Source of the DNA: Labilithrix sp.
Lineage (GTDB): Bacteria > Myxococcota_A > Polyangia > Polyangiales > Polyangiaceae
Direction of reading: 5' to 3'
Length of the DNA: 32,233 bases
Assembly (NCBI GenBank): GCA_044227045.1
Contig: JBGAFW010000028.1
Span: forward strand, 83,667-115,899
In this document: positions 1 to 32,233 of the stretch, in pieces
Numbering within the stretch: position 1 is the stretch's first letter
How the letters are laid out: the number at the start of each line of letters is the position of its first letter
Notes under the pieces: model-generated
Told to the model about the DNA's origin: nothing
Databases searched by the model: none
What the model saw: only the letters and a program-made list of their open reading frames with translations
Program-made: the position numbers and the translations under genes

Positions 1-86
1 TCGGCCGCGCCCTCGAGCACATCGAGGGCGCAGCGCTCCTGGCCACCTGGATCGACGCGATGCCCGCGCGCGCCTGCACGCCGTGA
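1..86 (+). CDS. 3' end of an unidentified protein-coding gene (C-terminal ~28 aa, ...GRALEHIEGAALLATWIDAMPARACTP*)
   Basis: Frame 3 is open from the window edge to TGA at 84-86 with protein-like composition. The other frames look like Arg/Pro-rich GC artefacts. The fragment is too short to assign a family. Confidence 0.25.
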   Translation, partial: GRALEHIEGAALLATWIDAMPARACTP

Positions 87-91
87 CGTGA

Positions 92-1642
92 TTACTGCGC
101 GGCGGTCGTGATCGAGAGGAACATCTTCGGCGGGAGGTCGCCGCAGAGGACCGTGCCACCTTGAACGGTCAGCTGGATGTCTCCGAGGTACTGCGTGAGC
201 CCGGTGCTCGGAGCCTTCATGTCGACGTTGCCGACGATGGGCGTGAGGGGGACGACGTTGCCGTTCGAGAGGTTGATCTTGAACGCGTCGGCAGGCGTCC
301 CAACGCGCGGCGCGACGCTCGCGATGTAGGCCGCGGGTTGGTTTCCGTTGTTGATGATCTTCCACGGCTTCGAGACGGTCTGTCCCCAGCCCGTTCCGCC
401 GACGTTCGGGACGTCGATCAACGTCGGATCGAGCACGAGGATCGCGCCGCGTGCCGTCTCCTTCAAGGTCACGAGGTGCGGCTGATCGCCAGGCGCCGTC
501 GACGTGATGCGGAGGACATCGTCGTAGAAGCCGTTCGTCGTGGGTGACGGGAACGGGACGGTCTTCGGGATGACGCGGAGCTTGTATTGCGAGGCAGCCG
601 CCATCGGGATGGCGACGCCTGGCGTGAGCGCGGCGCCGTTGGCGTCGTTCGCGAGCGTGTAGGGTGACGTTCCTGCTTCGCCCTTCTCGAGGACCGGCGT
701 GAACTCCATCGCGGCGGTGCTCGTGACGGTGACGACCTGGTATTGCACGCTCGTCCCGCAGTCGACCTGCCCGAAGTTCACCGTGCCGGGCGATACGCCG
801 ACGGACGTGGTGCCGTGACCCTTCAGGTTCGTGTTCACCGGCGGCGTCTTGCAATGCACCGCGGAGGAGTTGAACGAGAGCGCGAGCGTGTCGGTGTAAT
901 CGACGGTGTTGGCCGAGATCATCCCGAGCGTCTTCGAGACCGTGTCGGCCGGCGCGAGCTTCACCGTCGCCGTGTCGAGGTTGTCGATCTTGAAGTTCTG
1001 GCTTCCGAGGTTGAGCGTCGCCGTGACCTCGAGGTTGCCCGAGTTCGTGAGGCTGAATGGGATCGTGCCCGTCGTTCCGACCTTCACGTCGCCGAAGTCG
1101 TAGAGCTCCTTCAACGTCGAGCTGATGATCGCCCCGCGCGCGGTCTGGTGGAGGCGCACGACGAGCGGCGGCGCGCCATCCGCCGTCTGGATCTCGAGCG
1201 TGCCCGCGTAGAGATCGGGCGCGATGTCGGAGGTCTGCGGGATGGGCTCTGGGATGATCTGGATGTTGGCCTCGCCCTTCGCGGGGATGCCGCCTTCCTT
1301 CGGGTTCAGCTTGAAGTACTTCTCGCCCGCGGTGAACGCCGCCTTGAAGTTGATGATGTCAGGTCGCGGGTTCTTGAGCGTGATCACCTTCTCGGGCGCC
1401 TGCGCTCCACAGTTCACGAAGCCGTTGTCGCCAAGCAGGATGCCCTTCTCGTCGACCGCCGGGCTGATCGTGACCGCGCTGCCGTTGGTGGCGGAGTCAT
1501 TGACCGCCGCGTCGATCGGATCGTCCGCAGCCGCGGGCGGACGCTCTCCCGAACCGCTGCAGTTGGCGAGCGCTGCGACGCCGCAAACGACGGCGACGAC
1601 CTGAATGGAGTACACGAGCCCACGAACGTGGCTTCGCTTCAT
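92..1642 (-). CDS. Secreted (possibly lipidated) cell-surface protein built of 4-5 tandem 'choice-of-anchor D'/HYDIN-ASH-like Ig-fold repeats
   Basis: Long minus ORF 92..1663. ATG at 1642 is preceded by GGAGGG 6 nt upstream and gives N-terminus MKRSHVRGLVYSIQVVAVVCGVAALANCSG, a Sec signal peptide. Repeated ~90-aa units contain FG.V.VG / LTNSGN / KIINNGN / ITLKNP motifs typical of choice-of-anchor D domains. TAG stop at 92-94 sits 5 nt from the convergent upstream fragment. Confidence 0.6.
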   Translation of the reverse strand: MKRSHVRGLVYSIQVVAVVCGVAALANCSGSGERPPAAADDPIDAAVNDSATNGSAVTISPAVDEKGILLGDNGFVNCGAQAPEKVITLKNPRPDIINFKAAFTAGEKYFKLNPKEGGIPAKGEANIQIIPEPIPQTSDIAPDLYAGTLEIQTADGAPPLVVRLHQTARGAIISSTLKELYDFGDVKVGTTGTIPFSLTNSGNLEVTATLNLGSQNFKIDNLDTATVKLAPADTVSKTLGMISANTVDYTDTLALSFNSSAVHCKTPPVNTNLKGHGTTSVGVSPGTVNFGQVDCGTSVQYQVVTVTSTAAMEFTPVLEKGEAGTSPYTLANDANGAALTPGVAIPMAAASQYKLRVIPKTVPFPSPTTNGFYDDVLRITSTAPGDQPHLVTLKETARGAILVLDPTLIDVPNVGGTGWGQTVSKPWKIINNGNQPAAYIASVAPRVGTPADAFKINLSNGNVVPLTPIVGNVDMKAPSTGLTQYLGDIQLTVQGGTVLCGDLPPKMFLSITTAAQ

Positions 1643-2052
1643 ACGACCCTCCGGAACAAGCAAATCAATTCAAATACGAAGCTCGCGTGACCTGACTCGT
1701 CGATCCTGTGAGAGCCGTCATAGCGAGCCGCGCGTAAACCAGGCTATCGACTGTGACAAGACGGCGCAAGTTGACCAACCATTCACTTCTTCTCTCCGGT
1801 GGACAGCCCGCGCTTTGCGGCAAGCGCGTGCAGGTGCTGTCCCACCTCGTGCGTGCGTCGTCGCGCGCGCGCAGCAAGGTGGGCCGTCGCGCTTGGTGCG
1901 CGGTTGGTGCGCGTTCCGTGACGCAGGCGTTCTTCGATTCCCCGCGTCAGCGGCAGCGCCACTTATGTAGGAGCGAGCGGGTTCTCGCCGGGATCCGAGC
2001 CTCCTTCATCTCGCGGCGGCACGGCATGGTTGGTGCGAACGCGCCACGCTCC

Positions 2053-3255
2053 ATGAAGCTCGGTCTGTCGCCTGTTCTCCTCTCGACCCTCGCGCTGTCG
2101 TCTTCCCTCCTCTTCGGCGTCGGTCTTGGGGGATGTGGCGACTCAGACGAACCGGGATACTTCGAGTCGACGAACGGGACCTCGCCCGGTCAGCGCGGCG
2201 CCGACCCCACCGGCGGTCCGGCAGGCGGCGGTGGTGACGGCGGGACAGGTGCAGCGTCCTCCTCTTCTTCTTCGTCGTCCTCCTCGTCGTCTGGGTCGGG
2301 TGGTCCGAGCGCGAAGTGCACGCAGGGGACGAAGTCGTACGGCACGATGAAGTCGTGGGAGTGCGTTCCTTCGGGCGCGCCGGCGAAGGCTGGGCTCGTC
2401 GTCGCGCTTCACGGCTACACGCAAGGCGTCGAGCAAGGTGGAACGAACGGCGCTCCGTGGGGCTTCAAGCCGACGTCGCAGTGGGACGTGCTCGCGGAGA
2501 AGCACAAGTTCTACGTCCTCTACCCTGACCACGGGACGTCCGCGTTCAGCTGGTATGCGTTCTACGGCACGAGCGGGATCGGTCGCACCGATCTCGAGCC
2601 GACGAACATCGCTCAGATGGTGAAAGACTTCATGGCGACGCACGACGTCGACCCGAACAAGGTCTTCATCAACGGTCTCTCCGCCGGTGCGTACATGGCC
2701 GTCGTGATGCTCGCGACGTACCCCGATCTGTTCGCGGGCGGGTCCACGTTCGCGGGCGGCGCGTACGGCTGCTCGACCTCATGCGCCGCGCTCGGCAAGA
2801 AGGGCAGCGGCTGGACGTGGCCGGGTAATCACTCCTCGAGCCTCGTCAAGCAGGCATACGCGACGGTGTGGAACGACGCGAACGCGCGGAAGCCGAAGCT
2901 CCTCATCTTCCAAGGCGACGCCGACGGCGCCGTCACGCCCGAGAACCTCGCCGACCTTACCCAACAATGGAACGGCGCGCTCGGCATCACCGGCGCGGGC
3001 AAGACGAGCACGCTCAAAGGACACGCCTATACCGAATACGACAGGAACGGCACCGTCATGCTCGCGAGCGTGACGATGAAGGGCATTGGCCACGGCACGC
3101 CGGTGGATCCTGGCGCAGGCGCCGATCAGGGCGGCTGGGATCCGGAGCCGAGCCAAACGATGAAGAACGACCAGAACGCGACGCAGGACTGGACGAACAG
3201 CACAGGCATTTATGGCCCTTACTACTCTGCAAAGTTCTGGGGCCTGATTCCCTGA
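2053..3255 (+). CDS. Extracellular esterase of the PHB-depolymerase/LpqC alpha/beta-hydrolase family, lipoprotein with poly-Ser linker
   Basis: ORF is open from 1753, but the first credible start is ATG 2053 (MKLGLSPVLLSTLALSSSLLFGVGLGGCGD, signal peptide plus lipobox-like LGGC), or ATG 2026. The run of 12 Ser (S12) is a linker. Motifs VVALHGYTQG, nucleophile elbow GLSAGAY and FQGDADGAV(TP) match esterase/PHB depolymerase family proteins. Confidence 0.7.
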   Translation: MKLGLSPVLLSTLALSSSLLFGVGLGGCGDSDEPGYFESTNGTSPGQRGADPTGGPAGGGGDGGTGAASSSSSSSSSSSSGSGGPSAKCTQGTKSYGTMKSWECVPSGAPAKAGLVVALHGYTQGVEQGGTNGAPWGFKPTSQWDVLAEKHKFYVLYPDHGTSAFSWYAFYGTSGIGRTDLEPTNIAQMVKDFMATHDVDPNKVFINGLSAGAYMAVVMLATYPDLFAGGSTFAGGAYGCSTSCAALGKKGSGWTWPGNHSSSLVKQAYATVWNDANARKPKLLIFQGDADGAVTPENLADLTQQWNGALGITGAGKTSTLKGHAYTEYDRNGTVMLASVTMKGIGHGTPVDPGAGADQGGWDPEPSQTMKNDQNATQDWTNSTGIYGPYYSAKFWGLIP

Positions 3256-3268
3256 TCCCAATTCATTT

Positions 3269-3287
3269 ATCGTGCGCCTCGCACGAT
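3269..3287. terminator. Perfect 8-bp stem/3-nt loop hairpin (ATCGTGCG-CCT-CGCACGAT) between convergent esterase and kinase genes; candidate bidirectional terminator
   Basis: Inverted repeat read directly. It lies in the 62-nt gap between stop 3255 (+) and stop 3318 (-). No clear U-tract, which is common in high-GC genomes. Confidence 0.4.
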
Positions 3288-3317
3288 AGCCCACAATCGC
3301 TAACCCATTATCCAGCC

Positions 3318-5207
3318 CTACTCTCCAGGTGGGCTGAATGCGAACGGCACGTTCGTCGAGGTGGGGCCGTCGGAGCGCGGAAACGTCAGGGTCGAAATGA
3401 TCTGCGCGACGCAGGCGCTGACGGCCCTGTTGGGCATCGACCCAGACACGACGGGACCCCGTACAGTTCCATCGGGCTCGATCACGAAGCTCGTCGTCAC
3501 AGTCCCCTTGAGCGTCGGATCTTTTCGACGGGCCGTCTCGTAGCAGGCGTCGATCCGCGGACGTGCGCGGTTGATCACACGTTGGATGTCCTCGGTGGTG
3601 AGCCGTCGAGCATGTGGTGGATCCGACAGATGATTGGGAGGCGACGTGACTGGGCGGAGTGGCGTCGGTGACCGCGGGGGCTCGAGCGGCTTCGTCTCAT
3701 CGTACGCGACGGGCGGCGGCGCCATCGGGGGGCGCGCCGGCGGGCCTGGCAAGTCGTCGCTCGCGAGCGGGGGTGGTGGAAGCGATGTGAGCGACGGAGG
3801 AGGAGGTGGGACGTTCGCGATTGGCTTCGGCGACCACGGTCCGATCAAGAGAAACGCGCCGAGCCCCATCACGAGCACGCTCACTGCGGTGACGATCGAG
3901 CCTTTAACCTTCGCGCTCACAGGAGGCGCTTCCCGCGGCGTGTCTGGCGAGGCCTCTCGTCGTAGAGCGGGCAGCTGATCTCTCGGTGACGTGTCGACCA
4001 GCCCCGTCTCCTCCGCTATGGGCGGCGGCGGAGCGGTCGGCACGTCTGGGTTTGGCCCGAATACGAGCGGGATCGTGTCGTGGCTCGCGAGCCGCTCGGA
4101 CCCCGCGTCGACGATTTGTTTGGCGCCGATGGCCTCGTCGCGGAGCGTGCTCGGTGGGGAGTCAGCCTCGGTCGCGCTCGGAACGGGCGACGCCTTGGCG
4201 ATCGGCTTCATCGCGACCGTGGGTGCGGTCGGATCGACCGGCGCAGGAGCCGTATCCGGAGGCAGCGTGACGTCGGGGATCGGGACCGCGTCGAGCTTCA
4301 AGACCGGATCGAGCAGCCGCCACGCTTCGCGCGCGTTCGGCGGGCGCTTCGCCGCGTCCCGATCGAGGCACTGCGCGAGCCATTCGTCGAAGCCGGCAGG
4401 GATCGTGAACGCGCGCCCGAGCTCACGCGCGCGATCGGACGCGGTCGGGATCGGATCGAGGACGATCTCGCGCATCAGCTCGGCCATCGACGCGTCTTCG
4501 GAGGCCGAGCGCCAAAACGACCGCCCGGTGAGCACGTAGAACGCGATCAAGCCGAGCGCCCAGACATCCGCGGCAGGGAGGATCGCCGATCGACGCGTCT
4601 GCTCTGGCGCCATCCAGATCGGTGAGCCCATCGCCGCGGTGCTCTTCGCGCCCGCCTCCGCGGTGAGCTTCGCGATGCCGAAGTCGAGGAGCTTCACGTG
4701 CACGAGCGCGCTCCGCTTGGGGTCGCCCTCGGCCGCGGCTCCAGCGCGCTTTGGCGTCGCGATGAACACGTTCTCGGGCTTCAGATCGCGATGCACGATG
4801 CCGGCGGCGTGCGCTTCCCCTAAGCCATGGCAAAGCTGCTCGAAGATCCGACGCGCTTCGCCGGCGCGCAGCGCGCCCTTCGCGGTGACGTACTGATCGA
4901 GATCCTGACCGGTGAGGAGCTCCATCACGAGGAACGGCAAGCCTGAGTCCGCGTCGACGCCCGCCGCATGCACCTCCACGATGTGCTCGCTCTCGATCTG
5001 CGCGCCGATGCGCGCCTCTTGCTCGAAGCGACGGCGCAGATCCGGCTTCGCGACGAGCTGCGGGTGCATGATCTTGAGCGCCCGATGCTTGCCGGTGCTG
5101 ATCTGCTCCACGACGTAGATCGAGCCCATCCCACCGGCGCTGAGCGGCTCGACGATGCGATAGCCCGTCGCGAACACGGAGCCGCTTCGTAGTGCGGTGG
5201 GCTGCAT
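3318..5207 (-). CDS. Bitopic membrane Ser/Thr protein kinase: N-terminal Hanks kinase domain, Pro-rich linker, one TM helix, C-terminal AgmX/PglI-type (TonB-C-like) periplasmic domain
   Basis: ATG at 5207. Hanks kinase motifs are present: glycine-rich loop SAGGMGSIYVV, ALK (VAIK-type Lys), HRDLKPENVF, DFGIAK, GSPIWMAPE. TM helix VTAVSVLVMGLGAFLLIGPW (aa ~437-458) followed by PPPPP tracts. The last ~90 aa (DIQRVINRARPRIDACYE...FVIEPDGTV...ACVAQIISTLTFP) resemble the myxobacterial AgmX/PglI C-terminal domain. Confidence 0.9.
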   Translation of the reverse strand: MQPTALRSGSVFATGYRIVEPLSAGGMGSIYVVEQISTGKHRALKIMHPQLVAKPDLRRRFEQEARIGAQIESEHIVEVHAAGVDADSGLPFLVMELLTGQDLDQYVTAKGALRAGEARRIFEQLCHGLGEAHAAGIVHRDLKPENVFIATPKRAGAAAEGDPKRSALVHVKLLDFGIAKLTAEAGAKSTAAMGSPIWMAPEQTRRSAILPAADVWALGLIAFYVLTGRSFWRSASEDASMAELMREIVLDPIPTASDRARELGRAFTIPAGFDEWLAQCLDRDAAKRPPNAREAWRLLDPVLKLDAVPIPDVTLPPDTAPAPVDPTAPTVAMKPIAKASPVPSATEADSPPSTLRDEAIGAKQIVDAGSERLASHDTIPLVFGPNPDVPTAPPPPIAEETGLVDTSPRDQLPALRREASPDTPREAPPVSAKVKGSIVTAVSVLVMGLGAFLLIGPWSPKPIANVPPPPPSLTSLPPPPLASDDLPGPPARPPMAPPPVAYDETKPLEPPRSPTPLRPVTSPPNHLSDPPHARRLTTEDIQRVINRARPRIDACYETARRKDPTLKGTVTTSFVIEPDGTVRGPVVSGSMPNRAVSACVAQIISTLTFPRSDGPTSTNVPFAFSPPGE

Positions 5208-5230
5208 CTCGCTCTTCGGCTCTCTTCGTT

Positions 5231-6136
5231 CTACGCCGTGAACGCGGTCAGCATCTCCTTCGCCCCGTATTTACCCTTCGGATCGCGCTCGATCCGCGAG
5301 GCGGCGGTGCTCGGGTCGTGGGTGTAAAACGCCCACCCCTCCTCGGAGAGGATGCGATCGAGGAGCTTCTTCTTCTCGTCGATGAGCAGCTCCGGATAGC
5401 GGTCGTAGCCCATCGTGATCGGCAGGTGCACCCACGGCACGCCCGGGACGAGGTCGCCGAGGAACGTGATCGGGCCTTTTCGCCAACCCTCGACGCGCGT
5501 GAGCATGAGACCTGGCGTGTGCCCCTCCGAGATCGTGAACGAGTAAGCGTCACCGAGGAGCGCGCTCTTGCCCGCGATGCCTTCGTGCGTCTTCACGATC
5601 TCGAGGCGACCCGTCGCCTCGAGCAAGCCTTGCAGCTCGGGGATGAACGACGCCCGGTCGCGCGCATGCGGGGCGTTCGCGCGCTTCCACGCCAGATCGC
5701 TCACGACATACGACGCGTTCGGAAACGCGAGCGCGGGCGCCGCCCCTTCTCTCCACGCCGTCAGGAGACCACCGGCATGATCGAAGTGGAGATGCGAGAG
5801 GACGATGACATGGATGTCGCTGGGCGCGAGCCCAGCCTTCGCGAGCGAGTCGATGAGCACGTGGCGGTCTTCCTGCACGCCGAAGCGCTCGCGCATCTTC
5901 GGCTCGAAGAACGCGCCGATGCCCGCCTCGAGCAGGACGTTGCGCTTCTTCGGCTGGCTCTCTCGAACGAGCAGCGCCCGGCACGCGAGCGTGATGCGAT
6001 GTCGATCGTCCGGCGGCGCCCACTTCTCCCAGACCGGGCGCGGACAGTTGCCAAACATCGCGCCTCCGTCGAGACGCTGCGTGTTGCCTTCGATCGCGAC
6101 GAGCTCGACGTTGCCGGGCTTCTCCATGCTCACCAT
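5231..6136 (-). CDS. MBL-fold metallo-hydrolase (lactonase/AttM-AiiA-like beta-lactamase superfamily)
   Basis: 301-aa ORF with the HxHxDH zinc motif ([11 protein letters not shown]) and downstream His/Asp ligands. It sits 23 nt upstream of the kinase gene on the same strand and is probably co-transcribed with it. Confidence 0.8.
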
Positions 6137-6194
6137 GGACGCAGCTTAGCGCCAGGGATGAGACAGAGAAGAGAGAGAGGGACGAAGAGGCCGA

Positions 6195-6923
6195 TCAGTA
6201 GCAGCCGACCTGGCCGCCCTTGATCTGGCACTTCTCCTTCGACTTGCACTTCTCTTCGATTTCGAACTTCTTCGAACGGCACTTCAAGATCGCGCGCTCG
6301 TCGGCGGAGCAAGAGAAGTGCTCTTCCTTCTCGCATGCGTCGCCTTGGTTTGCGACGGAGTCGTCGCACTCGACCTTGAACCCCTGCTCTTTCGAGCCGG
6401 TGACGCGGCAGCCCTTCGGCCCCTTGCAGAGGCTCGCCTGCGTGAACTTACCGCCACGGCAAGCGAGCGCCGCCTTCTTGTCGACGGTGCACGCGTAGTC
6501 TTCTTCTTCACGGCAGGCGTCGCCGGGGTTGGCCACGCTGTTGTCGCAGGTGACCTTCTTCTTCTCCATCACGCACGAACGCTCACCGAGGCAGCTCTGC
6601 ACGAGCGTCCACTTGTTCTTCGTGCACTGGAGCATGCCCTTCTTGTCGCTCGTGCACACGTAGTCGTCGACGAGGTTGCAGACGTCTTTGTCCTCGGCGA
6701 CGCTCTGGTCGCACGCGTGCTCGCCGGACGCCTTCGAGCAGCCGTCGGGGCCTTTGCAGGACATCTCTTCCCACTTGCCGTCGTGGCAGGCGAGCGCCTT
6801 CTTGTCCTCGACGCAGAGCTCCTTCGTCTCGATTTTGCAGCTTCCACCAGCCTTCGGCTTGCAGCCAATACCGGCGCCAGCGAGACCAAGAAGAAAGACT
6901 AGGAGGAGAGCCCCACGCTTCAT
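6195..6923 (-). CDS. Secreted Cys-rich lipoprotein composed of four tandem ~55-aa cysteine-rich repeats (unassigned family)
   Basis: ATG 6923. MKRGALLLVFLLGLAGAGIGCKP is a signal peptide with a classical lipobox (AGIGC). Four repeats share the pattern C-D-x-S-V-A-x-x-G-D-x-C-x-x-E-E-x-[YF]-x-C-[TS]-x-D-[KE]-[KR]-x-x-L-x-C-x-x-x-K-[WF]-x-x-x-x-x-C-x-G-x-x-x-C, with about 28 Cys in total. Confidence 0.65.
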   Translation of the reverse strand: MKRGALLLVFLLGLAGAGIGCKPKAGGSCKIETKELCVEDKKALACHDGKWEEMSCKGPDGCSKASGEHACDQSVAEDKDVCNLVDDYVCTSDKKGMLQCTKNKWTLVQSCLGERSCVMEKKKVTCDNSVANPGDACREEEDYACTVDKKAALACRGGKFTQASLCKGPKGCRVTGSKEQGFKVECDDSVANQGDACEKEEHFSCSADERAILKCRSKKFEIEEKCKSKEKCQIKGGQVGCY

Positions 6924-6967
6924 CGGGTGTGCAGTGTCATCCTAGTCGGACCGGCGGCCCGATGCCC

Positions 6968-6983
6968 AGCTTCCTTCGTGCCT
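6968..6983 (-). promoter_or_regulatory. Sigma54-like -24/-12 element (aGGCACG-N4-aaGCt; GG-N10-GC spacing) upstream of the Cys-rich lipoprotein/MBL/kinase gene string
   Basis: Minus-strand read AGGCACGAAGGAAGCT, compared with the TGGCACG-N4-TTGC consensus. GG and GC are correctly spaced and the T/TT positions are degenerate. It lies ~45 nt upstream of ATG 6923. Confidence 0.2.
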
Positions 6984-7120
6984 CAGTGATTTGGTCTCGA
7001 TTTTCCCAAGGCGCTGCATGCGCGCGACGCCACCACGAGCCCCCGAACGCCGCGCATTCCATCGTCGAAGGAGCTTTTCCCCTCGAACCGCGCTCGCGGG
7101 AGGCAATCAAAGCCGAAGCG

Positions 7121-8344
7121 TCACGAGCGCCGGACGCGCGCCGGGACGCGCTCGAGGTCGCCCTCGGGGGCGGCGCGCGGCGTGTTGTCTTCGAGCAGCG
7201 TCGCGTACGTGATGAGCGACTTGTTGTCGAAGCGCTCCCTCGCGCGAAGGAGGACGCTCTCGACGTTGCGACGTCGCTCCTGCTCGCGATCGCGAAAGAG
7301 CGCGGCCTGCGCGCCTCGAGCCGGCCCGAGGTCCTGCACCGAGACGCCCGTGAGTCGAACGCGCGCGGAGGCGTCGAGCGGAAAGCGATCGAGCAGCGTG
7401 AGGCAGGCGTCGTGGAGCGTGCGCGTGTCGTTCGCGGGTGACGGGAGCACCATCCGACGCGTGAGGAGCGTGAAGTCGTGCAGCTTCAGCTTCACCACGA
7501 CGGCACGCGCGGCGATTCCCGCGGCAGTGAGTCGCTCGGCGACGCGCGACGCATGCGCCAGGAGCGTCCGCGCGATGCTCTCCCGCGTGGTGAGGTCGAC
7601 GTCGTAGGTGCACTCGGCCCCGATCGACTTGGCTTCGCGATCGGGGACGACGTCGCGCGGATCGATGCCGCGCGCGAGCTCGGAGACCTCCGGTCCCCAC
7701 TTGCCGAGCGCGCGCTCGAGCGCAGCGGGCTCTGCCTTCGCGAGATCGCCGAGCGTCTTGTAGCCAAGCGCGCGAAGCGACGGCGCCGTCTTCGGCCCGA
7801 TGCCCCACATGCGCTCGATCGGGAGCGGCGCGAGGAACGCGCCGACGTCTCCGCTGACGACGGTGAGGCCGTTCGGCTTGTCCATGTCGCTCGCGATCTT
7901 CGCGACGAACTTGCTCGAGGCGACGCCCGCCGAGCATGTCAGCTTCGTCGCCTCGTAGACGTCCTTCTTGATCAGGGCGGCGATCGTAGCGCCGTCGCCG
8001 AAGAGGCTCCTCGAGCCGGTCACGTCGAGGAATGCTTCGTCGATCGAGAGGCCTTCGACGAGCGGCGTGTACTTGTGGAACACGTCGAAGACCTGACCGC
8101 TCACCTCTCCGTAGCGATCACCACGCGGAGGTACGACGACCAGCCGCGGACACCGCCGGAGCGCCTCCGCCATCGGCATCGCGGAGCGGACACCGTACTC
8201 GCGCGCGGCGTACGAGGCGGCCGCGACGACGCCTCGCCGGCTCGCACCTCCAACGACGAGCGGCTTGCCGCGAAGCTCCGGATTGTCGCGCTCTTCCACG
8301 GAGGCGAAGAACGCATCCATGTCGACGTGGAGGATTTGACGCAA
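7121..8344 (-). CDS. dinB: DNA polymerase IV (Y-family translesion polymerase)
   Basis: N-terminus (L/M)RQILHVDMDAFFASVEERDNPELRGKPLVVGG aligns residue-for-residue with E. coli DinB MRKIIHVDMDCFFAAVE... TTG start at 8344 has AAGGAG 7 nt upstream. Palm, fingers and little-finger regions are recognisable along the length. Confidence 0.95.
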   Translation of the reverse strand: MRQILHVDMDAFFASVEERDNPELRGKPLVVGGASRRGVVAAASYAAREYGVRSAMPMAEALRRCPRLVVVPPRGDRYGEVSGQVFDVFHKYTPLVEGLSIDEAFLDVTGSRSLFGDGATIAALIKKDVYEATKLTCSAGVASSKFVAKIASDMDKPNGLTVVSGDVGAFLAPLPIERMWGIGPKTAPSLRALGYKTLGDLAKAEPAALERALGKWGPEVSELARGIDPRDVVPDREAKSIGAECTYDVDLTTRESIARTLLAHASRVAERLTAAGIAARAVVVKLKLHDFTLLTRRMVLPSPANDTRTLHDACLTLLDRFPLDASARVRLTGVSVQDLGPARGAQAALFRDREQERRRNVESVLLRARERFDNKSLITYATLLEDNTPRAAPEGDLERVPARVRRS

Positions 8345-8381
8345 CTTCTGGCTCCTTACGCACCCGCGAGCGGACGAGGTC

Positions 8382-8406
8382 GTGACAAAGAATTACAACC
8401 TTTCAC
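8382..8406. promoter_or_regulatory. AT-rich imperfect palindrome GTGACAAAG-aattacaa-CCTTTCAC in the dinB upstream / hydrolase 5' region (candidate operator)
   Basis: Inverted repeat with GTGA...TCAC ends, read directly. It lies 38-62 nt upstream of the dinB TTG start in otherwise ~70% GC DNA. It matches neither the E. coli nor the M. xanthus LexA-box consensus as I recall them. Confidence 0.3.
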
Positions 8407-8546
8407 CGGCCCCAGACTGGTTTTTTCGCGGCTCGGGCGTCCTTACCTCGAGCGACTGCAACGCCAGCGAAAGACAGGGGAACGCTACGATGATGACGAG
8501 CACCGAGAGCACTAGCGAGGCGACGATCAAGGCGAAGACGATCATG

Positions 8547-9707
8547 CGAAGGAAAGCGACCCCCTCGAAGATGAGGAAGAAGCGCGTCGTCCTCTTCGTG
8601 CTCGCGGTCATCCTCGTCCTCTTGGGTCGCCCTGCCGCACATCACGCGCGGGCCGCGTCCTTGCTCATGTCGTTCTCGGATCCGAACGCGACCTCCTCGG
8701 CGTCGGTGAACGAAGAGCGCATCACGTTCCTCCGCGACGGAGAGTCGATCCCGGCGCGCCTCTACATTCCGAGCAGCGTCTCGCATCCGCTCCCCGGCGC
8801 CCCCTCGAGCACGCCAGGCGTCGTCCTCGTGCATGGCGTGCATCACGGCGGCATCGACGAGCCGCGCCTCGAGCGCTTCGCTCGTGCGGTCGCCGGCGCC
8901 GGCCTCGTCGTGATGACGCCGTCGGTGAAGGAGCTCAGCGACTACAAGGTCGCGCCGCGTTCGATCGACACCGTGGGCGCCGCGGTCGAGACGCTGCGCG
9001 CGCGTCTCGGCACCGAGAAGGTCGGCCTGATGGGCATGAGCTTCGGCGGAGGCATCTCGCTCCTCACCGCGTCGGACGCTCGCTTCGTCGATCACGTCTC
9101 GTTCGTCGTGGCGGTGGGCGCACACGACGACCTCGGTCGCGTCTCGCGCTTCTTCATCAACGACGAGATCCCCGAGCCTTCCGGCGGGACGAAGTCGCTG
9201 AAGGCACATGGCTACGGCGTGATGGTGCTCGTCTACTCGCATGTCGAAGACTTCTTCCCGGCGGCCGACGTGCCGGCTGCACGGGAGGCCCTCCGCCTCT
9301 GGCTCTGGGAGAAGCGCGACGACGCCCGCGCCGTCGCGAAGACGCTCTCACCCGAGGCCAAGGCCAAGATGGACAACCTGTTCGACGCCGGCGTCGGCAC
9401 GATGAAGACCGAGATCCTCTCCGAGATCGAGTCGCACACCGAAGACATGGCGAAGGTCTCGCCGCACGGTCACCTCGGCTCGATCAAAGCGAACGTGTAC
9501 CTGCTCCACGGCGAAGGCGACACCGTCATCCCCGCGACCGAGACGCTCTGGCTCGCGCACGACGTCCCGCCCGCCCGCCTCCGTCAAGCGCTCGTGAGCC
9601 CCGCGATCGAGCACGTCGAGCTCAAGTCCCCAAGCGCCGCCGACAAATGGGCGCTCGTCCACTTCATGGGCGAAGTCCTCAGCGACGCGGACACCGCGGC
9701 GAACTGA
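8547..9707 (+). CDS. Secreted/membrane-anchored alpha/beta-hydrolase (dienelactone-hydrolase/prolyl-oligopeptidase-like serine hydrolase)
   Basis: The frame is open from GTG 8382, but that start lies inside the dinB promoter palindrome. Likelier starts are ATG 8490, 8547 or 8574 (MRKKRVVLFVLAVILVLLGRPAAHHARA, a signal/anchor). Nucleophile elbow GMSFGGG, HGxxD(T) and a downstream His fit the alpha/beta hydrolase fold. Confidence 0.65.
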   Translation, partial: RRKATPSKMRKKRVVLFVLAVILVLLGRPAAHHARAASLLMSFSDPNATSSASVNEERITFLRDGESIPARLYIPSSVSHPLPGAPSSTPGVVLVHGVHHGGIDEPRLERFARAVAGAGLVVMTPSVKELSDYKVAPRSIDTVGAAVETLRARLGTEKVGLMGMSFGGGISLLTASDARFVDHVSFVVAVGAHDDLGRVSRFFINDEIPEPSGGTKSLKAHGYGVMVLVYSHVEDFFPAADVPAAREALRLWLWEKRDDARAVAKTLSPEAKAKMDNLFDAGVGTMKTEILSEIESHTEDMAKVSPHGHLGSIKANVYLLHGEGDTVIPATETLWLAHDVPPARLRQALVSPAIEHVELKSPSAADKWALVHFMGEVLSDADTAAN

Positions 9708-9733
9708 GGCCGAGCGGAGCGCGCGCCGGCGCT

Positions 9734-9765
9734 TTCGGCAGAGCGGATTCTTGGCCTCTGCCGAA
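9734..9765. terminator. 10-bp perfect stem hairpin (TTCGGCAGAG-N12-CTCTGCCGAA) between convergent genes
   Basis: Inverted repeat read directly. It sits in the 62-nt gap between stop 9707 (+) and stop 9770 (-). Confidence 0.45.
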
Positions 9766-9769
9766 GTCG

Positions 9770-10531
9770 CTACGAGTCGATGCGGAGCGGCTGGTCGATG
9801 CGGGTGTCTTCGAGCTCTTCGCGGACGATGCGCGCGGCCCAGTCGGAGGCGACGAGCGAGAGGTGGGTCGACTCGCTCGTGCGGAAGAATTTGCCGTTCT
9901 TCTCTCGCAGCGTCCGCACGGTGACCTTGCGTACCGGCAGGTCGAGGACGCGGTCGAGGCGCGCGGAGAGCTCGGCGGGGAGGAAGTCGAGCACGGAGCG
10001 CGCGCTTCCTCGCATGAGCGAGATGCGCTCGGCGAGCGACATCTCGGACGCCGTGTGCGGACACTGCGCGAGCGACTCGAGCGTCATCCGAAACAAGAAC
10101 GTGGCGAACGAGGGAGCGACGATGCGGGCGTCCTCGGTGTCGTGCGCGACGAGGATGACCGGCGGCTCGTTGGCGCCGGGCTCACCGAGCGACGGGGCCC
10201 AGCCCCACTGATCGCCCGCGCGGCTCTCGGCGAACGGGATGAAGACGAAGTTCGTAGGCCAGCGCGGGAGGCGACCTCCGTGTCGCTCGACGCGCGCGGC
10301 GATCTCTTGCGCGTTCAGCCATTGGATGTCGGTGACGGCGAGCGCACGCACGAGCGAGCTTCGAACGCGCTTCACCTTCGCGGTCTTCTTTTTCTTGCTC
10401 TTCGTGCTCGACTTCTTCTTCGCCGTCACGGCCGGCCGCGACAGGAGACCTGCTTCGGTCATGCGCACGTAGCCCGCGGGAATGGCGAACCCGAAGCGCT
10501 CCGAAACGATGCTTGCAAGATGCATCTTCAT
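9770..10531 (-). CDS. SMI1/KNR4 (SUKH-1)-like protein with an inserted histone-H1-like poly-Lys tract
   Basis: ATG 10531 with a purine-rich RBS. N-terminal FGFAIPAGYVRMTE resembles the SUKH 'LP.dYk.FL' motif. Later, FVFIPFAESRAGDQWGW...PPVILVAHDTEDARIVAPSFATFL matches the SUKH 'iPfa..gGd.....pVv.wdhE....vA.sFaeFL' core. Between them lies KKKSSTKSKKKKTAKVKRVR. Confidence 0.45.
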   Translation of the reverse strand: MKMHLASIVSERFGFAIPAGYVRMTEAGLLSRPAVTAKKKSSTKSKKKKTAKVKRVRSSLVRALAVTDIQWLNAQEIAARVERHGGRLPRWPTNFVFIPFAESRAGDQWGWAPSLGEPGANEPPVILVAHDTEDARIVAPSFATFLFRMTLESLAQCPHTASEMSLAERISLMRGSARSVLDFLPAELSARLDRVLDLPVRKVTVRTLREKNGKFFRTSESTHLSLVASDWAARIVREELEDTRIDQPLRIDS

Positions 10532-10588
10532 TTCTCTCTTGGTCGGTCTGTCTTGTCTTCGTGGGCGTTCGCTCGTCGGCGTGAACGC

Positions 10589-11218
10589 TCACTCGATCTT
10601 CACGGGCATGCCATACGACTTCAGCTCCGCGCGTGCCTCGGCGCCTGGCGCCGTGACGACGAGGAGGACCATGCCGATGCCGGGGCAGTAGGTCGTCTCG
10701 TAGCGTGAATTGGGAGGACGTCCGCCGTCTTCTACCGTGCGAACGCACGACGCATAGTGCCCGGCCGGCACATCGACCGCGACGTCGGTCGCTGCGATGC
10801 GTGTCGATCCGCCATGCTCTCCGGTCCACGAGACGCCGACCTCGAGCGGGCCCTTCAGGATGTACGCGCCGACGCCGACCTTCGACGACGGGTCGTCGTA
10901 CGCGACGCCGTCTTGGGCGAGGACGAAGCGCTTCGTGGCGTTCGAGAGCCGGAGCTCACCGTGCGTTTTGTCGGTGCGATGCACTTTGGCGACGAGCATG
11001 CCGCTGTCGCCGCCGTCCTTCGTGACGTAGTTGTAAATCTTCCCCTCTTCGAGCGGGAAAAAGCGCTCGAAGTCCGTGCTCGCGGCAGGGGTGGCGGGCG
11101 TCGCTGGCGACGATGCGGCCGGTGTCCCGCACGCGGTCGTCAGCAGGACGAGACCGGAAACGACAAGGCACCTGACGGGTTCGAGAGCGCGCACGATCCG
11201 GACGCATCCTACGCGCAT
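10589..11218 (-). CDS. Small secreted protein/lipoprotein of unknown function
   Basis: ATG 11218. N-terminus is hydrophobic (...CLVVSGLVLLTTACGTPAASSPATPATPAAS, Cys followed by a Pro/Ala/Thr/Ser linker). It is 57 nt upstream of the SUKH-like gene on the same strand. No recognisable catalytic motif. Confidence 0.5.
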   Translation of the reverse strand: MRVGCVRIVRALEPVRCLVVSGLVLLTTACGTPAASSPATPATPAASTDFERFFPLEEGKIYNYVTKDGGDSGMLVAKVHRTDKTHGELRLSNATKRFVLAQDGVAYDDPSSKVGVGAYILKGPLEVGVSWTGEHGGSTRIAATDVAVDVPAGHYASCVRTVEDGGRPPNSRYETTYCPGIGMVLLVVTAPGAEARAELKSYGMPVKIE

Positions 11219-11245
11219 CTCGTTTTGGTCGCTTCTCTCCGTGCG

Positions 11246-11264
11246 AATTGATTTTTCGTCAATT
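11246..11264. promoter_or_regulatory. AT-rich palindrome AATTGA-tttttcg-TCAATT in the divergent lipoprotein / HlyD-operon promoter region
   Basis: Perfect 6-bp arms read directly. It lies 28-46 nt upstream of the lipoprotein start (11218) in a locally AT-rich ~350-nt intergenic region. Confidence 0.3.
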
Positions 11265-11571
11265 TCGAGGCGATTTCAGGCAGGTAGGAGATTGTAGGAC
11301 GGCAAACATCTTCGTTCGCTGCTGACATACGACAGTCAGGAAAACGACACGATCGTACCTGCCATCCGTTGCGGGGCGAATAGGGCGGATCCACTCTCTC
11401 GCCGGCGCGAGTCCCGTGGTAACTCGCGCACGCGCCTCGCAAAACAAACCGACAGGTCCTGGTCGAAATCGCAGTCGGCCGATTGTCGGGTCTTCACCGA
11501 ATCCCTCCTTCGCGGCGGTCCCTCTTTTCGAGAGAAAGCGGAATCGGCCCACCAACCTCACGGATTTCAGA

Positions 11572-12801
11572 GTGTCCGACCAACTCAGCTCCGATCTCGC
11601 GTCGCTTCGCATCGATCGCGATGCCCCTCGACCGCCCTCCGCCCTCCGTAAGCTCGCCGTGCCCGTCGTCGCCATCGCGGCGCTCGGCGTGGCGGGTGTC
11701 TTTGGCTACCAGCGCCTCGAAGGGCAGCTCTTCAAGCAAGAGGTGAAGACCACCGAGATCGCGATGATCTCACCGTCGCAGGCCGACGTTCAGGTCACCG
11801 CCACGGGCTACGTGATCCCGCAGGTCACCTCGAAGGTGGGCGCGAAGATGCCCGGCCGCATCGCGAAGGTGCTCGTCAAAGAAGGCGACACCGTCAAAGA
11901 AGGCCAGGTCATCGCGCAGCTCGAAGACGCCGATCAGAAGAGCCAGGTCGTCGCCACGTCCTCGCGTGTCGGCGTCGCGCAAGCACGCATCTCCACCGCG
12001 AAGGCAAACCTCGCCGAGGTCACCCAGCAGGTCGAGCGTGAGCGCGCGCTCGTCGCGAGCGGCGCGGTCGGCAAAGCGAACCTGGACAACCTCGTCGCCC
12101 GTGAGGCCGCGCTGAAAGAGACCGTGCGCGCGGCCGAGGCAGAGGCGAACGCTGCCCAAGCCGACGTCGGCGCCGTCAGCGTCGGCCTGAAGGATCGCGT
12201 CATCATCGCGCCGATCAGCGGACGCATCGTCAGCAAGCCCGCCACGATCGGTGAGTTCGTCGGCGGCGTCGGCAACGTCGGCCTCGTCGCCGAGATCGTC
12301 GACTTCAGCAGCCTGATGGTCGAGGTGGACGTGCCCGAGGCGAGGCTTCACCTCGTGAAGCTCGGAGGGCCTTGCGAAATCATCCTCGATGCCTATCCAA
12401 ACAAGCGTTACCGCTGCACCGCGGACTCGCTCGGCCAGCGCGTCAATCGATCGAAGGCCACCGTGATGGTGAAGGTGCGCTTCGACCCCGCCGACGACAT
12501 CAGCGGCGTGCTCCCGGAGATGAGCGCGCGCGTCGGCTTCCTCTCGCAAGCGATCAGCGACGCCGCCAAGGACGAGAAGCCGAAGAAGGTGGTCGCGGCG
12601 GACGCCGTCGTCGATCGCGGCGGAGAGAAGGTCGTGTTCACGGTGTCCGAAGGCAAGCTCCACGCATTTCCCGTGAAGGTCGGCGGCGCCGTTGGCAGCT
12701 CCGTCGAGCTCCTCGCGGGTCCACCACCCGGCACCAAAGTGGTGTCGAAACCAACCAACGAAACCGCAGACGGTCAGCGCATCAAGGAGACGGACAAGTG
12801 A
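11572..12801 (+). CDS. HlyD/MacA-family periplasmic adaptor (membrane fusion protein) of an ABC exporter
   Basis: The frame is open from GTG 11416. The likely start is GTG 11572 (VSDQLSSDLASLRIDRDAPRPP...LAVPVVAIAALGVAGVFGY), i.e. a short cytoplasmic tail then a TM anchor. A coiled-coil region (EVTQQVERERALVASG..., AEAEANAAQADV) and beta-barrel/lipoyl motifs are typical of the MFP/HlyD family. The stop TGA overlaps the next gene's GTG (GTGA). Confidence 0.8.
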   Translation: MSDQLSSDLASLRIDRDAPRPPSALRKLAVPVVAIAALGVAGVFGYQRLEGQLFKQEVKTTEIAMISPSQADVQVTATGYVIPQVTSKVGAKMPGRIAKVLVKEGDTVKEGQVIAQLEDADQKSQVVATSSRVGVAQARISTAKANLAEVTQQVERERALVASGAVGKANLDNLVAREAALKETVRAAEAEANAAQADVGAVSVGLKDRVIIAPISGRIVSKPATIGEFVGGVGNVGLVAEIVDFSSLMVEVDVPEARLHLVKLGGPCEIILDAYPNKRYRCTADSLGQRVNRSKATVMVKVRFDPADDISGVLPEMSARVGFLSQAISDAAKDEKPKKVVAADAVVDRGGEKVVFTVSEGKLHAFPVKVGGAVGSSVELLAGPPPGTKVVSKPTNETADGQRIKETDK

Positions 12802-13568
12802 GCGAAAGCACGACCCTCGGAACACCGGACGCGCAGACCAAAGAAGTGAAGGTGCCCGAGCCTTATCGGAAGAACACCGCGCCCGACAAAGAGAAGACGA
12901 TCATCTCGATGGAGAACGTCACGAAGACCTACCTTCGTGGCAAAGAGCCGCTCACCGTCCTCGACGGTCTGTCGCTCGTGATCGAGCAGGGCGCGTTCGA
13001 AGCGCTGATGGGACCTTCGGGCTCCGGCAAATCGACGCTCCTCAATCTGATCGCGGGCCTCGATCGCCCCACCAGCGGCAAGGCGATGGTGGCCGGTCAT
13101 GACATCGGAAAGATGAGCGACGGCGAGCTCGCGAAGTTTCGCGCGCGGCACATCGGCTTCATCTTCCAGTCGTACAACCTGATGCCCGTGCTCACGGCGC
13201 TCGAGAACGTCGAGCTCCCGCTCCTCCTCACGAACCTCTCGAGCTCCGAGCGAAAGAAGCGCGCCGAGACCGCGCTTCGCGTCACCGGCCTCGAGGATCG
13301 CATGGGTCACTACCCGCGCCAGCTCTCGGGTGGTCAAGAGCAGCGCGTCGCGATCGCGCGCGCGATCGTCCACGATCCGACGATCCTCGTCTGCGACGAG
13401 CCCACCGGCGATCTCGATCGCAAGAGCGCCGACGACATCCTGCAGCTCCTCACGAAGCTCAACGTCGAGTTCAAGAAGACCATCCTGATGGTCACGCACG
13501 ATCCGGCGGCGGCCGAGCGCGCGACGATCACGCGTCACCTCAACAAGGGCAAGTTGGACGAAGCATGA
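12798..13568 (+). CDS. ABC transporter ATP-binding protein (MacB/LolD-type ATPase)
   Basis: Walker A GPSGSGKST, Q-loop, ABC signature LSGGQEQRVAIARA, Walker B ILVCDEPTGDLD, H-loop VTHD. GTG 12798 overlaps the upstream stop. An alternative start is ATG 12909 (MENVTKTY). Confidence 0.85.
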   Translation: MSESTTLGTPDAQTKEVKVPEPYRKNTAPDKEKTIISMENVTKTYLRGKEPLTVLDGLSLVIEQGAFEALMGPSGSGKSTLLNLIAGLDRPTSGKAMVAGHDIGKMSDGELAKFRARHIGFIFQSYNLMPVLTALENVELPLLLTNLSSSERKKRAETALRVTGLEDRMGHYPRQLSGGQEQRVAIARAIVHDPTILVCDEPTGDLDRKSADDILQLLTKLNVEFKKTILMVTHDPAAAERATITRHLNKGKLDEA

Positions 13569-14734
13569 TCCGCCTCTTCTTGATCGCAGCTCGCAACTTG
13601 AAGCGAAGCTGGTTCCGCACGCTGTTCACCGTCGCGGGCGCCGCCGTCGCGCTCGTCGCGTTCATCATGCTGCGCACCGTGCTCTGGGCATGGAACGTCG
13701 GCGCGGAGTACGCCGCGCAAGATCGGCTCGGCACCCGGCACAAGGTGTCCTTCGTCATGCAGCTCCCGAAGCGCTACATCCAGGACGTCCGCGGCGTGCA
13801 AGGCGTGAAAGACGCCACCTACGCGAACTGGTTCGGCGCGCGCATCCCGAACAAGCCCGACGAGTTCTTCGCGAACATGGCGGTCGACGACGAGAGCTAC
13901 CTCCGCGTCATCGACGAGATCCAGATCACCGACGAAGAGAAGAAGAACTGGATGGCCGACAAGCGAGGCGCGATCGTCGGACAGGTCCTCGCGAAGAAGA
14001 TGGGTTGGAAGGTCGGCCAGAAGGTCATCCTCGAAGGCACCATCTACCCGGGCGACTGGGAGTTCACGATCGACGGCATCTACTCCGCGTCACGCAAGTC
14101 GCTCGACGAGTCGCAGTTCTTCTTTCACTGGGACTACTTGAACGAGAGCCTCCCCGCAGATCGGCGCGATCAGATCGGGTGGATCATGACGCGCATCACC
14201 GACACCGGTCGCAGCGGAGAGATCTCGCAGAGCATCGACCGCATCTTCGACGAGCGTGACACCCAGACGGTCACGATGAGCGAGCGCAACATGCAGGTCT
14301 CCTTCATGGCCGGCTTCTCCGCGATCCTCACCGCGCTCAACATCGTCTCGATCATCATCCTCGGCATCATGCTGCTGATCCTCGGCAATACGATCGCGAT
14401 GGGGGTGCGCGAGCGGACGCGCGAGTACGCGGTGCTGAGAGCGATCGGCTTCGAGCCATGGCACGTCCGCTTCTTCGTCATCGCCGAGGCGGCGACCCTC
14501 GGCGTCGTGTCGGGCGCCGTCGGGCTCGCGATCGCCTACCCGTTCGTCAACAACGTCGTGGGGCGCGCGCTCGAAGAGAACATGGGCGCGTGGTTCCCCT
14601 ACTTCCGGATCGAGCCGAAGACGGCCGTCCTCGCTGTCATCATCGCGATCGCGCTCGCCGCGCTCGCGTCACTCGTCCCCAGCATCCAGGCCGGTCGCAT
14701 CTCGGTGACCGACGCACTCCGAAGGGTGGGGTGA
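13565..14734 (+). CDS. ABC transporter permease, FtsX/MacB-like (4-TM with periplasmic domain), copy 1
   Basis: ATG overlaps the upstream stop (ATGA). Topology is an N-terminal TM helix, a ~200-aa periplasmic domain, then three C-terminal TM helices, with the FtsX-type motif RERTREYAVLRAIGF. Confidence 0.85.
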   Translation: MIRLFLIAARNLKRSWFRTLFTVAGAAVALVAFIMLRTVLWAWNVGAEYAAQDRLGTRHKVSFVMQLPKRYIQDVRGVQGVKDATYANWFGARIPNKPDEFFANMAVDDESYLRVIDEIQITDEEKKNWMADKRGAIVGQVLAKKMGWKVGQKVILEGTIYPGDWEFTIDGIYSASRKSLDESQFFFHWDYLNESLPADRRDQIGWIMTRITDTGRSGEISQSIDRIFDERDTQTVTMSERNMQVSFMAGFSAILTALNIVSIIILGIMLLILGNTIAMGVRERTREYAVLRAIGFEPWHVRFFVIAEAATLGVVSGAVGLAIAYPFVNNVVGRALEENMGAWFPYFRIEPKTAVLAVIIAIALAALASLVPSIQAGRISVTDALRRVG

Positions 14735-14738
14735 GCGC

Positions 14739-15902
14739 ATGGTCCCGATCAAATACAACATCCGCAACCTCGTCGTTCGTAAGCGCACCACCGCCGCCGC
14801 CGCGTTTGGCCTCGCGCTCGTCGTCTTCGTCTTCGCCTGCGCGCTCATGCTCGCGAACGGCATCGAGAAGACGTGCGGCCGCACCGCGAGCCCCGACGTC
14901 GCGATCATCCTTCGCAAGGGCTCCGACGCCGAACTCTCGAGCGGGATCGAAGACAAGCACGTCAACATGGTCATCGCGCAGGCGCAGCAGATCGGCGCCT
15001 CACGCAAGCCCACCGGCGTGGGCGAGGTGCTCGTCGTCATCCTCCTCGAAAAGGTCGGCGTCGAGGGCGTCTCGAACGTCACCGTGCGCGGCGTCCCCGA
15101 AGACGCGCTCGCGTTCCGCCCCACCGCGAAGATCATCGACGGTCGCGCGCCAAACCCCGGCTCCGACGAGGTCATCGTTGGCCAAGGCATTCGCGGTCGC
15201 TTCAAAGGCCTCGAGATCGGACAGACCTTCGACCTCAAGAAGAACCGTCCGGTGAAGGTCGTCGGCGTCTTCGCCGACGAAGGCTCCGCGTTCGAGTCCG
15301 AGGTCTGGGTCGACGTCCACGTCGCGCGCCAGGCGTTCGGTCGCGAAGGCTACGTCTCGAGCGTCCGCGTCCGGCTCGACAGCCCGAGCAAGTTCGACGC
15401 GTTCAAGGCGCTCGTCGAGCAAGATCGCCAGCTCGGTCTCGTCGTCATGCGCGAGGCCGACTTCTTCGAGAAGCAATCGCAGGCGACCGCGTTCATCTTG
15501 AAGCTCCTCGGCGGGATGATCGCGTTCTTCTTCTCGATCGGCGCCATGATCGGCGCGACGATCACGATGAACGCCCAGGTCGCAGGTCGATCGCGAGAGA
15601 TCGGGACGCTCCGCGCGCTCGGCTTCTCGAAGGGCAGCATCCTCTTCTCCTTCCTCATCGAGTCGCTCGCGCTCGCGGTCGCGGGCGGCGCGATCGGCGC
15701 CTTCGCCTCGATCGCGATGAAGGCGGTGAAGATCACGATGCTCAACGCCGGCACGTGGTCCGAGATGGTCTTCGGCTTCGAGCCCACGCCGCAGATCATC
15801 GGCTCGGCGATCTTCCTGTCGGCGTTCATGGGCCTCGTCGGCGGCTTCCTCCCCGCGATCCGCGCGGCGCGCGTCAGCCCCGTCGAAGCGATGCGCGGCT
15901 GA
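14739..15902 (+). CDS. ABC transporter permease, FtsX/MacB-like, copy 2
   Basis: ATG 14739 lies 5 nt after the previous stop, with a G-rich SD. Architecture matches copy 1 (RSREIGTLRALGF motif). Paired paralogous permeases follow the LolC/LolE or DevC pattern. Confidence 0.85.
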   Translation: MVPIKYNIRNLVVRKRTTAAAAFGLALVVFVFACALMLANGIEKTCGRTASPDVAIILRKGSDAELSSGIEDKHVNMVIAQAQQIGASRKPTGVGEVLVVILLEKVGVEGVSNVTVRGVPEDALAFRPTAKIIDGRAPNPGSDEVIVGQGIRGRFKGLEIGQTFDLKKNRPVKVVGVFADEGSAFESEVWVDVHVARQAFGREGYVSSVRVRLDSPSKFDAFKALVEQDRQLGLVVMREADFFEKQSQATAFILKLLGGMIAFFFSIGAMIGATITMNAQVAGRSREIGTLRALGFSKGSILFSFLIESLALAVAGGAIGAFASIAMKAVKITMLNAGTWSEMVFGFEPTPQIIGSAIFLSAFMGLVGGFLPAIRAARVSPVEAMRG

Positions 15903-15923
15903 ATCCAGCCCCCATCACAAATC

Positions 15924-15979
15924 GAAGCCCACCACCGCGCTTGCCCCCCAATGGGGTGATGCGCCCGGCGGTGGGCTTC
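15924..15979. terminator. Complex GC-rich stem-loop (GAAGCCCACCaCCGCGC...GCGCCCGGcGGTGGGCTTC with inner CCCCA-a-TGGGG hairpin) after the ABC operon, followed by TTCTGATCT
   Basis: Inverted repeats read directly. It is located 22 nt after permease stop 15902 and 18 nt before ATG 15997. Confidence 0.45.
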
Positions 15980-15996
15980 TGATCTACCCTGGGCTC

Positions 15997-17505
15997 ATGG
16001 CGACCGCGAAGAAGACGTCGAAGAAGCCAGCCAAGAAGACCGCCGCGAAGAAGCCGGCGAAGGTCGCGGCGGCGAGCAGCGCCGCCGTCGATCCGGCCGA
16101 GGTGAAGGCCGCCCTCGAGCGCGTCGCGCGCGTGCCGCCCGAAGAGGCCGTGAGCGCGCTCCTCCACGCGTGGCGTGCGTGTCCGAGCGCCGAGATCGCC
16201 GAAGCGCTCGACGCGATCCCGCTGCCGCCGGCGTTCGCGGAGGTCACGAGCGCCGGCGCCACCGACGCGCTCGCGCGGCTCAATCGGCTCATCGACACGC
16301 CGCGCGATCCCCGTGTGTCGAAGCTGCTCGTGTCGTGGGTGGCGGACCCTCCGTACCACGCGACGGGCTCGAAGCCGTTTCACACGCTGATGCACCAGGA
16401 GATCGAACGACACGCCGACCCACGCGCGATCGATGACCTGAAAGACGCGGCCAAGAAGGCAGCGAAGGTGATCAACGGCACGGTGATGAAGGCATGGGTG
16501 CCGGAGCGAAGCGCGCGCACCGCAGACGCCCTGCGCGAGCTCTATCCGAGCGGCGTGCCTCCACTTCCGCGTGGCCTATCCACCGCGCTCGCAGCTGCGA
16601 AGAAGGCCGCCGCGAGCGGCGCAAAGACAGCCCCTGCGACCGCCGGCACGACGACGAGCATCGACCGCGATCGCGATCGCGGCGCGGAGCTGCTCGAGGC
16701 CATCCGCCAACATCCCGAAGACGACGGTGCACGCGCGGTCTACGCCGACTACCTGACGGAGAAGAGCGATCCACGTGGCGAGCTCATCACGCTGCAGCTC
16801 GCGCGTGGCTCCACGCCGCCGACGCCGGAGCAGGAGAAGCGCGAGATGGCGCTGCTTCGAAAGAACGCGCGGCGCTGGCTCGGCGAGCTCAATCACATCC
16901 TCGGGAGCATGCTCGGTCTCACCGTCCGGCCCTGGCAGGGATGGGGGATGTGCTTCGCGCGAGGGTTTCTCACCGCGACGCGCATCAGCGGCTCGAAGCC
17001 GAAGATCAAGGAGCTCACGAACCATCCCGATCTCGCCACTGTCGAGCACATTCAGTTCGCGGAGGACCACGTGCCGTTCTTGAACGCAGAGTCCTTGCGC
17101 TCGCTTCGTTCTTTGTCGACCGAGGACGAGGTCGTGACGCTGATGCCGCTCCATGCACCAACCTGCCTGCCGAAGCTCCGCGTCCTCGAGATCCTGACCG
17201 GGCGGCGTGGTCATGACGAAGCGACCTTGATCGATACGCTCGAGCAGATGCCGAACCTCGAAGACCTCAAGCTGAATTTCTATTACGGCCTGGACTTCGC
17301 GGTCTCGCTCAGCATGACCAAGAGCGCCCTTCGCCGGCTGAAGACGCTCACGCGGCTCACCGTCACCGCTGACAACGTCGAGGTTCATTACGAGCGCGCC
17401 TCGAAGAGCGAACCGTTCACCGCATCGATCAAGCCGAACGAAGACGACACCTCGCAAGAGGGACGAGACCGCGCCGCCGCCTTCGCGGCGCTCGCCCGGT
17501 CCTGA
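15997..17505 (+). CDS. TIGR02996 'repeat-companion' domain protein with histone-H1-like Lys/Ala N-terminal tail and C-terminal leucine-rich-repeat-like region
   Basis: N-terminus MATAKKTSKKPAKKTAAKKPAKVAAASSAAV. The central ELLEAIRQHPEDDGARAVYADYLTEKSDPRGELITLQLARG matches the TIGR02996 signature (LLaaIrahPdDDtpRLVYADWLeEhGDPRGEFIrLQ). The C-terminal half has L-rich repeats (LRSLRSLSTE, LPKLRVLEIL, LEDLKLNF, LKTLTRLTV). Confidence 0.6.
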   Translation: MATAKKTSKKPAKKTAAKKPAKVAAASSAAVDPAEVKAALERVARVPPEEAVSALLHAWRACPSAEIAEALDAIPLPPAFAEVTSAGATDALARLNRLIDTPRDPRVSKLLVSWVADPPYHATGSKPFHTLMHQEIERHADPRAIDDLKDAAKKAAKVINGTVMKAWVPERSARTADALRELYPSGVPPLPRGLSTALAAAKKAAASGAKTAPATAGTTTSIDRDRDRGAELLEAIRQHPEDDGARAVYADYLTEKSDPRGELITLQLARGSTPPTPEQEKREMALLRKNARRWLGELNHILGSMLGLTVRPWQGWGMCFARGFLTATRISGSKPKIKELTNHPDLATVEHIQFAEDHVPFLNAESLRSLRSLSTEDEVVTLMPLHAPTCLPKLRVLEILTGRRGHDEATLIDTLEQMPNLEDLKLNFYYGLDFAVSLSMTKSALRRLKTLTRLTVTADNVEVHYERASKSEPFTASIKPNEDDTSQEGRDRAAAFAALARS

Positions 17506-17516
17506 AGGGGAAGGAC

Positions 17517-17576
17517 CGTCGCGTCCGCGCGACGATCCGCCGAAGGTGATGGACGAGGTGTCGCGTCCGCGCGACG
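17517..17576. promoter_or_regulatory. Two copies of an identical 17-nt palindromic element GTCGCGTCCGCGCGACG (6/7-bp arms, 4-nt spacer) 25 nt apart, upstream of the first VIT-vWA gene
   Basis: Direct plus inverted repeat read at 17517-17534 and 17560-17576. They sit in the 154-nt gap between stop 17505 and ATG 17660. They could be tandem terminator hairpins or paired operator sites. Confidence 0.35.
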
Positions 17577-17659
17577 CTTGCTTGCCAAAGATTGACGTGC
17601 GCGAGCGGTCTCGGCGAGACGGAGGCTTGGCATGACGATCGCTTGGCGCCGAGAGGCCC

Positions 17660-20600
17660 ATGACCAAGACGACGACGCGCGCAGTGCTCCTCCTCGTTCT
17701 CTTCTCTCTCCTCGTCGTCGCGCAAGGAGGGTGCGCGCACGGCAAAGAGGCGCCGCCGAAGCTCACCTCGCGCCCACCCGCGCTTGCGGAAGGCACGGAG
17801 GCGATCGACGTGGCGGTCGATTGGGACGCGCATCCGCAAAGCAGCAAGACCGCGGACGCCAAGATCTCGCTGACAGCCTCGGACGGGTCGGGCCTCGTGC
17901 TGAGGTCGATCGACGCGCGCGCCGTGCTCTATGGCCCGCTCGCGTTCACCGAGGTGCACCTCGTCTTCGCGAACCCCGAACCCGTGATGCGCGAGGGCAC
18001 GTTCGCGATCGCGCTGCCCGCCGGCGCCGCGGTGAGTCGCTTCGCGATGAAGCTCCCGCAAGGGTGGCAAGAAGGCGAAGTCGTCGAGCGGCAGTCGGCA
18101 CGCGCGACCTACGAGACGTTCCTGCGAAAGCGCGTCGACCCCGCGATGCTCGAGAAAGACACGGGCTCGAGCAACGTGTTCCGTGGACGCGTCTTCCCGA
18201 TCCTGCCGCGGCAAGAGAAGGAGATCGTCATCGCCTACACCCAGACCTTCACCGCGGCGTCCGAGCCGTATCGCTTGCCGCTCGTCGGGCTCCCCTCGGT
18301 CGAGCAGCTCGACATCCAGCTCTTCGTCCCGAGCACGAAGAAGGCCTTCGTCGTGCATCGAAATGGCGTCAGGCCCGATCATGACTTCGAGGTGTCGCTC
18401 GCGGGTACACCCGACGCCGTTCGAGGTGGCCGCTTCGCCGTCGTGCGCGTGTCGGATCCCGACGCCCGCCCCGCGACGTCGAGCGGAGCGCCGAGCGGCG
18501 CGATGCAAGGTGATCTCGCCGTGCTGATCGACTCGAGCGCGTCGCGCATCGGCACGTACGAGCGCGACGTCGCCGCGGTGACGCGCATCGTCGGGGCGCT
18601 ACACCCGAGTGCGATCAAGGTCGCGTGCTTCGACCAAGAGGTGGAGCCGATGGCCTCGCTCGCGGAGGCAGCGAGGCGGCGACCTGCCGGCGCGACCGAT
18701 CTCGAGCGAGGTCTTCGCTGGCTCAAGACGACCGGCGCGAAGCGCGCGATCGTCCTCACGGACGGCTCGATGACGACCTCACCGCTGCCACCTGCCGCGC
18801 TCGGCGCGATCGCGAAGGAGATCGGCCTCGATCGGATCGACGCGATCGCGACCGGTGGGGTCCGCGCCGACACGATCGCGCTGCGTGCGCTCGCGCTGGG
18901 CGGCACCGTGGTGGACGTGGAAGACGCGCCGGGCGACGTCGCGGTCGCCCTCAAGATGCCCCCAGGCAGGGTCGGTCGCGCGTCGTTCGAAGGCGCCGCG
19001 ACCGCGTGGCCTTCGTCGCTCGCGAAGGCAGGGGCGCGGCGTTCGTCGGCGCTCGCGTTCGTCGAGATCGCCGAAGACAAACCGCTCCGTGTCGTGATGG
19101 ATGGCAAAGGTGGCGCGCAGCCGAGAGACGTGACGCGCATAGACACCGCACCTGCGGCGTTGATCGAGCGCGCGGTCGCCGAGGCGAAGATCCGCGAGCT
19201 CGAGGACGAGCGCGCGACGACGACGACGGAGGCGCGCAAGACCGAGCTCGCACGCGAGATCGTGTCGCTCTCCGTTCGTCATCGCATCTTGACGGAGCTC
19301 ACCGCGATGCTCGTGCTCGAGACCGAGGCGGACTACAAACGCTTCGACATTCCACGCGAGGCGATGCGCGACATTCCGGTGGTCGGACCGCGCGGCGTCG
19401 AGATCGTTCCTCGGGGTGGTGGTCAGGTGGTGCTCCCGCCAAGCCAGAAGAGCGTCTCGCCGATGATCGACGCCATCCGCGCCGGCGACCGGACCGCCGA
19501 CACCGATCGCGACGGCATCCCGGACGCCGACGATCGCTGCCCGAACGAGCCGGAGACGTTCAACGGCTTCGAGGACGACGACGGGTGTCCGGATCGCGGC
19601 ACCGTCATCATCGAGGCGAACCAGATCCTCATCTTGCAGATGGTGCACTTCAAGGACGGCTCGGCGGAGATCCTTCCGGAGTCGCTCCCCATCGTCCAGG
19701 CGCTCGCCGACACGCTCCGCTTTCACCCCGAGTTCGATCTCGTCGCGATCATCGGCCACACCGACAACCGCGGCTCGCCCGACGTCAACCGCGAGCTCTC
19801 CCTCCGGCGAGCGATGGCCGTGCGCGCGGCGGTGGTGGCGCGCGGCGTCGAGCCGCGACGGCTCATCGCACGCGGTGTGGGCGGCGCGTTCCCGATCGAT
19901 CCGAAGAACGACGCGGAGGCCTTCGCTCGGAATCGACGCGTCGAGTTCAAGATCCTCGTCGCGGACGGGAGCGCGACCGGCGTCGAGGTCCCCGGGCTCG
20001 ATAGGGCGCTCAAGCCGTCTGGCAAAGAGCAGGAGAGCGTCATGCCCTCGATGACCGTTCGTCGCGGCAAGCCCGCGCCCGTCGCCCATGCGCTGAGCGG
20101 GAAGCTCGCCGCGATTGCGCAGCTGCTCGAGCAGAAGAAGGCCGATGACGCGCTCCATGTCGCCGAGACGTGGCTGAAGACGTCGCCCGACGACATGCTC
20201 GCCTGGACCGCGCGCGGCCAAGCGCTCGACGCGCTGAATCGATCACGCGAGGCGGCGCGATCGTTCGGCTCGATCCTCGAGCTCGCCTCACGTCCCGAGC
20301 AGCGCCGCGCGGCGGCCGGTTGGCTCGAGGCGCTCGCCGCGCGACACAAAGAGGCGGGCGAGCTCGCGATCGCGCAGTATCGACGTGCCCTCGAGGAGCG
20401 GCCGGAGCATCCATCCTCCTATCGGCTCCTCGCGTGGTCCCTCGTGCGCGGAGGACACATCGACGAGGCGCTCGCCACGACGCTCGATGCGCTCGACCAC
20501 GCGGCGAGCTTCGATCCACGACGCTTCCCGATGGCGGTGGAGGCGTTGAAGAGAGACGCAGGCGTGCTGGCCGTCGCCGCGGGAAAGAACAAGGCGCCGG

Positions 20601-21010
20601 CCGAGCGCGAGGCGATCCTGAAGCGAGCGCGGTTCGCCGGCGCGATCCCTTCGGACGGCTCGAAGGCGTCGACCACGCTGGCGCTCACGTGGGAGACCGA
20701 CGAGAGCGATCTCGACATCCATCTCGTCCCCTCGAAGAACGCCTCCGAGCCGGTCTCGGTCGCCATGACCGACATCCGCGCAGGCTACGGCCCCGAGGTG
20801 ATCACGCTCGAGCCCGATCAGGTAAAGAAGGGCTGGACCCTGGCCGTTCACCAGGTCCGGCGAGGTCCGCAGGGCTTCGCGTTCGGAAAGGTGGCGATCG
20901 CGAGCCACGATGGCCTCGGCAACCTCTCCGTGAGCGACCGCCCGTTCGTCATCATGAACGAGAACGCGGCCGTTTCTCTAGGGACGATCTCCGATCACAG
21001 CGGTCCGTAA
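17660..21010 (+). CDS. Giant secreted lipoprotein: VIT domain - von Willebrand factor A domain - thrombospondin-type-3 Ca-binding repeat - OmpA C-terminal-like peptidoglycan-binding domain - TPR region - YfaP/DUF2135-like C-terminal domain
   Basis: ATG 17660 with a GAGAGG SD. Signal peptide plus lipobox (VVAQGGC). VIT-like beta region at aa ~70-250. vWA with MIDAS DxSxS (DLAVLIDSSAS ... TDG). DTDRDGIPDADDRCPNEPETFNGFEDDDGCPD is a TSP3 repeat. ...IIGHTDNRGSPDVNRELSLRRAMAV...NRRVEFKI is an OmpA-C motif. TPR-like helical repeats at aa ~800-985. C-terminal ALTWETDESDLDIHLV...GKVAIASHDGLGNLSV...FVIMNENA is the YfaP/DUF2135-like tail. Confidence 0.85.
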   Translation: MTKTTTRAVLLLVLFSLLVVAQGGCAHGKEAPPKLTSRPPALAEGTEAIDVAVDWDAHPQSSKTADAKISLTASDGSGLVLRSIDARAVLYGPLAFTEVHLVFANPEPVMREGTFAIALPAGAAVSRFAMKLPQGWQEGEVVERQSARATYETFLRKRVDPAMLEKDTGSSNVFRGRVFPILPRQEKEIVIAYTQTFTAASEPYRLPLVGLPSVEQLDIQLFVPSTKKAFVVHRNGVRPDHDFEVSLAGTPDAVRGGRFAVVRVSDPDARPATSSGAPSGAMQGDLAVLIDSSASRIGTYERDVAAVTRIVGALHPSAIKVACFDQEVEPMASLAEAARRRPAGATDLERGLRWLKTTGAKRAIVLTDGSMTTSPLPPAALGAIAKEIGLDRIDAIATGGVRADTIALRALALGGTVVDVEDAPGDVAVALKMPPGRVGRASFEGAATAWPSSLAKAGARRSSALAFVEIAEDKPLRVVMDGKGGAQPRDVTRIDTAPAALIERAVAEAKIRELEDERATTTTEARKTELAREIVSLSVRHRILTELTAMLVLETEADYKRFDIPREAMRDIPVVGPRGVEIVPRGGGQVVLPPSQKSVSPMIDAIRAGDRTADTDRDGIPDADDRCPNEPETFNGFEDDDGCPDRGTVIIEANQILILQMVHFKDGSAEILPESLPIVQALADTLRFHPEFDLVAIIGHTDNRGSPDVNRELSLRRAMAVRAAVVARGVEPRRLIARGVGGAFPIDPKNDAEAFARNRRVEFKILVADGSATGVEVPGLDRALKPSGKEQESVMPSMTVRRGKPAPVAHALSGKLAAIAQLLEQKKADDALHVAETWLKTSPDDMLAWTARGQALDALNRSREAARSFGSILELASRPEQRRAAAGWLEALAARHKEAGELAIAQYRRALEERPEHPSSYRLLAWSLVRGGHIDEALATTLDALDHAASFDPRRFPMAVEALKRDAGVLAVAAGKNKAPAEREAILKRARFAGAIPSDGSKASTTLALTWETDESDLDIHLVPSKNASEPVSVAMTDIRAGYGPEVITLEPDQVKKGWTLAVHQVRRGPQGFAFGKVAIASHDGLGNLSVSDRPFVIMNENAAVSLGTISDHSGP

Positions 21011-21159
21011 CGCGATCTCCCTCGGGATCATCGAAAGGCTGACGGGAACGCGAGACGGGGGCGCCGCCCCCAACGGATCCGGCTTTCCAATCCCCGCGAG
21101 CATGTCTAACGTGCCTGTCCTCAACACGTTCGACCTACCGAAACAGGAGACAAGCAATC

Positions 21160-21747
21160 ATGGCTTTCACGCTGCCGAACCTGCCCTACGCGAAGGACGC
21201 CCTCGCGCCTCACATCTCTGCCGAGACGCTCGACTTTCACCACGGCAAGCATCATGCGGCTTACGTGAACAAGTTGAACGAGCTCTTGGCCGGCAAGCCC
21301 GAGGCAGAGAAGTCCCTCGAAGACGTCATCAAGGGCTCCGAGGTCGGAACGCCCGTGTTCAACAACGCGGCGCAGATCTGGAACCACACCTTCTACTGGA
21401 GCTCGATGAAGCCGAAGGGCGGCGGTCAGCCCACCGGCGATCTCCTCGCGGCGATCAACCGTGACTTCGGCTCGTTCGACAAGTTCAAGGAGGAGTTCAC
21501 CAACGCCGGCGTCACGCAGTTCGGCTCGGGCTGGGCATGGCTCGTCGAGAAGGACGGCAAGCTCGCCGTCACGAAGACTCCGAACGCCGACCTCCCGATG
21601 AAGCACGGCCAGAAGGCCCTCCTCACGATGGACGTGTGGGAGCATGCATACTACATCGATTTCCGCAACGCCCGCCCGAAGTACATCGAGACGTTCCTCA
21701 GCAGCCTCGTGAACTGGGACTTCGCGCTCGAGAACCTCAAGAAGTAA
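21160..21747 (+). CDS. sodB: Fe-type superoxide dismutase (Fe/Mn SOD family)
   Basis: MAFTLPNLPYAKDALAPHISAETLDFHHGKHHAAYVNKLN...AQIWNHTFYW...DVWEHAYYIDFRNARPKYIETF is a classic Fe/Mn-SOD fold with metal ligands H27, H74 (NHTFYW), D and H in DVWEHAYY. The AQ(I/V)WNHTFYW pattern favours the Fe type. AGGAG SD lies 10 nt upstream of ATG. Confidence 0.95.
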   Translation: MAFTLPNLPYAKDALAPHISAETLDFHHGKHHAAYVNKLNELLAGKPEAEKSLEDVIKGSEVGTPVFNNAAQIWNHTFYWSSMKPKGGGQPTGDLLAAINRDFGSFDKFKEEFTNAGVTQFGSGWAWLVEKDGKLAVTKTPNADLPMKHGQKALLTMDVWEHAYYIDFRNARPKYIETFLSSLVNWDFALENLKK

Positions 21748-21750
21748 GCC

Positions 21751-21875
21751 CGCGCGCGGAGGCCGAGGGAGCGAGTCTTCGAGCGACTCGGCCGTTTCCG
21801 CGCGCGAGAACAAGAGAACGCGCGCGGAGGCCGAGGGAGCGAGTCTTCGAGCGACTCGGCCGTTTCCGCGCGCGA
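21751..21875. repeat. Tandem direct repeat (57 nt + 55 nt, 13-nt spacer) of a complex palindromic element CGCGCGCGGA-GGCCGAG-...GAGTC-ttcgagc-GACTC-GGCC-gtt-TCCGCGCGCG; candidate bidirectional terminator / REP-like element between convergent sodB and VIT-vWA gene
   Basis: Copy 1 at 21751-21807 and copy 2 at 21821-21875, near-identical and read directly. Each copy has nested inverted repeats: a 10-bp outer arm, 7-bp GGCCGAG/CTCGGCC, and 5-bp GAGTC/GACTC. Confidence 0.6.
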
Positions 21876-21950
21876 ACGCGAGAACCAGAGAACGAGAGGG
21901 AGGCGAGGTCGACGACCTCGCCTCTTTCGTTTCGTGCGCCGTCCGGTCGT

Positions 21951-24900
21951 TCAGAGCGCGCCGAGATCGAGCACGGTGCCCTCGTTCATGATCGTGAAGG
22001 GGCGCGGATCGATCGTGACGTTGCCCTTGCCGTCGTGGCGGACGACATGGACGACGCCGAGCACGTCGCCGCCTGTCCCTTTACGCTGGAGCCGAACGAC
22101 CGCGTTCAGCGCGCTCACGCGCTTGACGTCGGTGGCAAGATCGAGCGCCTCTGGGCCGAAGCCATCGAGCGCTTGGCTCGTCGTCGCGCCGTTGCGCTCC
22201 CCTTTCGCGTCGAACGCCTGGACGTCGATGTCGCTCGTGTCGGTCTCCCATGTCGCGACCGCTTGCACGGTCGATCGATCGCGGCTTCGCGCGTGGAGGA
22301 AGATCGCCTTCGACTCGATCATGTCGCGCTTGGCGGGCTCGGCCTGCGCCCAGGCCGCGGCGGCGAGGCCGAGATCGGTCGCCAAGAGATCGCTCACGCT
22401 GGCGAAGCGGAGCTCGTAGCGTCGCTTCATGCCGTTCGCGGCCGCCTCGAACGCGGCCTCCGGCTTGCCTGCGCGAAGGAGCTCGAGGCAGAGCAAGTGA
22501 TGCGACGAAGGTTGGTCGGGACGCTCGCTCGCCGCGCGACGGAGGAGATCGATCGCGATCGGATCTCCCGGACGCACCCGCGCGATCCGCACCGCCGCGG
22601 CGCGAAGCATCTCCGCGCGCTCCGGGTAGAGATCGGCGAGCGATCCATAGGCGCGCGTCGCGCGGTCTTTGTCGCCGGCCGCTTCGTATGCTTGCCCGAG
22701 CGCGACGAGGGCGATCGCGCTCGTGCTCCCCTCCCGCGCGCGAAGCTCCGTGGCCGCGTCGATCGCAGCCTTCGCGTTCGGCGCCGTCGTCGACGGTGAG
22801 GCGTCGCCGCCGAGGGACGCTGGCACGAAGGCCATCACGCGCCGATAGTCCATCGACCACGGAAAGAGCCTCTCCGCGGGCGACGGCGGCGCAGCCCCGG
22901 CAGACAGACGGAACGGCGACGGCGACCAGATCGTGGACGCGCTGACCGGCAAGTGCGCGGCCGGCGGAGACGCTTCGTCCTCGGCCGTGATCGGCGCGAG
23001 CATCAGCGGGTAGACCACCGTGATGTTGGCTCCCTCCGGAGCCGGGAACATGAGGTGGCGGAACACGTCGACGACGCACTCGATCGTCTTCTTGTCGGAG
23101 ATGTCCGAGCCGGCGTCCATCGCGGTCCCGACGGAGCCATCGCGCGTGACCACGAACTTCACGCTCACGCGTCCGGAGAATTCGCCGCGTCGGCGGAGGC
23201 CGTCTTCGTAACATGCGCGGAGGGCTCCCCAACGTTGCCGCACGATCCGCTGGATCACCTCCGGCGGAACTCGACCCGACACCGTCGTCGTCGCTTGCCG
23301 CATCGCCGGCGCCTTGGTCACGTGGCCCCGCGCCGGCGCGCTCGGCGTGGAAGGACTCGGAGGTGGCGGCGGAGGCGGCGCGGCCGACGACGACGCCTCT
23401 CGGCTCCGCATCCGCGCGACATCGGAGTCGTTCTCGAGCACGATGAGCGACGTGAACGGGCTCGCGAGCTTGTTCTTGCGCGCGATCGCGACGATCTCGC
23501 TCTTCCACGCGTCCTTCGTCGCAGCTTGTTCCCCACGGGCGATCAAGGCGTCGAGCTTTGCGACGGCCGACACGTGCTCGAGCATCGGCGAGGGCGCCGC
23601 GGTCACGGCGCTCGCGTCGATCGAATGCACCTTCCCGCCGATGTGTGCACGAAGAGGCGCGGAGCTCGGCATGCGCGCGAGCACGACGCGCGTCTCGTCG
23701 GGCGAGGCCGCCTCGAGCGCGGCGGTGGACGTCCACGTCGCGCCTTCGACGCTCACGGGCACGCGCGCCGCGACGCGCGAGCGGACACGCGCCTGGACCG
23801 TCTCGGCCGAGAGCCGCGGCGCGTCGTCGATCACCACGCCGTCGCGCGCGAAGATCGCGCTCGTCACGAGCGGGCGATAGAGGCGCAGGTCCGCGAGCGC
23901 GGAGGTCCCGAGCACATCGACGCGCTCGACCCCCGCCTTCGCGAGCTCGCCCATCGCGACGCGAAGCCGTGCTCCGTCGGCGGTCGGGCCTACACCGCCA
24001 CCGACGAAGATGACGCGCGTGGCGCGGATGCGCTTCGCCTCGACGCGCGCGGCCTCGAGGCCTCGCTCGAGATCGGCGACGCCGAGCGCGCCTCGAGCGG
24101 CGAGCGCCTTCGGCAGCGCCGCAGAGAGCGACGCGAGATCGCCGTCGTAGAGCCGCTCGGTCGATTGATCGTACGCGACGACCGCGGCGCGCGTGCGGCC
24201 CGACGATGACGACGCGAGCGCGCCGACGAGGCTCGCGGCCGCCTCGAGGGTTCCTTCCTTCGCGGCGCTCGTCTCGACGACGAACACGACCGCGCCTTCG
24301 AGCGGATCGGGCTCCTTCGCGACGAACGTGGGCACGCGCAGCGCGACGAGCTCACCCGCGCGCGCGACCTCGTTTCCGGTAGACCGCGCGGCGACGAAGC
24401 TCACGTCCGCCGTGGGCCGATCGTCTTCGAGGTGGATCGAGATCGGCTCCGTCGCGCCCTCGATGACGGAGACATCGAGCTTGTGCACCGCAGGAAGACC
24501 GCGAAGCGGAAACCACACCGGGGCGTCGGCGCCGCCGACCTCGGAGATGTACTCGATCGCGATCTCCTTCGCGCTCGCCCCGTCGATCGGGAACACGCGC
24601 GCCGAGATCTCGCGCTCGCGCCGTTGCTCGACGAGGAGCGGATCACGACGGCGATGAAGGATCTCTTCGTAGGTCTCACGCGCTGCGCCGATCTCGGCGG
24701 CGTCGGCCTCGCGCCACTCGCCCGAGATCTTCATCGCGAGCCGCGACACGGACGAGCGCGGCGGGAGCGTCATCCGGAAGCGCCCCTCGAGCGTCGACGG
24801 CGACGTGTTCCAGAACGTCGCATGCACCGCCGTTCGCGCGAGCGGACCGTGAACGTGGATGTTCACCGTGAGCTCCGCGAGCCGGATCGGCGTGCTGTCG

Positions 24901-25106
24901 TCCGCGATGAGCGATAGCGGCGCGCTCGCCGCTGGCGCCGAGCTCTGCGGGCCCGCGCTCGTGCCCCCGACCGGGATGACCGCGAACGCTCCGCGCGGTG
25001 ACGCGCCCGCGCTCGGAGTGGTGACGGCCGGGCTGCACGCCGCCTGGGCGATCAAAGCGGCGAACGCGATCGCCGAACGCGAGCCAAAGACGATACGTGG
25101 ACGCAC
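21951..25106 (-). CDS. Giant secreted protein, paralogue of 17660..21010: VIT - vWA - Pro-rich linker - AgmX/PglI C-terminal-like (TonB-C-like) domain - TPR region - YfaP/DUF2135-like C-terminal domain
   Basis: GTG 25106 with a GAGGTGA SD. Signal peptide MRPRIVFGSRSAIAFAALIAQAAC. VIT-like N-terminal region. vWA MIDAS (AVVFVVETSAA...). PPPPPPSPSTPSAP linker. Then EVIQRIVRQRWGALRACYEDG...VKFVVTRDGSVG...ECVVDVFRHLMFP, homologous to the kinase tail at 3321-3596. C-terminal VATWETDTSDIDVQAF...GVVHVVRHDGKGNVTI...FTIMNEGT aligns with the C-terminus of the first VIT protein. Confidence 0.85.
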   Translation of the reverse strand: MRPRIVFGSRSAIAFAALIAQAACSPAVTTPSAGASPRGAFAVIPVGGTSAGPQSSAPAASAPLSLIADDSTPIRLAELTVNIHVHGPLARTAVHATFWNTSPSTLEGRFRMTLPPRSSVSRLAMKISGEWREADAAEIGAARETYEEILHRRRDPLLVEQRREREISARVFPIDGASAKEIAIEYISEVGGADAPVWFPLRGLPAVHKLDVSVIEGATEPISIHLEDDRPTADVSFVAARSTGNEVARAGELVALRVPTFVAKEPDPLEGAVVFVVETSAAKEGTLEAAASLVGALASSSSGRTRAAVVAYDQSTERLYDGDLASLSAALPKALAARGALGVADLERGLEAARVEAKRIRATRVIFVGGGVGPTADGARLRVAMGELAKAGVERVDVLGTSALADLRLYRPLVTSAIFARDGVVIDDAPRLSAETVQARVRSRVAARVPVSVEGATWTSTAALEAASPDETRVVLARMPSSAPLRAHIGGKVHSIDASAVTAAPSPMLEHVSAVAKLDALIARGEQAATKDAWKSEIVAIARKNKLASPFTSLIVLENDSDVARMRSREASSSAAPPPPPPPSPSTPSAPARGHVTKAPAMRQATTTVSGRVPPEVIQRIVRQRWGALRACYEDGLRRRGEFSGRVSVKFVVTRDGSVGTAMDAGSDISDKKTIECVVDVFRHLMFPAPEGANITVVYPLMLAPITAEDEASPPAAHLPVSASTIWSPSPFRLSAGAAPPSPAERLFPWSMDYRRVMAFVPASLGGDASPSTTAPNAKAAIDAATELRAREGSTSAIALVALGQAYEAAGDKDRATRAYGSLADLYPERAEMLRAAAVRIARVRPGDPIAIDLLRRAASERPDQPSSHHLLCLELLRAGKPEAAFEAAANGMKRRYELRFASVSDLLATDLGLAAAAWAQAEPAKRDMIESKAIFLHARSRDRSTVQAVATWETDTSDIDVQAFDAKGERNGATTSQALDGFGPEALDLATDVKRVSALNAVVRLQRKGTGGDVLGVVHVVRHDGKGNVTIDPRPFTIMNEGTVLDLGAL

Positions 25107-25176
25107 GATTCGATCACCTCGTGCGGGTGAGAGACAGCGCTCTCCGAAGAGAGTTCCCCCAGCGGACGATCAGGCG

Positions 25177-25953
25177 CTATTTGGCGCGATTCCAGCGGTA
25201 AAGCTGGGCGGCAGGCTTCGACGTGGGCTTCGACGTCGCGGGCACGACGAGCTCGTTGTCGATGAGGCGCTTTCGAAACCCTCGAATCGGGAGCGACCGG
25301 CCGACGACGACCTCGTAGAAATGATGCAGCTCCGGAATCGTGAAGCGAGACGGGACGAGCTCGAAGGGACGCTCGCGGAGCGGATCATCGAGGTGTTGGC
25401 AGAGGCGGTGGTAGGCGCGCGCGATGATCTTCGCGTGGTCGAAGGCGAGGCGGATCGATCCGCTCTTCGTCTTCTTCTCTTGGCGCCGCATCTTTGGCGG
25501 CGGCGGGATCGACCGCGACGAAGAGATCGACTCGTCGAGCGCGAGCGATCGGAAGGAGTGCCAGTTCGCGTCGGCCGCGTCATCGCCCGCGGTGATCTTG
25601 GCCTCGGCGACGAGGAACGTCATCCATGCGACCGTGACGGTGTGGCCGCGCGGATCGCGCCCGGGATCGCCGAACGCGCCGAGCTGCTCGAGCTTCGCGC
25701 CGGTGAGGCCCGTCTCCTCGGCCAGCTCGCGCGCCGCGGCGCGCTCGAGCGACTCGTTCTCGTTCACGTAGCCGCCCGGCAGCGCCCACATCCCCTTGAA
25801 AGGATCGTCTTTTCTCTGGATGAGCAGGATCGCGAGATCATCGGCGCGAAGCGTGAAGATCACGCAATCACACGTCACGGACGGTCGCGGGTACGGATAC
25901 GTGAAGGGCACGGGCGGGAGCACGACATCCCGGACAGGACCTGCCGTCAACAA
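25177..25953 (-). CDS. NrtR-like regulator: N-terminal Nudix hydrolase domain (intact Nudix box) fused to C-terminal winged-helix DNA-binding domain
   Basis: Nudix box G-YVNEN-E-SLERAAA-RELAEETGL fits GX5EX7REUXEEXGU. The C-terminal LAFDHAKIIARAYHRLCQHLDDPLRERPFELVPSRFTIPELHHFYEVVVGRSLPIRGFRKRL matches the NrtR wHTH signature (FDHaeIL...LLPe.FTL.eLQ..YE.iLG......NFRrK). The start is uncertain: TTG 25953 or 25950, or GTG 25923. Confidence 0.65.
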   Translation of the reverse strand: MLTAGPVRDVVLPPVPFTYPYPRPSVTCDCVIFTLRADDLAILLIQRKDDPFKGMWALPGGYVNENESLERAAARELAEETGLTGAKLEQLGAFGDPGRDPRGHTVTVAWMTFLVAEAKITAGDDAADANWHSFRSLALDESISSSRSIPPPPKMRRQEKKTKSGSIRLAFDHAKIIARAYHRLCQHLDDPLRERPFELVPSRFTIPELHHFYEVVVGRSLPIRGFRKRLIDNELVVPATSKPTSKPAAQLYRWNRAK

Positions 25954-25972
25954 GCTAGACGCGTTGTCAGCA
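25942..25972. promoter_or_regulatory. 31-bp imperfect palindrome TGCCGTCAAC-aagCTAGacgc-GTTGTCAGCA centred on CTAG in the divergent NrtR-like / WYL-regulator promoter region (candidate shared operator)
   Basis: 8 of 10 arm positions pair, read directly. It lies 26-56 nt upstream of ATG 25998 and overlaps the most upstream candidate start of the NrtR-like gene. Confidence 0.4.
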
Positions 25973-25997
25973 AAACGTCATATTTGGACGACGTCTC

Positions 25998-26705
25998 ATG
26001 AAGCGCACCGAACGCCTGTTTGCCCTTGCGGAGCACCTCCGCGCGCGACGCACCGGGGTGACCGCCGAAGCCCTCGCCGAGCGCTTCGGCGTCACCGTCC
26101 GAACGATCTACCGCGACCTCGACACGCTCCGCGCCGCCGATCTGCCGCTCGCCGCCGAGCGCGGCCGTGGCGGCGGGTATGCGCTCGACAAGAGCTACAG
26201 CCTCCCGCCCGTCAACTTCACCGCGCGCGAAGCCGCGTTGCTCGTCGCGCTCGGACGATGGGCGAGCGAGATGCGCCTCCTGCCGTTCACCGACACGCTC
26301 GATCGCGCGCTCGACAAAGTGCGCGGCGCCCTCTCCGCGTCGGCGCAGCGCGAGCTCACCGGCAGGTTGAAGGAGCTCCAGTTCGCGGGCGTACCGCAGC
26401 TTCCGGTCGCGAAGGCGGTGCGCCAAGCCGTCGAGCGCGCGTGGTTCGAGCAGCAGCCGCTTCGCATCACCTACCGGAGCGGCAACTACGAGCGCACGAC
26501 GCGCGACATCCGCATCACCTCTGTGTTCATGGAGCGCACCGAGACACGCCTCAACGCGGTCGACCTGCAGAAGAACGAAGAGCGTCAGTTCCGCCTCGAC
26601 CGCGTCGAGAAGGCGGAGGTGCTCGGCGTCAGCGCGCCGTCGGGATCGCCGTCCGGCGCGTCCACGACGCCGGGGCCTACGAGCTCAACATCGACAGACG
26701 CGTAG
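25998..26705 (+). CDS. YafY-family transcriptional regulator: N-terminal DeoR-type HTH + WYL ligand-sensing domain
   Basis: MKRTERLFALAEHLRARRTGVTAEALAERFGVTVRTIYRDLDTLRAADLPLAAERGRGGGYAL is the canonical YafY/PafBC-type HTH N-terminus. The later region LRITYRSGNYERTTRDIRITSVFMERTETRLNAVDLQKNEERQFRLDRVEKAEVL is WYL-like. The low-complexity Ser/Thr/Pro C-terminal tail overlaps the convergent gene by 29 nt. Confidence 0.75.
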   Translation: MKRTERLFALAEHLRARRTGVTAEALAERFGVTVRTIYRDLDTLRAADLPLAAERGRGGGYALDKSYSLPPVNFTAREAALLVALGRWASEMRLLPFTDTLDRALDKVRGALSASAQRELTGRLKELQFAGVPQLPVAKAVRQAVERAWFEQQPLRITYRSGNYERTTRDIRITSVFMERTETRLNAVDLQKNEERQFRLDRVEKAEVLGVSAPSGSPSGASTTPGPTSSTSTDA

Positions 26706-28323
26706 CGACCGCGAAGGCGACGCCGATCGTGAGCGGCGTCATGTATCCGTTGATGCCTTGGTCACCCCAGATCTGCACGATGCAGATGGCGACACTGCCG
26801 AGCGCCGTCAGCGCCGCGCTTCGTTCGAGCGGCGTCCTCGCCACGCGATACCCACGCAGCGCGAGCGTCCCCGAGATCGGAAAGAGCATCCAGAGCATCG
26901 TGAAGCCGATGACGCCGCCGAGCGACCAGAGCCACAAGACGCCGTTGTGCGCGATGAGGCGGTAGTTCACGAACACGTCGGTGAGGTCGACGGGCGGGTT
27001 GTCCGGCGAATACTGGTACTCGAAGCCAAAGCCGGTCGTGAGCAGCGGGCTCTGCCGAAGCGTGTAGATGAGGTTCTCGTTCTCGATGTCGCGTGACTGC
27101 GCCGACAGGTCCTTCTGATCGAGCACGGACATGACGAGCTTCGCCGGCTTGAGCAGCGTCGACGGCGAGTTGATCTCGGAGCCGATCAGCACGTAGCCGA
27201 TCATCAGCGGCACGGCGAGGACGAGCGCGGCGGTGACGCGACGCTTTCGCCTGCTCGGCCTCAGCGCGAGGTAGATGATCGCCGGCGCGATCGAGAGGCT
27301 GACGAACGCGAGGCGGCGGTTGTTCAGCACGATCGCGAACATGATGAGCGCCGAGCAACCGATCGCGCGCACGATCGATCGCTTCGTGCGCTGCTCGAAG
27401 GCGTGCGTGACGACGATCAAGATCGAGACGACGAAGAGCACCGTGTCCGAGTGCGTGGTGCACCACTCCGGAAGGCCAGGCCGATCGGTGATGCCCATCG
27501 GCATGAACACGAAGAAGTAGATGTAGATGCAAAAGACGCTGCGAAGGAGCGCGGTGATGACGAAGATCGACCCGATCGCGGCGAGGTCCTCTGGGACGCG
27601 CAGCGCATACAAGAAGAGGAGCGCGATGAGCGGCAGCTGCACCATGTGCAGGATCTGCCGGACCACACCCTCGATCGTGCCGCCGTGGATGAGGCCCCAC
27701 GCGCTCAGCACGACGATGGTGCCGAGGAACGTGAAGAGGACGTTCTTGGCGAAGCGCGGCGGAGGGATGTACTCGGCCGCCTTCTTTCCCCAGACGGCGC
27801 GATACAAGAGCCCCGCGGTCACGAAGAAGAAGACGGGCAGCGAGGCGCCCGGCATGCCGCTCCACTCCTTGATCGTGCCGTAGTAAGCGACGGCGGCAGG
27901 CCAGAGGTACGTGTCCCAATAGCCCTCGCCTTGCAGCTTGAGCATCGCCTCGCTGAACGGCTCGATGAAGAGCGAGAGCACGAGGAAGATGCGGATCGAG
28001 CGCTGCATCTTGAAGCGCGCCATCGCCCAGAAGAGGAGCGGTCCCCAGACGATCACGAACGCCGTGTCGAAGCGGAACGTGTTCGACCACACGTTCGGCG
28101 CGTCGAAGGTGGGCGCGGCCGCGAAGTACGCGAAGAGCGACGCGGCGAAGACGCCGAGGATGATGCGAATCGTCGGCTTCCTGAAATCGTCCTCGAGGAT
28201 CGCGCTGTCGTCGTAGACGACCTCTTCCCCGTCACCCGCGTTCGTATAGTGGCTGAGCTGCTGCTTCACGCGCTCGTTCAGTGCGGCGCGTTGGTTCGGA
28301 GCGAGATGAGGCCTCAGATTCAT
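26677..28323 (-). CDS. Polytopic inner-membrane protein with O-antigen-ligase/Wzy_C-like domain (putative glycan ligase/polymerase)
   Basis: Preferred start is ATG 28323 (MNLRPHL...) with AGGGA 8 nt upstream. The ORF track extends it to 28380. It has ≥10 predicted TM helices. The C-terminal segment TGFGFEYQY...RLIAHNGVLWLWSLGGVIGF resembles the Wzy_C 'G.G.g...aHN.ylq.l.E.G..G' signature. Confidence 0.5.
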   Translation of the reverse strand: MNLRPHLAPNQRAALNERVKQQLSHYTNAGDGEEVVYDDSAILEDDFRKPTIRIILGVFAASLFAYFAAAPTFDAPNVWSNTFRFDTAFVIVWGPLLFWAMARFKMQRSIRIFLVLSLFIEPFSEAMLKLQGEGYWDTYLWPAAVAYYGTIKEWSGMPGASLPVFFFVTAGLLYRAVWGKKAAEYIPPPRFAKNVLFTFLGTIVVLSAWGLIHGGTIEGVVRQILHMVQLPLIALLFLYALRVPEDLAAIGSIFVITALLRSVFCIYIYFFVFMPMGITDRPGLPEWCTTHSDTVLFVVSILIVVTHAFEQRTKRSIVRAIGCSALIMFAIVLNNRRLAFVSLSIAPAIIYLALRPSRRKRRVTAALVLAVPLMIGYVLIGSEINSPSTLLKPAKLVMSVLDQKDLSAQSRDIENENLIYTLRQSPLLTTGFGFEYQYSPDNPPVDLTDVFVNYRLIAHNGVLWLWSLGGVIGFTMLWMLFPISGTLALRGYRVARTPLERSAALTALGSVAICIVQIWGDQGINGYMTPLTIGVAFAVATRLSMLSS

Positions 28324-28502
28324 CGCGGACGGGTCCCTGCTTTGGAGGCAAGGGGAGCCACCGAGAGAGGCTATCAGCACCGAGACAAAGTGTTCAGCGT
28401 CTCCTGACCCTCGCTACGAAAACCATCTAGGATAGGAGACCGCACGTCCGACATGAGGCCTTTGCCCTGAGCTCCAAAGAGTCTGCGATCAGCGGGCCGA
28501 TC

Positions 28503-30491
28503 GTGTTTGGCGAGGTCGATCGCCAGCTCTTCGGTTGGTACCACGCTCCTACGCGCCCCTCACGGGACGGCGGCGTCGTGCTGTGCAATCCGTTCGGCTA
28601 CGAGTCGATGTGCCTGCATCGCGTCTACCGGACGCTCGCCGAGCGCCTCGCCTCGATCGGCATCGCGACGCTGCGCTTCGACTACCACGGCACCGGAGAC
28701 TCCTCGGGCAGCGACCACGACGAGGATCGCCTCCGCTGCTGGCTCGAGAGCGTCTACGTCGCCATGGCCGAGCTGAAGCGACGCGCGGAGGTGTCCGAGA
28801 TCAGCCTCTTCGGGATCCGCTGGGGCGCCACGCTCGCCGCGCTCGCCGGCATCGACGCGCAGCGCATCGGCGGGATGACGAACGCGTTCGGCGCGAAGAG
28901 CATGGCGCTCTGGAGCCCGTACCTCACGGGGCGCGCGTTCCTCAAAGAGATGCGGATGATGCAGACCGCCGGCGCGGAGCAGGCGTTCGCTGCGGGGGAG
29001 GATCGCGGGGTGTCGCCGTCGGTGCGCTCGGCCAACCTCGAAGGCACGCCGCTCGAGAAGGACGAAGAGGCGATTGGCTACGTGCTCTCCGCGCAGACGG
29101 TCGAGGCGATCTCGATGATCGATCTCCGCGCGAACAAGATCGCTCCCGCGCCGCGCGTGCTCCTGCTCGGGCGCGACGATCTCCCGGAGGACGATCGCTT
29201 CGCGCGTCATATCGGCGCGGCGGGCGCGACCGTGACCGCGCTTCGCTCCGAAGGCTACGCGGCGATGATGCAAGACGCGTATCTCTCGGCCGTCCCGACG
29301 ACCGCGTTCGACCACGTCGTCGAGTTCTTCACCAACGTGCACAGGGCGGTGCGCGAACAAGACGACGACACCTCGACCGATCGCCCCACGCTCACCGACT
29401 TCTCGCGCGAAGGCCCGCACCTCATCGTCGACATCACGGCGCAGAGCGAGGCGGTCGAGGCGATCTCGCAGCGCTTTGGATTTCCGTCCGCGCCTCCGCC
29501 GCCGACAGGCGCGCGCACGCACGATGGGCGTGCGCGGCGCGTCCGCGAAGAGGTGGTGATGTTCGGCCCGACGAGCCAGCTCGTGGGCGTCCTCTCCGAG
29601 CCCACCGATCGCGAGGCGCTGAAGCACCCGAACGACGCCGTCCTCTTCCTCAACATCGGCTCGAACCACCGCGTCGGATCGAACCGCATGTACGTGAAGA
29701 TGGCGCGGGCGCTCGCGTCACGTGGCACCACCTCGCTTCGCTTCGACATCGCCGGCATCGGCGACAGCGCCGCGATCGACGGCAAGGAGAATCGCCTCTA
29801 CGCGAAGGAGGCCGTCTACGACGTGCAGGCGGCGATGAAGGAGATCACGGCGCTCCGCAACATCCATCGCTTCTATTTGATCGGGCTCTGCTCCGGCGCC
29901 TACCTCGCGTTCAAGACGGCGTTCGCCGACGAGCGCGTCGCCGGGATGGTCCTCATCAACACGCAGACCTTCCAGTGGAAGGAGGGCGACACGCTCCAGG
30001 TGTCGCTGCGAAAGAACTACCGCTCGACGCGCTTCTACACGACCGAGATGCGAAACCTCGAGACGTGGAAGCGCGTGCTACGCGGCGAGGTGAACGCGCG
30101 TGGCATCGCCGGCACGCTGAGCCAGCGCGCGTTCGAGCGCGTCATCCGCGAAGCCGAGGCGACGATCGCGCGCGTGCGGCATGGCCGGCTCGAGATCGAC
30201 GAGGTCGCCGTCGAGATGAAGGAGATCTTGAAGCGCGGCACCGAGGCGCTCCTCATCTTCGGCGCGAACGACGGCGGGCTCGACAAGATGGAGACGCATC
30301 TCGGGCCCGACGCGAAGAAGGTCGCGAAGTACCCCAACTTCCGCCTCGAGATCGTCGAGGGCAGCGATCACACGTTCACTCCCGTCTGGTCGCAAGGCTG
30401 GCTCGAGAACCTCGTCATCGCGACGATCGAGACCTGGCGCGAAGCTACGGAGCGGAAGCAGGGCGCAGGATCCAGCCACTCCCGGCCGTGA
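28503..30491 (+). CDS. Fused tandem alpha/beta-hydrolase-fold protein (two homologous ~300-aa hydrolase modules; nucleophile elbow GIRWG in module 1, GLCSG in module 2)
   Basis: GTG 28503. Module 1 (VVLCNPFGYESMCLHRVYRTLAERLASIGIATLRFDYHGTGDSSGS ... ISLFGIRWGATLAALAG) and module 2 (AVLFLNIGSNHRVGSNRMYVKMARALASRGTTSLRFDIAGIGDSAA ... FYLIGLCSGAYLAFKTA) align position by position. This is an intragenic duplication. Confidence 0.65.
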   Translation: MFGEVDRQLFGWYHAPTRPSRDGGVVLCNPFGYESMCLHRVYRTLAERLASIGIATLRFDYHGTGDSSGSDHDEDRLRCWLESVYVAMAELKRRAEVSEISLFGIRWGATLAALAGIDAQRIGGMTNAFGAKSMALWSPYLTGRAFLKEMRMMQTAGAEQAFAAGEDRGVSPSVRSANLEGTPLEKDEEAIGYVLSAQTVEAISMIDLRANKIAPAPRVLLLGRDDLPEDDRFARHIGAAGATVTALRSEGYAAMMQDAYLSAVPTTAFDHVVEFFTNVHRAVREQDDDTSTDRPTLTDFSREGPHLIVDITAQSEAVEAISQRFGFPSAPPPPTGARTHDGRARRVREEVVMFGPTSQLVGVLSEPTDREALKHPNDAVLFLNIGSNHRVGSNRMYVKMARALASRGTTSLRFDIAGIGDSAAIDGKENRLYAKEAVYDVQAAMKEITALRNIHRFYLIGLCSGAYLAFKTAFADERVAGMVLINTQTFQWKEGDTLQVSLRKNYRSTRFYTTEMRNLETWKRVLRGEVNARGIAGTLSQRAFERVIREAEATIARVRHGRLEIDEVAVEMKEILKRGTEALLIFGANDGGLDKMETHLGPDAKKVAKYPNFRLEIVEGSDHTFTPVWSQGWLENLVIATIETWREATERKQGAGSSHSRP

Positions 30492-30873
30492 AGCCGATGT
30501 GCGGGTAGTAGTCGACCGCCGCGGGCGCCGCGAAGAGGAACACCGTCGCCTGCCCGCCCTCGATCTGGGTCCTCCGCACGAGCTCGCGCCCGACGCCGTG
30601 GCGCTGCCACGAGAGCCGAACCGCCATGTCCGAGAGGTAGGTCGCGAACGAGAAGTCGCTCAGGCTGCGGGCGATGCCGACGAGCACGTTCGCCTTTGGC
30701 TCCCACGCCGTGATCACCAGGTTCGCGCCCTCGAGCATCTTCTTCATGCGCGGGCGATCGTCGACCGGCCGCCGGAGCCCGAGCGTGGAGTCCTTGTAGA
30801 GCTCGATCATGACATCGAGATCGATGTCATTGCCGACGCGATAGTCGAGCGTCTGCGGGTCCTGGGTCGTCAT
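30445..30873 (-). CDS. GNAT-family N-acetyltransferase
   Basis: ATG 30873 overlaps the upstream cupin stop (ATGA). Acetyl-CoA binding motif QRHGVGRELV (Q/R-x-x-G-x-G/A) and a beta-strand/helix pattern typical of GNAT. The 3' end overlaps convergent gene 28503..30491 by 47 nt. Confidence 0.65.
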   Translation of the reverse strand: MTTQDPQTLDYRVGNDIDLDVMIELYKDSTLGLRRPVDDRPRMKKMLEGANLVITAWEPKANVLVGIARSLSDFSFATYLSDMAVRLSWQRHGVGRELVRRTQIEGGQATVFLFAAPAAVDYYPHIGFTAGSGWILRPASAP

Positions 30874-31292
30874 GAGCCGGACCGCCCGAGGATCCGGCGC
30901 TTCAGCGCCGAAGCGACGCGGCGCGGAAACGAGCGCTTAACCGCCCGAAGAATGAACACCTTCTTCACGTATTTCGGCACCTCCCAGTCGGCGACGAGCC
31001 CGCACGGAAAGAAGACGACGGTGCCGGGCGTGAGCACGTGCGTCTTCTTCCCATCGTTCACGTGGGCTTCGCCCTCGAGGATGTGCACCACCTCGTCGAC
31101 CTCGTAGATGTACTTGAACTTGCCCGCGGTGCACTCCCACAGGCCGCTGGTCATCGTCCCGTCCAGGCTCTCCGACAGGGTGACCGCGCGCGCCTCGGGG
31201 TTTCCGTCCTTGATCCAGGTAGGGTCGATGGGCTGCGCGCTCAAGTCCTTCCGCGTATCCGCGAAGGTGGTGATGAAGAAGGGTGTGCTCAT
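30870..31292 (-). CDS. Cupin-domain protein (small conserved beta-barrel, DUF861/EutQ-like)
   Basis: Preferred start is ATG 31292 (MSTPFFITTFAD...) with AGGGA 8 nt upstream. The ORF track extends to TTG 31328. Cupin motifs GLWECTAGKFKYIYEVDEVVHILEGEAHV and TPGTVVFFPCG are present. Confidence 0.6.
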   Translation of the reverse strand: MSTPFFITTFADTRKDLSAQPIDPTWIKDGNPEARAVTLSESLDGTMTSGLWECTAGKFKYIYEVDEVVHILEGEAHVNDGKKTHVLTPGTVVFFPCGLVADWEVPKYVKKVFILRAVKRSFPRRVASALKRRILGRSGS

Positions 31293-31454
31293 GGTGTCCC
31301 TGAATGGATGACGCCCGCCATTGGACAAAGCTTACACGAAGGAAAATGAGGGCGTGCGAAGGGGAAAACGCCGTTCGTGAGCCGTGTTTGCTCGAGCCTA
31401 CGACTCGTCCGCTGGCCCTAGTACCGCTCGAACGATTCCGTTAGTCTCGCGCGC

Positions 31455-32233
31455 GTGATTAGCCTCGGTCCTCTCCGTGCAGGTAGTGAGCTCGTAAAAC
31501 GCGCACGCGCGATCGCAAGTGAGGTCGCCGCAAAGCATGCGGCCGACGTCGACTCGAAATCGCGCTTCCCGATCGAAGCGATCAACGCGATGAAGGAGGC
31601 CAAGCTCCTCTCCGCGGCGGTGCCGAAGGAGTTCGGCGGCGCAGGCTCGGACATGCACGAGCTCTCGGCGTGCTGCGTCGAGCTCGCGCAAGGATGCGCC
31701 GCGAGCGGGATGGTCTTCGCGATGCACATCATCCAGGTCGCGTGCATCGCGCGCCACGCGCAGTCGTCACCGTACTTCCAGAAGTACCTTCGCGAGATCG
31801 TCGACAAGCAGATCCTCATCGCGTCCGTCACCTCCGAGGTCGGAGTGTGGGGCGACACGCGATCGAGCATCTGCGCCCTCCAGACCAACCCCGACGGCAA
31901 GTGCCGCCTCGACAAGGACGCCACCACCGTCTCGTACGGCGCCCACGCCGAAGACTTGCTCGTCACCTGCCGCCGCAACCCCGACGCGCCGCCGAGCGAT
32001 CAGATCCTCGTCTTGCTTCGCAAGGGTGACTTCACGCTCGAGCAGACGACGAACTGGGACACGATGGGCATGCGCGGAACGTGCAGCCCCGGCTTCAAGC
32101 TGAGCGCGCCGAGCTTCTCGCCCGATCAGGTCGTCCCCGGATCGTTCGCGGAGTCGTCCGCGCAGACGATGGTCTCGTACTCGCACATCCTCTGGGGAGG
32201 CGTCTGGCTCGGCATCGCGGCCGACGCGGTCTC
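31455..32233 (+). CDS. Acyl-CoA dehydrogenase family protein, 5' portion (runs off the window end)
   Basis: Open frame from after TAG 31419-31421 to the window end. Translation ...ELVKRARAIASEVAAKHAADVDSKSRFPIEAINAMKEAKLLSAAVPKEFGGAGSDMHELSACCVELAQGCAASGMVFAMHI...TSEVGVWGDTRSS...QTTNWDTMGMRGTCSPGFKL matches ACAD N-terminal alpha and middle beta domains (FP.e....l.e.Gl.g..vPeeyGG.G). GTG 31455 is the first candidate start. The ORF track missed it because it is truncated. Confidence 0.75.
   Translation, partial: MISLGPLRAGSELVKRARAIASEVAAKHAADVDSKSRFPIEAINAMKEAKLLSAAVPKEFGGAGSDMHELSACCVELAQGCAASGMVFAMHIIQVACIARHAQSSPYFQKYLREIVDKQILIASVTSEVGVWGDTRSSICALQTNPDGKCRLDKDATTVSYGAHAEDLLVTCRRNPDAPPSDQILVLLRKGDFTLEQTTNWDTMGMRGTCSPGFKLSAPSFSPDQVVPGSFAESSAQTMVSYSHILWGGVWLGIAADAV

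Follow-up and report, generated by a model that had tools for sequence, protein, structure and literature searches.

A TonB-like AgmX/PglI module carried by a receptor kinase and a VIT-vWA protein of Labilithrix sp.: probable independent copies of a widespread docking domain

Introduction

A stretch of 32,233 nucleotides from Labilithrix sp. (assembly GCA_044227045.1, contig JBGAFW010000028.1), here called the window, encodes a receptor-type Hanks Ser/Thr kinase and, 18 kb away from it, a large protein with VIT and vWA domains (VIT-2). The initial annotation of this DNA proposed that the C-terminal tail of the kinase is homologous to an internal domain of VIT-2, and that the two proteins dock to the same envelope partner or to each other. 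If true, this proposal would connect eukaryote-like signalling by a kinase with an envelope scaffold of the vWA/VIT type. In the present study, we asked whether the homology is real, to which domain family the two segments belong, and whether their presence at one locus points to a dedicated kinase/VIT-2 system. The features considered are listed in Table 1.

Table 1. Features of the window, with coordinates in nucleotides of the whole stretch
Feature	Coordinates	Strand	Basis
Receptor-type Hanks Ser/Thr kinase gene, 629 aa	3318..5207	-	ORF and translation; Pkinase PF00069
Kinase C-terminal NF033768 (TonB-CTD-like) domain, aa 537-624, Cys555/Cys599	3336..3599	-	NF033768
Pro-rich, TonB-like periplasmic spacer of the kinase (predicted), aa ~459-536	3600..3833	-	Composition; AlphaFold
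Single transmembrane helix of the kinase, aa ~436-458	3834..3902	-	Kyte-Doolittle; AlphaFold
Cytoplasmic kinase domain, aa 16-289	4341..5162	-	PF00069; AlphaFold
VIT-1 gene, VIT-2 paralogue, 1116 aa	17660..21010	+	BLASTP; outside the shared-domain pair, defines the cassette site
TSP3 and OmpA-like peptidoglycan-binding cassette of VIT-1, aa 607-767	19478..19960	+	PF00691; NF033763
VIT-2 gene, 1051 aa, probable lipoprotein	21951..25106	-	Cys24 after hydrophobic leader
C-terminal beta-sandwich of VIT-2, aa ~946-1050, common to VIT-1	21957..22271	-	BLASTP; model
TPR region of VIT-2, aa ~778-936	22299..22775	-	TPR Pfam matches, all below gathering cutoffs
Internal NF033768 (TonB-CTD-like) domain of VIT-2, aa 600-706, Cys632/Cys677	22989..23309	-	NF033768
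HMM match inside the VIT-2 domain, aa 615-703	22998-23264	-	NF033768, 67.8 bits
ITIH-like VIT and vWA body of VIT-2, aa ~61-575	23382..24926	-	VIT PF08487; Foldseek

Results

The proposed homology was borne out by pairwise alignment, by profile-profile comparison (E 2e-35) and by family search. The kinase segment (aa 538-629, nt 3321-3596) and the VIT-2 segment (aa 612-705, nt 22992-23273), whose limits had been placed correctly in the initial annotation, shared 28 of 90 positions in BLASTP (31% identity; 47 bits, E 5e-13), which is far beyond chance. When all six-frame open reading frames of the window were searched with phmmer, each segment retrieved only its counterpart (E 5e-9 and 2e-9), and beyond this reciprocal pair the next match came only at E > 0.05. 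In hhalign, profiles of 34 kinase tails and of 31 domains from VIT-2 orthologues aligned over 96 columns with a probability of 99.9% (E 2.2e-35). Furthermore, both proteins passed the curated cutoff (40 bits) of the NF033768 profile, the kinase with 69.4 bits (profile positions 2-91 of 92) and VIT-2 with 67.8 bits (positions 3-91 of 92).

The two segments also have both conserved cysteines in common, as had been claimed, since C555 and C599 of the kinase align with C632 and C677 of VIT-2. This pair was invariant in all of the 36 tail kinases, the 31 VIT-2 orthologues and 28 diverse family members examined, and it presumably forms a disulfide. In the AlphaFold models, the elements of both segments follow one another as alpha-alpha-beta-beta-alpha-beta, and the cysteines lie in helices 2 and 3 (kinase tail: H538-547, H549-562, E568-576, E581-589, H594-605, E616-624, pLDDT 95-98; VIT-2 domain: H615-623, H626-640, E645-653, E658-664, H672-683, E695-704, pLDDT 78-94).

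The module is already catalogued and is very common in myxobacteria. Its assignment as AgmX/PglI-type and TonB-C-like proved right. A family profile of 28 sequences, searched against the PDB, retrieved 13 chains of TonB C-terminal domains (E 1e-5 to 1e-3, profile positions 29-97) and nothing else of significance; a profile of two sequences gave marginal TonB matches together with a spurious match to a designed repeat. TonB_C was in addition the commonest Pfam match in the family, found in 15 of 44 members scanned (best E 6e-19), these being members with at least 200 uncovered residues taken from the best representatives. The homology to TonB is detectable at profile level only: the kinase tail stayed under the cutoffs of PF03544 (19.1 bits, E 0.0018, versus 24.6) and TIGR01352 (17.3 versus 27.1), and VIT-2 gave no match to either of them.

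By HMMER, the module was found in 27,145 representative clusters (50% identity) at E<=1e-3 and in 9,486 at E<=1e-10. There are one to six copies per protein, arranged in tandem, and in 129 of the 150 best representatives the module lies at the C-terminal end. The NF033768 domain of the kinase stops 5 aa short of the C-terminus, and that of VIT-2 is internal, with 345 aa after it. The partner domains include VIT, Peptidase_M56, Pkinase, Cellulase, Sel1, ExbD, FHA, TolA and TPR, and NCBI already labels members of both architectures as 'AgmX/PglI C-terminal domain-containing protein' (P0168, P0170, P0283). Named homologues came from Sorangium, Polyangium, Polyangiaceae, Labilithrix, Minicystis and Kofleriaceae, which agrees with a Myxococcota host; the GC content of the window is 65-70%. 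A word-indexed search with the 99-aa kinase tail, a short query for such an index, returned one fragment (P0001, 92% identity).

VIT-2 is probably a lipoprotein, and its Cys24 is kept in 21 of 31 orthologues. A protein identical to it is present in the Logan assembly of SRR28480388. The VIT domain was recognised clearly (PF08487, 61.2 bits versus a cutoff of 26.5), and VWA_2 was sub-threshold by sequence (19.5 versus 27). Foldseek aligned VIT-2 with inter-alpha-inhibitor heavy chain 1 (6fpy) over 588 columns (E 1.6e-19), and ITIH, vWA and TPR matches predominated for the full-length protein. The MIDAS motif, DxSxS in its intact form, is degenerate and reads ETSAA, with DTSAS in 24 of 31 orthologues and DSSAS in VIT-1. 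The TPR region forms helical repeats in the AlphaFold model and matched consensus TPR proteins and MamA in Foldseek. A Pfam search at E up to 10 gave no match for the C-terminal beta-sandwich and the vWA segment, and a hydropathy scan found no transmembrane helix in VIT-2. The linkers on both sides of the module are predicted to be disordered (pLDDT < 50 at aa 575-599 and 707-740). The internal module copy is kept in about 35 VIT-2 orthologues, down to about 35% identity and including Sorangium; a search of species-representative genomes with VIT-2 gave one distant locus, in a Kofleriaceae MAG (30% identity).

VIT-1 and VIT-2 are paralogues with a swapped middle cassette, OmpA-like in the former and TonB-like in the latter. 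BLASTP aligned their N-terminal parts (aa 57-562 with 51-566, 31% identity, E 3e-42) and their C-terminal parts (aa 847-1110 with 798-1051, 34%, E 4e-27), and the middle part was not aligned. The cassette of VIT-1 contains an OmpA domain (PF00691, 62 bits, aa 664-759) within a TraB-like NF033763 match that spans the whole cassette. The scaffold had been described as extracellular, which is doubtful. To our knowledge, TonB-type C-terminal domains are periplasmic in all cases studied; together with the OmpA-like domain of VIT-1 at the same position, this suggests that VIT-2 is periplasmic.

The cassette site bears also on what the module does. Instead of docking to proteins, it could serve mainly as an anchor in the cell wall (peptidoglycan). 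In that case, the VIT-2 module would take over the job of the OmpA-like domain of VIT-1, and the kinase module would tether or sense the sacculus in the manner of the PASTA domains of PknB-type kinases. Peptidoglycan affinity has been reported for the TonB C-terminal domain, and the VIT-2 module occupies the same site as the peptidoglycan-binding domain of VIT-1, an arrangement conserved at the related locus L003. However, other family members have at this site a CarboxypepD_reg domain or nothing, so that a shared site does not imply an equivalent function. Moreover, no peptidoglycan-binding motif was identified in the module, and GltG and GltJ, its only modelled members, contact proteins. We consider an anchoring role of this kind unlikely.

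A link between the two proteins of the window, in which they share an envelope partner or bind one another and the scaffold feeds Ser/Thr signalling, would be in keeping with the occurrence of one domain family in both of them inside one 32-kb window. TonB-type C-terminal domains are protein-docking modules (PMC11761067), and in principle the same adaptor fold on two proteins could compete for one ligand. Since VIT-2 has TPR repeats and the C-terminal domains of GltG and GltJ have been modelled on GltD, a TPR protein (PMC11761067), a contact between the kinase tail and the TPR region is conceivable. Against such a link, the two copies were among the most distant pairs of the sampled family: the VIT-2 domain ranked 193 of 206 among the matches to the kinase tail, and the reverse search gave rank 191 of 204. 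They scored 28.8 bits against each other; with unrelated proteins, the kinase tail reached up to 65.7 bits and the VIT-2 domain more than 110 bits. That the kinase and VIT-2 had recently exchanged the domain, or gained it by a recent duplication, was rejected on the grounds of these ranks, of the 31% identity and of the conservation of each copy in its own deep orthologue group.

The gene neighbourhoods gave the same answer. At L003, which is collinear with the window and retains WYL, NrtR, VIT-2, SOD, VIT-1, DinB and MBL, the syntenic site has no kinase, and MBL is directly followed by an orthologue of window gene 92-1663. The 527-aa gene that takes the syntenic place of the kinase at L003 was considered as a kinase candidate and rejected, as it has no similarity to the kinase and is 40% identical to gene 92-1663 from residue 1. 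No tail kinase was present in the flanks fetched for six VIT-2-type loci, namely the fully collinear L003 and five others (L004, L005, L010, L011, L012) with at most 10 kb of flank per side, in which a kinase as distant as that of the window, at 18 kb, would escape. Conversely, the flanks fetched for three tail-kinase loci (L006, L008, L009) had no VIT gene. In the window itself, 13 unrelated housekeeping or miscellaneous genes on both strands separate the kinase from VIT-2. With its tens of thousands of protein clusters and wide range of partner domains, the module is thus a ubiquitous TonB-C fold without specific co-occurrence, the outcome that had been named beforehand as speaking against the proposal. 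Neither mutual docking of the two proteins nor their docking to a shared partner was supported, and the same holds for a tie between the scaffold and Ser/Thr signalling 18 kb off, given distant copies and no conserved linkage; we hold such a link to be very unlikely.

The kinase has an intact catalytic domain (PF00069, 138.3 bits versus a cutoff of 31.7), in which K45, HRD 139-141, N146 and DFG 175-177 show no variation across 36 homologues. The model of this domain has a pLDDT of mostly 84-98, with a low-confidence loop at aa ~150-190. The transmembrane helix follows a 430-aa cytoplasmic part (Kyte-Doolittle maximum 2.45 across aa 434-460; AlphaFold helix aa 434-453), and the spacer after it is 34% Pro (aa 473-536) and predicted to be disordered (pLDDT < 50). 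Among the extracytoplasmic domains that can be recognised in the kinase subfamily, the module is the commonest, and the tail is present in 43 of the 120 closest kinase homologues. Literature searches on the AgmX/PglI domain, on Pkinase with TonB_C, and on the myxobacterial kinome with TonB found no paper discussing such kinase fusions. It is extremely improbable that the kinase works as an energised force transducer of the TonB kind, with its tail pulling an outer-membrane target by an ExbBD/TolQR/AglRQS-type motor. Its TonB-like layout, in which a transmembrane helix and a spacer rich in Pro precede the C-terminal domain, would suit such a role, as would the place of GltG and GltJ, founding members of the domain family, in a motor-driven complex. 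However, the helix GSIVTAVSVLVMGLGAFLLIGPW has no His and hence no SHLS-type motor-coupling motif, a scan of 23 window genes by Pfam (three of them also by NCBIfam) gave no member of the MotA/ExbB, ExbD or TolQR families, and the kinase scored far under the cutoffs (650 and 450) of the full-length GltG and GltJ equivalogs (NF033760 and NF033761; 55.1 and 29.5 bits), matching them in the tail region alone.

Discussion

We consider it likely that the two segments are independent copies of one known, lineage-expanded periplasmic docking module, with no dedicated kinase/VIT-2 system behind them. Their presence in one 32-kb window can be accounted for by a high copy number of the module in Polyangia-type genomes, as suggested by the cluster counts and by two further copies met by chance in about 159 kb of DNA flanking the related loci. 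By a crude estimate that rests on these two copies (n=2), a second copy within 32 kb is expected in about 20-30% of cases.

The module is the AgmX/PglI C-terminal domain (NF033768), with an alpha-alpha-beta-beta-alpha-beta fold like that of the TonB C-terminal domain, one Cys pair and an N-terminal helical extension specific to the family. The kinase follows a TonB-like layout, in which one transmembrane helix leads through a Pro-rich spacer of about 80 residues to a globular C-terminal domain, and such a layout would let the module reach a peptidoglycan- or outer-membrane-associated partner in the periplasm. There, it may couple the occupancy of this partner to the cytoplasmic Hanks kinase. 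The coupling is probably passive, since the helix is without the motor-coupling His and the neighbourhood is without exbBD/tolQR genes. The module of VIT-2 is a bead on disordered linkers between the ITIH-like VIT-vWA body and the TPR and beta-sandwich part, at a variable cassette position that holds an OmpA-like domain in VIT-1, and it may serve as the envelope-anchoring or docking unit of a lipoprotein scaffold in the periplasm. If the module behaves like TonB, and like GltG and GltJ in their AlphaFold models, docking would most likely occur by beta-strand augmentation and/or by contact with helical (TPR-type) proteins. In the models of the Agl-Glt complex, the C-terminal domain of GltG takes a beta-strand of GltF and rests on the helical N-domain of GltD (PMC11761067).

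Among known systems, the nearest are the gliding proteins GltJ (AgmX) and GltG (PglI) of Myxococcus xanthus, whose domain gave the NF033768 profile 'myxo_SS_tail' that both segments pass, and whose Cys pair, the 'SS' of that name, is conserved in both. The kinase resembles them further in its overall layout, with a signalling domain on the cytoplasmic side that a single transmembrane helix joins to a long, disordered stretch of Pro-rich sequence in the periplasm, ending in the C-terminal domain. However, its cytoplasmic part is a Hanks kinase, whereas GltG has FHA domains and GltJ has ZnR/GYF domains; no glt or agl genes are found in the window; and VIT-2 carries the module internally, is without a transmembrane helix and matched the GltG equivalog (62.8 bits, cutoff 650) in the module region only. 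With the TonB C-terminal domain (PF03544, TIGR01352; PDB 1ihr, 2gsk, 5lw8, 6i97), the module has a homologous beta-beta-alpha-beta core, and the kinase has the Pro-rich spacer and single transmembrane helix ahead of the C-terminal domain. It differs from TonB, which lacks the Cys pair, in the extra N-terminal helix pair with the first Cys, in its fusion to a kinase or insertion in a VIT-vWA protein, and, in the kinase, in the absence of the SHLS/His transmembrane motif for ExbB binding and of an exbBD neighbourhood.

The general plan of the kinase is that of the PknB/Stk1 PASTA receptor kinases, in which one transmembrane helix connects the cytoplasmic kinase to a binding module outside the cytoplasm, and NF033483 matches its kinase part at E 1e-50. 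Its sensor, however, is not PASTA but a TonB-like domain carried by a long spacer rich in Pro, and the kinase scored 173 bits against a cutoff of 450 for the PknB_PASTA equivalog. VIT-2 resembles ITIH1 (6fpy) over its VIT-vWA body, with the VIT Pfam domain present, but it is of bacterial lipoprotein type, has a degenerate MIDAS, and continues into the variable cassette, TPR repeats and a beta-sandwich. Inner-membrane-tethered vWA 'force transducers' have been proposed beside TolQR-like motors (PMC12204202). They share with VIT-2 the combination of vWA with an envelope-spanning logic of the TonB/TolA type, and a TPR gene accompanies them; in those proteins, however, the vWA fold replaces the TonB C-terminal domain and a motor-binding transmembrane helix is present, whereas VIT-2 keeps a TonB-like domain beside its vWA and has neither a transmembrane helix nor motor genes nearby.

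A wider picture, in which the tail kinases read outer-membrane or periplasmic machines, can be drawn as a speculation with little chance of being right as a whole. The tail kinases, a large and apparently undescribed class, could be receptors that use TonB-box-like beta-strand capture, as the kinase counterpart of TonB-dependent cell-surface signalling. VIT-1 and VIT-2 could be a two-part periplasmic ITIH-like scaffold, with the OmpA-like cassette on peptidoglycan and the TonB-like cassette on a protein partner, and the window kinase could be one of several clients of the partner of VIT-2.

Conclusion

These results may aid the annotation of myxobacterial envelope proteins and the choice of targets for interaction studies, although their value is modest and they raise no new question alone. 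The ITIH-like VIT-vWA lipoproteins have a cassette site at which OmpA-like, TonB-like and CarboxypepD_reg-like modules alternate, and the AgmX/PglI TonB-like module is among the periplasmic adaptor domains that the Myxococcota reuse most widely.

Results

The GC content is 65-70% across the window, in which about 23 genes were recognised by third-position GC. The receptor-type kinase and the giant VIT-vWA protein VIT-2 are separated by 13 functionally miscellaneous genes on both strands, and the positions of the features are collected in the table below.

Positions and make-up of the kinase, VIT-2, its paralogue VIT-1 and neighbouring features
Feature	Window (nt)	Strand	Residues (aa)	Description
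Gene 92-1663	92-1663	minus	523 in total	weak ASH/HYDIN-type Ig-like domain matches
Esterase and kinase genes	1753-5207			
Kinase ORF	3318-5207	minus	629 in total	Hanks domain, disordered cytoplasmic linker, one transmembrane helix, Pro spacer, tail domain
Kinase transmembrane helix			~436-458	single
Kinase Pro-rich spacer			473-536	34% Pro
Kinase tail	3321-3596	minus	538-629	NF033768 module
LRR and MacAB-like block	11416-17505			HlyD/ABC/FtsX/FtsX and LRR-protein genes
MacAB-like cluster	11416-15902			
ABC ATPase, longest ORF	12372-13568	plus		ABC_tran match begins only at aa 197
VIT-1 ORF	17660-21010	plus	1116 in total	
VIT-1 cassette			607-767	thrombospondin-type repeats (TSP3) and OmpA-like peptidoglycan-binding domain, at VIT-2 TonB-like position
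VIT-1 C-terminal beta-sandwich	20600-21007	plus		
VIT-2 ORF	21951-25106	minus	1051 in total	
VIT-2 VIT + vWA body			~61-575	ITIH-like; Foldseek to ITIH1 6fpy, E 1.6e-19, 588 columns
VIT-2 MIDAS site	24261-24275	minus	278-282	ETSAA
VIT-2 TonB-like domain			600-706	disordered linker on each side
VIT-2 segment aligned with kinase tail	22992-23273	minus	612-705	NF033768 module
VIT-2 C-terminal part				TPR repeats, then beta-sandwich
VIT-2 C-terminal beta-sandwich	21957-22271	minus		
NrtR-type Nudix and WYL/HTH regulators	25177-26705			NrtR-type gene directly upstream of VIT-2 on its strand, 70-nt gap; WYL/HTH gene divergent

The initial annotation had read the kinase tail and the internal VIT-2 domain as homologous, and its coordinates for both were exact. 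BLASTP aligned the two over 90 residues at 31% identity (E 5e-13), and when a profile of 34 kinase tails was set against one of 31 VIT-2 orthologue domains, the probability was 99.9% (E 2.2e-35, 96 columns). When all six frames of the window were searched with each segment, only the other was retrieved (E ~1e-9), with nothing else below E 0.05, and therefore the window holds exactly two copies of the module. Both passed the curated cutoff of 40 bits for NF033768 (myxo_SS_tail), the AgmX/PglI C-terminal domain, with 69.4 bits for the kinase tail and 67.8 for the VIT-2 segment, and both matched the gliding proteins GltG (PglI) and GltJ (AgmX) in their tails only. The two cysteines (Cys555 and Cys599 in the kinase, Cys632 and Cys677 in VIT-2) are aligned and were invariant in every sequence set examined.

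The TonB_C match of the kinase tail was sub-threshold (19.1 bits, E 0.0018), and the profile was matched by 15 of 44 larger family members (best E 6e-19). A 28-sequence family profile run against all PDB sequences retrieved 13 chains with a TonB C-terminal domain (E 1e-5 to 0.04), including 6i97, 6fip, 5lw8, 6sly, 1ihr, 2gsk and 1u07, and no significant match beyond TonB C-terminal domains. These matches span profile positions 29-97; compared with TonB, the first ~28 positions, two helices with the first Cys, form a family-specific extension, and neither Cys is present in TonB. The AlphaFold models of the kinase tail (helices 538-547, 549-562 and 594-605; strands 568-576, 581-589 and 616-624; pLDDT 95-98) and the VIT-2 domain (helices 615-623, 626-640 and 672-683; strands 645-653, 658-664 and 695-704) agree with each other. 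The label AgmX/PglI-type, TonB-C-like was therefore correct.

The Hanks domain of the kinase is intact (138 bits), with the catalytic Lys, HRD, Asn and DFG invariant. The leader of VIT-2 ends at Cys24, so this protein is probably a lipoprotein. VIT-1 and VIT-2 can be aligned over the N-terminal part (E 3e-42, 31% identity) and the C-terminal part (E 4e-27, 34%) but not over the middle; they are paralogues with a swapped middle cassette, OmpA-like in one and TonB-like in the other. The TonB-like cassette is kept by the ~35 closest of 81 VIT-2 homologues, a set that includes Sorangium cellulosum and reaches down to ~35% identity; the internal copy therefore belongs to the old and stable make-up of this orthologue group. 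The more distant homologues have CarboxypepD_reg at this site in 3 of 37 cases and otherwise no recognisable module.

The C-terminal beta-sandwich common to VIT-1 and VIT-2, with a conserved WETDxSDxD motif, is kept in nearly all 81 homologues and matched no Pfam family at thresholds up to E 10. The MIDAS motif DxSxS is degenerate in VIT-2; it reads DTSAS in 24 of 31 orthologues and DSSAS in VIT-1. Metal-dependent ligand binding may have been lost in this lineage. A divergent WYL/HTH regulator adjoins the NrtR-type gene upstream of VIT-2. Five related loci (L002, L003, L004, L010 and L011) have kept this arrangement, some with an inserted GST gene, which suggests co-regulation of VIT-2.

A two-sequence profile was run exhaustively with HMMER against 1.84 billion representative proteins and found the module in 27,145 clusters at E<=1e-3, of which 9,486 also reached E<=1e-10. 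The best 150 matches carry one to six tandem copies, placed at the C-terminal end in 129, and include one kinase and about seven VIT-2 relatives. In the larger of these proteins its partners are VIT, M56 peptidase, kinase, cellulase, Sel1, ExbD, FHA, TolA and TPR. The module ends 43 of the 120 closest kinase homologues, the others ending in FGE-sulfatase, Sel1, DsbA/thioredoxin, F5/8-type C or other domains.

Discussion

From the shared module, the initial annotation had suggested that the kinase and VIT-2 dock to the same envelope partner or to each other. Such a specific link was supported neither by domain kinship nor by gene order. As a match of the kinase tail, the VIT-2 domain ranked 193 of the 206 domain-bearing proteins retrieved (28.8 bits; best non-orthologue 65.7); conversely, the kinase tail ranked 191 of 204 (30.4 bits), with many unrelated proteins above 110. 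The activated-sludge metagenome locus L003 has a VIT-2 orthologue (41% identical) and is collinear with the window through Wzy_C, the WYL regulator, NrtR-Nudix, VIT-2, SOD and the VIT-1 orthologue (35% identical over full length, OmpA cassette retained), followed by alpha/beta hydrolase, DinB, two small genes and MBL hydrolase. There the next gene after MBL is the orthologue of gene 92-1663 (E 1e-15, 40% identity starting at residue 1), and therefore the esterase and kinase are an insertion/deletion difference, as is the LRR and MacAB-like block. The L003 gene after MBL was rejected as a kinase counterpart, having no similarity to the kinase. In the fetched flanks, no tail-bearing kinase was found at the VIT-2-type loci L004, L005, L010, L011 and L012, and no VIT gene at the tail-kinase loci L006, L008 and L009. 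Two extra module copies turned up unsought in ~159 kb of DNA flanking the compared loci, so that a second copy within 32 kb would be expected in about one-fifth to one-third of cases, a crude estimate (n=2). Overall, the observation and the family assignment stand, and the functional link is not supported; a widespread fold with no specific co-occurrence is what the initial annotation had itself named as speaking against it.

Several further features of these loci were recorded. L003 keeps the VIT-1/VIT-2 pair with the Fe/Mn superoxide dismutase gene between (7756-14171, 35-41% identity) and the N-terminus of the gene 92-1663 product (20057-20437), a probable lipoprotein; it has an extra TauE/TPP-enzyme/aldehyde dehydrogenase block. 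In the Kofleriaceae MAG locus L001 (9782-13879), a VIT-vWA homologue without middle cassette is convergent with an abutting 302-aa protein ending in an NF033768-like/TonB_C-like domain (44 bits), which could be a chance or a split arrangement. In L008 (5642-12058) the tail-bearing kinase P0262 directly adjoins a MacAB-like HlyD/ABC/FtsX/FtsX cluster, and the window cluster lies 6 kb from the kinase, making two cases only. The longest ORF of the window ABC ATPase shares ~430 nt with the HlyD gene; its true start is probably near 12.8 kb.

GltG and GltJ, the founding members of the family, are known from models rather than from solved structures. The models place the TonB-like C-terminal domain of each against the helical N-domain of GltD, a TPR protein, and show a GltF beta-strand joining the GltG domain by augmentation (PMC11761067). 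By analogy, the module is probably a unit for docking to proteins in the periplasm. In the kinase, a spacer with the length to span the periplasm would carry it as a binding head that reports to the cytoplasmic kinase; its role in VIT-2 would be to anchor or dock the ITIH-like scaffold. The scaffold had been described as extracellular; the OmpA-like domain of VIT-1 argues for a periplasmic location instead. A peptidoglycan-binding role of the module, suggested by its exchange for an OmpA-like domain at the cassette site, is less likely. The kinase shares the layout of TonB, GltG and GltJ except for its large cytoplasmic head, but it is unlikely to be an energised TonB-like transducer, because its transmembrane helix has no His, and so no SHLS motor motif, and no ExbB/ExbD/TolQR-type motor genes lie in the window. 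In a recent survey of transducers of the TonB/TolA type, vWA proteins tethered to the inner membrane are described as transducers located next to motors (PMC12204202); the window proteins are arranged differently.

The domain family is already catalogued and both architectures are already auto-annotated, members of each bearing the NCBI name 'AgmX/PglI C-terminal domain-containing protein'. Our literature search found no paper on kinase fusions with the NF033768 domain. What remains of value is the exchange of cassettes that sets VIT-1 apart from VIT-2, together with a large, unstudied class of tail-bearing kinases.

Follow-up and report, generated by a model that had tools for sequence, protein, structure and literature searches.

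The bubble protein of P. brevicompactum (PDB 1UOY) and PAFC of P. chrysogenum (PDB 6TRM) are the described proteins closest to the one analyzed in this study. Both contain eight Cys residues, which are paired 3-30, 18-38, 28-54 and 49-64 in an abcabdcd pattern, and the PAFC fold has been described as five strands after an extended arm (PMC7865535). A PSI-BLAST survey published in 2026 placed the members of the bubble-protein family "exclusively in fungi" (PMC13525654). When the bubble-protein sequence was used as a query in our analysis, the named proteins returned were all fungal. This study was concerned with a lipoprotein gene of Labilithrix sp., located in a stretch of DNA of 32,233 bases that was analyzed as a whole (the window) and has a G+C content of 62-72% across its length. 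The repeated unit of the encoded protein is very probably related, as a distant bacterial homologue, to the bubble protein/PAFC fold of fungi (Pfam PF09227). The gene and the parts of its product are as follows.

Positions 6195 to 6923, minus strand: complete coding sequence of the lipoprotein, 242 amino acids, stop codon included, taken from the open reading frame list.
Positions 6195 to 6197, minus strand: stop codon of the lipoprotein gene.
Positions 6861 to 6923, minus strand: predicted type II signal peptide (residues 1-20) and lipobox Cys21, followed by Lys at the +2 position (C-K-P-K), read from the sequence.
Positions 6711 to 6860, minus strand: unit 1 (residues 22-71), the seven-residue tether KPKAGGS and then Cys 29, 37, 46, 56, 62 and 71.
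Positions 6546 to 6710, minus strand: unit 2 (residues 72-126), the arm DQSVAEDKDV and then Cys 82, 90, 100, 111, 117 and 126.
Positions 6366 to 6545, minus strand: unit 3 (residues 127-186), the arm DNSVANPGDA and then Cys 137, 145, 155, 166, 172 and 186.
Positions 6198 to 6365, minus strand: unit 4 (residues 187-242), the arm DDSVANQGDA, then Cys 197, 205, 215, 226, 232 and 241, and a terminal Tyr.

The lipoprotein gene is real and conserved, as indicated by 175 homologues, by the invariance of all 25 Cys residues (25 of 25) in 45 orthologues, and by dN/dS values of 0.14-0.25 against close orthologues. The 120 homologues listed are mostly about 240 amino acids long, and 116 of these 120 contain a lipobox-like motif. 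Named database copies are all labelled "hypothetical protein." The gene is single-copy and syntenic in Labilithrix and the Polyangiaceae. The N-terminus, MKRGALLLVFLLGLAGAGIGC, begins with a basic n-region, which is followed by a hydrophobic core and a lipobox-type Cys21. This layout, MKR-GALLLVFLLGLAGAG-IG-C21, is that of a bacterial type II signal, and lipidation of the protein is predicted from it.

The 25 Cys residues are divided into Cys21 and 24 others, which are split over four tandem units with exactly six in each. Spacings between the Cys residues within the units are 8, 8-10, 10-11, 6 and 9-14. Each unit consists of a short N-terminal arm, D-x-S-[VI]-A-x-x-G-D-x, and a five-stranded core holding the six invariant Cys, and this conserved ten-residue arm also links consecutive units. 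Pairwise BLASTP between the units gave E values of 4e-6 to 2e-18 at 27-51% identity, and three unit pairs were still significant when every Cys was masked. The repetition far exceeds chance. Against the unit HMM, unit 1 scored 48.6 bits, unit 2 scored 71.6 bits and unit 4 scored 65.9 bits. Tandem Repeats Finder detected no long-period tandem repeat in the DNA, which indicates that the duplication of the units is ancient. Conservation among 120 orthologues is spread over all four units, with the tether and the inter-unit arms better conserved (entropy 0.76-0.98 bits) than the cores of the domains (1.12-1.23 bits). The mature part of the protein thus far described is strongly supported as consisting wholly of four tandem all-beta modules of 50-60 amino acids each.

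The initial annotation of this DNA had described the open reading frame at 6195-6923 as four tandem Cys-rich repeats behind a lipoprotein signal, and the Cys spacing, the unit BLASTP and the lipobox all bear this out. It had also given each repeat at least six Cys, and the number is exactly six. The motif that it proposed was placed one Cys too early, since its first Cys is the final one of the unit before; for this reason unit 1 appeared to be incomplete, and it is complete in the six-Cys register. Even when this motif was relaxed (with G or K accepted ahead of the first D, either D or E in the acidic pair, and G or S following the fifth Cys), it matched units 3 and 4 only. With units that are 27-51% identical, the description of the repeat as sharply conserved was too strong.

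The homology of the units to the bubble protein and PAFC is argued from several results. First, the whole protein matched Pfam PF09227 (Bubble) with a score of 24.1 bits and an E of 4.4e-5, the cut-off being 23 bits. This score is summed over two to three units and passes the cut-off only because several units add up. None of the single units reached a Pfam gathering score; the best was unit 2, with 20.4 bits for Bubble (cut-off 23), unit 3 alone scored 16.7 bits for the same family, and unit 4 scanned singly had no Pfam match. Bubble was matched at E<=1 by 41 of 45 orthologues, with a best E of 2.3e-7. Because the similarity is short (28-43 columns) and no single unit reaches the cut-off, membership of the PF09227 family is borderline. 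Secondly, a profile built from 76 units and run against all 177,635 distinct PDB sequences returned PAFC (6TRM) first, with an E of 0.001, and the bubble protein (1UOY) second, with an E of 0.019. The next match, HIV gp120 with an E of 0.3, is noise. Residues 21-55 of PAFC align to unit 2.

Third, when the units were compared with 46 fungal bubble proteins in hhalign, the probability was 92.9% and the E was 3.7e-7. With 96 divergent units of the wider family the probability was 91.8% over 43 columns, and Cys 1-5 of the unit aligned onto Cys 18, 28, 38, 49 and 54 of the bubble protein. A local profile-profile re-run against the mature bubble-protein region gave a score of 30.8, which is about 10 standard deviations above the scores of 200 column-shuffled versions that kept the Cys content (9.8 +/- 2.1, maximum 16.7). 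Lastly, AlphaFold2 models, a check that the initial annotation had recommended, were built for the full protein (pLDDT 88, pTM 0.70) and for a single unit (pLDDT 88.6), and each unit shows five strands following an extended arm. The N-terminal arm and the two small antiparallel beta-sheets of the bubble-protein fold are both present. In Foldseek only 1UOY and 6TRM were matched at a probability of 1.00 (TM 0.65-0.70, E about 0.01), and the probability of the next match was 0.10.

These matches could also have arisen by convergence, with the unit being an independent, new disulfide-rich beta-hairpin module that acquired the C-x-x-D...L-x-C-x-x-G-K-[WF]...C motif by chance or structural necessity. 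The failure of each unit to reach the Pfam cut-off, the modest E values (0.001 against the PDB and about 0.01 in Foldseek), the one disulfide that differs from the bubble protein and the distance between bacteria and fungi are all consistent with such an origin. However, the bubble-family structures were the top two of the 177,635 PDB sequences and the only confident fold matches, the shuffled controls that fell so far below the real score preserved the Cys content, and five Cys are in register. We consider convergence unlikely and homology to the bubble protein the better reading.

Accordingly, the repeat cannot be called undescribed without qualification. The initial annotation had used this term, and had named a significant match to an existing Pfam or TIGRFAM family as the result that would count against it. 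The match to PF09227 just above its cut-off is formally such a result, so the claim is formally refuted. In practice it was half right. The repeat has no NCBIfam or TIGRFAM model, and its units singly stay below the Pfam gathering score. The NCBIfam/TIGRFAM scan of the lipoprotein gave no family at E<=10, and the Myxococcus cysteine-rich repeat (TIGR02232) is thereby excluded, in agreement with the claim made from the sequence. The absence of an EGF or TNFR pattern was also confirmed, since Pfam gave nothing better than stray matches (E 0.3-0.6), which occurred in one of the 45 proteins and two of the 76 units. No profile or fold match was found to CBM14/peritrophin-A (Der p 23, Blo t 12, chitotriosidase CBM14, Avr4 and tachycitin). 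Pfam PF03427 (CBM_19) was matched below its cut-off of 20.1 bits both by the whole protein (16.1 bits) and by unit 1 (16.7 bits), so the lipoprotein is not assigned to CBM19. Among the orthologues, 37 of 45 matched CBM_19 at E<=1, with a best E of 3.3e-7. The CBM_19 matches were noted as a possible hint of a glycan.

From the alignment with the bubble protein, the disulfide pairs in each unit are predicted to be C1-C3, C2-C5 and C4-C6. One natural variant fits the second of these pairs: in unit 1 of the family member P0270 exactly C2 and C5 are lost together, and this is the only clean case of joint loss among the natural variants. The Cys residues could instead be part of a metal-binding site, as the initial annotation had suggested, and Cys does make up 11% of the mature lipoprotein. 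Against this, five of the six Cys are aligned to residues that form disulfides in the bubble protein, which makes a metal site unlikely. Also, the number of Cys among the best 150 representatives of the wider family is typically 6n+1 (19, 25 or 31), the count that paired Cys and a single lipidated Cys would give.

The genes around the lipoprotein gene were compared with those at 30 related loci. The neighbours in the window are as follows.

Positions 7121 to 8344, minus strand: upstream neighbour, a DinB/Pol IV-type Y-family DNA polymerase (Pfam IMS, IMS_HHH and IMS_C).
Positions 5231 to 6136, minus strand: downstream neighbour, a hydrolase of the metallo-beta-lactamase (MBL) fold, 58 bp past the lipoprotein stop codon (Pfam Lactamase_B).
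Positions 3318 to 5207, minus strand: two genes downstream, a eukaryotic-type Ser/Thr protein kinase (Pfam Pkinase, E 4e-40).

The DinB-type polymerase lies directly upstream in 28 of the 30 related loci and is the sole conserved neighbour; the gap between it and the lipoprotein gene is 14 bp at locus L001 and 53 bp at locus L002. This adjacency looks like conserved synteny and possibly reflects co-transcription. Beyond DinB is a divergently oriented alpha/beta-hydrolase. The MBL-fold hydrolase follows the lipoprotein gene in only 8 of the 30 loci. A promoter and terminator scan of positions 5100-8500 found nothing above the shuffled expectation, and the contexts of two distant paralogues had nothing in common with each other or with the window. 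The gene context offers no clue to function; DinB and the MBL-fold hydrolase are functionally unrelated.

The lipoprotein had been placed directly upstream of a sensor kinase by the initial annotation, and a kinase gene is indeed found on the same strand two genes downstream, so the protein might be a ligand or co-sensor of that kinase. However, the MBL-fold hydrolase comes next to the lipoprotein gene, the Pkinase match identifies the product of 3318-5207 as a eukaryotic-type Ser/Thr kinase and not as a histidine sensor kinase, and an orthologue of this kinase was beside the lipoprotein gene in none of the 30 related loci (0 of 30). A role as kinase partner or as metal-binding protein is given hardly any weight here.

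The units belong to a bacterial family that is large and lacks annotation. When 1.84 billion representative proteins (clusters at 50% identity) were searched exhaustively with the unit profile in HMMER, 917 representatives were found with E<=1e-3; at the stricter limits of E<=1e-10 and E<=1e-30 the numbers fell to 559 and 130. Among the best 150 of the 917 representatives there are two to eight units per protein, and most of the proteins have a lipobox. Four architectures were distinguished. The commonest, (a), is a lipoprotein with three to eight units. In (b), a cytoplasmic region of about 200 amino acids with several CxxC pairs is followed by one transmembrane helix and four to five units (P0228, P0248, P0257 and P0137). 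In (c), an alpha/beta-hydrolase domain and several membrane helices are combined with five to six units (P0154 and P0254). In (d), a four-unit lipoprotein carries a tail of about 100 amino acids that is rich in Ala, Pro and Lys and has a Lys-rich end (P0159, P0170, P0179, P0198 and P0262). In architectures (b) and (c), the units come to lie on the outer side of the inner membrane.

Several distant members had no Pfam match at all, which means that the existing models do not cover the family, and this family of at least 917 clusters at 50% identity is without a dedicated model in current databases. With each GTDB species represented by one genome, a scan that used the full-length alignment as the query, and so reaches mostly orthologues, found 28 loci. 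Of these, 27 were in Labilithrix, Polyangiaceae, "Myxococcales" or unclassified "Proteobacteria" MAGs, and the 28th was on a chimeric-looking "Klebsiella" contig. The cultured Labilithrix luteola DSM 27648 has an orthologue of the lipoprotein with 63% identity. A word-indexed homologue search with 96 diverse units gave nothing significant.

Taken together, the protein is strongly supported as four disulfide-rich bubble-fold domains chained behind a lipoprotein signal, without enzymatic function. Its location was considered from the residue that follows the lipidated Cys. Lys is found at this +2 position in 106 of 111 orthologues (mature start C-K-P-K); of the 94 wider-family representatives, only 35 have it. 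In M. xanthus, Lys at +2 characterises inner-membrane lipoproteins, and a signal sequence of this kind held a reporter there (PMC3222651). The C21-K22 of the Labilithrix lipoprotein agrees with this retention rule, which is derived from Myxococcus and whose transfer to Labilithrix we infer. The +2 Lys together with architectures (b) and (c) favours anchoring at the inner membrane and a periplasmic array. The conserved Lys would keep the lipoprotein at the inner membrane, and the four-unit array would project into the periplasm, starting seven residues from the lipid. The linkers, being more conserved than the cores, suggest a rigid array of fixed geometry, which may work as a whole.

Such a protein may bind a component of the envelope in a multivalent, non-enzymatic manner, or serve as a spacer array for it. 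Candidate partners would be a glycan that contains GlcNAc, for example peptidoglycan, and a conserved protein of the envelope. This function is put forward tentatively. The only residues conserved in the wider family besides Cys are Gly and Asp, so no common ligand site is visible. For the protein as a whole, the best explanation, which we regard as probably correct, is a membrane-anchored array of bubble-fold units with a proposed binding or spacer role in the periplasm.

A tandem, rigid, disulfide-rich and non-enzymatic architecture would also fit a periplasmic inhibitor of proteases or cell-wall hydrolases, comparable to Kazal-type or lysozyme-inhibitor lipoproteins, and an inhibitor was among the options named in the initial annotation. 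The searches of Pfam, PDB sequences and folds returned no inhibitor family, no conserved motif resembling a reactive loop was found across the family, and no protease or hydrolase was a conserved neighbour in the 30 related loci. We regard an inhibitor as very unlikely, and the binding or spacer array is preferred.

Another possibility follows from the nearest known relatives, which by both sequence and fold are antifungal proteins. Myxobacteria are soil predators, and with this lifestyle the lipoprotein could be an antimicrobial or antifungal effector of the bubble-protein kind, exposed on the surface or released, whose four defensin-like units attack fungi or other competitors. However, the mature protein is neutral (pI 6.9) and the net charge of every unit lies between -1 and +1, whereas PAFC-type proteins are described as cationic. 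It has a predicted lipid anchor with the +2 Lys of inner-membrane lipoproteins, and the related architectures set the units behind an inner-membrane helix. In addition, the gene is single-copy, syntenic and under purifying selection, unlike fast-evolving effectors. An effector is thus improbable. For the lipoprotein as an envelope array, then, we do not think that a role as toxin, metal site or partner of the nearby kinase applies.

The results have several implications. First, a fold reported from fungi only (PMC13525654) is extended to bacteria, in a form that is tandem, anchored by a lipid or a helix, and predicted to have three disulfides. Secondly, a dedicated profile would annotate at least 917 clusters of "hypothetical proteins," and the Labilithrix lipoprotein is the founding observation for this large bacterial family. 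Third, such distant relatives would help researchers working on the bubble protein and PAFC to ask which of their features are structural and which are toxic. Lastly, for the myxobacterial envelope, the results point to a conserved, single-copy and probably inner-membrane-anchored protein in Labilithrix and the Polyangiaceae. More speculatively, and with less support than the other readings preferred here, the bubble fold, regarded as an antifungal "defensin" confined to fungi, might be one offshoot of a much larger bacterial family of tandem, three-disulfide periplasmic modules, with the fungal toxins derived from a module of the myxobacterial envelope or sharing its ancestry, possibly through horizontal transfer. 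The bacterial members would then be rigid arrays of two to eight units, anchored in the inner membrane, which would keep peptidoglycan or some other polymer of the envelope bound at a set distance from that membrane.

Several known systems can be compared with the Labilithrix lipoprotein. The Myxococcus cysteine-rich repeat in the surface receptor TraA is thought to form a stalk. This repeat (TIGR02232) likewise occurs as tandem disulfide-rich copies in a myxobacterial envelope protein. It differs in its motif and Cys pattern, and the Labilithrix lipoprotein is without a head domain and without a MYXO-CTERM tag. CBM19, the chitin-binding module of fungal chitinases, shares a central Cys/Trp hairpin region, which gives the sub-threshold to moderate profile matches; the alignment covers profile positions 11-51 of 61 with the whole protein and 17-51 with unit 1 alone. 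In contrast to the chitinases in which CBM19 sits, the Labilithrix lipoprotein has no chitinase or other glycoside hydrolase attached or adjacent to it.

The bubble protein and PAFC are the nearest of these. They have the core C-x-x-D-x5-6-[LV]-x-C-x-x-G-K-[WF]-x5-C in common with the bacterial unit and five Cys in register with it, which implies that three disulfides are shared. The differences are in number, arrangement and setting. Whereas the fungal proteins have eight Cys and four disulfides, the bacterial unit has six Cys and is without equivalents of Cys3 and Cys30, which form the pair 3-30; it therefore departs from the abcabdcd pattern of PF09227. The fungal proteins are a single domain of 64 amino acids cut from a prepro-protein and secreted by ascomycetes, whereas the Labilithrix protein, from the Myxococcota, is one chain of four tandem copies after a lipoprotein signal peptide and is predicted to be lipid-anchored. 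PAFC-type proteins are cationic and the Labilithrix lipoprotein is neutral; the bubble protein and PAFC are antifungal, and the sequence of the lipoprotein gives no apparent indication of an antifungal role. Rather than a novel fold, the module represents a new bacterial form of the bubble fold, which is tandem, membrane-anchored and has three predicted disulfides.

The one neighbour of the lipoprotein gene (6195-6923, minus strand) that is conserved across relatives is the gene directly upstream of it on the same strand:

7121-8344, minus strand: DinB/Pol IV gene

A same-strand DinB/Pol IV gene lies immediately 5' of the lipoprotein gene in 28 of the 30 related loci, and across related loci L001-L028 the pairing persists down to 44% lipoprotein identity. 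The gap between the two genes is 197 bp in the window, versus as little as 14-53 bp in related loci. It is possible that the translesion polymerase and the envelope lipoprotein are co-transcribed. Past the DinB gene is an alpha/beta-hydrolase gene in divergent orientation.

Downstream, the order in related loci L001 and L011 is lipoprotein, MBL hydrolase and HYDIN/ASH-type Ig-domain protein. In the window, the kinase and esterase genes separate the MBL gene (5231-6136, minus strand) from the Ig-domain gene:

3318-5207, minus strand: Ser/Thr kinase gene
1753-3255, plus strand: PHB-depolymerase-like esterase gene
92-1663, minus strand: HYDIN/ASH-type Ig-domain gene

L001 and L011 differ from the window, over 1753-5207, by a two-gene insertion or deletion comprising the esterase and the kinase. 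C-terminal to its kinase domain, the kinase has two Pro-rich stretches, the first of them long, with a hydrophobic helix (GSIVTAVSVLVMGLGAFLLIG) between them; its C-terminal ~90 residues had no Pfam match. The kinase looks like a membrane-spanning protein with a putative extracytoplasmic domain.

The lipoprotein gene contains a single DNA-level tandem repeat, located inside unit 4, the last of its four units, in the stretch coding for KCKSKEKC:

6228-6271: 18-bp tandem repeat, 2.4 copies, 85% match

Lys/Glu-rich codon usage probably accounts for this repeat. Long ORFs also overlap the gene on the opposite strand (for example 6318-6902, plus strand, 194 aa); they are an artefact commonly seen in high-G+C DNA. 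The minus-strand frame is supported by conservation among homologues and by dN/dS.

One related locus, L031, was found on a contig of a metagenome-assembled genome labelled 'uncultured Klebsiella sp.':

L031 112-234 (contig CAYZJP010000001.1): start fragment of an orthologue

This fragment, at the end of the contig, covers the initial ~40 residues of the orthologue (signal peptide, CKPKAGATCKIETKEVC...ALVCHDGK), after which the sequence diverges; the G+C content of the locus is 63%. L031 probably reflects chimeric assembly or mis-binning of the contig and not a Klebsiella gene.

Two further architectures occurred among representatives of the wider family. P0159, P0170, P0179, P0198 and P0262 are four-unit lipoproteins with a low-complexity, Ala/Pro/Lys-rich C-terminal tail of ~100 residues ending in ...KKK, ...KKP or ...PKK; as an extension, this tail could span the periplasm or make contact with the wall. 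P0228, P0248, P0257 and P0137 have an N-terminal cytoplasmic region of ~200 residues with several CxxC pairs, followed by one transmembrane helix and four to five bubble-like units. No Pfam family was matched; one annotation source labels these four proteins 'RPC12/RpoP', and the CxxC pairs look like zinc ribbons. Their layout resembles that of transmembrane signalling or anti-sigma proteins.

Follow-up and report, generated by a model that had tools for sequence, protein, structure and literature searches.

A short WYL regulator with a conserved upstream box beside a divergent NrtR-family gene in Labilithrix

Introduction

SiwR (MSMEG_1359) of Mycobacterium smegmatis is a WYL transcription activator, which is encoded divergently from genes of the thiol-transferase superfamily (DinB/YfiT) and is induced by genotoxic stress. 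It carries a WCX domain, and its DNA site is a 19-bp imperfect palindrome located upstream of a -10 element (PMC10693628). PafBC activates the DNA-damage response of actinobacteria (PDB 6sj9 and 7p5x; PMC8635444). It consists of two paralogs, each with WCX, which form a heterodimer or are fused, and its promoter motif is tGTCgg(N10)tA(N3)T, in which tGTCgg is the -26 element. BrxR and CapW are WYL regulators of phage defence. Work on M. xanthus states that further damage regulators independent of LexA and DdiA are still to be identified (PMC12288472).

The NrtR family joins a Nudix domain resembling ADPR pyrophosphatases to an NrtR-type winged helix. SO1979 of S. oneidensis, Slr1690 of Synechocystis and MSMEG_3198 of M. 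smegmatis are members, and NuhA, which is of the catalytically active type and has an intact Nudix signature, shares the same architecture (PMC2330246, PMC6800001). In this family, an intact Nudix signature goes along with ADPR pyrophosphatase activity, the DNA sites are 21-bp palindromes of the form GT-N7-AC, and linkage to genes of NAD biosynthesis or salvage was found in 42 of 62 cases (PMC2330246). Our literature search retrieved no paper relevantly linking NrtR with WYL regulators.

Members of both families lie side by side in a 32,233-nt stretch of Labilithrix sp. DNA, which is called the window below. A first-pass annotation proposed that the NrtR-like and HTH-WYL genes share a 31-bp CTAG-centred palindrome as a likely common operator and may form a regulatory module next to a VIT-vWA gene; taken further, this would be a dual-sensor module that also controls the VIT-vWA gene. 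Such a module would be a new regulatory architecture, but the evidence collected here is against it. The locus is better described, in our judgement, as two regulator genes with independent promoters, kept side by side by inherited synteny, and we hold this reading to be probable.

Results

The NrtR-family gene is located at 25,177–25,911 on the minus strand and encodes a protein of 244 aa. The open reading frame called by the program (25,177–25,953, minus strand) matched Pfam NUDIX (PF00293, 8.6e-21) and NrtR_WHD (PF21906, 3.9e-12; 46.6 bits, cut-off 27). Its Nudix box is GYVNENESLERAAARELAEETGL, in exact agreement with the signature GX5EX7REUXEEXGU, and REx2EE is kept in all four close orthologs. 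The PDB matches were 2fml (6.6e-34), S. oneidensis NrtR 3gz5 (6.3e-29), with which the C-terminal part also aligns, and BtAraR 5bs6 (1.3e-26). Domains of NadM-type ADPR pyrophosphatases were matched as well in NCBIfam. The score against the NCBIfam NtrR equivalog (NF050029) was 131 bits, far below the cut-off of 400. Judged by these profiles, the protein is a member of the NrtR family and not an equivalog of the characterised ADPR-responsive repressors. Its intact Nudix signature suggests that it may both hydrolyse and sense an ADP-ribose-like nucleotide. Its nearest relatives outside the myxobacteria are Bacteroidota proteins with about 42% identity. None of the 23 genes of the window belongs to NAD biosynthesis or salvage. 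A link of NrtR-like genes with EPS/Wzy clusters was considered and dropped; one Xanthocytophaga locus heads an epimerase-GT-Wzy cluster, and none of the 79 others shares this arrangement.

The start codon of nrtR was revised by ortholog comparison. The program-called TTG at 25,953 is not conserved, and the orthologs keep GTG-CCC-TTC (VPFTYPYPRP). Therefore, GTG 25,911 was taken as the start, TTG 25,953 and GTG 25,923 were dropped, and the intergenic region becomes 86 bp (25,912–25,997). The head-to-head, divergent arrangement of the two genes stands, but the gap of about 45–75 bp given in the first-pass annotation does not.

The WYL regulator gene is located at 25,998–26,705 on the plus strand and encodes 235 aa, of which residues 1–212 form the conserved core. 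Pfam assigned HTH_11 (1.1e-13) and WYL (PF13280, 1.4e-9), and the PADLOC WYL model matched at 5.7e-41. The identity of both regulators had thus been recognised properly at the outset. The orthologs of the WYL protein are spread across Myxococcota and are 75–94% identical, with one WYL gene per locus. Trp-Tyr of the WYL motif is replaced, so that T-R-L/I stands in place of WYL, while FRLDR is retained. The orthologs stop 4–15 residues past the WYL domain, at about 212 aa, with no WCX domain; the extra S/T/P tail of the window protein is not conserved. Of the features of the WYL family, an N-terminal HTH, the WYL domain and a conserved putative operator at its own gene and at adjacent genes are present, and WCX is absent.

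A PDB search with the single WYL protein sequence gave no match. The family profile matched PafBC 6sj9 (3.3e-45), 7p5x chain AY, the PafBC partner chain of PafC (1.3e-27), and 8tp8, deposited as a DeoR-family regulator (7.7e-21). It aligns from residue 3 with the N-terminal HTH region of the PafBC chains, and the match to chain AY covers both HTH and WYL. The matches to BrxR/CapW were weaker (1e-8 to 1e-12) and confined to the WYL domain. An AlphaFold model built from a shallow alignment reached a pLDDT of 56 and was too poor for use.

The 31-bp imperfect palindrome at 25,942–25,972 does exist. It reads TGCCGTCAAC-N11-GTTGTCAGCA with 8/10 complementary arm positions, and it fills much of the intergenic region. 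This had been the starting point for the common-operator model, and the co-localisation of both genes in one clade also speaks for it. However, shuffling the 74-bp region 25,924–25,997 gave an equally good inverted repeat (10-nt arms, at least 8/10 matches, spacer of at most 15 nt) 18% of the time, and 47% of the 74-bp windows of this sequence of 67% GC contain one. A repeat finder with 6-nt seeds reported no inverted repeat at the site. Nor is the palindrome conserved: in nine head-to-head orthologous loci the arms show only 4–6/10 complementarity with spacers of 13–149 nt. In eight loci a GST-like gene of about 850 bp parts nrtR from the WYL gene, and the arms are then about 900 nt apart. 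The site also lacks the 21-bp GT-N7-AC form of NrtR sites (PMC2330246).

The two arms proved to be separate conserved elements. The left arm corresponds to a -35-like element of nrtR and the right arm to the first half-site of a box belonging to the WYL gene; in this genome the -35 element is 14 bp away from that half-site. The 31-bp palindrome is a chance juxtaposition of two independent elements and not a unit. As a significant feature it was ruled out by the shuffle and genomic-window controls, the repeat finder and the ortholog comparison together. The comparative data thus largely refute the sequence-based proposal of an operator common to NrtR and WYL, and we give a dual-sensor module also controlling the VIT-vWA gene hardly any weight.

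The part of that model which concerns the VIT gene fared no better. VIT-2 (21,951–25,106, minus strand; 1051 aa) was annotated with Pfam and NCBIfam as a protein with VIT, a weak vWA, an AgmX/GltG-type C-terminal domain and TPR. Its first start is indeed 70 nt from the stop of nrtR on the same strand. Of the window genes, SOD, WYL, Wzy and VIT have matches among the genes flanking orthologous nrtR loci. VIT-2 comes after nrtR in only one of the four related genome loci, L004, and the other three (L001–L003) have a convergent SOD gene directly after nrtR. The metagenome loci that reach beyond nrtR also have SOD just past it and no room for VIT-2. By this comparison, the VIT gene adjoins the regulator genes without being a conserved component of a unit. 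PADLOC found no defence system or defence protein among the flanking genes, which encode Wzy-like, SOD and VIT proteins, and Rfam found no RNA family in the window.

The -35-like element of nrtR is located at 25,942–25,951 on the minus strand, where it reads GTTGACGGCA with a TTGACG hexamer at 25,950–25,945, and it is kept in the orthologs. In most orthologous loci this element, GGTTGACGGCG in the left arm, lies 29–35 nt ahead of the conserved GTG (25,911). All 19 orthologous loci have GGTTGACG(G/T)C ahead of nrtR. The geometry in most loci is promoter-like, with the -35-like element, a 17-nt spacer, a weak -10 (e.g. TCTCTT), 6–10 nt and GTG. This spacing suggests a leaderless or near-leaderless nrtR mRNA. 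The nrtR-proximal TTGACGGC persists even when the GST-like gene stands between nrtR and the WYL gene. These alignments suggest that TTGACGGC may be nrtR's own promoter element with leaderless-type geometry. A sigma-70 consensus scan of 25,000–26,900 returned no promoter-like site, so that neither gene's promoter was picked up by it. No conserved NrtR-type operator (21 bp, GT-N7-AC) was found in the 19 aligned nrtR upstream regions. In some loci of the Labilithrix clade, a short GAGA-NN-TCTC dyad is seen upstream of nrtR, which is absent from the window. A terminator scan of 25,000–26,900 gave one terminator-like match, inside the nrtR coding sequence, at chance rate.

The second element was named the WYL-box. 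In the window it is located at 25,965–25,980 on the plus strand (TGTCAGCAAAACGTCA), with two TGWCA-type half-sites 11 bp apart, 17 nt ahead of the WYL start codon. Its general form is TGWCA-N6-TGTCA, and the consensus is TGTCAG-cnnTA-TGTCAG-gTaT. The regular expression TG[TA]CA-N6-[TC]G[TA]CA was found upstream of the WYL ortholog in 67 of 85 loci. A position weight matrix (PWM) gave at least 14 bits in 75 of 85 Myxococcota loci, in which WYL identity is about 70–94%, whatever the neighbour was; the median distance from the start codon was 11 nt, and most boxes lie 3–20 nt from it. At 22 bits, compared with a median of 32, the box of the window is weak; its second half-site is CGTCA, and TGTCAGCGGTATGTCAGGTAT is an example of a strong box. 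We take the WYL-box to be unlike the LexA box of M. xanthus.

The specificity of the box was assessed by scanning 528 kb on both strands with the matrix. Apart from WYL starts, matches occurred only at distances above 1 kb downstream of such a start. Of these seven downstream matches, six were upstream of GFA genes; in these six loci an independent second box stands 36–59 nt upstream of a GFA gene convergent with the WYL gene. The independent boxes at GFA genes indicate that the WYL-box is a regulon site and not merely a promoter feature of the WYL gene. A candidate second box upstream of dinB (8,372–8,387, one mismatch) was below the PWM threshold, with 1.6 such sites expected by chance, and was rejected.

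Binding of the WYL protein to the box is what we infer, and another factor could bind it instead. The box might also function as a core promoter element or a leader element, or be recognised by another global regulator, one that controls the WYL and GFA genes. Its position, 3–20 nt from the start codon in most loci, would be unusual for an activator site, and the half-site is similar to a portion of generic -35 or -10 sequences. Nevertheless, the box accompanies the WYL gene in different classes of Myxococcota whatever the neighbours are, and elsewhere it appears only beside genes linked to WYL. Two half-sites at a distance of 11 bp are in keeping with a dimeric wHTH protein, and WYL regulators typically control their own genes from a site next to them, as exemplified by the palindrome between siwR and its targets. 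Therefore, we consider it unlikely that the box is anything other than the operator of the WYL protein.

The co-localisation of the two genes was confirmed in other genomes. They are found together in all four related genome representatives, where the WYL gene adjoins this NrtR ortholog each time, and in 14 of 80 metagenome loci retrieved with the WYL query. This adjacency was found only in the Labilithrix/Polyangiaceae clade. The pair does not form a general Nudix-wHTH and WYL module, since a clear WYL neighbour was seen in only 4 of the 80 NrtR-like loci from different phyla, all four of them myxobacterial; among the other 76, one (L027) has a weak WYL match (E 1e-5). Most WYL orthologs adjoin genes other than nrtR. 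Across the myxobacteria, their neighbours are NrtR, GST-like, PolB, cupin, epoxide hydrolase, GFA, aldehyde dehydrogenase and AlkZ-like glycosylase genes. In Hyalangium and Vitiosangium the WYL gene is divergent from polB, and the M. xanthus ortholog, of about 214 aa, is expected to be so too. Listing the neighbours suggests, as a qualitative impression, a theme of detoxification and DNA repair.

In all 18 loci with both genes, nrtR is on the divergent side of the box, either first or behind a same-strand GST-like gene. Co-regulation of nrtR by the WYL protein is therefore possible. If nrtR, alone or as GST-nrtR, belonged to the WYL regulon through the WYL-box, ADP-ribose/NAD turnover would be coupled to the WYL stress response in this clade, and no palindrome would be needed. 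The constant adjacency in the related genomes fits this, the other divergent neighbours resemble regulon members, and the window box starts 53 nt from the nrtR start, inside the 36–59 nt range of the GFA boxes. On the other hand, box and nrtR are separated by widely differing distances, nrtR retains a conserved -35-like element of its own immediately ahead of it, and no second box is found between the GST-like gene and nrtR. The adjacency could equally reflect a single ancestral insertion that was vertically inherited, with SOD as a further syntenic neighbour. We regard membership of nrtR in the WYL regulon as conceivable but somewhat doubtful.

Discussion

PafBC is the closest solved relative of the WYL protein by profile, and the half-site TGTCAG resembles the -26 element tGTCgg. 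The differences are considerable. PafBC combines two WCX-bearing paralogs, whereas the myxobacterial regulator is a single gene product of about 212 aa that lacks this domain. The pocket residues differ too, and mapping of the WYL-box onto the -26/-10 geometry of PafBC failed, as the spacing does not fit the motif. The myxobacterial WYL protein is not PafBC proper; each locus has a single WYL gene, and the spacing of the box is unlike that of the hybrid promoter.

SiwR resembles the myxobacterial regulator in combining wHTH and WYL, in standing divergent from adjacent detoxification-type genes, in having an operator, a putative one in the myxobacterial case, in the shared intergenic region and in a genotoxic/oxidative stress response, which is suggested here by the neighbours (PMC10693628). 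The likeness is one of architecture and gene context, with SiwR absent from the PDB-based comparison. The DinB/YfiT neighbours of SiwR parallel the GST, GFA, epoxide-hydrolase and PolB neighbours of the myxobacterial gene. The myxobacterial protein differs from SiwR in stopping after the WYL domain, in having no Trp-Tyr in the motif and in the two TGWCA half-sites beside its own start codon. BrxR/CapW share the HTH and WYL architecture. However, no defence system adjoins the WYL gene, and its neighbours are chromosomal housekeeping and detoxification genes. The NrtR-like protein, for its part, has the architecture and intact signature of NrtR and NuhA but differs from NrtR in having neither NAD genes nearby nor a conserved 21-bp palindrome upstream.

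We favour a WYL stress regulator of PafBC/SiwR type that controls its own gene, next to an NrtR-family gene that is specific to the lineage and has its own promoter; this fills out the reading called probable above. The HTH-WYL gene is the local ortholog of a short, Myxococcota-wide regulator related to PafB/PafC and SiwR. Its product, probably as a dimer, would bind the two half-sites of the box just upstream of its own start codon and thereby autoregulate. It would also control the gene transcribed divergently from the same short intergenic region. Because these neighbours are mostly detoxification and DNA-repair genes, the signal may be an electrophile or genotoxic stress, perceived through the divergent WYL domain. 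The NrtR-family gene, restricted to the Labilithrix/Polyangiaceae clade, would be driven from its own -35-like element, and the DNA targets of its product presumably lie outside this window.

A wider picture may be drawn, though we offer it as rather speculative. A Myxococcota-wide WYL regulator without WCX and Trp-Tyr would act through the TGWCA-N6-TGTCA box on neighbouring genes for detoxification of electrophiles or genotoxins and for DNA repair (GST-like, GFA, epoxide hydrolase, ALDH, AlkZ and PolB), a set that is plastic in evolution. Such a protein might number among the damage regulators acting independently of LexA and DdiA that are still sought in myxobacteria. For the Labilithrix/Polyangiaceae clade, the set would extend to a catalytically competent NrtR-like protein, and ADP-ribose/NAD turnover would thereby be tied to the stress response.

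The NrtR-like gene is an added example of a family member with an intact Nudix signature that is unlinked to NAD genes. The value of the locus lies in a testable and well-defined pair of cis-element and regulator, which is kept across the myxobacteria. The WYL-box can be used for genome-by-genome regulon prediction. The ligand pocket of the short WYL regulator is divergent, and the neighbours of its gene point to a role in electrophile or DNA-damage stress.

Results

The two regulator genes reported by the first-pass annotation are real and stand head-to-head, each with its Pfam domains. The NrtR-like gene (nrtR, first called as 25177-25953, minus strand) encodes NUDIX (8.6e-21) and NrtR_WHD (3.9e-12) domains, and the WYL gene (25998-26705, plus strand) encodes HTH_11 (1.1e-13) and WYL (1.4e-9) domains. 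Comparison of the window with 18 orthologous loci identified GTG 25911 (VPFTYPYPRP...) as the conserved nrtR start; TTG 25953 and GTG 25923 were rejected, neither being conserved. Therefore, the intergenic region is 86 bp.

The window (66.6% GC over 32.2 kb) looks chromosomal from its gene content: genes for a Ser/Thr kinase, a DinB-type polymerase, HlyD, an ABC ATPase, an FtsX-type permease, a Wzy-like polymerase and several hydrolases, and an Fe/Mn superoxide dismutase (SOD) gene between those of two giant VIT-TPR proteins. The nearest relatives of the studied genes come from Labilithrix and other Polyangia MAGs. An Rfam search of the window gave no match, PADLOC found no defence system among the flanking genes, and a consensus promoter scan of 25000-26900 found no promoter. 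The VIT-TPR paralogs (17660-21010, plus strand; 21951-25106, minus strand) sit either side of SOD (21160-21747). One carries an OmpA domain and the other a C-terminal domain of the AgmX/PglI/GltG type that is characteristic of gliding-motility proteins in myxobacteria; some relatives have a single copy at the position of the pair.

The Nudix box of the NrtR-like protein, GYVNENESLERAAARELAEETGL, matches GX5EX7REUXEEXGU exactly, and its catalytic residues are kept in all four orthologs. In the NrtR family, intact catalytic residues correlate with ADPR pyrophosphatase activity (PMC2330246). The best PDB match was the NrtR-family structure 2fml (6.6e-34), followed by S. oneidensis NrtR 3gz5 (6.3e-29) and Bacteroides AraR 5bs6 (1.3e-26). 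The protein scored 131 bits against the 400-bit cut-off of the NtrR equivalog. Among 185,579 species representatives, orthologs of at least 61% identity were found only in four Polyangia MAGs, and the next-best relatives are Bacteroidota proteins of about 42% identity. There are no NAD genes within the window. NrtR sites are described as a 21-bp palindrome with GT-N7-AC (PMC2330246), of which no conserved copy was found upstream of nrtR in 19 aligned loci. In Xanthocytophaga flavus (L006:5971-12283), a 42% identical NrtR-like gene lies between an AlkZ-like glycosylase gene and an EPS-type cluster (UDP-GlcNAc 2-epimerase, glycosyltransferases, Wzy_C); none of the 79 other NrtR-like loci shares this context, and it was set aside.

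The WYL gene neighbours nrtR in all four related genomes and, among the 80 metagenome loci that the WYL query retrieved, in 14. SOD was found past nrtR in every locus whose contig extends there, and therefore nrtR, WYL and SOD form an inherited syntenic block. In the other 76 NrtR-like loci, a WYL-profile search gave no convincing neighbour and one weak match (E 1e-5). The VIT-2 ORF (21951-25106, minus strand) does begin 70 nt after the nrtR stop; however, it follows nrtR in only one (L004) of the four related genome loci, and metagenome loci reaching past nrtR have SOD just beyond, with no space for VIT-2. The link of VIT-2 to nrtR is not conserved, and the proposed Nudix-wHTH, WYL and VIT regulatory module is not upheld.

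The WYL orthologs are 75-94% identical over Myxococcota (Hyalangium, Vitiosangium, Pendulispora and Myxococcaceae among them). With a length of about 212 aa, they terminate just past the WYL domain and therefore are without a WCX domain. In the eponymous motif Thr-Arg takes the place of Trp-Tyr, and the FRLDR motif is retained. A single-sequence PDB search gave no match, and the AlphaFold model (pLDDT 56) was too poor for use. With the family profile, PafBC 6sj9 was nearest (3.3e-45), followed by the PafC partner, chain AY, in the PafBC-RNAP complex 7p5x (1.3e-27), 8tp8, deposited as a DeoR-family regulator (7.7e-21), and then BrxR/CapW. The ORF in the window ends in a Ser/Thr/Pro-rich tail of 23 residues (26637-26705), missing in most orthologs, which shares 29 nt with the 3' end of the Wzy-like gene (26677-28380) convergent with it. 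The tail may reflect a recent shift of the stop codon, or no more than tolerated read-through.

The annotation had proposed a palindrome, TGCCGTCAAC-N11-GTTGTCAGCA (25942-25972), as a common operator of both regulators. Its arms pair at 8 of 10 positions in the window, but an inverted repeat as good or better (10-nt arms, spacer up to 15 nt) occurred in 18% of shuffles of the tested 74-bp region and in 47% of all stretches of 74 bp along this sequence, and a seed-based repeat finder reported none at 25942-25972. Across nine orthologous loci with the head-to-head arrangement, no more than 4-6 of 10 positions pair between the corresponding arms, with spacers of 13-149 nt; another eight loci have a GST-like gene, about 850 bp long, between nrtR and WYL. 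Given the chance frequency and the divergence among orthologs, the palindrome is neither significant nor conserved, and a shared operator is very improbable.

The left arm falls within GGTTGACG(G/T)C, which 19 of 19 loci have upstream of nrtR and which remains directly 5' of nrtR despite the intervening GST-like gene. Behind it, most loci have a 17-nt spacer and then a weak -10-like hexamer, often TCTCTT, with the GTG start another 6-10 nt on. From this arrangement, the element is probably the -35 of an nrtR promoter of the leaderless type.

The right arm belongs to another element, the WYL-box, and forms its first half-site. The box is a pair of TGWCA half-sites 11 bp apart (consensus nTG(T/A)CAG-c-n-t-T-A-TGTCAG-(G/T)-T-(A/T)-T from 63 unique sites). 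A dimeric HTH protein fits such a box, since TGWCA equals its own reverse complement at every base but the central one; 13 of the 63 sites have TGACA as their first half-site and are thereby true inverted repeats. The box was found 5' of the WYL ortholog in 67 of 85 loci by a strict pattern and in 75 by PWM, with a median distance of 11 nt to the start codon, inside the intergenic region shared with the divergent neighbour (usually below 100 bp). The window has a weak copy, TGTCAGCAAAACGTCA (25965-25980, plus strand). In six loci, a GFA-family gene (PF04828, glutathione-dependent formaldehyde-activating enzyme-like) convergent with WYL has its own second, high-scoring box 36-59 nt 5' of its start (L140:6241-6265, with equivalents in L113, L125, L133, L149 and L152; 34-37 bits). 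Three other loci (L104, L159 and L162) have GFA as the divergent neighbour, sharing the box with WYL. Over 528 kb on both strands, boxes occurred only at the WYL start or downstream of WYL, where six of seven precede GFA genes. This distribution makes the box a regulon site linked to the WYL regulator. The most parsimonious putative binder is the WYL protein itself. A box-like site, TGTCACGACCTCGTCC (8372-8387, minus strand; one mismatch), lies 28 nt 5' of the start (8344) of dinB, a Y-family polymerase gene. Its score does not reach the PWM threshold and, with 1.6 matches of this kind expected by chance, it is probably meaningless.

The divergently transcribed neighbour of WYL differs between loci: NrtR (10 loci), GST-like (8), Cupin_2 (5), PolB (4), Extensin-like_C, epoxide hydrolase and aldehyde dehydrogenase (3 each), GFA and CcmB (2 each) and an AlkZ-like glycosylase (1). 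In Hyalangium and Vitiosangium, the neighbour is a family-B DNA polymerase of about 800 aa (L081:3504-5906, L083:3412-5862; also metagenome contigs L112, L127 and L151). The WYL-polB intergenic regions (about 55-138 bp) contain the WYL-box, so polB is a candidate regulon member. The GST-like gene (GST_N_2/GST_C_2; L003:4629-5434, L091, L092, L093, L095, L101, L115 and L142) lies between WYL and nrtR in a sister group of loci, on the nrtR strand with a box in the short WYL-GST intergenic region; either the Labilithrix clade lost it or the sister group gained it.

Discussion

The nrtR-WYL pair is not a new module, and both proteins belong to known families. We propose that nrtR and WYL would be two independent units. 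By binding the WYL-box, the WYL regulator would autoregulate and would also control the gene divergent from it and other genes that carry a box; it would respond to an electrophile or genotoxic signal, which the non-canonical WYL pocket would sense. The NrtR-like protein, judged from its sequence, is probably an active Nudix enzyme-regulator, which would be transcribed from its own promoter and have its targets elsewhere. As nrtR is always on the divergent side of the WYL-box, some influence of the box on nrtR, directly or as GST-nrtR, is conceivable, though we consider it unlikely. The neighbour repertoire of the WYL regulator brings to mind SiwR, a WYL activator of M. smegmatis that genotoxic stress induces and whose gene is divergent from genes of the thiol-transferase superfamily (PMC10693628). 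In M. xanthus, LexA- and DdiA-independent regulators are still to be identified (PMC12288472). Considering its conserved box, the missing WCX domain and Trp-Tyr, and its detoxification and repair neighbourhood, it is reasonable to regard the WYL regulator as a candidate stress regulator of myxobacteria, so far uncharacterised.

What the first reader, a model, noticed from the sequence alone, without database searches (positions are those of the whole stretch)
26677..30491. Wzy_C-like membrane protein divergent from a fused double alpha/beta-hydrolase whose two nucleophile elbows read GIRWG and GLCSG
Reading 28503..30491 as two tandem homologous alpha/beta-hydrolase modules rests on clear internal alignment around LRFD(Y/I)xGxGDS and the nucleophile elbow. 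At the Sm-x-Nu-x-Sm position, module 1 has Arg (no nucleophile, likely a pseudo-enzyme half). Module 2 has Cys (a Cys-hydrolase like dienelactone hydrolase) rather than Ser. Pairs of separate 'hydrolase 1/hydrolase 2' genes next to O-antigen-ligase-like membrane proteins are known from exosortase/PEP-CTERM polysaccharide loci. Here the two appear fused into one polypeptide and are divergently transcribed (180-bp shared promoter region) from a Wzy_C-like protein, with no exosortase gene in view. It could be a lipid/glycan-modifying pair of novel arrangement.
Basis: partly seen in the sequence, partly recalled or inferred. Interest (0 to 1): 0.6.

Follow-up and report, generated by a model that had tools for sequence, protein, structure and literature searches.

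The report
Cys/Arg double hydrolase of carrier-protein operon
The two genes are real, but the fused double hydrolase is a widespread, unstudied enzyme that normally ends an operon loading an amino acid onto a small carrier protein, so it is a candidate for the missing step that would explain what those carrier-protein ligases do.

Summary
26677-28323(-) encodes a Wzy_C polymerase-like membrane protein. 28503-30491(+) encodes one 662-aa protein made of two homologous alpha/beta-hydrolase modules (halves E=7e-14). The N-module resembles TIGR03101 and the C-module TIGR03100, both below cut-off.

The fusion is not rare: at least 550 species genomes and 562 clusters at 50% identity carry it. Module 2 has a conserved Cys463-Asp590-His623 triad. 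Module 1 never has a nucleophile, but Arg106 is held in 252 of 259 members, so it is a repurposed site rather than a decayed one.

Wzy is not the conserved partner (5 of 43 loci). The partner is a carrier-protein cassette (34 of 43): ACP, an ACAD-like flavoenzyme, amino acid-[ACP] ligase, DUF1839 and a GH2-like protein. That cassette begins at the window's right edge (ACAD, 31455-32233) and continues in a 97%-identical contig. The divergent Wzy|hydrolase layout is a lineage-specific rearrangement.

Other members sit beside ACP plus an AMP-ligase and PLP enzyme. Some are fused to a Wzx flippase or a FemAB-like domain.

Best reading: a cytoplasmic Cys acyl-enzyme that takes the (amino)acyl group from the carrier-protein thioester and probably passes it to a polysaccharide precursor. 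No biochemistry exists.

The parts
26677..28323 (-). Wzy-type polysaccharide repeat-unit polymerase-like membrane protein (548 aa from the ATG at 28323; an in-frame GTG at 28380 would give 567 aa)
   Evidence: Pfam Wzy_C 42.8 bits. NF041870 Wzy_EPS 242.6 bits over profile positions 35-482 of 486, below the cut-off of 670; no TIGR03097 hit. About 10-11 TM-like segments. 100% identical to the 548-aa P0260; its 276 homologues are nearly all Labilithrix/Myxococcales at 60-76% identity.
28324..28502 (.). 179-bp divergent intergenic region between Wzy and the hydrolase
   Evidence: Start-codon positions. No sigma-70 or terminator consensus match. This junction occurs only in the window's own lineage (L010).
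28503..30491 (+). Fused double alpha/beta-hydrolase, 662 aa, predicted cytoplasmic
   Evidence: AF2 model pLDDT 85.2, pTM 0.88. No TM segment or signal peptide by hydropathy. 109 of 118 family members reach the query's first residue, which supports the GTG start at 28503.
28503..29357 (+). Module 1 (residues 1-285), hydr2_PEP-like and without a nucleophile. The triad positions are occupied by R106 (28818-28820), D225 and Y252 (29256-29258). C28 (28584-28586) and R224 are also conserved.
   Evidence: TIGR03101 98.4 bits over residues 8-208. At position 106: R 252, H 4, Q 2, G 1 of 259. C28 in 247, R224 in 246, Y252 in 224 plus F in 23. Strand positions come from the model.
29358..29537 (+). Low-confidence linker between the modules (residues 286-345)
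   Evidence: pLDDT 45-64 across residues 290-340. Poorly conserved in alignment A1.
29538..30467 (+). Module 2 (residues 346-655), hydr1_PEP-like, with triad C463 (29889-29891, in GLCSG), D590 (30270-30272) and H623 (30369-30371)
   Evidence: TIGR03100 132.3 bits over residues 349-642. C463 in 252 of 253, D/E590 in 239 of 244, H623 in 243 of 245 members that have the module. The residues sit after strands 456-462, 581-587 and 613-618 of the model.
30445..30873 (-). GNAT acetyltransferase, convergent with the hydrolase (47-bp overlap) and overlapping the cupin gene by 4 bp
   Evidence: Pfam Acetyltransf_10/7/1. Same layout in L010. A homologue lies near the hydrolase in 10 of 80 loci.
30870..31328 (-). 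EutQ-like cupin (Cupin_3), a recurrent neighbour of the cassette
   Evidence: Pfam Cupin_3 69.8 bits. Present between the hydrolase and PPTase/Wzy in L006, L007, L008, L014 and L015. Cupin genes also occur in the Shinella and Roseateles loci.
31455..32233 (+). 5' part of the ACAD-family flavoenzyme gene, the first gene of the aa:CP-ligase cassette, cut by the window end
   Evidence: Pfam Acyl-CoA_dh_N 58.9 bits. 57% identical to the operon ACAD of L006. In the 97.4%-identical contig L010 it is followed by aa:[ACP] ligase, DUF1839, AcpS, ACP and a GH2-like gene. Candidate GTG start at 31455.
25998..26705 (+). HTH/WYL regulator, convergent with Wzy (29-bp overlap). It is a conserved syntenic neighbour of Wzy in the Labilithrix-like clade; a functional link is not shown.
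   Evidence: Pfam HTH_11 and WYL. The same Wzy-WYL-NrtR synteny occurs in L006, L007, L008, L014 and L015.

Best explanation
The 662-aa protein belongs to a large uncharacterised family of cytoplasmic pseudo-heterodimeric alpha/beta-fold enzymes that work on carrier-protein thioesters.

Shown:
- Module 2 carries a conserved Cys463-Asp590-His623 triad.
- Module 1 has the same fold but holds Arg106, Asp225 and Tyr252 at the three triad positions.
- The gene co-occurs with an acyl carrier protein and an enzyme that loads it.

Inferred mechanism:
1. The aa:[ACP] ligase loads a small amino acid (Gly/Ala type in the characterised homologues) onto the phosphopantetheine arm of the carrier protein.
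2. The ACAD-like flavoenzyme may modify the tethered group.
3. Cys463 attacks the thioester and forms an acyl-S-enzyme. Cys rather than Ser keeps the group-transfer potential.
4. The group passes to an acceptor, most likely a sugar of a lipid-linked polysaccharide repeat unit on the cytoplasmic face, before Wzx flipping and Wzy polymerisation.
5. The Arg/Tyr pocket of module 1 is proposed to bind an anionic handle, such as the phosphopantetheine phosphate or the undecaprenyl-pyrophosphate of the acceptor, rather than to catalyse.

The Wzy-like neighbour would polymerise the decorated repeat unit in this lineage. It is not an obligatory partner of the hydrolase.
For: - Triad and Arg conservation across 259 members, and placement after the canonical strands in a confident model.
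- Co-occurrence: among 43 loci with at least 9 kb upstream, ACP 34, ACAD 34, aa:CP ligase 34, GH2 30, DUF1839 28, PPTase 24. The commonest order is ACP-ACAD-ligase-DUF1839-GH2-hydrolase on one strand.
- The same operon is annotated in Azospirillum, Rhizobium and Mycetohabitans replicons.
- The ligase and ACP next to the window's own locus pass curated equivalog cut-offs: NF005479 403 bits against 357, NF005480 108 bits against 72.
- A minimal variant (ligase, ACAD, PPTase, ACP, hydrolase) lacks DUF1839 and GH2, which leaves the hydrolase as the only candidate off-loading enzyme there.
- An alternative loader gives the same logic: ACP + AMP-binding ligase + type III PLP enzyme in Shinella, and ACP + adenylate-forming enzyme in Roseateles, both inside polysaccharide clusters beside a flippase.
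- Fusions to a Wzx-type Polysacc_synt_3 domain (Rhizobium sp. NLR16a) and to an Acetyltransf_6/FemAB-like domain (P0191).
- Wzx and Wzy flank the cassette in the Labilithrix-like clade.
- The hydrolase and cassette enzymes show no TM segment or signal peptide.
Against: - There is no biochemical or genetic data for any family member in the literature I could search.
- The acyl group and the acceptor are both unknown.
- 6 of 43 well-flanked loci (for example Ideonella) have the hydrolase with none of the cassette within 10 kb.
- The core operon has no glycosyltransferase, and many loci show no polysaccharide genes by my homology test, which is insensitive for Wzy and Wzx.
- DUF1839, a papain-like fold with a C-(T/S)-H triad (PMC10318531), is an equally plausible transferase in the loci that carry it.
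- The role of module 1 rests on residue identity alone. I had no model coordinates to measure the pocket.
Confidence: 0.5

Rival explanations
1. Hydrolytic thioesterase. Module 2 simply hydrolyses the (modified) aminoacyl-S-carrier protein. It either releases a free small-molecule product or proofreads mis-loaded carrier protein in the manner of a type II thioesterase.
For: Tight linkage to ACP and its loader. Trans-acting thioesterases of this fold, DcsB and the myristoyl-ACP thioesterase LuxD, are among the structural matches. The core operon encodes no glycosyltransferase or membrane protein.
Against: As far as I know, thioesterases of this fold use Ser; an invariant Cys (252 of 253) is unusual for a purely hydrolytic role. 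This reading does not explain the conserved second module, the fusion to a Wzx flippase domain or to a FemAB-like transferase domain, or the repeated embedding in polysaccharide clusters.
Confidence: 0.2
2. Stand-alone two-gene glycan or lipid-modifying pair. Wzy-like protein and hydrolase act together from a shared divergent promoter, as a fused version of the exosortase-A hydrolase 1/2 pair that accompanies an O-antigen-ligase-like protein.
For: The two genes are adjacent and divergent in the window and in L010. Best HMM hits are TIGR03101 and TIGR03100. O-antigen-ligase-family genes lie near exosortase-A-type ligase/decarboxylase cassettes in S. meliloti and Aureimonas.
Against: A Wzy homologue is near the hydrolase in only 5 of 43 loci. 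In the closest other genomes the genes are co-directional and separated by the cupin and PPTase genes. The Wzy resembles the Wzy_EPS polymerase and does not hit TIGR03097. Both hydrolase halves fall below the family cut-offs. No exosortase lies within 10 kb in any relative inspected.
Confidence: 0.08
3. PhaC-like polymerase. The Cys-Asp-His module polymerises carrier-protein-tethered (amino- or hydroxy-)acyl units into an oligo- or polyester/amide chain. The catalytically silent module 1 would play the role of the second subunit of a PHA-synthase dimer.
For: PHA synthases are alpha/beta-fold enzymes with a G-x-C-x-G nucleophile and a Cys-His-Asp triad that act on thioesters (general knowledge). 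The two modules pack into a defined pseudo-dimer (pTM 0.88). An ACAD-like enzyme could convert the tethered amino acid into a different monomer.
Confidence: 0.05
4. Esterase or deacylase acting on the glycan itself, removing an O-acyl or aminoacyl group or cleaving a lactone as dienelactone hydrolase does. The carrier-protein genes would serve a different step.
For: Weak Pfam DLH hit across the elbow (E=0.003). Dienelactone hydrolases and feruloyl esterases are the top structural matches. The gene is translationally coupled to a GH2-like protein in many loci.
Against: This does not explain the minimal cassette without GH2, nor why the constant partner is ACP plus a loader whichever loader type is used. 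The protein is predicted cytoplasmic, whereas mature polysaccharide is outside the cell.
Confidence: 0.1

Closest known systems
Hydrolase 1 (TIGR03100) and hydrolase 2 (TIGR03101), exosortase A system-associated (NCBIfam 'hypothetical equivalogs'; function unknown)
   Same: They are the best-scoring families for the C-module and N-module respectively, aligned over nearly the full profile length. From my recollection of the family descriptions, they always occur as a pair, next to an ACP, an AMP-forming ligase (TIGR03098) and a PLP decarboxylase (TIGR03099). Fused members have exactly those partners in Shinella.
   Different: Here the two are one polypeptide in the order 2 then 1. Scores are below both cut-offs (98 against 203; 132 against 168). 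No exosortase or PEP-CTERM context was found. The usual loader is an aaRS-like aa:CP ligase rather than an ANL ligase. I could not obtain canonical split members, so I do not know whether they also carry Arg and Cys at the elbows.
Amino acid:[carrier protein] ligase system (Mocibob et al. 2010 and 2013; NCBIfam NF005479 and NF005480)
   Same: The ligase and carrier protein beside the window's locus pass both equivalog cut-offs. The fused hydrolase is the usual last gene of that operon.
   Different: Published work covers the ligase and the carrier protein. [quoted passage not shown] The hydrolase has no described role. I could not read the 2010 paper to see whether the neighbourhood was drawn there.
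Cys-nucleophile alpha/beta-fold enzymes: dienelactone hydrolase (Cys-His-Asp) and PHA synthase PhaC (G-x-C-x-G)
   Different: Below the DLH gathering score (17.6 against 21). No PhaC similarity was detected. Neither enzyme type has a second, nucleophile-less module fused to it.
Carrier-protein-dependent aminoacylation of cell-surface glycoconjugates: DltA/DltC D-alanylation of teichoic acids and AlmE/AlmF/AlmG glycine addition to Vibrio cholerae lipid A (from general knowledge)
   Same: The logic matches: an adenylating enzyme loads an amino acid on a small carrier protein, and a transferase moves it to a surface glycopolymer. The carrier protein here gives a weak hit to DltC (E=6e-6).
   Different: The loader is a class II aaRS homologue rather than an ANL enzyme. 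The candidate transferase is a Cys alpha/beta-fold protein rather than an MBOAT (DltB) or a lipid A acyltransferase homologue (AlmG). An ACAD-like enzyme and a GH2-like protein are additional components.
BtrH/BtrI-type transfer in butirosin biosynthesis (an ACP-tethered aminoacyl group moved to a sugar by a papain-like Cys enzyme)
   Same: ACP-tethered amino-acyl chemistry ends on a carbohydrate. The operon's DUF1839 is papain-like, in the same superfamily as BtrH_N (PMC10318531). A PLP decarboxylase (BtrK-like logic) accompanies the alternative cassette.
   Different: No detectable homology links the hydrolase to BtrH. The context is polysaccharide assembly rather than an aminoglycoside.

Membership tests
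TIGR03100 hydr1_PEP (hydrolase 1, exosortase A system-associated) | Whole-protein score at or above the curated cut-off of 168.45 bits | tested here: not met
   132.3 bits; best stretch residues 349-642 against profile positions 3-272 of 274.
TIGR03101 hydr2_PEP (hydrolase 2, exosortase A system-associated) | Whole-protein score at or above the curated cut-off of 202.75 bits | tested here: not met
   98.4 bits; residues 8-208 against profile positions 11-194 of 266. Stand-alone module-1 relatives also score only 74-86 bits.
Exosortase A (PEP-CTERM type 1) system | An exosortase (EpsH/XrtA) gene and PEP-CTERM proteins in the neighbourhood or genome | tested here: not met
   No exosortase Pfam hit among the 24 window ORFs scanned. 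None among called genes within 10 kb in seven relatives or in six annotated replicons. The rest of the source genome could not be searched.
Exosortase A system hydrolase pair | Hydrolase 1 and hydrolase 2 encoded as two separate adjacent genes | tested here: not met
   A single ORF in the window and in nearly all of the top 150 representatives, which are about 600 aa.
Exosortase A system hydrolase pair | Residues at the nucleophile elbows of canonical members (whether Arg and Cys are shared) | not tested
   No above-cut-off TIGR03100/03101 sequences could be retrieved. tblastn against plasmids returned only fused members, and the exosortase-A-type cassettes on pSymB and pAU20a lack the hydrolases.
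TIGR03097 PEP_O_lig_1 (O-antigen-ligase-like protein, exosortase A-associated) | A match of the Wzy-like protein to the model | tested here: not met
   No hit at E<=1. The best match is NF041870 Wzy_EPS.
Pfam Wzy_C (PF04932) | Score at or above the gathering cut-off of 31.7 bits, and a polytopic membrane protein | tested here: met
   42.8 bits over residues 343-495. About 10-11 hydrophobic segments.
NF041870 Wzy_EPS (Myxococcus-type EPS repeat-unit polymerase, equivalog) | Score at or above 670 bits | tested here: not met
   242.6 bits, though aligned end to end over profile positions 35-482 of 486. This makes it a homologue, not an equivalog.
Alpha/beta-hydrolase fold with a catalytic triad (module 2) | Nucleophile after strand 5 in a Sm-x-Nu-x-Sm elbow, acid after strand 7 and His after strand 8, all conserved | tested here: met
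   GLC463SG after strand 456-462, D590 after strand 581-587 and H623 after strand 613-618. Conserved in 252 of 253, 239 of 244 and 243 of 245 members. Pfam Abhydrolase_6, Abhydrolase_1 and Hydrolase_4 are above cut-off.
Alpha/beta-hydrolase fold with a catalytic triad (module 1) | The same three catalytic positions occupied by nucleophile, acid and His | tested here: not met
   R106 and Y252 replace the nucleophile and His. Position 106 is never Ser or Cys in 259 members.
aa:[carrier protein] ligase operon (NF005479 ligase + NF005480 carrier protein) | Cognate ligase and carrier protein encoded next to the gene | tested here: met
   In L010, which is 97.4% nt-identical and collinear with window 27058-32233, the ligase scores 403 bits against 357 and the ACP 108 bits against 72. 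The window itself holds only the first cassette gene (ACAD). Across relatives, 34 of 43 loci carry the ligase and ACP.
Dienelactone hydrolase family (PF01738) | Score at or above the gathering cut-off of 21 bits | tested here: not met
   17.6 bits, E=0.003, covering only residues 431-483.

The most novel reading that the evidence does not exclude
The Arg/Cys double hydrolase is the missing off-loading enzyme of the aa:carrier-protein ligase pathway. It takes the aminoacyl-derived group from the carrier protein as a Cys463 thioester and transfers it to an undecaprenyl-pyrophosphate-linked sugar at the Wzx flippase, with the Arg/Tyr pocket of module 1 holding the pyrophosphate or phosphopantetheine. 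That would define a tRNA-independent route for aminoacyl decoration of Wzx/Wzy-dependent polysaccharides that uses an aaRS homologue. It would also assign a function to the exosortase-A 'hydrolase 1/2' pair.
Probability: 0.3. Interest if true: 0.75.

Novelty: new variant of a known kind. Interest (0 to 1): 0.55.

Why it matters
aaRS-like amino acid:carrier-protein ligases were described in 2010. A 2022 review still says the purpose of loading amino acids onto these carrier proteins is unknown (PMC9437257).

This locus led to a conserved, easily testable partner:
- a cytoplasmic two-module alpha/beta-fold protein with a near-invariant Cys triad and a near-invariant Arg at the dead elbow;
- present in hundreds of genomes across at least five phyla;
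- repeatedly embedded in, or fused to, polysaccharide assembly machinery.

If it is the transferase, it links three sets of 'hypothetical' annotations in one pathway for decorating surface polysaccharides: aa:CP ligases, DUF1839 with the GH2-like proteins, and the exosortase-A hydrolase 1/2 pair. Members occur in culturable, genetically tractable bacteria such as Azospirillum, Rhizobium, Burkholderia, Cupriavidus and Mycetohabitans.

The window's own feature, the divergent Wzy|hydrolase pair, is an ordinary local rearrangement.

Tried and rejected
- Frameshift artefact joining two genes: rejected. GC3 is uniform, and hundreds of independent fused homologues exist, including RefSeq isolates.
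- Wzy as the obligatory partner: rejected by synteny counts.
- Exosortase system membership: no exosortase in any inspected neighbourhood, and all three TIGR models fall below cut-off or are absent.
- Retrieving canonical split hydrolase 1/2 to compare elbows: failed. tblastn of each half against plasmids gave the same 59 fused records. Searching with the Shinella PLP enzyme found PGAP-named exosortase-A ligase and decarboxylase genes on S. meliloti pSymB and Aureimonas pAU20a, but no hydrolases there. The representative search with the N half returned almost only fused proteins in its top 150.
- Measuring the Arg106/Cys28 and triad geometry: not possible, because model coordinates are not exposed.
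- Source contig of the window via the 100%-identical Wzy (P0260): not on record. L010 was used as the proxy.
- Promoter and terminator scan of the divergent region: nothing found.
- Literature: no paper on the operon's function was found. Mocibob 2010 is not held.

Full report
**1. The observation**

Both ORFs are present as described. Both have the coding signature of this 66% G+C window, with GC3 of 0.90.

The minus-strand ORF hits Pfam Wzy_C at 42.8 bits (cut-off 31.7). It aligns end to end with NCBIfam NF041870, the Myxococcus-type EPS repeat-unit polymerase, at 242.6 bits, well below the equivalog cut-off of 670. It does not hit TIGR03097 at all. A simple hydropathy scan gives about 10-11 hydrophobic segments.

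The ATG at 28323 gives a 548-aa product identical to database protein P0260. The ORF-listing GTG at 28380 would leave 122 bp.

The plus-strand ORF (28503-30491, 662 aa) has two alpha/beta-hydrolase modules. BLASTP of residues 1-330 against 331-662 gives E=7e-14 with 32% identity over 171 residues. LRFDYHGTGDS aligns with LRFDIAGIGDS, and GIRWG with GLCSG. The N-module's best family is TIGR03101 (98 bits; cut-off 203). The C-module's best is TIGR03100 (132 bits; cut-off 168). The sequence-level reading of the first stage was therefore accurate.

**2. The fusion is real and common**

A word-indexed search found 823 homologues. The top 120 are nearly all full-length fused proteins of about 600 aa, from Labilithrix, Polyangiaceae, Ideonella and others. 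An exhaustive search of 50%-identity representatives with the N half alone found 562 clusters at E<=1e-30, and nearly all of the best 150 are about 600 aa.

They span Polyangia, Burkholderiales, Alpha- and Gammaproteobacteria, Gemmatimonadota and Chloroflexota. RefSeq isolate replicons carry the same single ORF. A frameshift artefact is excluded, and 'novel arrangement' does not hold.

**3. Active-site anatomy**

In 119 close relatives, R106 and C463-S464 are invariant. In a 259-protein profile alignment:

| Position | Residues observed |
|---|---|
| 106 (module 1 elbow) | R 252, H 4, Q 2, G 1; never Ser or Cys |
| 463 (module 2 elbow) | C in 252 of 253 members that have the module |
| 623 | H in 243 of 245 |
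| 590 | D or E in 239 of 244 |

An AlphaFold2 model built on a 60-sequence alignment is confident (pLDDT 85.2, pTM 0.88). It places C463 after strand 456-462, D590 after strand 581-587 and H623 after strand 613-618. Those are the canonical nucleophile, acid and His sites.

The equivalent sites of module 1 are R106, D225 and Y252. C28 (on the loop after strand 3), R224 and H14 are also conserved. Module 1 therefore cannot be a conventional hydrolase, but it is under strong selection. It is a repurposed pocket, not a decaying pseudo-enzyme. The high pTM suggests the two modules pack in a fixed pseudo-heterodimer. I could not measure distances because coordinates are not exposed.

**4. The real context**

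The window has no glycosyltransferases or exosortase. However, its last ORF (31455-32233) is the N-terminal part of an ACAD-family protein. That protein is 57% identical to the ACAD of an operon that recurs next to the hydrolase in relatives.

Contig L010 is collinear with window 27058-32233 at 97.4% nucleotide identity and runs 4.8 kb further. Its layout is Wzy(-) | hydrolase(+) GNAT(-) cupin(-) | ACAD, aaRS-like ligase, DUF1839, AcpS-type PPTase, carrier protein, GH2-like. The ligase passes the curated equivalog for amino acid-[acyl-carrier-protein] ligase (403 bits against 357). The carrier protein passes its partner model (108 bits against 72).

Among 43 relatives' loci with at least 9 kb upstream:

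| Neighbour | Loci |
|---|---|
| ACP | 34 |
| ACAD | 34 |
| aa:CP ligase | 34 |
| GH2-like | 30 |
| DUF1839 | 28 |
| PPTase | 24 |
| Wzy homologue | 5 |
| Wzx homologue | 4 |

My test for Wzy and Wzx is insensitive, because these families diverge fast. The commonest order is ACP-ACAD-ligase-DUF1839-GH2-hydrolase on one strand, often with overlapping stop and start codons. PGAP annotation shows the same operon in Azospirillum lipoferum 4B, Rhizobium sp. NLR16a and Mycetohabitans rhizoxinica.

A minimal variant has only ligase, ACAD, PPTase, ACP and hydrolase. Six of the 43 loci, Ideonella among them, have the hydrolase alone.

**5. The Wzy|hydrolase junction is a rearrangement**

In the closest other genomes (L006, L007, L008, L014, L015; 60-64% identity) the order is Wzx(-) | ACP ACAD ligase DUF1839 GH2 hydrolase(+) ... 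cupin(-) PPTase(+) Wzy(+) WYL(-) NrtR. The window keeps the VIT/OmpA-SOD-NrtR-WYL-Wzy synteny. The hydrolase, though, has moved out of the operon's end to lie divergent from Wzy, and the PPTase is now an AcpS-type gene inside the operon.

The Wzy itself is confined to Labilithrix-like Myxococcota, where it is unusually well conserved at 60-76% identity.

**6. Links to polysaccharide assembly and to the exosortase-A cassette**

- In Shinella sp. WSC3-e the fused hydrolase follows a flippase inside a glycosyltransferase cluster. It precedes ACP, an AMP-binding ligase, a type III PLP-dependent enzyme, an ATP-grasp protein and a cupin.
- In Roseateles sp. XES5 it lies among flippase and glycosyltransferase genes, with asnB, ACP and an adenylate-forming enzyme nearby.
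- In Burkholderia gladioli it lies between a flippase and Wza/Wzc/Wzy.

From my recollection of the family descriptions, ACP + AMP-ligase + PLP decarboxylase is the partner set of the exosortase-A hydrolase 1/2 pair.

The constant partner is a carrier protein and its loader, and the loader type varies. Two fusions reinforce this. Rhizobium sp. NLR16a encodes a 1103-aa protein with an N-terminal Wzx-type Polysacc_synt_3 domain followed by the double hydrolase. P0191 has an N-terminal Acetyltransf_6 (FemAB-like) domain. P0121 is a tandem duplication of the whole unit that keeps the R, C, R, C pattern. The hydrolase and the cassette enzymes have no signal peptide or TM segment.

**7. Mechanism proposed**

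Shown: a conserved Cys-Asp-His module, a conserved non-nucleophilic module, cytoplasmic location by hydropathy, and genetic linkage to ACP and its loader.

Inferred:
- Cys463 attacks the (amino)acyl-S-phosphopantetheine thioester and forms an acyl-S-enzyme. Using Cys rather than Ser preserves the transfer potential.
- The group then passes to an acceptor, most likely a lipid-linked repeat-unit sugar before Wzx flipping.
- The Arg/Tyr pocket of module 1 binds an anionic handle, either the phosphopantetheine phosphate or Und-PP.

I put this at about 0.5. The main rival is a simple thioesterase (0.2). DUF1839, a papain-like fold with a C-(T/S)-H triad for which a glycan-related role was already suggested from genomic context (PMC10318531), could be the transferase where present. 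In that case the hydrolase would have an editing or release role.

**8. Comparison with the known, and novelty**

Membership of TIGR03100, TIGR03101, TIGR03097 and the exosortase A system was tested and not met (neighbourhoods). I could not retrieve canonical split members to see whether they share the Arg and Cys elbows.

The aa:CP ligase system is known biochemically. A 2022 review says its biological role remains unknown (PMC9437257). I found no paper on the hydrolase family or the operon's function, and I could not read Mocibob 2010.

I class the protein as a new variant of a known but uncharacterised kind. It is a fused, Cys/Arg, carrier-protein-linked relative of the hydrolase 1/2 pair.

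**9. Verdict**

- The 'novel divergent pair' is a local rearrangement and in itself ordinary.
- The family it belongs to is widespread, unstudied and mechanistically distinctive. It offers a concrete handle on an open question about aaRS-like carrier-protein ligases.
- Interest is 0.55.

Noticed in passing
window 28584-28586 (C28), 28542-28544 (H14), 29172-29174 (R224): Module 1 has a nearly invariant Cys (247 of 259) on the loop after strand 3. In this fold that is the oxyanion-hole position and should lie next to the Arg106 elbow. H14 and R224 are conserved as well. Module 1 might therefore hold a non-canonical second active site rather than a pure binding pocket.
   Followed up: partly
L012 7363-10674 (Rhizobium sp. 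NLR16a plasmid p3, WP_210632725.1); P0191; P0064; P0121: Larger family members are fusions: Wzx-type flippase domain + double hydrolase (1103 aa), FemAB-like Acetyltransf_6 + double hydrolase (1019 aa), double hydrolase + SAM methyltransferase (862 aa), and a tandem duplication of the whole Arg/Cys unit (1184 aa).
   Followed up: partly
L097 (S. meliloti pSymB) 6487-10203; L098 (Aureimonas pAU20a) 5288-11154: PGAP-named 'exosortase A system-associated' AMP-ligase and PLP-decarboxylase genes sit in polysaccharide clusters with O-antigen-ligase-family genes. There is no exosortase and there are no hydrolases nearby. Conserved hypothetical proteins of about 290 aa with no Pfam hit flank them. The cassette seems broader than the exosortase link its name implies.
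   Followed up: no
window 17660-21010 (+) and 21951-25106 (-): Two very large VIT-domain proteins flank a Fe/Mn superoxide dismutase gene (21043-21747). One carries OmpA and TPR domains; the other carries weak VWA and TPR hits. The VIT/OmpA-SOD-NrtR-WYL-Wzy synteny is conserved in Labilithrix-like relatives (L006, L007, L008).
   Followed up: partly
window 6195-6923 (-): A 242-aa ORF gives a marginal Pfam hit to the 'Bubble protein' domain (24.1 bits against a cut-off of 23, E=4.4e-5). As far as I recall this domain is known from a fungal secreted protein, so it is unexpected in a myxobacterium-like genome and could be a chance hit.
   Followed up: no
window 11416-15902 (+): A MacB-type export operon: an HlyD-family adaptor, an ABC ATPase and two FtsX-family permeases, followed by a 502-aa protein with no Pfam hit (15997-17505).
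   Followed up: no
window 26677-26705 and 30445-30491: Two convergent gene pairs overlap at their 3' ends: WYL regulator with Wzy by 29 bp, and hydrolase with GNAT by 47 bp. GNAT and cupin overlap by 4 bp, which suggests co-translation.
   Followed up: no
L006 7464-10004 / 10001-11917 and many other loci: The GH2-like gene and the hydrolase gene usually overlap by a few bases. GH2-hydrolase is the most frequent adjacency (55 of 80 loci). The GH2-like protein is predicted cytoplasmic, and only its N-terminal sugar-binding and Ig-like domains hit Pfam, so it may be a binding or scaffold partner rather than a hydrolase.
   Followed up: partly
L009 14749-17599: Downstream of one relative's hydrolase lies a RiPP-like set: two PqqD-family genes, a radical SAM enzyme, an ScmC-like protein and a 65-aa ORF. 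It is probably unrelated to the cassette.
   Followed up: no
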